From positions 11,596,001 to 11,660,000 of the forward strand of contig CM097885.1 of the NCBI GenBank assembly GCA_044892525.1: a DNA stretch of 64,000 nt. Reading direction: 5' to 3'. Positions 1 to 64,000 of this stretch are shown piece after piece (positions within the stretch are counted from its first letter, which is position 1; each line of letters opens with the position of its first letter). The notes beneath the pieces were generated by a model, which was not told the origin of the DNA, did not search any database, and saw only the letters and a list, made by a program, of their open reading frames with translations. Source of the stretch: Schmidtea polychroa (taxonomy: Eukaryota). A program made the position numbers and the translations under genes.

Positions 1-2244
1 ATGTTAATATCAAATTGCATAACCCTGTAATAAATACAATATTAATAATATTTTTATTATTTTGACAATAATCTATAAATCAACTATAAAAGTTTTTTTT
101 GTTAAATTTATTTTATTTTAGATGATTTGGAGGCATATTTCTGATAAAAATAGAATAACGATTATATAAGCTAAAAAGCAGTCCCGTAATTTTGTGTTCA
201 ATAAAATATAAAATATAGGTAAAACATAGATTAACTCATTTTTTATCGTGAGCCATATTTGAGGATCACTTCATTATATTTAGCTAGCAACAATACTTTG
301 ACAGAATTGTTATCAAACGTGTTTTTATTAATTTTCATTCATTTTGTGAATATTTATTGTCGAAGTTAAATTTCGTGAAAAATGGATTAATGCAAATGAC
401 ATCGCAACTGATAAAAAAAAAGAAAAATAGATTTTCGAAATATCCTCTATTAAAGAGGAATCTGAAAATATTAGCTTATAATTTTATATGATGGAATAGG
501 AATATTTTTATGTTTATCACAAATCTCAAGTCCCAATAGAAAATATCTCAACATAAGATTTATATTTTCAAAACATAATTGCCCCTTTTTTCACAGATCT
601 CGGATTTTATTTAGCATTTCATTTTTCATACTACTCAGATTTAGTAGCTGGAATCATACAAACATGTTTAAATTTATCATAATTAATTAATTAAGTAAAT
701 TATTTAGAAAAGCGGTTTCCAACCTTTCTTGGGCGATTATCATTTAATTCCAGTTGCCAAGTGCCAGTGAATCCAAGATAAATTAACTCGGATTGCTCCT
801 CTTTCATTACATTTTTGCAGCTAACAATTATGTATTTGACTTCTAAAATATTTGATAATTTATAGGCACCATGTTTATTCTTTGCAAATTTCATATAATT
901 GAATCTATAATTTGTACTGCTCGCATTTCATTTGCACGTGAATTATACTAATGCTGGCGTACCGCTAATAAAAATAATTCTGTAGAACAATTAGGCAAGT
1001 TTAAAAATGTAAAAATAAGATATTTGGTGTGGGGAGAAAAAATAGGATGGCAGTAAAAGTGTTAGAGCACAAATAAACCATCCATATAATCATAAGATTC
1101 CTCATTATTTTCTAGGCTGTTCTTTTTTATATGGCAACGCATTAAAATAAACAGTAAAATATTTGATAATATTTTCCCCGCTAAAATTTCTGTCATTTAC
1201 TGGAAGATTTTTTTAACATGGAAAAACTTCTTTCAACTGTAATTGAAGTAGGTCAGCGACCTTTAATCATTCTGTAGAAATATGATAGCTTTGATGTCAT
1301 TTTAATCCAAACAAAAATGAATATTTAGAATCGGCTCTACCGGATCTTCTCGTATTTTAATTTTATTAATTTCATAATGATTCGGATTTTATTGTCAATT
1401 CTGTATATTCAAACAAATCAAAAATATCGAGAAAAAAGGAATATGAAGCTTTTGTTTTATCGAAGCATTATTTAAAGCCTCTTATGCTCTTTCTTATAAA
1501 ATTCCTTCTTATTTTATATAATTAAATATTTTCATTATTTCTGGAAGATTATCAGAGTAATATATCGCTGCTTTTAATAAAACAAGAAAAGATTCCAAAT
1601 TTAAAAAGTTGTGAAGAGTTGCGTTGCGTTGCCCTAGTGATAACGCATCCATGCCAAGGGTAATAATGTTTGAATATTTTTATTACTATATATATTGATG
1701 AGTTTTATCTAACACTTTCAACACTTTTATACCTGTTAATCAACATGTTATTTTTAAATATTATAAAGGAATACTAAGGGATTTAAAATTCATATGAAAG
1801 TGTACAGATAAAATAGGGAGGACTTATACCAAAATTTAAAAAATATATTAGCATCTCAAGACCATTATAAAATCAAAAGGTTGGATTGAAGGTTAAACTT
1901 AATTTTTTACTGTCCCTTCAAAACAATAAATGGCGAAGTTTAAAGGATTTAATATTTAAATTATGTTTATTTGTGATATCATAACCAAAAATATGTTTAA
2001 CATAATACACAAAATGGTAAATATTCGATCTTTTGAAGAATTAAATTAAAAAATGTAATATTTTTAGTTGTAAAGTTATTCAATTTACATGATTTGAATT
2101 CTTATTTTTGTGGGTCTTAGAATTTTAAGGTCCAAAAAGAGTCTTTGAAGATATTATATTTGAAATACCCAAGACATTGTATTCTTCTTTCTCTCAAATA
2201 ATGATTAGAGCAGTTTAAGAAAAACTCTTTAAATAATAATAAAC

Positions 2245-2305
<61 letters not shown>

Positions 2306-2612
2306 AATAAAGTGATAATTTAAGCCTTTTCCTGCAAATCATGTATTTAATGAAAATATTATTTGCACCAAAAGGCTTAAATTATCACATTATTGTTTAA
2401 AATAATAAATGCTGCTACCTAGAAATGATCACTTCTTAATAATAAAAATAATAATAAATAATAATAATAATAAAAATAATAATAATAATATTTATAATTA
2501 TAATAATAATAATAAAATTAATAATAATAATAATACAAAAAAGTGATAATTTAAGCCTTTTCCTGCAAATAAGGTATTTAATAATTACAATAATTATAAT
2601 AATAATAAAAAA

Positions 2613-2676
<64 letters not shown>

Positions 2677-2941
2677 TTTGAAGTGATCTCTGCAGTTTTA
2701 TTGAAGCGGATCTCTTGCATGACATATACATCTTCCAAATATTAAATTCTTAAAAATATCTTGATAATATATATAACTAGATATATAACTATCAAATTTT
2801 ATTGTTCTGTTTCACAGATGGAACGCAATATTACATAACTATTCTGACGCGCGCGCGCACACACACACATATACACAGAAACGAATAATAAATCTGTTAT
2901 AAACTTTCTCTTTACATGGAACTGATTAATAAATCTATTAT

Positions 2942-3208
2942 CTAATCAAAATAAATCGTTGGAACATTTTCATTCACTGTGCAGCAGTATTTCACCAATA
3001 ACTGTTTAATTAATGCATCATTTGACTTGTAACCAGAGTTTTTCTTTGAGAAAAATATATGAATCTCCTTGAATGTCGGTCTTTGCTGTGCCTCGTCTAC
3101 AAGACATTGTTCAATGATGTCAATAGTTTCACGGGCAGTTGACTGCGGGAATTTGAGACTTTGTAGTGGTTGAATGTTTGAATTCAGCGAAGATTTGTGG
3201 ATGAAGAT
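2942..3208 (-). CDS. DDR: DDR-like RTK, last coding exon (not in the ORF track)
   Basis: Translation includes IDIIEQCLVDEAQQRPTFKEIHIFFSKKNSGY, typical of invertebrate DDR C-termini. ttttctag acceptor, TAG stop at 2942-2944. Confidence 0.88.
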   Translation of the reverse strand: MFIHKSSLNSNIQPLQSLKFPQSTARETIDIIEQCLVDEAQQRPTFKEIHIFFSKKNSGYKSNDALIKQLLVKYCCTVNENVPTIYFD

Positions 3209-3307
3209 CTAGAAAACAGGATCTAAGATTTTCCTTTTCAGGATATGAATATAATGATAAATGTTTTTAAGTATACACATAATAGTAGCATATAATAATA
3301 ATAATTA

Positions 3308-3410
<103 letters not shown>

Positions 3411-3895
3411 ATCATTATTAGTATATTTCACTTAAATATTTAATATTTTAATAAAATACTTCTGATAATGACTTACATAAAATTAATATATTATAAATGC
3501 ATCTTACACCTCCTTTCAAAATATAATCCTAGTTTTAAATATTTTAGCCATTTTACATTTTTTGTTTTTATTTTCTTGTGTTCATTTTCATTATAAACTT
3601 CGATTTTGTCTTTACTCGATTTATTTCTCCAGGACAAGCATACCTAATATCATCATCTTTTATCCATACCTTATCACCGGTATCAAATTCTCGATTAGTT
3701 CGAAATTCATTATTATTCGATATCTCTCATTCTTTTCAATTTGTGTTTTAATTCTTCTAATCTTTTATTTATCTGTACGAAATATACTCTCATATTCAAA
3801 ACTTTAATTTCGCACACATCTACTGCTAGATTAAATCCTATTGTACTTTGAATTGTTGAATTAAGAATAATTTCCATTTCTGGTTGTAATTTAAA

Positions 3896-3967
<72 letters not shown>

Positions 3968-4301
3968 ATTATTATTATTATTATTATTAATATTATTATT
4001 ATAAGCTGCTAAGAGATCTTCTAAATTATTTTTTAAATCTGGTTCAAAAGTTAACGTTGAATAAAATTTTTTAAAAACCATTTATTAAAATTTTGATATT
4101 TAAAATATATTTATTTAAAAATCATTTACTAATAAAACTTCTTTTAAAAAAGCATGTTTAATTTTTCAATTTAAAAAATGAAATTTAAAAATTACTTTAA
4201 AAGTTATTTTAATTATTTATCATTTAAAATTATCTTAATAAATCATTGAAATATTTAATTTTCAGCTGAAAATACCTCACAATTATAATAATCATTATTA
4301 A

Positions 4302-4397
<96 letters not shown>

Positions 4398-4499
4398 TTA
4401 TTATTATTATTAAATGATGATTGCTTGGTAGCAGCATTTTTTTTATTTAAAACAATAAAATGATAATTTAAGCCTTTTGCTGCAAATAATGTATTTAAT

Positions 4500-4538
4500 G
4501 AAAGAATTTTCGACTATACGATAGTCCTTGTCAATCTC
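4500..4538 (-). ncRNA. Hammerhead variant with U3-A8 core (UUGACAA)
   Basis: GAGA UUGACAA G GACUAU-CGU-AUAGUC GAAAAUUC UUUC, inside the palindrome 4455-4602. Confidence 0.5.
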
Positions 4539-4688
4539 CTTGTCAATCTTTCATTAAATACATTATTTGCAGCAAAAGGCTTAAATTATCATTTTATTGT
4601 TTTATTATTATTATTATTATTATTGATATTATTTAGTCTATTTGAAAACTGAATTCATATTCCCCTCATTCAATTCATCATAAAGTAC

Positions 4689-4793
4689 CTGATAGTTGGA
4701 CAAGCTTCCATATGGTAATTGTTGACAATAGTTGAATAGTTCCCACATACAAACTCCAAAAGCATACACATCGGATTTCGTAGAAAAATCCTT
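4689..4793 (-). CDS. DDR: DDR-like RTK, kinase subdomain IX exon (not in the ORF track)
   Basis: Manual translation KDFSTKSDVYAFGVCMWELFNYCQQLPYGSLSNYQ; AG/GT-bounded, 105 bp, phase 0/0. Confidence 0.9.
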
Positions 4794-5536
4794 CTAGAAT
4801 TTATAATCAACATATTTTGTATTCCAAATAAAAATCATTTAATATTATAAATAAATATATCTTTTATATTTTTCTTTATTCCTCGTTGTCATTGAGTTAT
4901 CTAAATGATAAGATGAAACATCAATTATTTTCTGACAGAATCATTATCAATTCTCGAATATTTTTGCTTCTTAAAAAAGATATTTTTTTCGAAAATCGAT
5001 TTATAAAAAAATTCATGATTTTCGGATTATTTTTTTGTGAAATTTTTATTTATTAATTAGCTTTTAATTTTAATATTTAAAACAAATCTTTATTATTATT
5101 CATAGCGAGATCCTTTAAGAGAATGGTCTAGTTATACAATTCCACATTTTTGGGATCATTGTTTTTCATTTAATTATAATTTTATAACAACTCACTTGTT
5201 TGTCATTGCCAATTTGGATATATAACAGGTAAACAATGTCAATGTTATTCAAATCCACATTTGTCCTTGCATAAATCGTAACGAACATGCTGTACGATCT
5301 TTGGATTTGAAGGTGTTCTAGTGAAAGATTTCCTGATTTTTTTCAAAATTTTTAATCTACAGATTTATTTGGCCTTATTTGAATAAAAGTTTCACACCAT
5401 CCCGAAATTGTATATTTTAAGTTTTGTTTAAAATACCCCCTTGAAGAATTTGGATATTTTTATAAAGTTGGTTTTTTCATACAAATCTAAGAATAAATTT
5501 CCTATCTCAGGTTCTTTTGGTTTTGGTTTATAAATT

Positions 5537-5776
5537 GGCATCCGTACGTTTTCATCGCGTACGATTCATCAAAGGGACTGTTCATCATAATATATTAATT
5601 TGTTTTGGATATATCTTACTATACGTTTTACTATTTTAAAATAAAGTAAATAGACAAATTAATAGAAATTGCAAAGAAAAACCTCCATTATTTATTTATT
5701 ATCATTCTGTGATAAACAGTCCTCTTGATGAATCGTCTGCCTGATAAACAGTCCGGCGATGAAACGTCCTAGAATC
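5537..5776. mobile_element. MITE with long imperfect TIRs and 8-bp TSD TATAAATT
   Basis: TSD at 5529-36 and 5777-84; inverted arms acgttttcatcgc...gattcatcaaagggactgttcatca / tgataaacagtcctcttgatgaatc...gcgatgaaacgt. Confidence 0.7.
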
Positions 5777-6095
5777 TATAAATTAACTAGTACAGAAATT
5801 TTTGTGCTGAAAATTTGCAAATAAAAATTCATGCTTTTTTCCGGATGTCAATTATTAGCAAATTCAGGACTGTGGTTAATAAATATATGTAAAATTTTAT
5901 TGTTATTATTTTATGATTAAATAGTCCAAAAAGAATATCTGTAAATTTAATAATACAAACAATATTATTATAAATTTTTAATGTGATATTCAATTCGATT
6001 TCTAATGGCAGTCTAGTTTCGAGTTTATCATTGGTTTATCAATTATAACCATACTCCAAAAATAGTTTTTAAAATGGTTTTTATTTAATACTAAA

Positions 6096-6389
6096 TGTTA
6101 GACGCAATTAAATTCAAGTCTTCTTCAAGCATTTATTTTTATAACAACTTCAAAAATTGTGCCGTTTACCAGAATATTTAAACACCGAGGCGTGATAATT
6201 ATTAATATTAATGTAATTACTGGTCATACATTTAATTGATTTAATTTAATATAATTTAATATAATATGATATAATTTAATATAGAATTTAAATATACAAA
6301 TTTAACAGAAATAATTATTTCTACTAACTGATCTCACTTCTACCATTTAACCATAATAATTTTATATAGAGGTTTACTAACTCCTTACA
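6096..6389 (-). repeat. 3' LTR (294 bp)
   Basis: Identical by eye to 10822-11115. Confidence 0.95.
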
Positions 6390-7257
6390 TCCCCCCTTCT
6401 TTAAAATGCTTTAACTTTTCTATATTCCTCGTTATTTTTCTTCCGTTTTCGTCTGTTAATAAATAACTTCTTTCATGATTTCGTTTTATTACTGTGTATG
6501 GTCCTTCATATCTCTCGTGATCTTTGTTTCTAATTTCTTGTTTCACCAATACTTTGTCCCTCACTTCTAAGTTCCTAGTTGTGCCAATTTCTTTCGCTTG
6601 CTGTCTTTTAGCCTCTAATTTCCGCATGATTTCATTTCTATCCACTTCATTATTACTATGCCATTGCGATCTATTAATCTTTCTTCCAAAAATAATTTCT
6701 GCTGGACTCACTCCAGTAGTTTTTTGAGCTGTCGCATTTAAAACGTATTCTATATCAGGTATTAATTCTGCCCAGCTTTTTTTAACTCCTTCTCTGAGTG
6801 ACGCGTTAATATAGTCTCTTATAGTACGAAATTGTCTTTCAATTACACCATTAGTATTATGATGATACGGACTCGAAAATATCAACTCAATTCCTGCTGC
6901 CTTTGCTAGTTCTTTAATGCTACTTGCTTCGAAATTTTTTCCACAATCAACATGTAGTTCCTTAGGGGCTCCAAATTTCAATATCCAATTATTTAACAAA
7001 ACTGCCTTTATTGTATTTTCATCTTGCTTTCTAATAGGAGTTAGAGATATGTATTTACTGTAATGATCGATTATTGCACAAATATATTTTTCTCCTCTGA
7101 AGGTTTCTCTTAATGGACCGCAAATATCCATGTATATTTTCTCCATAGGTTCTGAAGCTTGAATTACTTGGGTTTTTTCTTTTGACTTTGTAGTTAAAAC
7201 TTTGTTTTTCTGGCATGCTTCACATATTGAAATAGTTTCTTTTACTTCATTTAGCAA
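6385..7257 (-). CDS. pol: Pol part 2: integrase (CxxC, D,D-35-E), frameshifted from part 1
   Basis: CEACQKNK, MDICGP, IIDHYSK, HVDCG, NGVIER; stop codon falls inside the 3' LTR. Confidence 0.92.
   Translation of the reverse strand: MLNEVKETISICEACQKNKVLTTKSKEKTQVIQASEPMEKIYMDICGPLRETFRGEKYICAIIDHYSKYISLTPIRKQDENTIKAVLLNNWILKFGAPKELHVDCGKNFEASSIKELAKAAGIELIFSSPYHHNTNGVIERQFRTIRDYINASLREGVKKSWAELIPDIEYVLNATAQKTTGVSPAEIIFGRKINRSQWHSNNEVDRNEIMRKLEAKRQQAKEIGTTRNLEVRDKVLVKQEIRNKDHERYEGPYTVIKRNHERSYLLTDENGRKITRNIEKLKHFKEGGM
6390..6404 (-). promoter_or_regulatory. Polypurine tract AAAGAAGGGGGGA
   Basis: Purine run abutting the 3' LTR on the minus strand. Confidence 0.85.
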
Positions 7258-9845
7258 AATTCCATATCAAAATTGTTCCTAATATATTTCATAACTCTTT
7301 CTACTCCTGCGTGGCATAATAATAAATGTGTTTCCTTAATCATTTCTCGTCTTTTTGTTTCTGGTATCCATATTTTGTTTTGATTGGTATAGATAATATT
7401 TCCTTTTAATATATATTTATTATTTTTCCTTTCATTTATTTGATCTTTTATATCTTGTATTTCTGCATTATCTCTTTGCCATTCATTTCCATTATTTTCG
7501 GTCATCAATGTTAACAATCTAGTTTTTAATCGCCCTGATTTGGGGTTATCATGGTCCATCAAACATTGTACACATTTGCCGCATGTATTTCTAGACAGCA
7601 TATCTGCATTCGTATGCGCCGTACCTTTTCTGAACTCCATTCTTATGTCTAAACTGCTCAAGTAATTTATCCACGTTTGGAACTGTGCTGTTATCGGCTT
7701 CTTTGTCGTTAACATAAAAGTTATTGCTTTATGATCAGTGCGCAAAACAAACCGTTTACCGTATAAATAATGGTTGAAATGGCGACAGAAATAATATATA
7801 GCCAAAAGCTCTTTTCGTGTTATACAATATCCTCTTTCATGGCTACTCATTGCATGGGATCCATATGCAATAACGTGTTCATGCCCCATTTCATCTCTTT
7901 GTGATAATACAGCTCCAATTGTATCAAAGCTTGCGTCTGTATCTAATATGAATTCTTTCTTGAAATCTGGAAATACGAGAATTGGCGCTGTAGTCAACGC
8001 CATTTTCATTTCTTCGAAAGCTTTCTCACATTCCTCAGTCCAGATTATTTTTTCACTATTGCTTCCACATATGCTTTCTAGCGCTCTTGATTTTGTTGCA
8101 TATTCCTTAATAAATCTCCGATAATAGTTACATATACCTAAAAAGCTTCTCAAATTCTTTATACACTTAGGCCTCTGAAATGATTTAATAGCCTCAATTT
8201 TACTTTGATCTGTCCAAATCCCCTGACTGTTAATAATGTGCCCTAAAAACTTTACTTCGCTCTTTAATAACTGACATTTTTCTGGGTTGATTCTCAATTT
8301 AGCTTCCCTTATTTTCTCTAGAACTTTTCCAAACACATTGTAATGTTCTTCAATTGTTCTTGTAAAAATTAAAATATCGTCTAAATACACCATAACTCCT
8401 TCTTTCCATAGATCTTTCAATATTTTTGTCATTAACTCTTGGAATGTACCCGGTGCCGCCGCAATGCCAAAAGGCATTCTATTAAAACAAAATTGTCCTT
8501 CTTTAGTAGAAAATGCTGTCTTTTCTTGCGATTCTATGTCCAATTTCACCTGATAATAAGCGTTCCCAAGGTCTATAGAACTAAAGTACTTAGATCCATG
8601 TAATGTATCTAGAATTTCTTCTACATTCGGCATAGGAAAAGCTTGTCTTTCAGTAATCTTATTAAGCTGTCTAAAATCTAAACAAAGTCTGATATCTTTT
8701 TTGTCTTTTTTCCACACGCATACTAACGGCGTATTCCAAGGTGAATTACATCTTCTTATGATATCATTATTTTCTAAATTTTTTATAGCAGCATTTATTT
8801 TCTCCTCTAAATTGATGGGTTGTCTTCTGGGTTTTATCATAATTGGCCTTTCTTTTGTGATGATTTTATGTGCAATTAAATCAGTACATCCGATATCCCC
8901 GTTATTAGCCATAAAAACACTTTTATTGTTTTTAACAATCTCTAACAGTCTTTTATTTTCGTTTAATCTTAGAATTTCTATTGCTCTTTGACATCTCTCG
9001 TTATCTGTAATCTTTTCCCCAAATCTAGCCTCTATTTCACATACAAATTCATTATATCCTTCTTCATTTTGCTTGATGTAGTTTAATTCAATTCCAAACT
9101 CTTTCTGCAATTCCACTCCGCCTATTATATCTGGAACAATATTTTTAACTATTATAAATGTTATTTTTCTTTCCATATTACCAATTCTAACATCAATATA
9201 TATTTTTCCGATTGTCTCTAATTTACTATCATTTGCACATCTTAACATCTCATCTGTTTTTATGATTTTCACATTCACTAATTTTTCCACAACTGCTTCT
9301 GCCATTACATTTACTCTTGCTCCTGTATCTAGTAAGCATTCCATTCTATACCCCTGAATTTCAAGAGTTGTACTCGGTCTACCTTGCATTTTGTCATAAC
9401 TCAATTTCGGTCGTTTCCATTCATCTTTAGTGAAAATATTTTGCTCCTCTGATATTTCATTAATCCACCCAATTTCATTTCTCTCTAATTTATCTTCTGC
9501 CTTCTTAATAAATTTATAAACTTTTTCATTTACTATTTTATTATTATATTCTGCTTCTTTAATTTTACTATACTCTTCTTGATTCTTAGGATTATTATTA
9601 TTATTATTATTTATTAAAGATCGATCAGCATTAAAATAACTATAACATTTAAAATTATTTAAAGGAAACTTTTTAAAATTACAAATATTATTACATAAAG
9701 GTTCTACATTATTATATATATAAGGATTATTTACATTATTAAAATTATTATGACCAATATTTACATCAATATCAAAATTACCTAGTATATTGCTCCGATC
9801 ATTGCCTCCCGTGTCGAAGCATGTACTTTTTGGTGCTGAATCTCC
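7251..9845 (-). CDS. pol: Pol part 1: protease, reverse transcriptase, RNase H, start of integrase
   Basis: LLDTGA, LDFRQLN, MPFG, YLDD, LDTDAS, TDH motifs. The frame stays open upstream of 9404 into the end of gag in the -1 frame. Confidence 0.92.
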   Translation of the reverse strand, partial: GDSAPKSTCFDTGGNDRSNILGNFDIDVNIGHNNFNNVNNPYIYNNVEPLCNNICNFKKFPLNNFKCYSYFNADRSLINNNNNNNPKNQEEYSKIKEAEYNNKIVNEKVYKFIKKAEDKLERNEIGWINEISEEQNIFTKDEWKRPKLSYDKMQGRPSTTLEIQGYRMECLLDTGARVNVMAEAVVEKLVNVKIIKTDEMLRCANDSKLETIGKIYIDVRIGNMERKITFIIVKNIVPDIIGGVELQKEFGIELNYIKQNEEGYNEFVCEIEARFGEKITDNERCQRAIEILRLNENKRLLEIVKNNKSVFMANNGDIGCTDLIAHKIITKERPIMIKPRRQPINLEEKINAAIKNLENNDIIRRCNSPWNTPLVCVWKKDKKDIRLCLDFRQLNKITERQAFPMPNVEEILDTLHGSKYFSSIDLGNAYYQVKLDIESQEKTAFSTKEGQFCFNRMPFGIAAAPGTFQELMTKILKDLWKEGVMVYLDDILIFTRTIEEHYNVFGKVLEKIREAKLRINPEKCQLLKSEVKFLGHIINSQGIWTDQSKIEAIKSFQRPKCIKNLRSFLGICNYYRRFIKEYATKSRALESICGSNSEKIIWTEECEKAFEEMKMALTTAPILVFPDFKKEFILDTDASFDTIGAVLSQRDEMGHEHVIAYGSHAMSSHERGYCITRKELLAIYYFCRHFNHYLYGKRFVLRTDHKAITFMLTTKKPITAQFQTWINYLSSLDIRMEFRKGTAHTNADMLSRNTCGKCVQCLMDHDNPKSGRLKTRLLTLMTENNGNEWQRDNAEIQDIKDQINERKNNKYILKGNIIYTNQNKIWIPETKRREMIKETHLLLCHAGVERVMKYIRNNFDMEFC

Positions 9846-10822
9846 TCATATTTGTCTTCTGCATCGTCTGAATACTCCAATGGCATCGTCTCATCATTAG
9901 GTTCAATTGCTGCAATTGTTCTTCTTGGATTGTTGATCTTTTGTTGATAGCTTGTGGTTCGATGGGCATAATAATTATTGTTTCTCATGTTTGAATTAGT
10001 TTGAAACTTCCTTCTTTCCAAATTTGTATAGCAGTCAATCTCCTTATGTCCACGTAAGTGACATCTCTGGCATTGAATCGTTGAACATTCTCGTCGTACG
10101 TGGCCTTCAACTCCGCATGCAAAACACGTAATTTTCTTTTTCATTTGGCATTCTCGACTCACATGACCAATTTTCTTGCATGTCCAGCATTCCAATTGTC
10201 GGTTACTGACGTTTCGCTGCTTGAAATTATTATTTCCGTTTACCATTCCTCTTTGAGCAACATCTCTGTAGCTTCTGTAGTTTTGAACAACTGGTGAAGT
10301 CTTCACAACATTAACATGGCCCATAATTTTGTTTATCTTTTCTAATTTCTTTATTGTCGCTTTTATTTCTTCTGATGTTTTCAAATCTTTCATCTCGATC
10401 TCTTTTTTAACTTCTCGATCTCTTACACAGTTTGTAAGCAGGCATTTTTCTATTTCTTCTTCATCCCATTTGTGCGCTATTAATTTCTTTGTCATCTTTT
10501 TAATTTTCTCTATAAAAGTTTCGGCTGAATCTGATCCTTGTTCATAACTCAAAGCTTTTTTTAGATCATCCATTAATGATGTCGGTTTTGAAAATGCATA
10601 TCGAAGTTTCTCTTCCATAGTTTTTCCTTCGGCTGCTTCATAATCTTCTATTAGCGATCTGTCAAGTAATGTTGTAGTTAATATTACTTGCATCCTAATT
10701 GTTGTTTTTGTCGCGCCAAAAAACCTTTGACAATCCTTGATAAAATTTTCTAAATCATCGCCTTTGTGAAATTTCTCAGGTAATAGTCTGCTTATCAATA
10801 AATCCGTGGTCGTGGTCGCCAT
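9782..10822 (-). CDS. gag: Gag with three CCHC zinc knuckles
   Basis: CWTCKKIGHVSREC, CFACGVEGHVRREC, CQRCHLRGHKEIDC. Likely start ATG at 10822 (an upstream in-frame ATG at 10858 lies inside the LTR). Confidence 0.92.
   Translation of the reverse strand: MATTTTDLLISRLLPEKFHKGDDLENFIKDCQRFFGATKTTIRMQVILTTTLLDRSLIEDYEAAEGKTMEEKLRYAFSKPTSLMDDLKKALSYEQGSDSAETFIEKIKKMTKKLIAHKWDEEEIEKCLLTNCVRDREVKKEIEMKDLKTSEEIKATIKKLEKINKIMGHVNVVKTSPVVQNYRSYRDVAQRGMVNGNNNFKQRNVSNRQLECWTCKKIGHVSRECQMKKKITCFACGVEGHVRRECSTIQCQRCHLRGHKEIDCYTNLERRKFQTNSNMRNNNYYAHRTTSYQQKINNPRRTIAAIEPNDETMPLEYSDDAEDKYEEIQHQKVHASTREAMIGAIY
10806..10821 (-). promoter_or_regulatory. Primer-binding site TGGCGACCACGACCAC
   Basis: TGG-starting sequence directly after the 5' LTR; the TGGCGACC start resembles tRNA-Arg-type PBSs (tRNA identity not verified). 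Confidence 0.8.
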
Positions 10823-11115
10823 GTTAGACGCAATTAAATTCAAGTCTTCTTCAAGCATTTATTTTTATAACAACTTCAAAAATTGTGCCGTTTACCAGAA
10901 TATTTAAACACCGAGGCGTGATAATTATTAATATTAATGTAATTACTGGTCATACATTTAATTGATTTAATTTAATATAATTTAATATAATATGATATAA
11001 TTTAATATAGAATTTAAATATACAAATTTAACAGAAATAATTATTTCTACTAACTGATCTCACTTCTACCATTTAACCATAATAATTTTATATAGAGGTT
11101 TACTAACTCCTTACA
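10822..11115 (-). repeat. 5' LTR (294 bp)
   Basis: Identical by eye to 6096-6389. Confidence 0.95.
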
Positions 11116-11953
11116 CTAAACAAATAAATAAAAATAATTATATAAATATAAATAATATAAATTAATATTTATTTATTGAAATTTAAATTCAAAATTATTT
11201 GCCCTATTATTTAAACAAATTGATTGTGACAAATAATCTTAATAATAAATAATAATATTGACAATAAATATTGAAGTGTAATTAATTTTTACTTTTCTTT
11301 TAATGATCTTGTAGTTTTCTTCATTTAAGGTAAAATATAAAATTAAGAATTATAAAATATATAAATATTATAGAAAGAATCAATTTGAAAACTATTATTT
11401 TTAAATTATATTTATTTATAAAATATTATATCTAGCCATTACCACATTTTTACCACATATTATTCTTCACCTTTTTGTTACCCTTTTCATGTACTCAGTC
11501 TATAATACATGTTACAGATGCATGAAATTCTTTTGTTTGCAGTCCATGCTCTTTAGATGTGCATCTCTACTTTTATTATTAATAGTTCGCTCATTTTTTC
11601 TGTTTAATATCTTTTCATCTTAATAGTCTCCAGTACAACTATTCAGATGATCAATAATGAAGATATAACGACTGGCAAGTAATCACAAAAATGTTACAGA
11701 AAATGTTACAAGTTCAAATTTTAAATTATGAAGCGTCTCGTTTTTATTGGTCATTAAAATATTATTATTAAAACCGCTTGATGGTTCATCATCATGATAT
11801 TTTAGTGGGCGAACGATTCTGCTGTCGAACAATAAAGTGTCGAACCATCGAAATTTACTTATATATAATAATTTAATAAAAATTAACTGATAAATAGTTA
11901 AACATACATGGCAATGATTTAATTATAAGATAATGCCAATCAAACATTCTTTT

Positions 11954-11992
11954 CACGATTAATTTCGACAGTTTTCCTGTCATCATCAGGTG
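11954..11992 (-). ncRNA. Minimal type I hammerhead ribozyme, inverted twin
   Basis: Reverse complement of 12089-12127 within a ~90-bp inverted repeat (11923-12158). Confidence 0.85.
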
Positions 11993-12088
11993 GGATATAA
12001 TAACTCATTAAATTAAGGATTTTAAACAAATTTATTAATTATATATAAAAAATATTTTTTATAATGATTTTAATGAGTTATTATATCC

Positions 12089-12127
12089 CACCTGATGATG
12101 ACAGGAAAACTGTCGAAATTAATCGTG
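12089..12127 (+). ncRNA. Minimal type I hammerhead ribozyme (Penelope-type)
   Basis: CAC CUGAUGA U GACAG-GAAAA-CUGUC GAAA UUAA UC GUG: intact core and palindromic stem III loop. Confidence 0.85.
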
Positions 12128-12569
12128 AAAAGAATGTTTGATTGGCGTTATCTTATAACTGATAATTGATTCAATTTTATTCCACAAAATAATAAAAAAT
12201 ATATGAAATTTAGGCAAAAATAAGCTAAAAACATAAATGTAAATAAATTATTTCTGCGTGATTGTTTTAATGTATTAATTTTTTATCCTTTAAATACACT
12301 ATTTATCGATTGAAAGTTGTCATTTTAGTTTTTAATGTATAATTATGTATGACGTAAAAACAACTGTAGAAAAATATATAAAATTTACTAAGTTTTCAAG
12401 AGCAAATTTTAATTCAAAATTCAAATTCTCTTTAATTAGTACATTTTTTTGTGTATTTTTGAATTATTTAATAATGTTCCCTGAAATAGTTTAATTCTTT
12501 ATTTTTTAAACTTAAAGAATAATGTTAGCAATTTGGACTAAAGCTTAGGGTTACAAGGACACATTTTAC

Positions 12570-12855
12570 CTTGGATATAACTTCCCATGGCATCCATCTG
12601 ACCGGGATCAGGTGCAGTGATTTCATGACTTCATTTTGTTTATTATTACTGTCCAACAACTGAGGTTTATCAACTTCCCAGTACTGAGATCGGAAACGGT
12701 TTTGAGCAATGGCGAGATCACTTAATTTGATATATAAATGCGGACTAATGACGAGGATATTTCTACAAGCAACATCCCGATGTACCAGACCTATGTACTC
12801 CAGATAACTGAGAGCATCTGACAATTGAACCGCAATATACAGAAACTGAGATTGT
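12570..12855 (-). CDS. DDR: DDR-like RTK, kinase catalytic/activation-loop exon
   Basis: YIAVQLSDALSYLE, VHRDVACRNILV, IKLSDLA, IPVRWMPWE; tttcag acceptor, AAG|gtaaaa donor. Confidence 0.9.
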
Positions 12856-13667
12856 CTGAAATAAAATAATGTTAATGGATTTAGCATGATATTTGATACA
12901 AAATAAATTTATAGTTTTAAATTTTAATTTTTTGAAATCTCGAAGTAAAACATTGAAGGAAAATTTAAGTGTTATTCAAAACTCATTGAAAATTAAATTG
13001 AAATAAATCCAAATTTTGAAAGCCTCCTTTTGTTAAAACAAGTTGTAGTGAAAGTCAATTTATATTTTTTCAATAAATAAAATATATCATATTTATCATT
13101 TGGTTTCACCTTTGATATTTTTTTAATTCTATAATTTTCATATTAATCTATGTTAGGCCTTTATCAAGCCTTTATTAAATACACATTTGATAAATACCGT
13201 GCCGAAATATCGTGTATCTTATATATTGTTTTGATCTTACAAACGTTTTCTTATAGAATTTCATGAGAAATATATATTGCTTGTACGTATGTATATGTTT
13301 AACAAGGTTAAAAATAATAATAATTAAAACAAATAGATTCAATAATAACATTTATTTAAAATAAAAATAAAATAAAAAAATACTTTTTTAATATAATTCA
13401 ACATATTTTAATCTTATTTATTTAACTTCTTTTCAAAAACTTTTTCAATTAAAGTTTTTGAATTATTTTTATTTATTTTCTTCCTTTTGCGGAAAGAGCA
13501 GAGATTGACAACAATAAAAATGTATACGCAGTATTTGTACTAACAACTTCTTTTTTGGTCTTTTTAGAGAACGCCCTTCTAAATCTGACAAATTTCTTTC
13601 AATCTTGCAGTAAATAGAATTTTATTGCTGTTAAGCTTGAACTTATTTTTCAAGAATTATTTTTCAA

Positions 13668-13784
<117 letters not shown>

Positions 13785-14301
13785 CTTAAAATTAAATCGA
13801 ATAATGTAAAGTCCTCCCTAGATTACGCTCAACAGATTCAATGGGAAAATAAATTTTTAAATTTTTGCCACAGCAATCATGCAAATTTTAAAAAAAATAT
13901 TTTTTTAATTACCCAAAGAAAACTTAGTGAAACTTGAAAAATAAAAAGAAAATCTAACATAAATTAAGATTGATAATTAAATATTCTCATTAGTTTTCCT
14001 GGGTTTCCATTGTAAATTAAAATATTGATTTTTCATGCATTAAATATTCTAAATAAATATTATTTTCGCAAATTTATTTTTATTATTGACATATAATAGT
14101 TTATTTTTGAAAAATTAATAACAAATAATAGCCTAATTACATATTTTTTTTAAATAAATAAATAAATAAAAAAATAATTGACATTTATAATTATTGTTAA
14201 TTAAATATTTTTTTAACTAATAATAATAACATCTATACATTAAAGTGCCAAAATAATTATTATTAATTAATTATTTATTTGGCTAATAATAATTACATAT
14301 A

Positions 14302-15010
14302 CAGTCAATTCTTGTTGCTATGTCACCTCGATACTATGCCACTGTCGCTATTATACCACTTTTACTAGGTTCTAACAAATTTTAATATAAAATAAATTTA
14401 CTATACCACTCTCTACTCTCGTTACTATGTCTATATTGTGTAACTGTCAAAAGGCACGAGTTTTTAAAAGCCTATGTTTTTGCACAATGCTCAAATATCA
14501 CTCACATCCTAAATACTGAAGCGATAAATTATGTTTAACTGCACACAACAAGACGTACACGCATAGTGTAACTGTGTCAAGGTCAAACACGTGATGCTTC
14601 TCGCAGATAACAACTACAACAAGCTAATCACAAGAAGTACAGCGACAAGTCTACAACCGTAGCTAATAAGAGAATATTAAAGTGCAAGAATACATAAACA
14701 TTCACATAATAGTGACGTAATTTTTTTTCAAATTCAACCATAATGTTAGCTCAAAAACGCAAGCGAACTAACTTTTACTCTAAACTTTAGAGTCTAAAGG
14801 AAAAAATGGAAATCATTGATACTGCGAAGAGGAAGGAAAATTAGGTATCGACAGTTCTTTTTTTGTGAACAACCGTGAAGGGCATTCTCATCAAAAAGGA
14901 TGCAGTCGAGACTGTAATCAAATCTGTTATTCCATCGAAACGCATGAAGTTGACACAAGCGCACGACCCGAAGCTTGATGAGGGAGTGCTCACATGACTG
15001 AAACAAGCAA
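14302..15010 (+). mobile_element. Tigger-like transposon 5' remnant (CENP-B-type HTH pseudogene)
   Basis: TA|CAGTCAATTC end; broken frame MLAQKRKR...SLKEKMEIIDTAKR...KRMKLTQAHDPKLDEGVLT*LKQA. Confidence 0.7.
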
Positions 15011-18000
15011 AAGTAGTATATCGAATAAAGTTCCAGATAAAAAATATTTTAGTATTAAATACTTTTTGAATCATTGAAGGTAAATTGACGTAAATTATTG
15101 TAAAAACTTTATAACTATATATAAAAATAATAAACTATTTTTAAACCTTTGAAGCAAACAATTCTGACGGATTGTTTGAAGCTTTAAACCTTTTTGTTCT
15201 TCAGCCATTATCTTGCAATTTATTGTAACCCTTCATGTTCTGTTGAATTATTTATTGTAGATATGTATATATAAAATAAAATCATTAATAAATTCATGTC
15301 CAAATTAGAGCATTTGTCATAATGTGATGGAACAACGAAATTGACAATATTAATAATAAATGAAAGAATCTAATGATATATATGTATAATAATATTTTTA
15401 TTATGTTAAAATATTTGTGCAAAAAGATAAGTTAATTTTAATATTAAGTTTTAATTAAAAAAATAATTTAAAATATTTTTTAAAAAATATCCCAATCCAA
15501 TGAGAAATTCTGGGAAAAATATTTTATTTACTAATTATTCAGGTTGGCATTAATTTGGTTCAGATAATAAATTTCTCAAATATTTATTTTCTTATACCAA
15601 ACGTGATTTTCTGATAAAAATTGCTACTGCATTTTTAGTAGCCAATATTTAACTTTTTCATGAAATCTTTGCATATTGTAATTATTGAAATCGTTTCTAA
15701 TCAAGAATTAAAATATTTCTTTTTACATATCAATTTTTTATTTTTTTATTATTTATAGATGAGCAAGGAAAGCCTCATTTTGATTAAATTCTAAGCTTTT
15801 GATTTACTTAATTTGTAACTCTTTATATATGGACTTACCAAACACTTTCCAATGACAAGGTCAAACACTGTTTTTATGAAAATATAATTTATGACTGCCC
15901 TTACATATTTATAATTTTTATGTCATTTTAATTCCTTTTCACAGAATTAATTAGAATTAATAATTTATAATAATTATTAATTATATAATAAATAATTATT
16001 ATAATTTGATTATTTAATGTAATATAATTTATAATAATTAATTTAAAGTTTATTGTTATTAGTTATTATAGTATAGCATTAATTAAATTTTAAACAATTA
16101 AATGATACTTTAAGCCTTTTGCTGCGAATAATATATTTAATACAAATGTAATTATTTTCGATTATAAGATATCTCTTGTCAATGTGGTTTCTTCTATTTT
16201 CAAATTTCTTTTGATCTTCTCTTTTATTTTATTTTTCTTACTTCTAATTGGTTAAAAATAATAATAACCTTTTATTCCGACGATTTTAAAGTTTAAAAAT
16301 TTTTTTAATTAAATATCTTCTAAAATTCAAAACTAAACACTAAAAAGATTTTTAAATTTTTAAAGTTTCTATAACTAACCTCTTTTAATAAATAATATCT
16401 TAAAATATTTATAAAATGTAGTTTCCAATAATATATACGCATATTAAATATTTTAAAAAATGTTTCTATTTTGATTTTTAAATCCTAATGATCTTCTAAA
16501 ATGATATTTAATCTCTTTTTCTATATTATTTTAAAATTATTATTTTTTAATTTTTAATTGAATTTTTTTTAAAAGCTATTCCCAAGATCAAAAACAATAA
16601 ATTGATTGTTGGCAGTCAGTTTATGATGATAATTGCTTCCTTAAATCTGATTTTTTTTTTGGATGTTTTCATTGGCTAAGATTGTGATTGAAATATTTTT
16701 CTTTCCTTCGTTGGTTGACATTGTTATTATTATTATTATGCTATTTAACTCTTTGGTGCAAGGTCCTGAGCGTACTTCCAATGTATATTTTCTTGCATAC
16801 ATTGCACGTGATGCAATAGACAATGTTTTTTCGGTGTTTGACAGTTTTCGATTGTGTAATTGTTTTCTTTTTTTGTGTTGTTTTCTACAGCTTTCCTCAA
16901 TAACCAAGATTTATATGCAATACGAAATTGGAAGGCCAGCGCGTTTAAGTTCTTTCAGGATCTTGAAGTCGAGTATGTCAGAATGAATAGAATATTCAGA
17001 TAAAAATATTTCTTTTTTTGTGTTATCTCCCTAGATCTTTTTTAGGTAGAATTCATTCTTTCAATGTCCTTACCCTGATATTTGTTTTTGATTATGATTT
17101 TAATGAAGTTTAATTGTTGTTTATAGTTCTCGTTTTCTTCATAACATCGATTGGCTATCCTACATTTCTTTGTGAGCTGGTTTTCTGTAGAACCCGTATG
17201 TTGGAGTTTTTGTTTCTATTTTAATTTTATTTTTTTTTAAATTCAGTAGATTGAGAGATCTTCTTCCAGATATTCGATTTCAAACTTAATATCTTGGTGA
17301 GCCGCATTAAATGTATGAAAAATTTTATTTGCAGCTAAAGGCTTAAATTATCATTTAGTTGTTTATAATTATTATAATTTATATAATTTATAATAATTTA
17401 TAATAGTTAATATAATTAATTATATAATAATTAAATAATTTAAAATACTTGAAATAAAAGTTAATGATAAATGTAAAATATAATTACAATTTACAAATCT
17501 TTATTTTTTTGGTTTGAAAATCTCAGAAAATAATATTATTTCCAGTTTTGTTTTGTAAAGTTTTAATAATGCAAAATAATAATAATATTTTAATATTTTA
17601 ATGGAAATTATTATTATTTTTATTATTGAAGTTTCTCAGAAGAACTTGTCAAAAGATTATGGAGCGCATAATGTTAGATGAACAAAAATTCTTTTTGAAT
17701 TTATCCAACTTTAAGGATTTATCAGAAAAAAATTTATATATTAAAGTTAAAAGTTAAAATTTATAAATAGAAAAATTAAATGCATAAAATATATTAAACT
17801 ATTTTTATCTAAAATAAATTTGTTTTAATTAATCTTTTTTCTTAAATGGCAATATATTTCAAAATTATACTTAATCAATTATGATTAAATTATACTAAAT
17901 AAAATTTACCCGTAATTACTTTGCTTTAAATATTTTGAAATAAATAAAATCTTTATTGCATATTTATTTAAGAAATTTTATTGCAATAAAATTAATATTA

Positions 18001-18216
18001 TATTAATATATTAAAATGATGAAATTATTATTTATTTATATAGGTTTTGAATAATTTTGTATTCCGAACATTTTATATTATTATCATTATTATTATTACT
18101 TTTATTATTTTTATTATTATTTTTAATTATTATTATTAATTATTATTATTGTCATTATAATTATTATTAGTAATATTATTTATTATAATTATTAATATTA
18201 ATTAATATTATTATTA

Positions 18217-18277
<61 letters not shown>

Positions 18278-19174
18278 CATTTTATCTCGATTTAAACAAG
18301 ACATTTGAAATCTATGTAAATTAAAATGTTTTTTATTATCAATATTTTAAAACCAAATTCATAAAAAATGAGTTTTTCTGACACGTTATTATTATTAACA
18401 CAATATCGTTTATGTTTTAATGTTGAATGAATATTTTTCATGATATATTTGAAGTATTAATTAACAACAGCCACGCCCCAGTCAATGTGGAAATGAGAAA
18501 TGACAATTCCCATTACGAAGGAAAGCTACTATATCTGAATTTAGTAATTGTCTGTATGCAAAATACGATTAAATTATGATTGAATTTTGCATTAATCAGG
18601 TTCGAGGTTTTAATTAATACGCTAGTGACGCAGTCCCCCACACAAATGATAAATTCCCATTTCCTACGATATTCTCATATTTTTCAGGGTTAATTGAAAC
18701 TCCTTAAACCCCATTCTCAGTGCAGTATAACACATTATTTTACCGTTGCTGTTCACACCAGCAAGAAATTCAGTGGTAACTTAAATTGGAGGAAATTTGG
18801 AAGGAAATATGAAGGTAATTATGTACTGGGAATGTAAAATATTTTCGTCGTTTTATGACAGTGGTCAAGACATGCAAAACTGTTAGATTTATCAGCCTTA
18901 ATTGGTAAAATTTAACAAATGAAACAAAACTTATTTTCAATTTAATATATATTAATTCATGTAATATTTAATTCATTTTTAATTAAATACTAATTTTGAG
19001 CATATCTAGATCACTACTCCTTAACAGCACCAAATCCAATGACTTTGTAACGAGACCCTAAAATCTGACCATTGAATATCACATTTATTATATTGCACTT
19101 ATCAAATGTATCTAAGTATATTTACTTTACAGAAATAAGGAATTTCTTTTGCATATACATACATATATAAATCA

Positions 19175-19960
19175 CATGAAAAAAGGCAGTGCAAAAATTC
19201 GTGAATATCAAAACAAACATCGATATATTTACTGATTCATAGTCAAGCTATATTAATAAATGTCACTTGAAAGTAAACCAGTGGTGAAATTTGAAAAAAA
19301 GGTTCCTATAATATATATATATATATAAATTCTCGAATATAAATAAATCGCTTATATTTGAGTAAAACCGATAATATCTTGCAAACTAGGAGTATGAGCA
19401 ACTCATCTCATATTTGTGTCACAAAATAATTATAAACTCAATTAAAGTTTGTTATGGCATCCGATGACGGTAAGTAGTTCAATGAAATAAATTATTCTTT
19501 TCTTTTGATATATAACATAAGGGAGGATGGAATGTTAAACGAAATATTCAATCATAATCTTTCGTCAACTTCAATTATACCGCAGTAGCGATTTATGAGC
19601 GTACCTAACCAATGAGAAGTGGTGTTACATATGATTACACAATAGTTATATTTTTAATGAAATGATTGACAATTTTGTTTAAATTAATTTTTAAGGGCTA
19701 ATTTTAAATTTTGTTACGAATCGAAAGTTTGGATTGTGAAAATCAATACATTGTATTTATTAAAAAAGCTTGACTATGAATCAGTAAATATATCGATATT
19801 TTTTTTATATTCACGAATATTTGGCACTGCCTTTTTCAAGTAAAAATTCGCGGATATCTAAAAAAATATCGATATGTTTACTGATTCATAGTCAAGCTTT
19901 TTAATAAATACAATGTCAATGGAAAAGAAATCAGTGGTGAAATTTAAAAAAACTTATAAT
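19175..19960. repeat. Palindromic dispersed repeat family
   Basis: aaaaaggcagtgc...tttactgattcatagtcaagc recurs in both orientations; the cagtggtgaaatttgaaaaa motif also occurs near 50445, 57380 and 58876. Confidence 0.6.
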
Positions 19961-20923
19961 AAAATAAATACAGTCATAATAATAAAACCAAATTGTTGGA
20001 TGAGTGTATCCAAAGGGTCTTAATCTGTAGTTTAAGCTTGAATTGATAAGAATAAGACATAAGCATTTGATAAAGGAATTTGTTAAGTGAAGAGAATAAA
20101 TAATTTTAATAATAAGTTATCAATGACAAATTGTATTTCTCAACAAAATTCCATTAAATTTTATCATTATTATTTTCAGTGCTTTTGTTTTTATTAATTA
20201 CTAATATTATAAAAATTATTATAATAACTATTTCAAATAAAACACAATAAAATTATATGGAAATGATAAGACAAGATTAAGTATGCATTTATTTAATAAT
20301 TACAAAAAATGAAATAAGTAAACATTTCATTAGATCTATTTGAAATTTGTAATAAAGTGATAAATGATGATATAAGTATTATTTATGACAAATTTGTCGA
20401 GTTGTTTTAATAAATGGAGAAATTTTGTATGATAAAAACGAATATTTTGTTTTAATTTTCTTTTAATGTTTATTTATAGAAATAGAAATTTTAGGAAAAT
20501 GTTATTTTATCAATTACAATTGTTGAAATTTTACACATTTGAGATTGACAGGATTTATTGTTACACTTTTCATGCCATTAGGACGAAAATAATAATTGCT
20601 AACTCAAATTTATGTCTTTAAATCATAAATTTTATCCTATTTAATTTTTATGAATATAAAATAATGGCGCTAACTTTCTCCCTCCATAATTAGTAATAAT
20701 TAAAATATAATTTTTCATAAAAATGGTTTATTTGTTTATTAATTTTCCTTGCGCCAAATCAATTTGAGTAAACATATATCAAATTATTATAAAATATTTG
20801 GTGTCACGATTTTCAAATTTCAGAAAATGTAACAAATATTTCCTATATGTCAGATAGAAGTAAACTAAAGTATGTAAGTTGTATCCAAGTAATGTCGAGT
20901 AACCTTTTAAGTGTCTAGTGTAA

Positions 20924-20966
<43 letters not shown>

Positions 20967-20989
20967 TTTTATAAGAAAACGATAATCAA

Positions 20990-21745
20990 ATGTTCTTTTC
21001 ACGATATATTTCGAAAATTTTCCTGTCATTATCAGGTATGATATAATAACTATATAAAATAAGGATTTTTAAACAAATTTATTAATTGTATTAATTATAT
21101 ATAAAAACAATTTTTTTTGTTAAAAACATTTCATTCTTTTTAAAATTATAATTAAAATAATATATTATTTTTAAATTTTAACATTTAGAATTTAGTTTAA
21201 TAGTTTATTAGTTATTTAATTTAACAACAACAATCGATACATACAATATACAATATTCACTGCATTCTGCACAATAATTTTCGGATTTAATTACTTTATC
21301 AAAAAACGCTTCACAAATTATACGTTCCCAATTATTATCGAAATCTTTTAATAAAATTTTAAATTCAGACATATCTAGTTTACTCTTACAGCCCATATTG
21401 TGCTCACTAATATTAGTCAATGCCTTCGGTCTATAACGCTCTCGAACTCGAATAAAACGATGTATGTGGCATTACATCCATTACATGTAGACTGATAAAC
21501 GAAATAAGAACATAATTTAACCGGAGTTTTAGACTTATTAATAAACATATTTCGTACTTTCCATAAAGTTGACCTAACTGCTTTCTTATCTTCCCTTTAT
21601 AATCCTTAAAACCTTCTGAGTACGGCAATATTAACACAAATTTAGGCTGATCATCCTTACTCACACTATTCAATTTATTTAATTTATCAAACTCACCTAG
21701 ATTTTCAAAACCATGAATCTTTAGGATTTTTAATGAATTTATCAT
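20990..21745 (-). mobile_element. Penelope-like retroelement 3' remnant (GIY-YIG endonuclease, 3' tail, decayed hammerhead)
   Basis: LILPYSEG; VYQSTCNGCNATYI in an alternate frame; NISEHNMGC...FKILL...ERIICEAFF; a family-1 hammerhead remnant at ~21000-21048 in the same sense. Confidence 0.72.
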
Positions 21746-21765
21746 AATTAGTCAAAAGGATTTTG

Positions 21766-21828
<63 letters not shown>

Positions 21829-21950
21829 CATAATTATTATTAATCATAATTAGTCAAAAGGATTTTGAATAATAATAATATTATTATTACAATTATTATT
21901 ATTATTATATAAACATTACAAGCTTTGTGATACCCAGTGCAAATCCCAAT

Positions 21951-21988
21951 AGTAGACTAGTTTCGAACTTTTTCCTCTCATCAGTACT
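21951..21988 (-). ncRNA. Minimal hammerhead ribozyme, family 2
   Basis: AGUA CUGAUGA GAG-GAAAAAG-UUC GAAA CUAG UC UACU. Confidence 0.75.
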
Positions 21989-22286
21989 GTGCAGGAGACG
22001 CGAAGATTTCTCTTCGCGCCAGGTAAGTATACAATATTGATGATTCAACTCTATTACATACTTTCCCTGGAACACTGGAAATCACATCAATTGCAAATAA
22101 GCTAAATCACAGGAAAAATATCTGCAAACTTGAAAACATGGCGTATGAAAAATCATATTCGTCTCTGGAGACACCGTCATACACAGAAACTGTTTACAAG
22201 TGCATTAGTAGACCTTTAGCCTTTTTAACTTGTAATGGTGTAAAATATTTTTTTTACGGATGTCTAACATTAAAATAATATAAACA

Positions 22287-22323
22287 TTACTAATGAGAGC
22301 CAAAAGCTCGAAACTAGTCTACT
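22287..22323 (+). ncRNA. Hammerhead family 2, G5A core mutant
   Basis: CUAAUGA GAGC-CAAAA-GCUC GAAA CUAG UC UAC; sits in the loop of a ~55-bp inverted repeat. Confidence 0.6.
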
Positions 22324-22384
22324 ATTGAGATTTGTAATGTTTATATTATTTTAATGTTAGACATCTGTAAAAAATATTTTACAC

Positions 22385-22464
<80 letters not shown>

Positions 22465-25400
22465 AAAATAATACAAATAATAATAATAATAATATTAATG
22501 AAACTAAGATAATAAATTATTAATGTGAATAATTGAAAATAAATTATATTTGAGAATAAATTCTTCTGCTTTCAAGTGAATTTTAAGAATTACGATTATC
22601 ATGATTTAGTTTTCTTGCTTTTTTATTGACCTTGATTTTTGATTTAATTTTTCTGAAAATTTGTTTGATCATTGCGGCATTGTAAAGATAATTTCTTTTC
22701 AAAAATAAATTTTCAGTTAATAATAAATTGTATCCTAAATCTCTTTTAATCTCTTGTCATTAAAATCTTTTTGTTTTCATGATTTTATAATAGTCTCTGT
22801 GAAATAAAGTGACATTTAAATGGTTGTTTTATTTATTTTGTTATATTAAATATTGTCTTGTTTTTTATCATATATAATTCAAAGTGAAATTTTATAAAAA
22901 TATATTAGTAATGTATTTTTTTGCGCATTTATACGCTATATATATATATATATATATTGTTTTTATTTTTTTAATTTAATTAATATTGTTGCCAATATTT
23001 TAAGATAATACGAATAAAAATAAATTTTCTATCATTATTTGAAAATGAAAAAATCCGGAACAGATGGCGACAAAAGATTCAGTATTAGTGAAACTCTTTT
23101 ATAAATACTTTGAGAAAATCTTCAAATATTTTCTCAAGAATCATTCATTGTACTTATACTGATCGATGTCCATAGAATTTTGTTGATATGTTATAGTTTC
23201 ATTAAAACAAATAATTATGATCTTTTGTTATTGAATAAATAAATATTTAAAACTATTTTTTATGAGAAAGAAAAAAGAGTTTGTTTCATTTATCGGTGAA
23301 AAAAATTACCAAGTGAAGTTTTTATGGAATTCAATAAAACAAAAAAAGATAATTTAATTGTGAATTCAAATTATTAAAATTCATTGATTAGAAAAAAATC
23401 AAATTGATTTTTTTGTGTTGGATTTTTGAGTAATCAACTGAAGCATGAAATGAGCAAGATTTTTACGATAAGTCGCAATGAATTATTAATTAACTGCCTA
23501 TTTACCGTAGCATTTTTAGTTAAACTAATAAGTCAACGATTCGAATTCATTGTTGATAATAACTATGTTTAGAATTGATTAAAACAAAAATGAAAATTTG
23601 TAAAAACAATTTTAAAAGTTTTATTATATAACAATTTAACTTTTTTAAATATATTTTAATAATGTTTAATTTAATTTTTAAATTAAATATATTACTTACA
23701 GAGATAATAAAGAAAAAAATATTATTACACCAGTTTATTTAATACTTTTGGTCAAAATATCTCGATTAAAAAGACAAATATAATTCTAATCGGCTTTATT
23801 TTGACAAAACTGTATAATGTTTTAATGGTGTTTGATAATATATTTCTTTCACAGTTGTAAAGTAAATTAAGATAAAATATTATTGTAGTGAACTGATAAA
23901 TAGAAATCTTACATGGAGACTGATCAAAATCAACGAAAACTTCAATAACATAAACAACGAATCAAGTCATTTACAACATGGGCAAAATATCCTAAGAAAT
24001 TGACTGTCAGCTCACATTTGACATCTCAACTTCGTTGTAACACTGGAATATGGTCTTATACTTGAATGCAATATAAATTCTCATCTATACAAAAAAGCTA
24101 TCTTATCCGTCATGCTGCAGATCTTACTGATCCTGTTGATTATAACTTCCACAAGAATACCCTTAACAGGAAATTCAAAACATTTTAGGAATTTGCTATG
24201 ATATTCTTTTAATTCAAAATTATCGGATTTTTTGTCATTGCAATAGCTGAGAATAGACAACACGCTTGACATTGCATGAATTTCATTTGATAAATTACTA
24301 AATGTGTTCAAAAGGTCATCATATATAACCTGTGGCTTATATATATCTAAGTCAAAATGACTTCGTCAAAATGCTTTATTTAAAATTAGCAATACAATTT
24401 ATATTAAACTATGTCACTCTTTTACATTTTTATCCCCAATTAATCAATTTATAATCTTTCCTTTAATTTTACTTATTATTTTTGTCCACTGGCCGGAACA
24501 CATACAAAAGAGCGTCCATTTACTTGTGAGAGATGTCTGAAAACCTACAAGCATTATGATTCATTGTAAGATGTTAAGTAACTTTTTTTTTTTTAAGATT
24601 TTTAAGTAACTTTTGAGACTTGAATTTTGATCCATATAGATATGAGATTATTATTATTCAAGTTCTTAAATATTACTTTTAGTTAACATTTGTATTATAA
24701 ATTATTTTTATTTAATTTTCAGGTTTTAGGAATTTTATGAAATTTATTTTATAATTATTTTGGAATTATTTCGATATAATGTAAGTCAGATATATTTTTA
24801 ATTATAATTGAATCAATCGCCAAAAATGTACTTTTCTTAAAAAATACATAAAATTCTAATGAATATTTAACTTAATTTTAACTCAAAACTAATTTTTACG
24901 ATGATATTTCGTCATTTTCATGACACTTTAACGTAGTTTCTTTAAAAATACATTTAAATAGATTTTCAGCGGTCTTTTATATCTCAAAAATATTTTAAAA
25001 TAAAGTTATTATAGTTTGCATGTGTTTTTAGTATGTATTGTGTTTGTGTGCAGCATTTAATTTTTCTACCATTTTTTGGATTTCAAGGCGTATCTCATTG
25101 CACGATCAATGAGAATATCAGCGTGAAATCAAAGTAATGTATGTTTATATAATGTAAGATTATTGATTTTTTTCTTATATGATAGGAAAAGTATCTAAAT
25201 GGTTTCTGTTGTAGTTATTCGCTCTGTGTGATCAAGTTTTTTACTTTCGTGGTACGCTTGTTCCAATGCATCAAATTATTATTGTTTTGTTTATTTTTAT
25301 ATAAATTGGGATATATTATATTATCTTTTGTGTTTTTGTTTGAAAGAGTTCTTTTTGATAAAAATAATAAATTCTTTGTGAAATTCTTTGTGCTTTTGAA

Positions 25401-26425
25401 AATATTTATTTTTATCAATTCGATTTCGACAGAATTTTCATTGTATTTTTGAACCAAATTGAAAATTTGTAACATTTGAAAATCCAAAATTTTAACAAAC
25501 AATTTTATATCAAAATTTTAAAAAGAAAAAATTCTTTGACATTTCATCAATAAATTATTAATTATAATTTTTCTCGAATTATTTATTAATTTTATTTATA
25601 TTATTTGATTTACTATCAAAAAGGCGACAAGCAATAATAGCAAGCGGTATATTTAAGGCAACCATTAAAAAGAAATAAAATGACCTTTTTGTAGTCACTT
25701 TTTATCATTTGGTTGTAAGGTTTTTATTGTATCAAATTAATATAAATATTAATATACAATTATTCTTAACAATTTGTTACTATAAATAGTAGTATTTAAT
25801 TACTTCAAATATTAATTAATTAATTAAAGTGTATTTGCCTTTGTTGTTTTTTTAAGCTAACATTGCCAACGTTGGCGATTCTTTAATGGCTTAAGATTTC
25901 GAATTTCAGTTAAAGAAGTTCATTAAAAAATACAATATAAATCAAAGTACGGAAAATGGTTTGCGGGACTGTCAGATGAATATATGTACAAAGTGTAACT
26001 TATGAGTTTGAAAGTGTGACAGGAGATAGAAAAAAGAGATTTTGTGATAAAACGAAACTATTTATAATTCAAAAAACAAAAATAAAATTTAATAACGGAA
26101 TGCCTGCATAAAAAAGATAAAAGTAAAAATTGAAAATTAATTTTACAGCAAACTCACTCAATTGAAATCAAGTCGTTATTTGACTGGAGAATACTTAGCG
26201 ATTGTAGGAGAGTGAATATGTCCATTAAAGATGTATATTCATTCACGACATATGATGCCAAATCGCATTTATCCTGGACAACAACAAATGTGATCAAATT
26301 TTTGTGATTAATTTGATTGAGATTGTCAAGTTCTTGATGAAAATTTTGCCTTAATAAATGATATTAACGAAAATTACGCATTTTATAATTAAATATAAAA
26401 AATAATATTTTTACAAGTTGCAGAG

Positions 26426-26504
<79 letters not shown>

Positions 26505-28274
26505 GTGGTGAAAATAATAAATAAAGATGCAGACCGTGGATTATTCACATTCTATTGCAATTTATACTTGAAAATGAAGATTACGAAATATTAACGAATA
26601 CATTCTTATAATACAAAGAAAAAAAGAAATAATTCCTAAAATAATAATAAGTTGTCTCCAAACATTAGATAATTTGAAAAAAAATATTATTTGTTTTAAA
26701 TATCAAAAAATAAGAAAAAAATAATAGTTTTCTCTCTTTTATGTTATTTATATTAAATAACAATAAATCAATAAAACTATTGAAAATAGCCAGAAATATT
26801 TGTCACATCCTTTATCAAGTGTTAATCAACCAATTGTTGCTCTGTATTACACATATGAATAGAAATTGATAATAATTTACTTTTTTAGGTTTTTAGTTTT
26901 ATATTTTTTAGTTATCCTAATAATCTTACGTATAACCTGTACTTTATAAATTTCAATAATTTCCATAAAAAATAAAATTCTTCGCGTATAACCCGTCCTT
27001 AAAATAGAGTCAATATAATCTCTACCTATGAATGTACTTTTACACGCTGTCATACAAATACTATATATTAATACATCCATACAATAAACTTGACAACCAA
27101 CGGAAGAAGACCATTTTCCAACTTGTGAAAAACACGTGCCATTGTTTACGAACTTTAATTCAATACAAATATAAATCTTGTTAAATAATAAAATAATAAT
27201 TTATATAATATCTATTAGTTTTGAAAATGTTCTATTCATATTATAAATGTTAGGGATTTAAAATTAACAAAAATGCCACCGAAACATAAGTCACATACCG
27301 CCAAATTCAAAAAGGGCATCAGAAAAATCAAATTTTACAGAAGTTTTATGTTGTAGGGCTGAAGAGACCAAATGTGGGCCAATGGTAATATTCAAACTGA
27401 AACCGGCGCCAAAAGGTTTTGTGAACACAGTATCACTAAAAGAATGGATGAATGAAGAAATTATGGACCAATCGCTTGAAAAGGTTTTGCGTAGAAGAAA
27501 AGATTCATTTTTTAAGACAAAATCTCTTTTAATTTATAATTCTCTTCTCTCGTCTCTCACTCCTGACAATATAGTGATATTCTAGAAGCATTTAATATTG
27601 AGTCTGACGAAGAGTTTAATGGTTTTGAATAAAATTTAATTATATTATGTGATATGTATGAAACCTTTGTAACTTTTAATAAAACTTCTAAGACAAATAT
27701 TAAAATTTTAAAAATATTATATTTAATAAAAGAAATTCATGTATTACCCTCACCTATCGTATAACCCGCGAGTAGTAGGATGTGGGCCATCCAGATCATG
27801 TCCCCTCCAGATCACATATACCCCCTCCCCCCCCCCCACCCCCCCGGGGAAAAAATTTTTTTTTTAAATAAAAGGTCAAGGTCATTTATTTTTTTTTAAT
27901 TAAATTTTTTGTTTTAATTAAGTGATCCAGAGGGGACCTACTTTTTTTCTTCCCAAAAATTAATGTTCCCGCCAACATATTATATTGGACGATACCTCAT
28001 CTTCAAGCTCAGTCCAAGACCTTTCGAATGAGCTATAGGTATCATATATATCTTTAATAGTTTTAATGTTATTAACATTTAATGACCACCATCTTTTCAA
28101 AGTTAAATTATTATTATTTGTCAAAATATTATTAAGTGATCCAGAGGGGACCTACTTTTTGTCATCCCAAAGATTAATGTTCCCGCCAACATATTATATT
28201 GATCGATAGCTTATTTTAAAGCTCTGTGCAAGACCTTTCTAAGGAGATATAGATTTCTATAATATGATGACTCA

Positions 28275-28985
28275 TCACATTTTTAAAACAAAGACAATGA
28301 CTCGTCATATTTTTAGAACGATGCCTAATATTTTTAGAATGATTACGTCATAATTTTAGAACGATGTCTATTATTTTTAGAATGATGCCTAATATTTTTA
28401 GAATGATTACGTCATACTTTTAGAACGATGCCTATTATTTTTAGAATGATGTCTAATATTTTTAGAACGATTACGTCATACTTTTAGAACGATGCCTAAT
28501 ATTTTTAGAATGATTACATCATACTTTTAGAACGATGCCTATTATTTTTAGAACGATGCCTTTTAATTTTAGAATGATGCCTAATATTTTTAGAACTATT
28601 ACGTAATCGATGTCTAATATTTTTAGAATGATGCCTAATATTTTTAGAATGATGCCTAATATTTTTAGAACTATTACGTAATCGATGTCTAATATTTTTA
28701 GAACGAAGCCTAATATTTTTAGAATGATTACGTCATAATTTTAGAACGATGCCAAATATTTTTAGAATGATGCCTAATATTTTTAGAACGATTACGTCAT
28801 ACTTTTAGAACGATGCCTAATATTTTTAGAATGATTACGTAATACTTTTAGAACGATGCCTAATATTTTTAGAACGATGCCTAATATTTTTAGAACGATT
28901 ACGTCATAATTTTAGAACGATGCCTAATATTTTTAGAATGATTACGTCATAATTTTAGAACGATGCCTAATATTTTTAGAACTAA
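28275..28985 (+). repeat. Minisatellite of 21-24-bp units (tttttagaaYgatgcctaata / tttagaatgattacgtcata)
   Basis: About 30 direct units visible. Confidence 0.95.
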
Positions 28986-29120
28986 TAATTTTGTTTTAAT
29001 TATCGATGATTATATAATTTTGTTTAAATCATAGATTATATAATTCTTTTGTTTTAATTATCGAATACGTAATAATATAATTTTGTTTAAATCGTTGATT
29101 ACATATTATTATTTTCTAAG

Positions 29121-29171
<51 letters not shown>

Positions 29172-29306
29172 CTATCCGACAAAATATTCTGTCCCCCTAT
29201 GGGTACTGCACACAAATGTACTACTCACATTCAACAAGTCACAAGGGTACTGCTCACACTCAATATGTCGTAAATTATTATTATTATTATTTCAAATACA
29301 AGTTCA

Positions 29307-29385
<79 letters not shown>

Positions 29386-29763
29386 TATTATTACGCGCAC
29401 GGGGAATATTATTATCATATATACTCTTAATCTATCCGACAAAATATTCTATCCCTTTATTGGTATTTCTCATATGGGTAATGGTCAAAGGTGTACTACT
29501 CACATTCAACATGTCTCAAAGGGTATAATATAATTATTATTAAATTCTGACCAACTTAAATCAATGAAGGGGTAGAACAAAAATATATTAAGTTGCGGTA
29601 TTTTAAATTTAAAAATATTTTAAAAACTTATTTTGACACTAAAGTTTACTTAATTAACAAAGACATAATTATTGCACATGCTTTGCATAAATATTATTAT
29701 TTTTTAAATTTTCAATATTTTCTTTTAAAGTATTAACACGCGCGGGAGTTATTATTATTATTA

Positions 29764-29870
<107 letters not shown>

Positions 29871-30171
29871 GTTAATGAAAAATCTAAAATATGGTTTACA
29901 CACACAACCCCTCAACCATTATTATTATTATTGCAAATATTAGTCAAAAACCTAAAATATTATTTACACTCACACAACCCATTAACAATTATTATTATCA
30001 ATATTAGTGAAAACCTAAAATATTTTCTACACACACACACACACAACCCATTAACCATTATTATTATTGCAAATATTAGTCAAAAACATAAAAACACTCA
30101 TAAACCATTATTATTATCAATATTCGTGAAAACCTCAAATATTTTTTACACGCATATACAACCCATTAAAC

Positions 30172-30216
<45 letters not shown>

Positions 30217-30592
30217 ATTATTATTATTATTAGTGAAAAAACCTTAAATAATTTTTACACACTAAGTTATGGGGTAGAGAATTATTATATGTTTGCAGTA
30301 TTCTGTGTTTACCTTTACATGAAGTTGTCAATAAGGAGCGATAATTTTACACACACATTCTATATACACATACCTTGTTTAACATGGGTGTATATACTCC
30401 TAGTCTATCCGACAAAATATTCTGTCCCCCTATGGGTAATGGTCACAAGGGTACTACTCACACTCAACATGTCGCAAGGGTATATTAATTATGGTTAGTA
30501 AATAAAACTTATCACACACACTATTTTTAATAATATTTAAACGATAAAAATCAAGACAAGAGAGGACAAGGCAAAGTGTATGCATTTAGTAT

Positions 30593-30709
30593 TGCCAGGC
30601 CTAATGAGCAGTGATCAAATATCTGTGCCTGAAAGACACGGTGGATATTTGTTCGCGTCCACAAGGGTCGTCTGTGCCTTCCCCAAGTGGGGTCAGAAGA
30701 ACCTGGGCA
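30593..30709 (+). ncRNA. Twister-ribozyme-like structured RNA (copies at 33744-33860 + and 42103-42219 -)
   Basis: Element order CCAGG..UAA-UGA-GC-[hairpin]-GGGU..GC-CU-[CCCC/GGGG]-UCA-GA-AG..CCUGG; loop L4 is non-canonical. Confidence 0.4.
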
Positions 30710-30839
30710 TTATAGCTTTCCGTATGGAACATTACGCCTAGCATGGGTAGTCAACTACCAGCACATTCGAAACGTATAATTTCAAAATACATGCGTCATT
30801 GGCACTATAACCAAATTAATTAATGTTTTCACTAACACA

Positions 30840-30915
30840 AATATATATTTACAGAGGCCTCTCACTAGTTGGATTACAACCGCCCACCACGACGATCAGC
30901 TTGTAAATATATATT
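30840..30915 (-). ncRNA. SRP Alu-domain-like element, copy A
   Basis: Variant starting GCU (pairs with GGC) and with AGA in helix 4. Confidence 0.6.
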
Positions 30916-32430
30916 AATTAAGGGATAAAGAGGACCCACCCAACCCTATTATATTTAATTTACAAATTTTTCTCGCTCTTCTGTTGGTAATCTATCTCAA
31001 AATTAATCTCTCCATCGGGCCATTTGGAATACATCTTGCGAATTGGACATATTTCTTAGTTTCTGATGTGGTGTCAACTATCATTGCTAAAATTTATATT
31101 GATTTAAAAGCAATTAACTTACATTATCTAACATTTTATCATCACAGGCTTGATAAATTAGGCAACTGTTATTTGTGGTATACTTTTTCAATGTCATTTC
31201 CCACCATAAAACACAGATACCTAAATATAATATATATATTTTAAAGAATTAATTCATGTCTTACATTAATAATAATATTCTTCAGGTAGTACTTTACAAT
31301 ATCTAATTGCTAAAACATCGGTTTTTCCCATTTTTCTTGACAATCGTTGAAAGTTTACATAATTTAAGTCTGATAATTCATGTTGAAGGACACCCACAAT
31401 CAGCTAATTCATTTAAGAAATCCGGAACTATAACTCCTTTAGTGTTTCACCATTTTGTCTGGTTCATTTTTTTCTATAATTCATGTTTTAATAAGAAATT
31501 TCTAAATCCAGAACATAAGTCATTTAGTGTTTCACCATTTTGTCTGGTTCATCTTCTTCATAATCATATAATTCATTTTCTTCATTACTAAGTAAAATAA
31601 TTAAAATATTGTAGTAAATTCTTTATTTACTTACTTTATGGATACTAAAACGAAAGAAATAAAGTTATATCAAAAGTATATTTAAATAAATTAAATTTAA
31701 ATAATTTAATTTAGTTATTTAAAAATATTTAAACAATTTAGTTATTTAAGAATATTTAAACATTAACATTATTATATAGTATAATTTTATATAATATTAT
31801 AATTTTATGTACACTTATATATCCTTCATTTAATTTTTTAAATTCAAAATTTATAATGAAGATTCTTTGAATTAAAAAATATTCTGTTAGTATTTCCAGG
31901 CAGTAAACAACGAATTCAATAATTAAAATCTTAATTTTCATGTTGTTAGGGTTATGGCCAGAATTTAATCGCCATCTAATCGTTTGTTCTCAATTTCGCT
32001 CATTTTTGTTCAAAACATTCAGGTGAGTTGTTATCTGGAAAGTTTCTTTGAGCTCAGTTTTGTTAAAACACTCACGGTATTTTTGAGGGACGTGACACTG
32101 GGAATAAATTAACAATGGGTGGTCTTGCATACATGTTGTTGGTTTGAACTGTTGATTTATTTTAGAAATATGTATATTAAAAACATTTAAGGTATCATTC
32201 AGTAAAATAATATAGTATTTTTGAGTATTTTTAGTTGATTTATAAATAACAGTATTTTGATATATCAATAAAGACCATATACTCCTAGTTTATCCGACAA
32301 AATATTCTGTCCCCCTATGGGTACTGCTCACAAGGGTACTGCTCACAATCAACAACTCGCTAGGGTATTATTAGTATTATTAATAATGACTAAGATATTT
32401 TCAAAGAATTATTATTACAACTCCCAAGAA

Positions 32431-32490
<60 letters not shown>

Positions 32491-32760
32491 CATGTATTTT
32501 TAGAACGATGACTCATTCGATGACTCATACGATGACTCATAAATTATTATTATTTTCAAAAATATTATTAAGTGGTCTGGTGGGCTCCTGGTTTTCGTTT
32601 GCTCAAAACTTAATGTTCCCACCAACAGATTTTATTGATCTATAGCTCATTTTAAGGCCCAGTGCGAGATCTATCTACTGATATATAAATATTATTATCA
32701 TCATTATTATTGGGAATGATATTAACATCCGCGCGAAAGATGTTATTTTCAAAGTTTTAA

Positions 32761-32816
<56 letters not shown>

Positions 32817-33321
32817 GTTAATGAAAAATCTAAAATATGGTTTACACACACAACCCCTCAACCATTATTATTATTATCAATATTAAAAACCTAAAATATT
32901 TTCTACACACACACATGCACAACTCATTAACCATTATTATTATCATTATTAGTGAAAACCTAAAATATTTTTTACACACACACAACCCATTAACCATTAT
33001 TATTATTATTATCAATATTAAAAACCTAAAATATTTTTACACACACACATACAACTCATTAAACTTATTATTATTATTATTATTGCAAATATTAGTCAAA
33101 AACCTAAAATATTATTTACACTCACACAACTCATTAACCATTATTATTATCATTATTAGTGAAAACCTAAAATATTTTCTACACACACACACACAACCCA
33201 TTAACCATTATTATTATTGCAAATATTAGTCAAAAACATAAAAACACTCATAAACCATTATTATTATCAATATTCGTGAAAACCTCAAATATTTTTTACA
33301 CACATATACAACCCATTAACA

Positions 33322-33381
<60 letters not shown>

Positions 33382-33990
33382 ATTATTATTATTATTAGTG
33401 AAAAAACCTTAAATAATTTTTACATACTAAGTTATGGAGTAGAGTATTATTATGTTTGCAGTATTCTGTGTTAGCCTTTACATGAAGTTGTCAATAAGGA
33501 GCGATAATTTTACACACACATTCTATATACACATACCTTGTTTAACATGGGTGTATATACTCCTAGTCTATCCGACAAAATATTCTGTCCCCCTATGGGT
33601 ATTGCTCACAAGGGTACTACTCACATTCAACATATCGCAAGGGTATATTAATTAAGGTTAGTAAATAAAACCTATCACACATACTATTTAAACGATAAAA
33701 ATCAAGACAAGAGAGGACAAGGCAAAGTTTATGCATTTAGTATTGCCAGGCCTAATGAGCAGTGATCAAATATCTGTGCCTGAAAGACACGGTGGATATT
33801 TGTTCGCGTCCACAAGGGTCGTCTGTGCCTCCCCCAAGTGGGGTCAGAAGAACCTGGGCATTATAGCTTTCCGTACGGAACATTACGCCTAGCATGGGTA
33901 GTCAACTACCAGCACATTCGAAACGTATAATTTCAAAATACATGCGTCATTGGCACTATAACCAAATTAATTAATGTTTTCACTAACACA

Positions 33991-34066
33991 AATATATATT
34001 TACAGAGGCCTCCCACTAGTTGGATTACAACCGCCCACCACGACGATCAGTTTGTAAATATATATT
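33991..34066 (-). ncRNA. SRP Alu-domain-like element, copy B
   Basis: Reverse complement of 41897-41972. Confidence 0.65.
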
Positions 34067-37000
34067 AATTAAGGGATAAAGAGGACCCACCCAACCCTAT
34101 TATATTTAATTTACAAATTTTTCTCGCTCTTCTGCTGGTATTCTATCTCAAAATTATCATCTCCATCGGGCCATTTGGAATACATCTTGCGAATTGGACA
34201 TATTTCTTAGTTTCTGATGTGGTGTCAACTATCATTGCTAAAATTTATATTGATTTAAAAGCAATTAACTTACATTATCTAACATTTTATCATCACAGGC
34301 TTGATAAATTAGGCAACTGTTATTTGTGGTATACTTTTTCAATGTCATTTCCCACCATAAAACACAGATACCTAAATATAATATATATATTTTAAAGAAT
34401 TAATTCATGTCTTACATTAATAATAATATTCTTCAGGTAGTACTTTACAATATCTAATTGCTAAAACATCGGTTTTTCCCATTTTTCTTGACAATCGTTG
34501 AAAGTTTACATAATTTAAGTCTGATAATTCATGTTGAAGGACACCCACAATCAGCTAATTCATTTAAGAAATCCGGAACTATAACTCCTTTAGTGTTTCA
34601 CCATTTTGTCTGGTTCATTTTTTTCTATAATTCATGTTTTAATAAGAAATTTCTAAATCCAGAACATAAGTCATTTAGTGTTTCACCATTTTGTCTGGTT
34701 CATCTTCTTCATAATCATATAATTCATTTTCTTCATTACTAAGTAAAATAATTAAAATATTGTAGTAAATTCTTTATTTACTTACTTTATGGATACTAAA
34801 ACGAAAGAAATAAAGTTATATCAAAAGTATATTTAAATAAATTAAATTTAAATAATTTAATTTAGTTATTTAAAAATATTTAAACAATTTAGTTATTTAA
34901 GAATATTTAAACATTAACATTATTATATAGTATAATTTTATATAATATTATAATTTTATGTACACTTATATATCCTTCATTTAATTTTTTAAATTCAAAA
35001 TTTATAATGAAGATTCTTTGAATTAAAAAATATTCTGTTAGTATTTCCAGGCAGTAAACAACGAATTCAATAATTAAAATCTTAATTTTCATGTTGTTAG
35101 GGTTATGGCCAGAATTTAATCGCCATCTAATCGTTTGTTCTCAATTTCGCTCATTTTTGTTCAAAACATTCAGGTGAGTTGTTATCTGGAAAGTTTCTTT
35201 GAGCTCAGTTTTGTTAAAACACTCACGGTATTTTTGAGGGACGTGACACTGGGAATAAATTAACAATGGGTGGTCTTGCATACATGTTGTTGGTTTGAAC
35301 TGTTGATTTATTTTAGAAATATGTATATTAAAAACATTTAAGGTATCATTCAGTAAAATAATATAGTATTTTTGAGTATTTTTAGTTGATTTATAAATAA
35401 CAGTATTTTGATATATCAATAAAGACCATATACTCCTAGTTTATCCGACAAAATATTCTGTCCCCCTATGGGTATTGCTAGCAAGGGTACTGGTCACACT
35501 CAACAAGTCGCAAGGGTATATTAATCATTTAGAAATTCTTAGGTAAGATAATCAGAAATTTGTGAATATTTTAAATGTAACTTTACACTTATGTCGAGCG
35601 ACTAATTTATTGGTTAACTTTTTAGACATTTAAAGCAAAAGGTAATTTATTCATCTAATGTTCGTTACAATAGTTAATAATATGAGAAAAACATGGTCAT
35701 TATTCATTGATAATTTTAAATTCTTTATCATTTAGAGTAAATTTGTTTGAGGCAAAAATAATTAAAGGAGTCATAATAGAAATATGGTTATCATTTATCC
35801 AATTAAGGGGCTTATTAGTTAGAAATATATATTATAAAGTAACAATTATTTTCTAATTTAATTAGATGATCATTAGACGTAATATATCTTTGCGAGAAAT
35901 TTAAAATGTTTGAGTAACCAAAACATGGATATTTTGTGCGATAAATTTATGAATATTGGTTAATTTTGTTATTTTTAGTCATTTAAAATAATATTTAGCA
36001 AAGGTAATTTAGCAAAATATCATTTATCCACCCGATAACAATATTCCTTCAAAAGATTAACTGATATTCAACCTATTTAATTTCTAATTAAAATCATAAA
36101 TTTCCTTCAATAAAGTTAAATTTTCTATAGTTGTCGATTTCCAACTTTTAAGTCAATATTTCTCAAGTTTTGTCACCGATATCCCCACAATGAATATCCG
36201 TCTATAACATGTTAAATAAAGGTAAATAATTTAAAGCAATAACCCTTGATATCATTCTCAATTAATTCTAAAGATTTCAGATATTTCATTGTCAAAACCA
36301 AGTAAATAAACACCTAATTGATCATTAACCCTAAACGACTTAATAAAACCGTGGATAATTAATAGATAAAAACTTGTTCTAAAACATAAATCTAAATTAC
36401 TGTGGAATAACATTCATCACGACCTAATAAACCTCTAAAACGATATAAGTTCACTGGAATTATTATTAATTCATAGCTAAATACTGACTATTTCCTTTGA
36501 AAATTTGATATTTTACCAATAAGAACATTGTCGATTTAAATAGAGATTTCAAAACATGTCCACCTTAACCGATCCCTCACCAAATATTTCTAGCATTTTA
36601 AAAACCCCCTTAAAAATCATATATTACCATCTTAACCGAACCTTCACTAAATCCAACCGACTTTAATATATCAATTCTCTTAAAATCCATGGGAAATCCT
36701 TCAAAATATGAATTTTATTTAATTGTTAAAAACATTCTTCCATTGAAATAATTTAGTAGCTAAATTCAAAGAGTCCACTAAAAGATCAAAATAAATATTT
36801 AACCACATGTATCATCAAATACCTAACTAGAGATGATAATATCTCATTGATTGATCATAATTCTTCATCGATTCAACTAATTATAGCCATTACAACATGA
36901 TATATCTTTCAAACTAAATTTCAGTATATTTTACAATAATTTTCAAGTAGATTTCAAATATATCATCATCATGAAAAAATTAGCTGGTTTCAACTTTAGA

Positions 37001-37408
37001 TTTTCAATATTTTAAAGTTCATCAATGTGTAAATATTCTTAGAAAAATATATGAAAAATTATTTAGTCAAATTATCATTACAAAGTCATCATCAAAATTA
37101 ATTTTTATTTAAAATTTAAAAACAAGTCAATAAAATATAGCAAATTATCAAGAAATTAATTAAATTTATCTTAGAATTAACACTAAACCTTAAATATTCT
37201 TTCAATTAACATGAAATTCACAAAAAATGTTAGTAAAATCCCGCTAAATCTAAAAAATTACCAATGAATTTAATGCTAAATAATAACCAAAAATTTGCCT
37301 AAATAAAATCATTAAAACACAACAGTACCTTTACGACCAGTACCTTTACGAGCAGTACCAATTGTGAACAGTACCCATAGAGGGAGAAAATATCTTGTCG
37401 GATAAACT

Positions 37409-37672
37409 CAGAGTATATATAATAAAACGAATTAACAATAACTCCATCAAATTGAATCAGTCAAATTAACACAAATTTTAATAAAAAATCTTATTCTAAA
37501 ATGGTAAGCAGCATAATATCGAAAGATAATTTTGATAACACAGAGTATATATAATAAAACGAATTAACAATAACTCCATCAAATTGAATCAGTCAAATTA
37601 ACACAAATTTTAATAAAAAATCTTATTCTAAAATGGTAAGCAGCATAATATCGAAAGATAATTTTGATAACA
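37409..37672 (+). repeat. 132-bp tandem duplication present only in the left arm
   Basis: cagagtatatataataaaacg...ttttgataaca repeated at 37409 and 37541; single copy in the right arm. Confidence 0.92.
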
Positions 37673-38384
37673 CAGAGATAAAATTAACAATATTATTCTC
37701 AGGTGGTAAGAATCATCATTATTCTATGATTAATTAATAATGAAATTCAAAAAAGTGAAAATAAGTGTTTAAATTATTCATTAATGGTATGTAAATGTAA
37801 ATATAGCGAGAAGTGGCGTAGATAAGATGGAAATTTATTAATTGCATTTATTTAAAATTATTTCATGAAATTCATAAAATTTATAAAAATGATCACTTTA
37901 ATAAAAAATATTTAATAAAATTTTCAAAGAAATATTTGTTGGGAGGATTATTGGAAAATCGGGGGCTATAAGTGATGAAGATATATAAAATTATTTCTAA
38001 TATATGAGTTACTAACGAATTAAAATATTTTAATAATGGGATAAAAATTTATTTTTATAAAGTATTTAATCCACAAATGACAAACATACATAACAAATGT
38101 TATTTGACTGAGCAATTATGATAAATTCATATTTTAAATTTGATTAACTACTTTAATATTGAAATAATAATTATTATATTTACTATTTATCACTAAATAT
38201 TTCAAAAGCAAATATTCTAATAGATAATTTAAGATACATTACTCTTTTCACTCAAAATGATCTCTCAAAGTTAAGAAGGAAACAAAGTGTGTCAGAACAC
38301 ATATCCAGCATTCACTTTACATAAATATATGAAAACACCAAGTAATCAATGATAATAGAGGGATAACAGACTCAAACATAAAAT

Positions 38385-41300
38385 ATTCTTACCACCTGAG
38401 AATAATATTGTTAATTTTATCTCTGTGTTATCAAAATTATCTTTCGATTTTATGCTGCTTACCATTTTAGAATAAGATTTTTTATTAAAATTTGTGTTAA
38501 TTTGACTGATTCAATTTGATGGAGTTATTGTTAATTCGTTTTATTATATATACTCTGAGTTTATCCGACAAGATATTTTCTCCTTCTATGGGTACTGTTC
38601 ACAATTGGTACTGCTCGTAAGGGTACTGGTCGTAAAGGTACTGGTGTGTTTTAATGATTTTATTTAGGCAAATTTTTGGTTATTATTTAGCATTAAATTC
38701 ATTGGTAATTTTTTAGATTTAGCGGGATTTTACTAACATTTTTTGTGAATTTCATGTTAATTGAAAGAATATTTAAGGTTTAGTGTTAATTCTAAGATAA
38801 ATTTAATTAATTTCTTGATAATTTGCTATATTTTATTGACTTGTTTTTAAATTTTAAATAAAAATTAATTTTGATGATGACTTTGTAATGATAATTTGAC
38901 TAAATAATTTTTCATATATTTTTCTAAGAATATTTACACATTGATGAACTTTAAAATATTGAAAATCTAAAGTTGAAACCAGCTAATTTTTTCATGATGA
39001 TGATATATTTGAAATCTACTTGAAAATTATTGTAAAATATACTGAAATTTAGTTTGAAAGATATATCATGTTGTAATGGCTATAATTAGTTGAATCGATG
39101 AAGAATTATGATCAATCAATGAGATATTATCATCTCTAGTTAGGTATTTGATGATACATGTGGTTAAATATTTATTTTGATCTTTTAGTGGACTCTTTGA
39201 ATTTAGCTACTAAATTATTTCAATGGAAGAATGTTTTTAACAATTAAATAAAATTCATATTTTGAAGGATTTCCCATGGATTTTAAGAGAATTGATATAT
39301 TAAAGTCGGTTGGATTTAGTGAAGGTTCGGTTAAGATGGTAATATATGATTTTTAAGGGGGTTTTTAAAATGCTAGAAATATTTGGTGAGGGATCGGTTA
39401 AGATGGACATGTTTTGAAATCTCTATTTAAATCGACAATGTTCTTATTGGTAAAATATCAAATTTTCAAAGGAAATAGTCAGTATTTAGCTATGAATTAA
39501 TAATAATTCCAGTGAACTTATATCGTTTTAGAGGTTTATTAGGTTGTGATGAATGTCATTGCACAGTAATTTAGATTTATGTTTTAGAACCAGTTTTTTA
39601 TTAATTATCCACTGTTTTATTAAGTCTTTTAGGGTTAATGATCAATTAGGTGTTTATTTACTTGGTTTTGACAATGAAATATCTGAAATCTTTAGAATTA
39701 ATTGAGAATGATATCAAGGGTTATTGCTTTAAATTATTTACCTTTATTTAACATGTTATAGACGGATATTCATTGTGGGGATATCGGTGACAAAACTTGA
39801 GAAATATTGACTTAAAAGTTGGAAATCGACAACTATAGAAAATTTAACTTTATTGAAGGAAATTTATGATTTTAATTAGAAATTAAATAGGTTGAATATC
39901 AGTTAATCTTTTGAAGGAATATTGTTATCGGGTGGATAAATGATATTTTGCTAAATTACCTTTGCTAAATATTATTTTAAATGACTAAAAATAACAAAAT
40001 TAACCAATATTCATAAATTTATCGCACAAAATATCCATGTTTTGGTTACTCAAACATTTTAAATTTCTCGCAAAGATATATTACGTCTAATGATCATCTA
40101 ATTAAATTAGAAAATAATTGTTACTTTATAATATATATTTCTAACTAATAAGCCCCTTAATTGGATAAATGATAACCATATTTCTATTATGACTCCTTTA
40201 ATTATTTTTGCCTCAAACAAATTTACTCTAAATGATAAAGAATTTAAAATTATCAATGAATAATGACCATGTTTTTCTCATATTATTAACTATTGTAACG
40301 AACATTAGATGAATAAATTACCTTTTGCTTTAAATGTCTAAAAAGTTAACCAATAAATTAGTCGCTCGACATAAGTGTAAAGTTACATTTAAAATATTCA
40401 CAAATTTCTGATTATCTTACCTAAGAATTTCTAAATGATTAATATACCCTTGCGACTTGTTGAGTGTGACCAGTACCCTTGCTAGCAATACCCATAGGGG
40501 GACAGAATATTTTGTCGGATAAACTAGGAGTATATGGTCTTTATTGATATATCAAAATACTGTTATTTATAAATCAACTAAAAATACTCAAAAATACTAT
40601 ATTATTTTACTGAATGATACCTTAAATGTTTTTAATATACATATTTCTAAAATAAATCAACAGTTCAAACCAACAACATGTATGCAAGACCACCCATTGT
40701 TAATTTATTCCCAGTGTCACGTCCCTCAAAAATACCGTGAGTGTTTTAACAAAACTGAGCTCAAAGAAACTTTCCAGATAACAACTCACCTGAATGTTTT
40801 GAACAAAAATGAGCGAAATTGAGAACAAACGATTAGATGGCGATTAAATTCTGGCCATAACCCTAACAACATGAAAATTAAGATTTTAATTATTGAATTC
40901 GTTGTTTACTGCCTGGAAATACTAACAGAATATTTTTTAATTCAAAGAATCTTCATTATAAATTTTGAATTTAAAAAATTAAATGAAGGATATATAAGTG
41001 TACATAAAATTATAATATTATATAAAATTATACTATATAATAATGTTAATGTTTAAATATTCTTAAATAACTAAATTGTTTAAATATTTTTAAATAACTA
41101 AATTAAATTATTTAAATTTAATTTATTTAAATATACTTTTGATATAACTTTATTTCTTTCGTTTTAGTATCCATAAAGTAAGTAAATAAAGAATTTACTA
41201 CAATATTTTAATTATTTTACTTAGTAATGAAGAAAATGAATTATATGATTATGAAGAAGATGAACCAGACAAAATGGTGAAACACTAAATGACTTATGTT

Positions 41301-42581
41301 CTGGATTTAGAAATTTCTTATTAAAACATGAATTATAGAAAAAAATGAACCAGACAAAATGGTGAAACACTAAAGGAGTTATAGTTCCGGATTTCTTAAA
41401 TGAATTAGCTGATTGTGGGTGTCCTTCAACATGAATTATCAGACTTAAATTATGTAAACTTTCAACGATTGTCAAGAAAAATGGGAAAAACCGATGTTTT
41501 AGCAATTAGATATTGTAAAGTACTACCTGAAGAATATTATTATTAATGTAAGACATGAATTAATTCTTTAAAATATATATATTATATTTAGGTATCTGTG
41601 TTTTATGGTGGGAAATGACATTGAAAAAGTATACCACAAATAACAGTTGCCTAATTTATCAAGCCTGTGATGATAAAATGTTAGATAATGTAAGTTAATT
41701 GCTTTTAAATCAATATAAATTTTAGCAATGATAGTTGACACCACATCAGAAACTAAGAAATATGTCCAATTCGCAAGATGTATTCCAAATGGCCCGATGG
41801 AGATGATAATTTTGAGATAGAATACCAGCAGAAGAGCGAGAAAAATTTGTAAATTAAATATAATAGGGTTGGGTGGGTCCTCTTTATCCCTTAATTAATA
41901 TATATTTACAAACTGATCGTCGTGGTGGGCGGTTGTAATCCAACTAGTGGGAGGCCTCTGTAAATATATATTTGTGTTAGTGAAAACATTAATTAATTTG
42001 GTTATAGTGCCAATGACGCATGTATTTTGAAATTATACGTTTCGAATGTGCTGGTAGTTGACTACCCATGCTAGGCGTAATGTTCCGTACGGAAAGCTAT
42101 AATGCCCAGGTTCTTCTGACCCCACTTGGGGGAGGCACAGACGACCCTTGTGGACGCGAACAAATATCCACCGTGTCTTTCAGGCACAGATATTTGATCA
42201 CTGCTCATTAGGCCTGGCAATACTAAATGCATAAACTTTGCCTTGTCCTCTCTTGTCTTGATTTTTATCGTTTAAATAGTATGTGTGATAGGTTTTATTT
42301 ACTAACCTTAATTAATATACCCTTGCGATATGTTGAATGTGAGTAGTACCCTTGTGAGCAATACCCATAGGGGGACAGAATATTTTGTCGGATAGACTAG
42401 GAGTATATACACCCATGTTAAACAAGGTATGTGTATATAGAATGTGTGTGTAAAATTATCGCTCCTTATTGACAACTTCATGTAAAGGCTAACACAGAAT
42501 ACTGCAAACATAATAATACTCTACTCCATAACTTAGTATGTAAAAATTATTTAAGGTTTTTTCACTAATAATAATAATAAT

Positions 42582-42632
<51 letters not shown>

Positions 42633-43137
42633 TGTTAATGGGTTGTATATGTGTGTAAAAAATATTTGAGGTTTTCACGAATATTGATAATAATAATGGT
42701 TTATGAGTGTTTTTATGTTTTTGACTAATATTTGCAATAATAATAATGGTTAATGGGTTGTGTGTGTGTGTGTAGAAAATATTTTAGGTTTTCACTAATA
42801 ATGATAATAATAATGGTTAATGAGTTGTGTGAGTGTAAATAATATTTTAGGTTTTTGACTAATATTTGCAATAATAATAATAATAATAAGTTTAATGAGT
42901 TGTATGTGTGTGTGTAAAAATATTTTAGGTTTTTAATATTGATAATAATAATAATAATGGTTAATGGGTTGTGTGTGTGTAAAAAATATTTTAGGTTTTC
43001 ACTAATAATGATAATAATAATGGTTAATGAGTTGTGCATGTGTGTGTGTAGAAAATATTTTAGGTTTTTAATATTGATAATAATAATAATGGTTGAGGGG
43101 TTGTGTGTGTAAACCATATTTTAGATTTTTCATTAAC

Positions 43138-43200
<63 letters not shown>

Positions 43201-43719
43201 TCCCGCGCGTGTTAATACTTTAAAAGAAAATATTGAAAATTTAAAAAATAATAATATTTATGCAAAGCATGTGCAATAATTATGTCTTTGTTAATTAAGT
43301 AAACTTTAGTGTCAAAATAAGTTTTTAAAATATTTTTAAATTTAAAATACCGCAACTTAATATATTTTTGTTCTACCCCTTCATTGATTTAAGTTGGTCA
43401 GAATTTAATAATAATTATATTATACCCTTTGAGACATGTTGAATGTGAGTAGTACACCTTTGACCATTACCCACATGAGCAATACCCATAAAGGGATAGA
43501 ATATCTTGTCGGATAAACTCTGACTATATATGATAATAATAACTCCCGTGCGTGTTAAAATAAATAATAATACTTTGAACTTGTATTTGAAAATAATTTA
43601 CGACATGTTGAATGTGAGTAGTACCCTTGTGACAATTACCCATGTGAGTAGTGCCCTTGTGAGCAATACCCTTAGGGAGACAGAATATCTTGTCGGATAG
43701 ATTAAGAGTATATATATTG

Positions 43720-43794
<75 letters not shown>

Positions 43795-43800
43795 CTTAGA
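38385..43800 (-). repeat. Right arm of the giant inverted repeat
   Basis: Matches 32816-37713 and then 29100-29880 in reverse complement; 671-bp unique spacer at 37714-38384. Confidence 0.95.
41897..41972 (+). ncRNA. SRP (7SL) RNA 5' Alu-domain-like element closed by a 14-bp stem
   Basis: ACU GAUCGUC GUGGU GGGCGGUU GUAA UCC AACUAGUG GGA GGC aligns element by element with the 7SL Alu 5' domain, including the UGUNR turn and loop-loop complementarity. Confidence 0.65.
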
Positions 43801-44089
43801 AACTAAAAACTTAGAAAATAATAATTATTTTAATAAATGACCTTGAAAAGTAAATGACCTTGAAAATTAAATGACCTTGAAAAATTAAATGACCTTGAAA
43901 ATTAAATGACCTTGAAAATTAAATGACCTTGAAAATAAAAAGATTACTTAATTAAAACAAAAAAATTAAATTAAAAAAAAAAATGACCTTGACCTTGATG
44001 AGTCATATGACCTTGGGAATGACCTTGATGAGTCATCGTTCTAAAAATATTAGACATCGTTGGGTGAGTCATTGGGTGAGTCATTCTCT

Positions 44090-45225
44090 TTGTTAATATT
44101 AATGATGATGATACCTTCTATGGCTCATTCGAAAGGTCTTGGACTGAGCTTTAAGATGAGGTATCGTCCAATAAATTCGGATAATGGGAACATTAATTTT
44201 TGGGATGAAAAAGAGTAGGGGCCCGCCAGACCACTTAATAATTATATGACCTTGAAAATGATTTTTGGTAAAATGTTAATAACTTTGTCAATAATAATGA
44301 TGATGATACCTTCATTAGCTCATTCGAAAGGTCTTGCATTGGGCTTTAAAATGAGGTATCGTCCAATAAAATCCGTTGGTGGGAACATTAATTTTTGGGA
44401 TGAGAAAAAGTATGTCACCGCCCGGCCAATTAATAATATTTTGAATAATAATAATAATTTAACGTTGAAAAGATGGTGGTCATCAATTGTTAATAACTTT
44501 GTCAATAATAATGATGATGATACCTTCTATGAATCAATCGAAAGGTCTTGCATTGGGCTTTAAAATGAGCTATCGTTGAATAATGTTCGTTGGCGGGAAC
44601 TCTGTACATTTAAATTTTAAAATATGACCTTGAAAAAATAAATGACCTTGAAAAAATAAATGACCTTGAAAAAATAAATGACCTTGAAAAAATAAATGAC
44701 CTTGAAAAAAAATAAATGACCTTGAAAAAATAAATGACCTTGAAAAAATAAATGACCTTGAAAAAAAAATAAATGACCTTGACCTTGACCTTGACCTTGA
44801 CAATAATATTTTGAAAAATAAATGACCTTGAAAAATGGTCTCGGTAAAACTTTAATAACTTTGCCGATGTTAATGATGATGATACCTTCTATGGCTCAAT
44901 TGAAAGGTCTTAGACTACGCTTCAAAATAAGCTATCTATTAATAAATTCGGATAATGGGAACATTAATTTTTGGGATGAGAAAAAGTATGTCCCCGCCCG
45001 GCCAATTAATAATATTTTGAATAATAATAATAATTTAACGTTGAAAAGATGGTGGTCATCAATTGTTAATAACTTTGTCAATATTAATGATGATGATACC
45101 TTCTATGGATCAATCGAAAGGTCTTGGACTGAGCTTTAAGATGAGGTATCGTCCAATAAAATCCGTTGGTGGGAACATTAATTTTTGGGATGAAAAAAAG
45201 TGTGTCCCCTCCAGGCCAATTAATT
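44090..45225 (-). repeat. About five diverged ~210-bp subterminal repeat units; two inverted copies at 27920-28260 and one at 32560-32690
   Basis: Recurring gaaaggtcttg...gctttaa.atgaggtatcgtccaataaa...gggaacattaatttttgggatga. Confidence 0.85.
44620..44835 (+). repeat. aaataaatgaccttgaaaa minisatellite (also at 43835-44030)
   Basis: Direct 17-21-bp units plus (gacctt)n. Confidence 0.92.
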
Positions 45226-45487
45226 AAAACAAAAAATTAAAAAAAAAAAATTTTTTTTTTCCGGGGGGGGGGGAGGGGGTATATGTGGTCTGGAGGGGAC
45301 CTGATCTGGGGAGCTCACATCATACTACTCCCGCGGGTCATACGCAAGAAATTAGGGTAATTATTTTTTATAACTTTACGATATTGTAATAATTAAAATT
45401 AAAATTATTTTTATTTTATTCTATAATATTTTAAACAATTATTACTTACTTAACATTTACTGGAATATCTTGTTTCAGTTTTCTTAC

Positions 45488-45537
45488 ACATAGGACAGTA
45501 TTGTTGAATTGTCCTTCAACGTTTGTGTTGTCCATGT
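45488..45537 (-). CDS. DDR: Candidate small DDR kinase-insert exon (TWTTQTLKDNSTILSY)
   Basis: Strong tattttcag acceptor and gtaag donor. In one frame it ends phase 2 and joins the 12855 exon to give TILSYVQSQFLYIAVQ (cf. DDR TISY...LLHVAAQ). The upstream phase does not match the 48630 exon directly, so an exon may be missing. Confidence 0.45.
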
Positions 45538-46282
45538 CTGAAAATACAAATCTTATTTACCTTTGGAGGCTGTTAGATGTTTTGATTAGATAGATGCGAT
45601 AAGATAAAATATTTATTGTATATATATTATATCTTTATTCACCTTATTATTTACATATATAAATAAGAAAAATGAAATGTTTTTAAAATATATTATGAAT
45701 AATATGATTATTATTATTATTATGATTATTATTATTATTATTATTTTTTTTTATTGCTACTAGAAAATTATAATATTGCTAATATTAATAATTTAAATTA
45801 TACATTCAAATTTCTTTTATTAAAACAAAGTGTAGGAATAAAATTCCGAGTCCAATAATAAAATTTTTAATGATATCGGCAGAGAATTCATCAAATATTT
45901 CGTTTCATGTTTGCAAATGTTTATATGGAAAAATTTATCAATATTAATTATAAACAGCCATTTTGAGCAAATTATTTTTCTCTAAAGAATTTATTAAAAC
46001 TTTCAAATTATTAATTCCAAATGAGTTAGTCGTCTTTCAGACTAAATTAAAAATTATTTATCGATTTAATTGAGAAAAAGATAAAAATATAAATATTAAT
46101 AATATTTTTAACTTTATCTTTTGTTAATAGAAATCTGAAAAATTCAGATTGATATGCAGAATTATTTGGTGACTATGGACAACTTATTGTATATTTAGTA
46201 CTGACCATCTTATAATATTCATTTTTACTTCATTTCTTCCATATAAACTTTTAGCTTCTATTAATATTGCCTATATTTTATT

Positions 46283-46347
<65 letters not shown>

Positions 46348-46367
46348 TTTTAACACATAATTAATGG

Positions 46368-46401
<34 letters not shown>

Positions 46402-46857
46402 CATCTCAACAAAGTGTATAATTTCCAATTTTCAGATTATATTGTATATCTGCATGTTTATATTTTTTGTTTTTAATAAAATATTAATATCATATTCAAA
46501 GTATATAAGAGGATTGTCCAATTTTCAAGCTGTCTATAAACGAGTACTTGTTTTATAATAAATATAAATTATCAGTATTTAAAAAAAAATTTTAACACAT
46601 AATTTATGGAAAGAAATAATGAATAATAATCAAGTTTTTGCATTAAACCTTTTACAATATCGTTGTTACAATAAAATAATTTTATTTTAAATATAAAATT
46701 TTTGAAATATATTTTTATGAAAACAAATTTTTTTATATGATTTAATATATATTTTAGTAAAATAAATATAGGTCAAGGATTAAATTCAAGATAATTAACT
46801 TAAATCTGTAATTTAACTAATATTCAATTAATTAATATATTAAATAATGCTATACAA

Positions 46858-46989
<132 letters not shown>

Positions 46990-48629
46990 GCATTTAATCA
47001 AGTATGCTGTCATCATTAAGTATAAACGGATAAACTGTTTAGATTTTAAATATTATAAACCAAAACAAATTTAATTAATTTTAAAAACTTTTAAATAAAA
47101 AATTTTAAATTGTAATTTTTTATTTAATTTTATAATTATTTCATAGCATCATTGTGCACATAAGTTTTCTATGTATCACTTCGAACACTGCAATAGAAAC
47201 ACAATCACATTATTCTTTGCATACACACACTATTTCTTAATTTCACATTGTTTTCACAAATATTAATCAATCCCTCAGTCGACAGTGACTAAGAACTTGA
47301 GTATGTAAATGATTGGTAATAAAATATTATAAATGTTAAATAATAAAAACATCTAAAACACCAATACAAATTCCTGTCATGACATTCAAATTAATAAACA
47401 AAATCCCAACATGGTAATAAACAAAAACAACACAACTCAGAGACAATCCTATAATGTAGAATACACATCTGGGAACAAACTCCAATAATCAAATCGCACA
47501 AAGTCAATTCAGTCTTAAACTCTTTTTCATATTAAAGATAAATTAAATTAACCGCAAAATGAGGCCTTAATTTTCAAATCACTAAGTTTTAAATAATGTA
47601 TTACATTTTTCCAATGATCTTCTATATATTTTTCAAAGTGGAATTAGCTTTTGAAATAAAATTAAATTCTTTAAAGGTGTTGAAGGTTAATAGAAATTAA
47701 ATATTTTTATATTTTCCGGTGTTTATGTGATATAAAAAATACTTCTTAATAGAATTTTTAGATGTAGGCACTACAATACCTGTTGAATTATAATATTAAT
47801 AGAATATATATTTGCATAAACTATGCATGTATGAATCCCATCATATAATGAATGTATATTGAATATGTATTGCATCGCTAAGTATATTATGTATTACATG
47901 ACTTATTATGTCATTTATTGCAGTTACAGCTCAGTGAAACAATAATATCAAATAAATCATTGAACATATATAGTGTAAAAGATTATTAAACATCATTAAT
48001 TACAAACTTTCATTTTATATTTTATTTTTTACTCTGAATGAGTTTTACCAATTCCAACACTTATGTAAAGTCTAATTAAGATAATATTATTTTATTATAA
48101 TTTAATCATTAAATATTAAAAAGATTTTCATTAACTGTTTTATTTTTTATTTAAAATTCTAATATTTTTTTTTATAATTGTATTAAATATTTTAATAACA
48201 CTTTTTGATGTAATTGATGTATTTATATATTTTAGGTAAAATAAAATTATCTATAATAAATTAAATTTTAATGCAAATTCTATTGAATCTAATTTTATTA
48301 TAATAATTACTAAATGCAATACACATATAAATAATCTAATTAGTTTATTTCTAATAATAAAGCAACTAATAATCAAAAGCAAAAATATAAATTTTCATTT
48401 TACTTTATTTCATAGTTTTCAATAATACTTATTCAAAAATTACACTTATAAATGAAATGAATATTTTTAGTAAAACGGAATACGGTGAAAATTATTATTC
48501 AATTTTGAAAAGTTAAACATATATAAATAAATATTATTTTATAATAATTTTTATTTTTTTTATCATATAAAAATATCAAAAAGAAATTTACAGTAAAAGA
48601 TATGTAAAATAAAAATAATGTTATCTCAC

Positions 48630-48969
48630 CCTTGTATGGTTCCATTTCGTATGGACTGTAACCGATTGATGGGCAAGCCACGTCAATCCGACCATACGAA
48701 TTGATGGATATGTTTTCCATAGTTTTTAGTTCACTAAAATTGAGCTGCTTGACATATTCATGGAATGAAGAAAATTCTGGATAATTTGTGGTTGATATGA
48801 AATTTATAAGATTCATTCTGTACATCTGACTATTGCCTAAAGGTCCTTTAAATAGTTGGAATTTTGAATTTATTAAGTTAATGAATAAACCTTTACCTCT
48901 TACATCTAAATAATTTAAATCTGTTTGAATATTCTTTTCCATAGAAAAGTATTTTGTAGCGTCGTTGTA
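48630..48969 (-). CDS. DDR: DDR-like RTK, divergent kinase N-lobe exon
   Basis: ttttatcag acceptor, AAG G|gtgag donor. LDVRGKGLF resembles the Gly-loop; ELKTMENI resembles L.L.H.NI; YEMEPYKG resembles EYMENG. Confidence 0.65.
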
Positions 48970-51068
48970 CTGATAAAAAAATTAATTAAAGCAATTTAAA
49001 AATAAAATTAATTTAAATTTAAATTTTGACATTTGTAATAACATTGCAAATATTAAGTTCTAAAGATGCTCATGTAAATAACGCTGACAACTAATTTTCA
49101 TTACGTAATTAATCGACATATAATTGATATTGAAAATTATAATTTTTATTATAACTTTTAATTTTAGTCGACAACATGAAATTTTTATTTGAGTGTTAAA
49201 TATATTTTTAAATAATTAAATACATTTTCTAATTATTATTATTTTATTTTTTATCCAATTATTATTTTTAATAATAAAAATTTTATAATTACTAGAAAAG
49301 AAAAATAATGAATTGAATTTCAATTTCTTGTATATAGCACTTTTAATTTATTTATATATTAAATATTTACATTTTGGATAAAAATTAGAAGCAATTGTTT
49401 TTGAATTAAATTTAAAACTATTATAAAACATAATATTAAGTTATTATTATTGGATTTATGTTTTGTCAAAATAAATGGTTTTTCATTGTTAAAAAAGTGT
49501 ATATGTGGATTTTAAATTTAACATTAAAAGTAGCACAATTGTAATGGGTAAGCCATTTCCACATTGTTTATTAAATGAAATTTTCCAATAAAAAATAAAA
49601 TTTTATTTTTTAATCCAACGAATATTATTCAGTAACATAATTAAAATAATAATAAAATAACAAAACCTAATATTGAAATAAATTCTCGTATTGAATCGCT
49701 AATAAAAAATATCTCCCCGAGCAATTTTTACCTCTTTCTGAAATCATTAAAGAAAAGTTCCGAAAGGAAAATAATAGACAACTAATTTGTGAAAATCCAG
49801 AAGTAAAATAATCAAACTGAAATAACAATATTCTATTAGAAAATAAATCGGCAATTCAATCAGAGAAAATAGTTCAAATGAAAAGGAAGTGCCACAATTT
49901 TGAGAATCCTTTTTAAATAAAAATTGATGTGATGAGCTAATGAAGATTTCTGAAATTTAGCCGAAAGAAATAATGAATACCCGAAACCGTATAAATTTTT
50001 GAAATTTTTTATTATTTTTTAATAAATTATTTTTATTTTTCATTTTATTAAAATGAATATTTAGTAATATTTTTATATTTTATTTATTTGTTTTACTATT
50101 CCGGAAATAATCGCCTTTTCAGTGCATTTCATATTTATGAATTTGTCAAACTAATGAATTTATAAAAGTGATTTATTATTTCTAAAAATGATAATTGTTG
50201 AATATTTAATAATCAAATATTACATTTTGCATATTATATAAATTTTAGAAAAAAATATTTGTTTAATTTTTTTGAATACTACTCACATTCTACAGAAATA
50301 TTGATCAATCCTGAACAAAAGGTAAATATTGAATTTATTAAAAAGAGCTTGAAGACTTTAAATCAGTTATATATCGATGTTTTTGATATATTTACTGATT
50401 TATAGTATTCAAGCTCTTTTTAATAAATTCAATGGGGAAAAAACCAGTAGTAAAATTGGAAAAAAGGTTCTTTTAAAAATTAAATAGTTAAAGTTTTATT
50501 GCACATTTACATAACTTATTATCTTATTTTCAAACCTATATTAATTAGGAAGATGTAACTGCAATGAAATCCTCAAAACAGGGATGTTCCTTATAATACA
50601 ATAAATAATTTTTGGATATATATTATATTTAGTTTATAACGAATGACACACCAAATGTGCGATCATTTTAAACATTAATAAAACAATATTTTAAAGATTT
50701 GTATTTTCCATTCTAAATTAACTAGTTTATATATGACTATTACTCATCGATTGCTATCGGGAACTTTCTAGTATTTCCGGTTTCTAAAAAGAAACCCTTT
50801 AAAGTTCACAACAAAGCCCGTTTTAATCCTATTATTTTATCAAAACTGAATTTTGTTTTTTCTTCTAATATTAATTGATAGAAACGATAAACTTTTCACC
50901 ATTTAATTTTTTTATACATTTTTATACATGACCTTCCTGCAATGCGGAGAGTATTCATGTTAAGTACATAATAAAACATCTAAAAGAAATAAATTTAAAG
51001 GATATTAACAAAACATATTAATGAAATTCTCATACCTAAAGATAAAGATAAAAGGTATCACAACTAAC

Positions 51069-51172
51069 CAGGGAATGAGTATCCATATTTGATCGAGAAT
51101 CAAGGCAGAAGTCATTATAAAACCAGTAATTGTAAGCCTCCGGTATTATCATTTGGCGAAATTTGTTCGATT
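51069..51172 (-). CDS. DDR: Probable DDR-like juxtamembrane exon (KSNKFRQMIIPEAYNYWFYNDFCLDSRSNMDTHSL)
   Basis: AG/GT-bounded, phase 1 to 0, open frame compatible with neighbouring exons; no motif recognised. Confidence 0.5.
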
Positions 51173-51608
51173 CTACAATATGAAATAAATATTTAATTGT
51201 TATATTTATAATTTCCTTAAAGATTAGTACTCACTTGAAAGACAATATCTTATAATTTATATTAAGGATAACATCAAGCCTTTTGATAAAATATTATTAA
51301 AAAATTGGGATTAATGAATGTAATCAACATATAGTATAGTGAAAGTTTTTACAACAAGTCATTTGTATTTTTTTATCTGAAAATTGACTTTACTCTATCC
51401 AATGATACTTAATTTATTCAATATTTTATCCATAACTAATTATGGGATACCATTTTGTTTCAAATTTTATATTTCAAATTTTATTTATTTACACACTAAG
51501 TTTAATTAATAAATAAAACTTCAATGGGAAATAAAGTTTAATTAAATGTTTTAAAGTTTAAAAAATAATTAAAGATATATTTTAAAAGAATTTCAGAATG
51601 CATTTTAA

Positions 51609-51780
<172 letters not shown>

Positions 51781-51971
51781 TAATGCTGCTTATACTAGTT
51801 AGTTTAGAAAAATTGTCATAAATAATTATTAAGTAATTTCATAAAATGCTCCTTTTCCTATTTTAACCATTCCAATGAGAGATGGGACTTATTTGGTTTA
51901 ATTTGGCGATTAATTTGAATCATTTTAAATAAGAAATATCGTAATTAAAACAAATAACAATTAACATTTAC

Positions 51972-52047
51972 TCTCTTCCGTATGAAATTTCGTATTGAGA
52001 GTTGACAAATTAGCCACCGGATAATAGAGAGTTTGGTTTTTCATATT
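51972..52047 (-). CDS. DDR: DDR-like RTK, juxtamembrane exon (NMKNQTLYYPVANLSTLNTKFHTEE)
   Basis: Follows a 54-nt GT-AG intron (52048-52101); open in phase 0, ends phase 1. Confidence 0.65.
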
Positions 52048-52101
52048 CTAAGTAAAAATATAAAAAATAGATAAAATTAGCTGCAATTATATTCAATTAA
52101 C

Positions 52102-52343
52102 CTGATGTTGCAATGTCAATATTCGATTGTACTCCTCATCCTGACTCTGAAGGTGCATGGCTTTTTTGAATTTTCTTATTCTTGATTTACGTTTCCACTT
52201 AATTATACAAATTAAACAAATTGCCAGCAAAAAAAGAATTCCCAATGAAATAGAAGAACTGAGAAAAATATCCGTTATAGTAATTGCATTTGACTTTACT
52301 ATTATTCTTGATAAAGTTGAATTGCTTTTCGAGCTAAATGCAC
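52102..52343 (-). CDS. DDR: DDR-like RTK, transmembrane exon
   Basis: Hydrophobic stretch (IFLSSSISLGILFLLAICLICII) followed by basic stop-transfer KWKRKSRIRK. ttcag acceptor and CAG|gttaat donor; phase 1 start matches the upstream exon. Confidence 0.8.
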
Positions 52344-52401
52344 CTGAATAACAATTACTTAAAACAAAGTAAAAAAAAATAATAATAATAATTATTATCA
52401 T

Positions 52402-52443
<42 letters not shown>

Positions 52444-52489
52444 TATTATTATAATAATTACAATAATAATTATAATAATAATAATAATA

Positions 52490-52535
<46 letters not shown>

Positions 52536-52536
52536 G

Positions 52537-53024
52537 TTAAACATGCATGGCAATGATTTAATTATAAGATAACGCCAATCAAACATTCTTTTCACGATAT
52601 ATTTTGACAGTTTTCCTGTCATCATCAGGTGGGATATAATAACTAATTAAATTGACGATTTTAAACAAATTTATTAATTATATATAATTTTTTTTTATTT
52701 TATCATTAAAATCATTGAATCCGAAAATGAATGTGCAGAATGCAATAAATACTTGTGTTTTGAGTGTTTTTAAATAAGTTTTTAAATAATTGTATGTATT
52801 GTATGTATTGATGTATGTATTGTATGTATTGATTAAATAATTAATAACAATTTTGAAATTATTAATTTAAAATTTGAATGCTAAAATTTTAAAAAAATAA
52901 TATATTAATTTAAGTATAATTTTTTAAAAATAATTAAATGTTTTTATAAAATAAAAAAAAATTTATATATAATTAATAAATTTGTTTAAAATCTTTAATT
53001 TAATTAGTTATTATATCCCACCTG

Positions 53025-53025
<1 letters not shown>
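52537..53025. mobile_element. Penelope-like 3'-end palindromic remnant with a mutated hammerhead (52593-52631, GAAA to AAAA)
   Basis: Near-identical to 11897-12060; inverted arms at 52627-52690 and 52960-53024. Confidence 0.7.
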
Positions 53026-53059
<34 letters not shown>

Positions 53060-53786
53060 TTTATTTATTTCATGGAAAATATTTTTAACTTCCTAAAATC
53101 TATATTAGAGCAAGTGTAGTAAGCGATATCTGTTTTATATTCGAGACAAGTATAGGGTTTCAATTTGAGGGGAAAATAATAATTAGTATAACTAATTATT
53201 TTTATATTTCATTTTGATAAATATTTTAAAATCATATTTATATAATCAGATTCATACAATTATATTTGTATAAAATGTTTACAAGGAGATTGAAATATTT
53301 TAAACTAATTTCTTTGTAAATAAATGTAATTATTTTATTGCCTACAACTTTTTTTCTGAAAAACTTTATTTGGAAATTTTTTAAATGTTCAGTACATTAT
53401 ATATACATTAAAATATAGATTAATAAAATAATTAAAAGAGCACAATTTATTCTGTAAATTTTATTCTGAAAATATTATTAAATCCAGAATAATATAATTA
53501 TTCAATTAATGTAAGATAATACCCAGACTAATATTATAATATAATAGATAATAATATAAGTAATAATATATGTTTAATTTTCATTATCCCAATTGGAATC
53601 AAATGTGATATTTGTTTTGGAATATGATCAGCAATATCAGGATACATTGTCGAAATACTATCTCGATAATCTTTCGCAGGCTGAAATTCATCATCAAATG
53701 CATTGACATCACTAATGAATTTGTATCCATTATTTGAGTTAAACCATTTAACTTGTTCACTAACTTCAGTTTGATTCATAATTTAA

Positions 53787-54124
53787 CCCGTTCGCTACCA
53801 ACCGTCATATATATGTGGCACGGCCTTTTACTACCACAGCCCAACGTCACACATATGTGACAGATATTTTTTCACAATTTTATATATTTTTTGGCTTATA
53901 ATCAATTTCTTCTAATTTAATATGACACGTGGGCCACGGTCTGTAGTTTCTATCTATATCCCAGCGTCACATATTTGTGTCAGTTTAAAAGAATACTTAT
54001 TTTAATTTATTGAACTGTTCTAAATACACATACGTAAAATCTATTCCAATTGATTTCGTATAACAATGAAAAAAAATTGGGCTATGGTGGATGTTTTCTC
54101 CAGAAGACCTTGGTAGCGAACGAG
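53787..54124. mobile_element. piggyBac-type MITE
   Basis: TTAA TSD on both sides; TIR C(C/T)CGTTCGCTACCAA. Confidence 0.88.
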
Positions 54125-54989
54125 TTAAATAATAAAAGACTCCGAAAAGGATTTATTTTTCAATATTAAAATTCAGACACAAAATCACACAAATAGAAAT
54201 CCAAATAGAAAAAACGAAAATCTAGAATTCCAGAACGAAACATAAAAGATTCCAATAACAATTAAAACTCCACTACTCGCATTAACACTAAGACAAGAAG
54301 AAGCCGTGTGCGCACACAGACTAGAGTAGTCAGAATATAATAATGAAAACTTTATAGTAACATTTATAGTAAAATATTTCTGGCTTAAAATATTTGCAGA
54401 CATAACATATTTTTAACTTTAAACCTCAAATTAACAGATGCTCACAAAAGTATAAAAAGATAGTTGATTAGTTTAACATAGTTGACTCTTTAACATTTAC
54501 AAAAATTTAAATAAAATTCAAAAATTGCTTTAATAAATAATTAAATTCATTAGTTTATTAAAGAAAAAGAAAATTTACAGAATATAATATCTAGTGAAGA
54601 AAATGTTTCAGCTTGGACGAGTATGATAATAAAATTTCATATAATCCAAAAAGCGGTAAAATTTATCCATAAGAGACAATACTAGTTTCGATTCAGCTAT
54701 GACCTTGGTGCCCAACCTATAGTTTTTCTCGAACAAATAAAGAATTTAAAAGTTTTAAGTGAGCCATATATAGGACGACGACCTTCTTTATTAATAAAAT
54801 ATCTTATTATAAATAAAAAACCAATAATATTACACTACTCTCGTTTATTAATACTCCTAATCCACTACAATTTAAATGCAATACAGGACAAATAATAATC
54901 AATGTGAAAAATGGCATTATATTTTCTCGGTAAACTCTTTTTGATGAATCTGACGAAGCATGTCGGGTTCATACTATAACAAAAACAAA

Positions 54990-55180
54990 CATATGATTAC
55001 TGGTTCCGGCGTTTTAAAAGTGTCGATTTTGACATTAATGACAAAGAACGCGAAGGGTGACCAGTAACGTTTGAAGACGTGGAGTTGGAGGAGTTATTGG
55101 ACCAAGATTCATTTTAAATGCAAAAGAAGCTCGCTGAAATATTAAGAGTGACACGACAATGCTCAGCCACATATTGCAAA
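54990..55180 (+). pseudogene. mariner (Mos1-like) transposase fragment
   Basis: WFRRFKSVDFDINDKEREG*PVTFEDVELEELLDQDSF*MQKKLAEILRVT, with internal stops. Confidence 0.82.
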
Positions 55181-55356
55181 TATCTTCAAGGAAACTTTGA
55201 AGGCGATTCAATGGGATGAACCTTTTAATGAATGAGGTCTTTTTGGTTATGGAAATAATATTTTCTTCATTTGTATTTATGTGAAATTTTCCTCTAGGAG
55301 TTCTTTTAATATATAATAATATATAAATTCTAATAATATATAAGTAATATATAATA

Positions 55357-56218
55357 CAGTAATACCCCGTGTTACGTACACTCGCACTTACGTACATCTC
55401 ATTTTTGTCCCCATTTGCCCATTATACGTACAATGATTCACACTTATGTACAAGTACTTTTTTTACTTACATTTTTTCTGGTTTTGCAATTTATGGAAAA
55501 AGAATTATATACTAGGATAATAAATTATGAATGTACACTTGTAACAACGTGTTTTTGTATGTGTGTACATTATTTTTATGAAACCTAAATTTTGTTATGG
55601 ACGCATATTCCTATTATTCAGAATTATACAGGGAAATGAAAAAACATAGTAAACAAACCTCTTTAAAAGATTTTTTTGCTACAAAAACTATATCACCTAG
55701 CTCAAAATCAAAAGAAAATCGGAATTTGGCATCCACTTCAGGAAGTCGCAAGACTTTTTCAATAAGTTCATCTACATCTCCTAACTCACCAGCAAAAAAG
55801 CGTTTAGCGGTTGATTACATCACTTATGAAGATGAAAATGATACATCATTCTCCACGTCATCGAGCAATTAAATTTGAATTACAACATTATTTATATTTA
55901 AATTATATATTGATGAATTTTGAAGTTTATGTTTATTTTTAAGTTTTGTTTAATATGTATGTATATGAATTTGTTTTTTGTTTTGTTTTTTTAATACACG
56001 TTAAGTATTAAATATAGTATAAAAAAGTATGAAATAAAAGTATAAAACTACATGCATAATATTCCTCTTTTTCTTTTTCTTTTTATTTATATATTTATTG
56101 TTTTAGTTTATTTCAAACATATTATTCATCAATAAAAGCAGTATATTCATTTTACGTACATTTTTGTTTTACGTACACGCTCCGGTTCCAAAGTGTACGT
56201 AAGTGCGGGGTATTACTG
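55357..56218 (+). mobile_element. Tigger-type non-autonomous element
   Basis: TA TSD; TIR CAGTAATACCCCG..TTACGTACAC; internal ORF 55597..55872 with Tigger-like C-terminal KQTSLKDFF. Confidence 0.88.
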
Positions 56219-56676
56219 TATGTGCTAATAAATGGTGTGAATGGCCAAGATTGAACCGTTGGTCATTATGAATGAGTCTCCCTGTATATTATGTACAAAC
56301 CGGTAATAAAGATACTCAATTCCATTTTATTGGGATCGTACTAATTTATTTACTTTATTTAAACAACTATAATAAATTGTTGCAATTAGAATATTAGAAT
56401 ATTAGATAAATATTTTTATAAACAACATGGAATATCATTTGTCTTGTTTAGATTTATTCAATAATTTTGAGAAATAAACTCAGCAGCAAATATAGGGAAA
56501 TGAGAAAATTACAATTTCCCTTGTTACACAGGCACAATTTCAGCAATAATTACGGTTTAGATTTGATGTCAACATTTTACTTAGGACAATTTTTAGATAT
56601 AATTGTATATAATTAATAAAAATGATTGATACCATTTCTTCAATAAATTAGTTAAAATGACAACCTATAATCAGAG

Positions 56677-56799
<123 letters not shown>

Positions 56800-56824
56800 G
56801 TCGTTATTATTATTATTATTATTG

Positions 56825-56886
<62 letters not shown>

Positions 56887-59800
56887 TACTTCGTTGAGTG
56901 GATCCAACGTAGAAGACTGATTGTAGAGGTTCTAAAAAGAAAAATATTTTTACTGGAATATCAAATTAGATTTTGTTTATAAAAATGACATAAACATATT
57001 ATTGAAAAGACATTTTACATTTGTTTTATTAACAGATAATATCTTATTCAATTACAGAATGTATATTAATAATATAATATGCATAAAATTATGGCTTGAA
57101 ATGGATTCGTTGTTTATTTATCTATATCAGAAATTAATTAAAATGTCATATAATTTATATTATGAATAAATCGAAAATTAAACGTTTAAATAAATTTTGT
57201 TTTTGCTTGAGACTCGGATTAAAAATTTCTCGTTTCCTACGGGTCTTTCAATGTTTAGTAATTAATAAAATGATCAACAAGAAACCAGATGGACACATAA
57301 TCAAATATTAGACACAAAAGGAATGGATAGGAAATTTGACACAAATATAGTGATTAAAATAATTATAAGAACTTTTTTTCAAATTTCACCACTGAATTCT
57401 ATTTCATTGTATTTATTAAATACTTGAAATAATTGTAAATATGTATCAAAATTTAAGTAAAGACGCCTAATCAATATATACAATATATATAATATACAAT
57501 ATATAATATATTTTGACAGAATCACTGTCATCGTCAGGTAGAATTGAAATTCAAACTATATGAATTTAAATTACTTTTTTTCAAACAAACTAATTCATTA
57601 ATCTTTTTAAATTATATTTTTTTAAATATCATAAAATTCTGTTTTCTCAAATCAAATTTTTAAAAATTTAAAAACTTTCAAAACTTATTAAAGTGGAAAT
57701 CAAATAACATCTTAATAAATTTTACATACAGTTGTGTTTACTAATAATAATCAATTTCTTCAGTCAATAGTGATCAAGTACTTGAGATTAAAGATGATGG
57801 ACAGTCATTCCTATGTAAGTGTTATTGTACCCATGACATAAATATTCATAACCAAACACAAAAAACAGGAATTAGAAACCACCTTACAACATTGAATACA
57901 CAACTTCTTGTTCAAAATCTTTACGCAAACATTATAACACTTCAAATACAAAAATGTGTTTTGATTTATAAACTACTGGGATATGAAAATAATTTATCTA
58001 AAGCTGGAATTTAAACATGAAAAGGTTATAGTTAGTTACAAGATAATTTCAAAACAACAAAACAATAGAATCTTTACTTCAATCATATCTCTCGTCACAT
58101 AATATTTTCTTCTTAATAATACTTATAATCCTACTACTATAATTTATTTTCTTCAATAAATTCAACATTTGATTTTATAGTCTCGCCGATTAGTGCTTTT
58201 GAATTGTACATAGGAGCAACAACAATGGTACACTTCATGGAGAAAGAAGTTGCGAAAACATAATTCTGTCAATGAAATAACCTAAATCTGGTTTATTTTA
58301 TTATGCTATTAGAGTCCAAAGGTTTAATATTTCTCTATTTGTCAGGTTCTATGAAAATATTTTTTCAGAGTTCTATTTTCTAACTTGGAATTAATTATAT
58401 GGTGCTGAGCATCCTCTTACATCCTCTTAACTTTGATTTTGTCTTATTTCCCAAAATACAATAACAATTTTCCTTTTTATCTTGTAATCTTTATTAATTA
58501 ATTTAATAATTATTTTTATTTGATAATTTATATTTTCTCAACAACAGATCATTATTATTAAATATTTAATAATATATAATTTATTCTAAATAAAATTAAA
58601 CACCTTAGATTTTTATGGTTTTAGAATTTATCACGCGTGTTATTCATAAATGAGACGCAATATTAAACAATAAAAAATATCTTCTAAAAGTCCAAACTGT
58701 CACGTTTCAATTTGTTTGAATTACATATCTATTATTAAATATTATTAAATTAATATAGGTTGAAGCCACGTTAAGCGTCGTTTTGTTATGTGTCATTTCG
58801 ATGTAAAAAAACATCTAAACGGTATTGAACCATGATCAAGCCATTTAATAAATACAATGTCAATTAAAAAGAAATCAGTGGTGAAAATTGAAAAAGGTTT
58901 TTATAATATTTTAATGGTAAACTTTAATTGGTTATTTTGTATACCTGGTGACGGTTAAAAATAAAAAAATAACAAAATAACAAAATAACATATATATTAA
59001 AGTAAAATATAATTTTATAAAGAACGAAAAAAAGAAAGAAAAAGAAAAGTTGCAATTACAGTCACGGAAGATATTGATGATATTAATATGAAAATTTGGA
59101 GGGGTTACCATATTGTGAAGTCAATTGAAAACATAGGATATTTTTCAGATGAGGTAACCCTTGAGTATAAGAGAATTTAATGGAGTAAATTATGTCCAGA
59201 ATGTACTACAGTTGCTAGCAAACATGAAAACAATAGAGTAACAATAAGTACAAAAGCAGCCGCTTTAACGACTGACATTGGTATGAAAGATATGGATATA
59301 AAAAACATGCACGAATGATTTGATTAATTAAATGAAACGAATATAACAGAGATTATATATCAGGCAAGATATGAAAAATAGAATAAAGACAACAGAGAAT
59401 ATATTACCAAGAAGAAATTAAGTGCAGAAATAATTACATATTCTATGGAACTAATTGTAAAGACAATGTATATTCTTAGTATCTATGATCTAGATTTGGA
59501 ATGAAGTAGTAAGTTTCAGAGAAAAGTATTTGAAAAAATAAGCTACTATAAAGAAATATACTGATTAAAGCAAAAACCAACAGTGCAATCTATTTTGAAC
59601 AATGTCTTAATTAAAAAACCTTATTAAATATTTTTCCTATGTATTAATAAATAAAGTTTTTTATTTATATATAAGTAAAACGCCAATCCAATATATATTA
59701 AACTACAATATATTTCGACAGATTTATCATAATTAGGTAGGATTGAAATTCAAACTATATCGATTTAAATTCCTTTTTTAAAACAAACTAATTGAATAAT

Positions 59801-60163
59801 GTTTTAAAATTATATTAAAATTATAATAATAAATTCTGTTGACAAAATTCAATTTTTTAAAGTTTTAAAAATTTTTAAATTTATAAAAGCCTAAATCTAA
59901 CAAAATCTTAATCATTTTTTCACATAATTGGGTTTCGGTATTATTATTCAATTCCTTCATTCGGTAATTATTTATATGATTAAATATTGTGTGATTATTC
60001 TTTTATAAAAGATAGAGTATATCTAACGTGTATATTTCCTTATACAAATAGTATATTGTATGTACAAAAATCTGAATTTTATAAACAAAATTCGTTATGA
60101 GTCATTTCAGTTGGCATCACGTTTTCCAGGAACGTAACCCTAGTGGAAACCGGAGTCCTAGTG

Positions 60164-60542
60164 CAGTGGTTCTCAATCCGTGGTTCTCAGTGTTCCACGA
60201 TTACGTTTCCAGTGTTCCGCAAAAAAAAGACATTTTATCTTTAAATTTGCATTTAAGATACATATCATCAAAAACCTCAATTAATTTTTTTATAAGATGA
60301 TTCAATAAGAAAGCAGTTACACAGATATATAAACATACAAATATAAAAGTGTTTTTATTGCTTGTTATGGTTGCGCGTGGTATTTTCTTTGCTTATAAGA
60401 AGGCATTGTTTACGTTTCCCACAGATTTATAGTAATTTGTGATTGGTCACTCATTGTGGGCAAGTATTTTTTTGTCAGTGTTCCGCTTAAAAAGATTCAT
60501 GTGAATGGTGTTCCGCGCTTTTATATTAATTGAGAACCACTG
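60164..60542. mobile_element. hAT (Charlie/Buster-type) MITE
   Basis: TIR CAGTGGTTCTCAA; 8-bp TSD TCCTAGTG/TCGTAGTG (7/8); subterminal GTGTTCCGC repeats. Confidence 0.88.
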
Positions 60543-62860
60543 TCGTAGTGTATTTAAAATAATAAAAAATAAAATATTTACTAAGATTACTTATTTCCAT
60601 TAATTTGCAAAAAAATATTAATTTCAACTGAATGATTACTGTTATGAAAATATTTAATTAATCAAACATTGGCAAAAAATTTAGTCTCAATCGGGAATAT
60701 TTTTTCCTTGAATAGCTAGGGTAAGGATAAGACAAAGAAGCCTATAATTTTTAAAGGTTTCAAAATGAAGAAATTCACAAACTATTTGTATCTAAAAAAA
60801 ATCTTTCTATGCTCTATTTTTATACCAACTGAGAAATAAATGGTTAATTATAAATTAAAAATATTAATTTTTAATTTTTAATTACAGTCTAATTATGAAT
60901 ATATTTGAGATCTAATAAATCAGGAGTAAAAATGTCGTCAATCGTGAGTTATCCTATTGGCATAAATTAAATTAAAGTACTTGTTTTTAATTCACCCATA
61001 AAAATTATTATTATTAATTTTATTAATTCTGCTTAGGGACAACTATACTTTCAGATCAAAGGGCTGCCTCTAATGGAATAGCACCACTCTATTAACTTCA
61101 TAGATGTAACGACAGGTGCATATACTCAACCGTGTTGAAAATTTGAATAGTTGAAAATAAATATTATTTGACAATGGATGAAGAACTTGATTAAATTTTT
61201 TAAAAAACGCAGAGGAACCTCCAAAAGAATATGAAATTTATAGCAAACGTAAAGAATTTTTAAACAAGAATTCAAACAAAAATTTAAACAAAAATAGGAA
61301 ATTGTTAATTTTGAAACGTATATTTTCGAAAGTAGCAGAAAAATGATTAACTAGATACGTATAATTTTCCATTGTTTTTATTTTTATTAAGTAATTTTTT
61401 TAAAAATAATTTTAAAAAAATATAGTTTTAACATAGTAAAAACGGCATACTTGATTTGATCAACATTTACAAGATCGTTTGAAAATTTTCAACGACATGC
61501 ATTCTATTTGAGGAAATACGGTAGATGACAAAAGTTTAAATGCATTAAAAGATACTTGAATGAATTAAATTTTTATATTTTGTTGTTTAAATATTTAGTA
61601 CTTTTGTAAGCGGAAATTGTGAAATTGTAATAATTTTGTTAATTTCTGAATCATTTTAAATCTATTAAAAATTAGAGGTTTCCTACAACAAAAGTTAACA
61701 TGTTATTTCAGATTCATGTAGGAACAGATATTGGGTAGTTGATTCAGTCCAAAAGATGCTGAAAGATGGTATATATTGTCTCAATCTTCATTTATGATAC
61801 TCTTCTTAAAAACTTCAAGAAACCATTTACCAAAAGTATTGAATCGACTAGTTAGATGTAGGAATAGCTTAGCCATCTGACTGTATTGCGCGCTGCTATT
61901 TTGATCCGCCCGCGTATGTGTGCGAAGTTGTAGTGGTTTCCGTGTCAAGCACACAGGCGCAAATAATGGATTTTGATGTAATTATTATTCCTAATTAATT
62001 GTTAGCTTTTAAATTTTTTGGAGGTTTGTTTTATTGAATCATTGTAAGTTTCGAGAAATTTAAAAGATTTTGGTTTTTAAAATAAAAATAAAATTGTGTG
62101 AATGGATTTGGAATATTTTTTAAAATCATTTTTGTATCATGTTCCTCAGAAGATATCAGACAATTTATGATTTCTACCGGATCAATTTTGTTGAAAAATA
62201 TAAACGAAAAATTCCAATTGAATCTCTTTATGAAATTAAATGATTTATTAAAATATCACGAGAAAGATATTTTAACTAACTTGAAATTTGCATTTTCTAA
62301 TCTTGCTAAACTTTTCATGTCATCTCACAATTCAATGAATGGCTCTATAGCTTTTAAAAATTATGATTATGTCTCATGGAAAATTAAAAATATTGTAAAC
62401 ACTAGTAACAACTTGGATGTGAGTTCAGAAAGTAAAGAATTATTGAAAATCTTTTCTGTTCAACTTCAGTTAAAATCACAAAAGTTACGAGACGCTGCAA
62501 AAGGTTGTTTGATTCGAGTTGTTGTTGTGAGTTCTGAAGCAGAAGCAATAAAAATTTGGCTTAATGTGTTAATTATTCTATTCAAGTATGCTTAATGTTT
62601 TCAGAAACACAGTCTAAAAGTCTTATTGCATTGGATTATTTATGCAATCGGAATCGATCCGTTGATTGGTCAACCGGAATTTGCTAGTTGATTAATTTTT
62701 AAACTTTATAAAACTTAATTTAATATTTTAATTAACCTGTATAATTAACCTCTCAGCAACAAAATGTTTAACTAATTTATAAATTTTTAATAAATCTATT
62801 TTATCTCTAATGAAATTAAATAAATTTAAAATAATTTAGCAAATTATCAAAATCTTTTAC

Positions 62861-63397
62861 CGCTTGAAAATAGAATTTCTCTGACCATAATCCATCGAGA
62901 CTGAAAATAGATATTAATTGACACGAAATGGCCTGTACGTTTCTTAAGATCTATCACTATCCATCTTGTGTCGAAATTCTCCCTGTCTTCCTTTATCGCA
63001 TGATTGATAGATTTTCCTCTATCAAATCTAAGCCCGTCAGAACTAAATGCAATCTCTACTCTTTTTGGGAGTGCTACTGATGCAGTCCGATAATTAGCAG
63101 CTCTTATACTGACATTTACAAATTTTCTATAATTAATAAATCGAAACAAAATCTGAATATTGTCAAATTTGAAATCGGAACGACTCCAGCCAACAAAGGG
63201 GCACGAAGACATGTTAAACGGATTATTGTCATTTTTCTCGTAGTCATGGTCGGTCAGTTTTCCTAGACCTGATTTCAGCATTCCCGTATGAAGGAGGACA
63301 CCGTCATATGATTGATCTGTAAAATATGGTTCTTTCATATTTTTTCCTTGGTCATAGTATAAACTTCCATCAACCATTTGATATTCTATGATGTTAT
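62861..63397 (-). CDS. DDR: DDR-like receptor tyrosine kinase, discoidin-like (DS-like) extracellular domain exon; more 5' exons lie beyond the window
   Basis: ORF 62847..63425 has DDR DS-like motifs (DQSYDG, SGLGKLTD, FVGWSR, ILFRFINYRKF, RWIMVREILFSS). AG acceptor at 63398-99, GT donor at 62859-60, 537 bp, phase 1/1. Confidence 0.85.
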
Positions 63398-64000
63398 CTA
63401 CAATAAATTTCATTAAAATCATCATCAGTAATAATTTTACATATAAATATGCTGTTATTCATTTTGAACATATTTTAAATGGAATCAAAAGAAATTGAAA
63501 GAAAAGTAATTAAAAAAACGGACGTGGTATGTCTTTTAAAATTTTAAACAAAATATGCCATTAATTAAGACATTCAATTAGAAAATATGTTAACTATGTG
63601 GTTAATAGAAATTTATTAAACATTTTTGACAGGCAAAAATAATAAATATAATTAAAATATCGTTTTCAAGGGCTTTACATTGTTTAAATGATTTTTAGTG
63701 TTTAAATAGCTAAAAGTTCATAATTTGAATTAATTTATTATTAATTATTTTCATTAACGAGTTCTTTTATTACTAATAAATAATTTTCAAATTTTCGTTC
63801 AAAAATAGGTTTATTTATTTTATACTTTTATATCTTACTGACAAATAATGAGTAAAATATTAAGTTAAATTTCATTTAATGATCTGCTATCATTTTTGGA
63901 TTTAGAATTTAGTATTTTATATATTAAATAAATTTATACAATATAAATTTTTTATTGAGGTTATTTTTATTTGGGAATATATCTCTTCAAACTTTACGTT

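What the first reader, a model, noticed from the sequence alone, without database searches (positions are those of the whole stretch)
41897..41972. Maverick-borne SRP Alu-domain mimic with circularly permuted closure (3 copies)
Seen: (G/A)CU-GAUCGUC-GUGGU-GGGCGGUU-GUAA-UCC-AACUAGUG-GGA-GGC, bracketed by a perfect 14-bp inverted repeat AATATATATTTACA/TGTAAATATATATT; other copies at 30840-30915 and 33991-34066 (minus). Known: the 7SL 5' Alu domain has helices 2-4, a UGUNR turn and kissing loops, and binds SRP9/14; all of these map here (UGGU with ACUA for the kiss). No S domain follows, and the helix-5 partner comes from upstream rather than from the 3' end, so the domain can fold inside a longer transcript, about 40 nt after the stop of a decayed spliced cargo gene. 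Inference: a selfish element captured or mimics the Alu domain to recruit SRP9/14 or ribosomes, as a 3'-UTR element or a VA-RNA-like small RNA.
Basis: partly seen in the sequence, partly recalled or inferred. Interest (0 to 1): 0.88.

Follow-up and report, generated by a model that had tools for sequence, protein, structure and literature searches.

The report
7SL Alu-domain fragment in Maverick-derived repeat
A 45-base copy of the first folding domain of the animal's signal-recognition-particle RNA is built into about two thousand copies of a gene-less, hairpin-shaped relative of Maverick virus-like transposons; it looks like a captured passenger, with no evidence so far that it works.

Summary
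At 41897-41972 a 14-bp perfect inverted repeat brackets 45 nt homologous to nt 1-45 of metazoan 7SL RNA (Rfam RF00017, 24.2 bits, E 3e-4, far below the 70-bit cut-off; no S domain). The copies at 30840-30915 and 33991-34066 are real.

The module occurs about 2,025 times in this 781-Mb metazoan genome, always inside one repeat family. The window's element (27771-45329) is a 17.6-kb foldback with no recognisable gene. It has Maverick-type ends, 5'-(AGT)2...(ACT)2-3', and a 6-bp target duplication. A 17-kb element with the same terminal motif encodes integrase and a packaging ATPase but lacks the module.

No "cargo gene" was found. Within the family the module is no better conserved than its immediate flanks, and the variants seen are single changes, several of which break pairs.

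One result remains unexplained. Against the host's own 7SL genes the module differs at 10 of 44 positions. Six of these form three compensatory helix-3 pairs and none breaks a pair (P about 1e-3). So it is not a decayed copy of the present host gene.

Best reading: a passenger fragment taken from another functional 7SL. SRP9/14 recruitment or a Pol III small RNA remains possible but untested.

The parts
41912..41956 (+). 7SL-like module: homologue of nt 1-45 of metazoan SRP RNA (helices 2, 3 and 4, loops L2 and L1.2, UGUAAU turn). The window copy starts with A; the family majority starts with G.
   Evidence: Rfam RF00017 24.2 bits, E 3e-4. 34 of 44 identical to the host 7SL, with 13 of 13 pairs kept and 3 pairs changed on both sides. 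The MFE fold reproduces helices 3 and 4.
41897..41910 (+). Upstream arm of the 14-bp perfect inverted repeat that brackets the module.
   Evidence: Forms the closing stem in the MFE fold. Present in the family strings, where one sub-group carries TTTAGA in this arm, which breaks the stem.
41959..41972 (+). Downstream arm of the 14-bp inverted repeat.
33991..34066 (-). Mirror copy of the 76-nt unit in the left arm (76/76 identical).
   Evidence: It lies in the 3,039-nt, 100% complementary arm pair I1.
30840..30915 (-). Third copy (74/76), created by the 3.15-kb tandem duplication in the left arm. It has G at module position 1 and A at position 39, which breaks the C30-G39 pair.
27771..45329 (.). 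The carrier: a 17,559-bp gene-less foldback element with Maverick-type ends (5'-AGTAGT...ACTACT-3'), arms of about 9-10 kb, and an unpaired centre at 37714-38384.
   Evidence: Inverted repeats I1-I15. The boundaries are shared with other genomic copies. Arm and centre ORFs have no Pfam match below E 0.01. End motif and 6-bp duplication compared with PMC8097293.
27765..27770 (+). Left copy of the 6-bp target-site duplication CCCGCG.
45330..45335 (+). Right copy of the 6-bp target-site duplication CCCGCG.
41825..42054 (+). Low-diversity block of the family core that contains the module (pi 0.006-0.016 against 0.06 for the surrounding 1.4 kb). It ends just after the first T4 run (42025-42028) downstream of the module.
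   Evidence: 35 copies; 20 module sites and the 29-nt upstream marker were fixed by how the copies were chosen. T run read.
44040..45324 (.). Subterminal tandem-repeat array of the right arm. Its left-arm counterpart is 27890-29070 (21-22-bp and about 200-bp periods).
   Evidence: D1, D2, D6, I9-I15.

Best explanation
The 76-nt unit is a genuine copy of the 5' Alu domain (nt 1-45) of a metazoan 7SL/SRP RNA, closed by a 14-bp A+T-rich inverted repeat. It is a fixed internal part of the conserved core of one very abundant repeat family. That family has about 1,000 foldback elements, usually 13.5-17 kb, and therefore about 2,000 module copies. The elements have Maverick/Polinton-type ends and 6-bp target duplications but no genes. 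They are most likely non-autonomous elements moved in trans by the gene-bearing Mavericks that share their terminal motif (inferred).

The module was probably picked up once, before the family expanded, and has since been co-amplified as a passenger. Its source was not the present host 7SL gene array but another functional 7SL, either a diverged paralogue or the 7SL of an earlier host of this virus-like element (inferred). That would explain why it differs from the host gene only by structure-preserving changes.

Shown: homology, copy number, restriction to the family, Maverick-type ends, absence of genes, lack of special conservation, and compensatory differences from the host 7SL. Inferred: single capture, passenger status, trans-mobilisation and a foreign or paralogous source.
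For: Homology and fold.

Copy number and restriction to the family:
- Module 44-mer at up to 3 mismatches: 2,025 matches.
- Upstream flank 29-mer: 1,947 matches.
- Marker 230 nt downstream: 2,035 matches.
- Anchored pattern spanning the module: 1,621 matches.
- All 30 fetched loci and all 100 listed strings carry the module.
- No empty site with 0-30 nt between the arms.
- No copy continues as a 7SL gene after GGCC.

Foldback architecture at other loci: minus/plus pairs about 7.5 kb apart; terminus pairs 13.4-17.6 kb apart.

Maverick-type ends:
- 8 of 8 termini end in ...TACTACT.
- Target duplications are CCCGCG in the window and AACATA in the C3 element.
- Compared with passages of PMC8097293.
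- An element with the same terminal motif at C1:10007854-10024969 encodes rve+chromo integrase and a Pox_A32 ATPase.
- polB genes are abundant: 8,822 candidates, 91 scored.

No genes in the carrier.

Passenger-like behaviour:
- Pairwise mismatch of the module (1-3%) is like that of neighbouring 40-nt windows, some of which are at 0-1% (8 of 10 aligned copies used).
- Against the older sub-families many 48-nt windows are 98-100% identical while the module is 92-98%.
- 12% of 46-nt windows are at least as invariant, even though my extraction forced 20 module sites to be constant.
- Variants among the 100 strings are all single changes. They include pair-breaking ones (G17A in 3 strings, A5T, G42T, G39A) and a sub-group with a broken closing stem plus a loop G14A change (8 strings).

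Source was not the present host gene: 10 differences, made up of 3 compensatory pairs, 1 wobble-preserving change and 3 loop changes, with 0 pair-breaking. Simulation gives P(3 or more compensated pairs) of 5-9e-4 and P(all pairs kept) of 0.0025-0.015.
Against: - The homology covers exactly one folding domain: it starts at 7SL nt 1 and ends right after the 3' strand of helix 2. The inverted repeat sits within 1-2 nt of both ends. Such a tidy unit is what a selected RNA module would look like.
- The structure-preserving divergence from the host 7SL could also reflect selection on the fold inside the element's master lineage.
- The module lies in a 230-nt block with about four-fold lower diversity than the surrounding 1.4 kb. 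This could mark a functional unit, although better alignability of G+C-richer sequence can explain it too.
- No donor 7SL was found. Only the top 25 and top 40 7SL-like hits of the genome could be scored, and all were array copies. No other animal genome could be searched.
- Trans-mobilisation by autonomous Mavericks is inferred from shared ends only.
Confidence: 0.6

Rival explanations
1. One reading: the module is a working Alu-domain mimic. In a transcript that runs through the arm, the 14-bp repeat closes the domain in place of helix 5. The folded RNA then binds SRP9/14 (or the ribosome), as Alu, B1 and BC200 RNAs do, to the element's benefit.
For: All 13 pairs of helices 2-4 and the UGUAAU turn are kept despite 10 differences from the host 7SL, including 3 compensatory pairs. 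The MFE fold gives the closing stem plus helices 3 and 4 (-20.2 kcal/mol). The domain boundaries are exact. The module is fixed in every sub-family seen. It sits in a low-diversity block. From recall: the 50-nt 5' domain of human SRP RNA alone binds SRP9/14.
Against: - The carrier has no gene whose translation or localisation could profit, and the gene-bearing element with the same ends lacks the module.
- The fold's z-score is modest: -1.94, with 10 of 200 shuffles folding as well.
- The module is not more conserved than its immediate flanks.
- One sub-group lost both the closing stem and loop nucleotide G14.
- Position 36 is G, which loses one of the two tertiary pairs that I recall for the human Alu domain.
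- There are no compensatory changes among copies.
Confidence: 0.12
2. The module is the head of a Pol III unit. The 7SL-derived 5' domain supplies internal promoter elements, an A+T-rich TATA-like stretch lies at -25 to -3, and transcription from G1 (41912) ends at the first T4 run (42025-42028). This would give an RNA of about 117 nt, comparable to scAlu/B1 or to an adenoviral VA RNA. In this case the upstream repeat arm is not in the RNA.
For: Homology starts exactly at 7SL nt 1. The first run of 4 T's lies 114-117 nt downstream. The low-diversity block 41825-42054 spans roughly -87 to +143. Contigs of two runs guessed to be RNA run through the unit, but this is only a weak hint.
Against: - TATA-like strings and T runs are everywhere in a 24% G+C sequence.
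- The contigs that cover the unit continue well beyond it on both sides (41716-42278), and their RNA nature is a guess.
- The folded 116-nt RNA does not keep the Alu fold as its MFE.
- No promoter test was possible.
Confidence: 0.12
3. The unit acts at the DNA level. The 14-bp palindromic arms with a G+C-rich structured spacer form a hairpin or cruciform in single-stranded replication intermediates of a protein-primed, virus-like element, and the 7SL origin of the spacer is irrelevant.
For: The minus strand also folds into the stem, with z -3.23. The carrier is itself a giant palindrome. The unit is fixed in the family.
Against: The arms are only 14 bp of A+T. One sub-group carries a mismatch in the stem. 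Nothing ties the site to replication or integration, and no such site was looked for in the gene-bearing relative.
Confidence: 0.05
4. Chance resemblance: an unrelated G+C-richer island that happens to look like the Alu domain.
For: The Rfam score of 24.2 bits is far below the family's 70-bit gathering score. The whole-window scan at gathering threshold found nothing.
Against: E 3e-4 and 0.0034 in the two scans. It is collinear and ungapped with the host 7SL from nt 1 to nt 45, with 34 of 44 identities including a 13-nt exact run across the U-turn and helix 4. All 13 pairs are kept, against 40-60% paired when the partners are slid. blastn E 1e-6.
Confidence: 0.02

Closest known systems
7SL-derived small RNAs and SINEs (primate Alu, rodent B1, BC200, scAlu)
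   Same: Derived from the 5' Alu domain of SRP RNA, amplified to high copy number, and retaining helices 3 and 4 and the UGUAAU turn that SRP9/14 recognises (the binding part is recalled, not tested here).
   Different: Those are Pol III-transcribed retroposons with their own target duplications and A-rich tails. They are dispersed as independent units and also keep 3' 7SL sequence. Here only nt 1-45 are present. The unit never occurs on its own. It is spread by a DNA element, and it is closed by a foreign 14-bp inverted repeat. From recall, 7SL-derived SINEs are known only from primates, rodents and tree shrews. A preprint (10.64898/2025.12.11.693146, passages read) reports automated 'SINE/7SL' annotations in some planarians.
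Maverick / Polinton virus-like transposons
   Same: The 5'-(AGT)2//(ACT)2-3' end motif, 6-bp target duplication, long terminal inverted repeats and a size of 13.5-17.6 kb (PMC8097293, passages read). A gene-bearing element in the same genome shares the terminal motif.
   Different: No polB, integrase, ATPase, protease or capsid gene in the window's element. The inverted repeats take up almost the whole element, making it a foldback. The module is absent from the gene-bearing relative examined.
Foldback (FB-type) elements and copy-back defective viral genomes
   Same: A nearly complete palindrome with a short unpaired centre and subterminal tandem-repeat arrays. Parasitic on an autonomous partner (inferred).
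   Different: The ends and target duplication are Maverick-type, not those of Drosophila FB. A copy-back origin during protein-primed replication is my inference and was not tested.
Host small-RNA fragments captured into mobile DNA (for example U6/7SL chimeric retrocopies made by template switching)
   Same: The fragment starts exactly at the RNA's 5' end, which suggests an RNA or cDNA intermediate (recalled mechanism).
   Different: No LINE part, poly-A tail or target duplication around the unit could be shown. The fragment ends at a domain boundary and differs from the host RNA by compensatory changes.

Membership tests
Metazoan SRP RNA gene (Rfam RF00017) | Score at or above the gathering threshold (70 bits) over a full-length RNA of about 300 nt | tested here: not met
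   24.2 bits. Nothing in the window at gathering threshold. True host genes score 235-241 bits.
Metazoan SRP RNA gene (Rfam RF00017) | S domain (helices 6 and 8) and helix 5 | tested here: not met
   236 model positions are skipped in the alignment. blastn of the host 7SL against 41500-43000 finds only nt 8-46. 0 copies continue like a 7SL gene.
Metazoan SRP RNA gene (Rfam RF00017) | 5' Alu domain: helices 2, 3 and 4 with the UGUAAU turn | tested here: met
   13 of 13 pairs in the majority form, with the turn identical to the host's. The window's A1 form loses one helix-2 pair.
7SL-derived SINE (Alu/B1 type) | Independent dispersed retroposed units with their own target duplications and an A-rich tail | tested here: not met
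   Module count of 2,025 equals the counts of family markers 230 nt away (2,035) and just upstream (1,947). All 130 inspected copies have the same flanks.
7SL-derived SINE (Alu/B1 type) | Pol III transcription from an internal promoter | not testable with these tools
   No run on record as RNA. Contigs cannot show starts or strand.
Maverick / Polinton | End motif 5'-(AGT)2//(ACT)2-3' or (AG)3//(CT)3 | tested here: met
   8 of 8 termini examined end in ...TACTACT. 793 exact terminal-pattern matches genome-wide. Motif as given in PMC8097293.
Maverick / Polinton | 6-bp target-site duplication | tested here: met
   CCCGCG in the window. AACATA in the C3 element. A third element lies in an (ATT)n microsatellite and is uninformative.
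Maverick / Polinton | Protein-primed polB, rve integrase, packaging ATPase, protease and capsid genes | tested here: not met
   None of the 9 arm ORFs scanned matched a Pfam family. None of the 70 ORFs of 35 aa or more in 37500-45400 reached E 0.01; the one entry at the E 0.1 ceiling was DUF983 at E 0.082. Hence non-autonomous. A relative sharing the terminal motif has integrase and ATPase.
SRP9/14-binding Alu RNA (functional class) | Loop L2 - loop L1.2 tertiary pairs (human G13-C37 and G14-C34, recalled) | tested here: inconclusive
G13, G14 and C33 are kept. The equivalent of C37 (host C36) is G in the module.
SRP9/14-binding Alu RNA (functional class) | Binding to SRP9/14 | not testable with these tools
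   Needs a binding assay.

The most novel reading that the evidence does not exclude
A virus-like DNA element has independently arrived at the Alu/B1 strategy. The master copies of this Maverick-derived foldback family would maintain, under selection for structure, a working 45-nt SRP Alu domain. It would be expressed either as a Pol III RNA of about 117 nt or as a stem-closed module in a longer transcript, and it would engage SRP9/14 or the ribosome. The three compensatory differences from the host 7SL would then record that selection. A weaker variant of this case: the module is a leftover from a former host and so marks horizontal transfer of the Maverick lineage.
Probability: 0.15. Interest if true: 0.85.

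Novelty: new variant of a known kind. Interest (0 to 1): 0.45.

Why it matters
From recall, 7SL-derived repeats are known as retroposed SINEs in one mammalian clade. Here the same RNA domain has been spread to about 2,000 copies by a DNA-based, virus-like element in a different animal. The copy is trimmed exactly to one folding unit and differs from the host's own 7SL only by structure-preserving changes.

If the module works, this would be a second, independent use of the SRP Alu domain by a genomic parasite, and a possible small-RNA function for Maverick-type elements. If it is a passenger, its compensatory signature could still serve as a marker for the element's former host or for a lost 7SL paralogue.

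The family is also a clear example of a gene-less, foldback derivative of Mavericks that has outgrown its autonomous partners.

Tried and rejected
- Rfam at gathering threshold on the whole window: 0 matches. tRNA/tmRNA scan: 0.
- The sigma-70 promoter and intrinsic-terminator scan of 41500-42400 found no more than its shuffles. It is not suited to a eukaryote in any case.
- My first genome-wide DNA search gave only 7 matches. This was misleading: the tool skips very common words, and the window's A1 form is a rare variant. Pattern searches corrected the count.
- 'The module is better conserved than its flanks' was rejected. The low flank identities counted gaps. Substitution-only profiles showed no excess conservation.
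- Coding gene next to the module: no Pfam family for the arm ORFs. The short frame ending at 41852 has no support as an exon.
- A rest-of-7SL further downstream: only an 18-nt weak match at 42098-42115 (E 0.48). No Rfam hit.
- Variant 7SL genes as source: only array copies were scored (25 of 3,808 and 40 of 284 candidates), so diverged paralogues cannot be excluded.
- Donor search outside the genome: a 23-mer of the module gave 0 matches in viral contigs and 0 in metagenome contigs. A gapped helix-3/U-turn pattern gave 1 match, in G+C-rich bacterial-looking coding DNA with no Rfam hit. That is chance.
- Empty-site search (arms 0-30 nt apart): 0 matches.
- RNA evidence: no RNA holder listed. 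Only contigs could be laid. Two contigs of 603 and 559 nt from runs guessed to be RNA cover 41716-42278 and 41716-42239. One such run has no cover over 40801-41202, where a DNA-like run has cover. This is not usable as evidence of expression, strand or ends.
- SRP14 (PF02290) and SRP9 (PF05486) six-frame searches of the genome: no match, and the control genomes were silent too. These are small multi-exon proteins, so this says nothing about their presence.
- Earlier notes of this scan: none for this genome.
- Literature: two full-text searches found no description of a 7SL module in a DNA transposon or Maverick: '7SL / Alu domain / DNA transposon / captured' (67 papers held at least 3 of the 4 terms; one listed and checked by title and abstract start) and '7SL / SINE / flatworm' (4 papers). 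Supplements of the bioRxiv preprint were not seen.
Only a 3-kb sample was obtained.
Full report
**1. What is in the sequence**

At 41897-41972 (+) two perfect 14-bp arms (AATATATATTTACA and TGTAAATATATATT) bracket a G+C-richer 48-nt core. A 76/76 identical mirror copy lies at 33991-34066 (-), and a 74/76 copy lies at 30840-30915 (-).

**2. Homology to 7SL**

Scanning 41600-42300 against all of Rfam at a permissive threshold gave one meaningful match. This was Metazoa_SRP (RF00017) at 41912-41978, 24.2 bits, E 3e-4. Model positions 1-44 were aligned at high posterior probability and 236 internal model positions were skipped. The same hit was the only one below E 0.1 when the whole right arm and centre (37500-45400) were scanned (E 0.0034). 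At Rfam's gathering threshold (70 bits) the window has no match at all. This is therefore a fragment, not an SRP RNA gene.

**3. Comparison with the host's own 7SL**

The genome that holds the window is a 781-Mb eukaryotic assembly. The window is C1:11596001-11660000. The genome has true 7SL genes scoring 235-241 bits, in a tandem array of 593-bp period on contig C2 and on C178 (sequences read).

The module aligns to nt 1-45 of these genes without a gap. The majority form of the module differs from the host at 10 of 44 positions:
- Six differences form three double changes in helix 3: G5-C22 to A-U, A6-U21 to U-G, and A10-U17 to C-G.
- One difference turns C3-G42 into U-G.
- Three lie in loops (positions 12, 36, 38).
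- None breaks a pair, so 13 of 13 pairs are kept.

With the partners slid by 1-3 columns only 40-60% of cells pair, against 96% for the real structure. In a simulation of 10 random substitutions on the host sequence, three or more compensated pairs arose with P = 5-9e-4 and all pairs survived with P = 0.0025-0.015, depending on the transition bias.

The UGUAAU turn is identical. Position 36, which by my recollection of the human Alu-domain structure would make one of two loop-loop pairs, is G instead of C. The 76-nt RNA folds (MFE -20.2 kcal/mol) into the closing stem plus helices 3 and 4. The z-score against shuffles is only -1.94.

No S domain or helix 5 follows:
- blastn of the host 7SL against 41500-43000 finds only nt 8-46, plus an 18-nt weak match.
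- No genomic copy of the module continues other than with T after GGCC (0 matches).

**4. Copy number**

My first DNA search suggested 7 genomic copies. That was an artefact of the tool's skipping of very common words, combined with the window carrying a rare A-first variant. Pattern searches gave the following:
- Upstream 29-mer at up to 3 mismatches: 952+995 = 1,947 matches.
- Anchored pattern spanning the unit: 794+827 = 1,621.
- 44-nt module at up to 3 mismatches: 996+1,029 = 2,025.
- A 36-mer 230 nt downstream: 1,007+1,028 = 2,035.

All 30 loci fetched around the upstream marker and all 100 listed strings of the anchored pattern hold the module. No site with the two arms 0-30 nt apart exists. 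The module is thus a fixed, integral part of one repeat family and does not occur on its own.

**5. The carrier**

In the window the three copies lie in a large palindrome. The arm pairs include 33331-36369 against 39594-42632, which are 100% complementary over 3,039 nt. There is an unpaired centre at 37714-38384, subterminal tandem-repeat arrays, and a 3.15-kb tandem duplication in the left arm that accounts for the third copy.

Other loci have the same foldback build. Genome-wide, markers come as minus/plus pairs about 7.5 kb apart, and terminus pairs lie 13.4-17.6 kb apart.

Comparing eight termini shows that homology stops at ...CACATC(C/A)TACTACT. The window's element is therefore 27771-45329. 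It starts 5'-AGTAGT, ends ACTACT-3', and is flanked by CCCGCG on both sides (27765-27770 and 45330-45335). The element on contig C3 is flanked by AACATA on both sides. A third element sits in an (ATT)n microsatellite and is uninformative.

The paper on vertebrate Mavericks (PMC8097293; passages read) gives exactly this end motif, 5'-(AGT)2//(ACT)2-3', and perfect 6-bp target duplications as the marks of Mavericks.

The genome is rich in Maverick-type polB genes: 8,822 first-look candidates, of which 91 were scored, with open frames up to about 1,480 aa. A 17.1-kb element with the same terminal motif (C1:10007854-10024969) was sampled over 3 kb (L074). The sample has no DNA similarity to the window. 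It encodes an rve+chromo integrase, a Pox_A32-type ATPase and a TBP-like protein.

By contrast, the window's element shows no recognisable gene. None of the 9 arm ORFs scanned matched a Pfam family. None of the 70 ORFs of 35 aa or more in 37500-45400 reached E 0.01. The Pfam hits in the window belong instead to a Ty3/Gypsy element at 6095-11115 and to exons of a discoidin-domain receptor kinase gene.

The carrier is therefore best described as a gene-less, non-autonomous, foldback derivative with Maverick-type ends. It is wrong about genes and about a nearby 'cargo gene'.

The gene-bearing element at 10.01 Mb has no module. No match at up to 3 mismatches lies between C1:9.52 and 10.40 Mb in the position-ordered list. 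None of the 6 polB places on C1 below 31.2 Mb has a module within 15 kb. The nearest is 16 kb away and lies inside a separate foldback element.

**6. Is the module under constraint in the family?**

- With 8 copies from five loci (2 of 10 aligned rows were dropped because they are near-identical arm partners), the whole core 40880-42450 shows 0-5% pairwise mismatch. The module (1-3%) is no better than neighbours such as 41157-41256 (0-1%) or 42097-42196 (0-0.6%).
- Against an older sub-family (L072, L049, L050) and L032, differences are mostly indel blocks. Many 48-nt windows are 98-100% identical while the module windows are 92-98%.
- With 35 copies (34 of 35 loci passed my exact-match extraction, plus the window) over ±700 nt, mean diversity is 0.060 and the module's is 0.014. 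However, 20 of its 46 sites were held constant by my extraction, and 12% of all 46-nt windows are at least as invariant.
- The module sits in a low-diversity block of about 230 nt, 41825-42054 (pi 0.006-0.016), and it is not the most conserved part of that block. The block could be a functional unit. It could equally reflect the better alignability of more complex sequence between indel-prone A+T-rich stretches.
- Among the 100 listed strings all variants are single changes. Pair-breaking changes: G17A in 3 strings, A5T, G42T and G39A in 1 each, and A1 in 3. Wobble-preserving changes: C30T in 6 strings and C2T in 2. One sub-group of 8 strings has both a mismatch in the closing stem (TTTAGA) and G14A in loop L2. 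There is no compensated double change.

Individual copies thus decay as neutral DNA, and the family gives no covariation evidence.

**7. Expression**

No sequencing run on record as RNA holds the stretch, and only assembled contigs could be laid. These cannot show level, strand or ends. Details are under Tried and rejected.

**8. Interpretation**

The following points are solid:
- This is a true 7SL 5'-domain homologue.
- It is trimmed to exactly one folding unit and bracketed by a 14-bp inverted repeat.
- It is fixed in about 2,000 copies of a Maverick-ended, gene-less foldback family.
- It is not a decayed copy of the present host 7SL genes.

The simplest account is a single capture before the family expanded, from a functional 7SL other than today's array. 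The source could be a diverged paralogue, which I could not exclude because only the best 25 and 40 7SL-like hits were scored. It could also be the 7SL of a former host of this virus-like lineage. From recall, Mavericks have been reported to cross species boundaries in nematodes. After capture the module would have been amplified passively. I put this at 0.6.

The alternative is that the structure-preserving divergence reflects selection inside the element. That would mean either an SRP9/14-binding module closed by the repeat (0.12) or the head of a Pol III RNA of about 117 nt running to the T4 run at 42025-42028 (0.12). My data do not exclude these. The exact domain boundaries and the low-diversity block speak for them. 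The lack of any gene to benefit, the module's absence from the gene-bearing relative, the broken variants that still spread, and the loss of one recalled tertiary pair speak against them. A DNA-level hairpin role (0.05) and chance (0.02) are minor.

**9. Novelty and score**

Captured fragments of host small RNAs in mobile elements, and 7SL-derived repeats, are known kinds. A 7SL Alu-domain module spread by a Maverick-type DNA element was not found in the two full-text searches I ran. A planarian preprint mentions automated 'SINE/7SL' and 'DNA/Maverick' annotations without linking them.

I rate it a new variant of a known kind, with interest 0.45. The anatomy is clean and the compensatory signature is a real puzzle, but the exciting functional claim has no support yet.

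Noticed in passing
window 6095-11115 (-): Apparently intact Ty3/Gypsy LTR retrotransposon. The 295-bp LTRs are 100% identical (6095-6389 and 10821-11115). It has a gag with zinc knuckles (9782-10858), protease-RT-RNase H (7251-9845) and integrase (6385-7266). A 98% identical piece of the same family sits in the centre of the C3 foldback (L033 7203-8878).
   Followed up: partly
window 12525-12908 (-) and 62847-63458 (-): Exons of a discoidin-domain receptor tyrosine kinase-like host gene (kinase domain and DS-like domain). The foldback element and the Gypsy element appear to lie in its large intron(s).
   Followed up: no
L074:8-484 (-) = G000:C1:10010807-10011283: A gene-bearing Maverick-type element encodes a TATA-binding-protein-like ORF (PF00352, E 2.5e-15) next to its A32-like ATPase and rve+chromo integrase. 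This is an unusual cargo for a Maverick and possibly relevant to how such elements are transcribed.
   Followed up: partly
G000 polB places, e.g. C1:235384712(-)/235393695(+), C3:32534493(-)/32544220(+), C1:126058387(-)/126068737(+): Several Maverick polB genes occur as head-to-head inverted pairs 1.6-10 kb apart with identical scores. This suggests that palindromic dimers are common for gene-bearing Mavericks in this genome too, not only for the gene-less family.
   Followed up: no
G000:C2:31932512-31980502 and C178:30892-31188: The host 7SL genes form a long head-to-tail array with a 593-bp period. 39 of the 40 S-domain matches scored lie in it, out of 284 first-look candidates.
   Followed up: partly
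window 30019-33980: Tandem duplication of about 3,150-3,163 bp inside the left arm only (95-99% identity between units). It makes the window's element asymmetric and longer (17.6 kb) than the usual 13.5-14.6 kb.
   Followed up: partly
G000:C1:812913, 834555, 976685, 1066118, 1130735, 1207191, 1275268 (all minus strand): An older sub-group of the core (TTTAGA arm plus G14A), seen at eight places among the 100 listed, occurs as solitary same-strand copies spaced 20-150 kb apart. It shares only about 3.2 kb with the foldback (L072). This looks like part of a larger segmental repeat rather than foldback elements.
   Followed up: partly
window 27765-27770 / 45330-45345 and flanks: The insertion site of the window's element is itself a near-palindrome (CGTATAACCCGCG ... 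CCCGCGGGTCATACG), so the flanks of the element are inverted repeats of each other beyond the 6-bp duplication.
   Followed up: no
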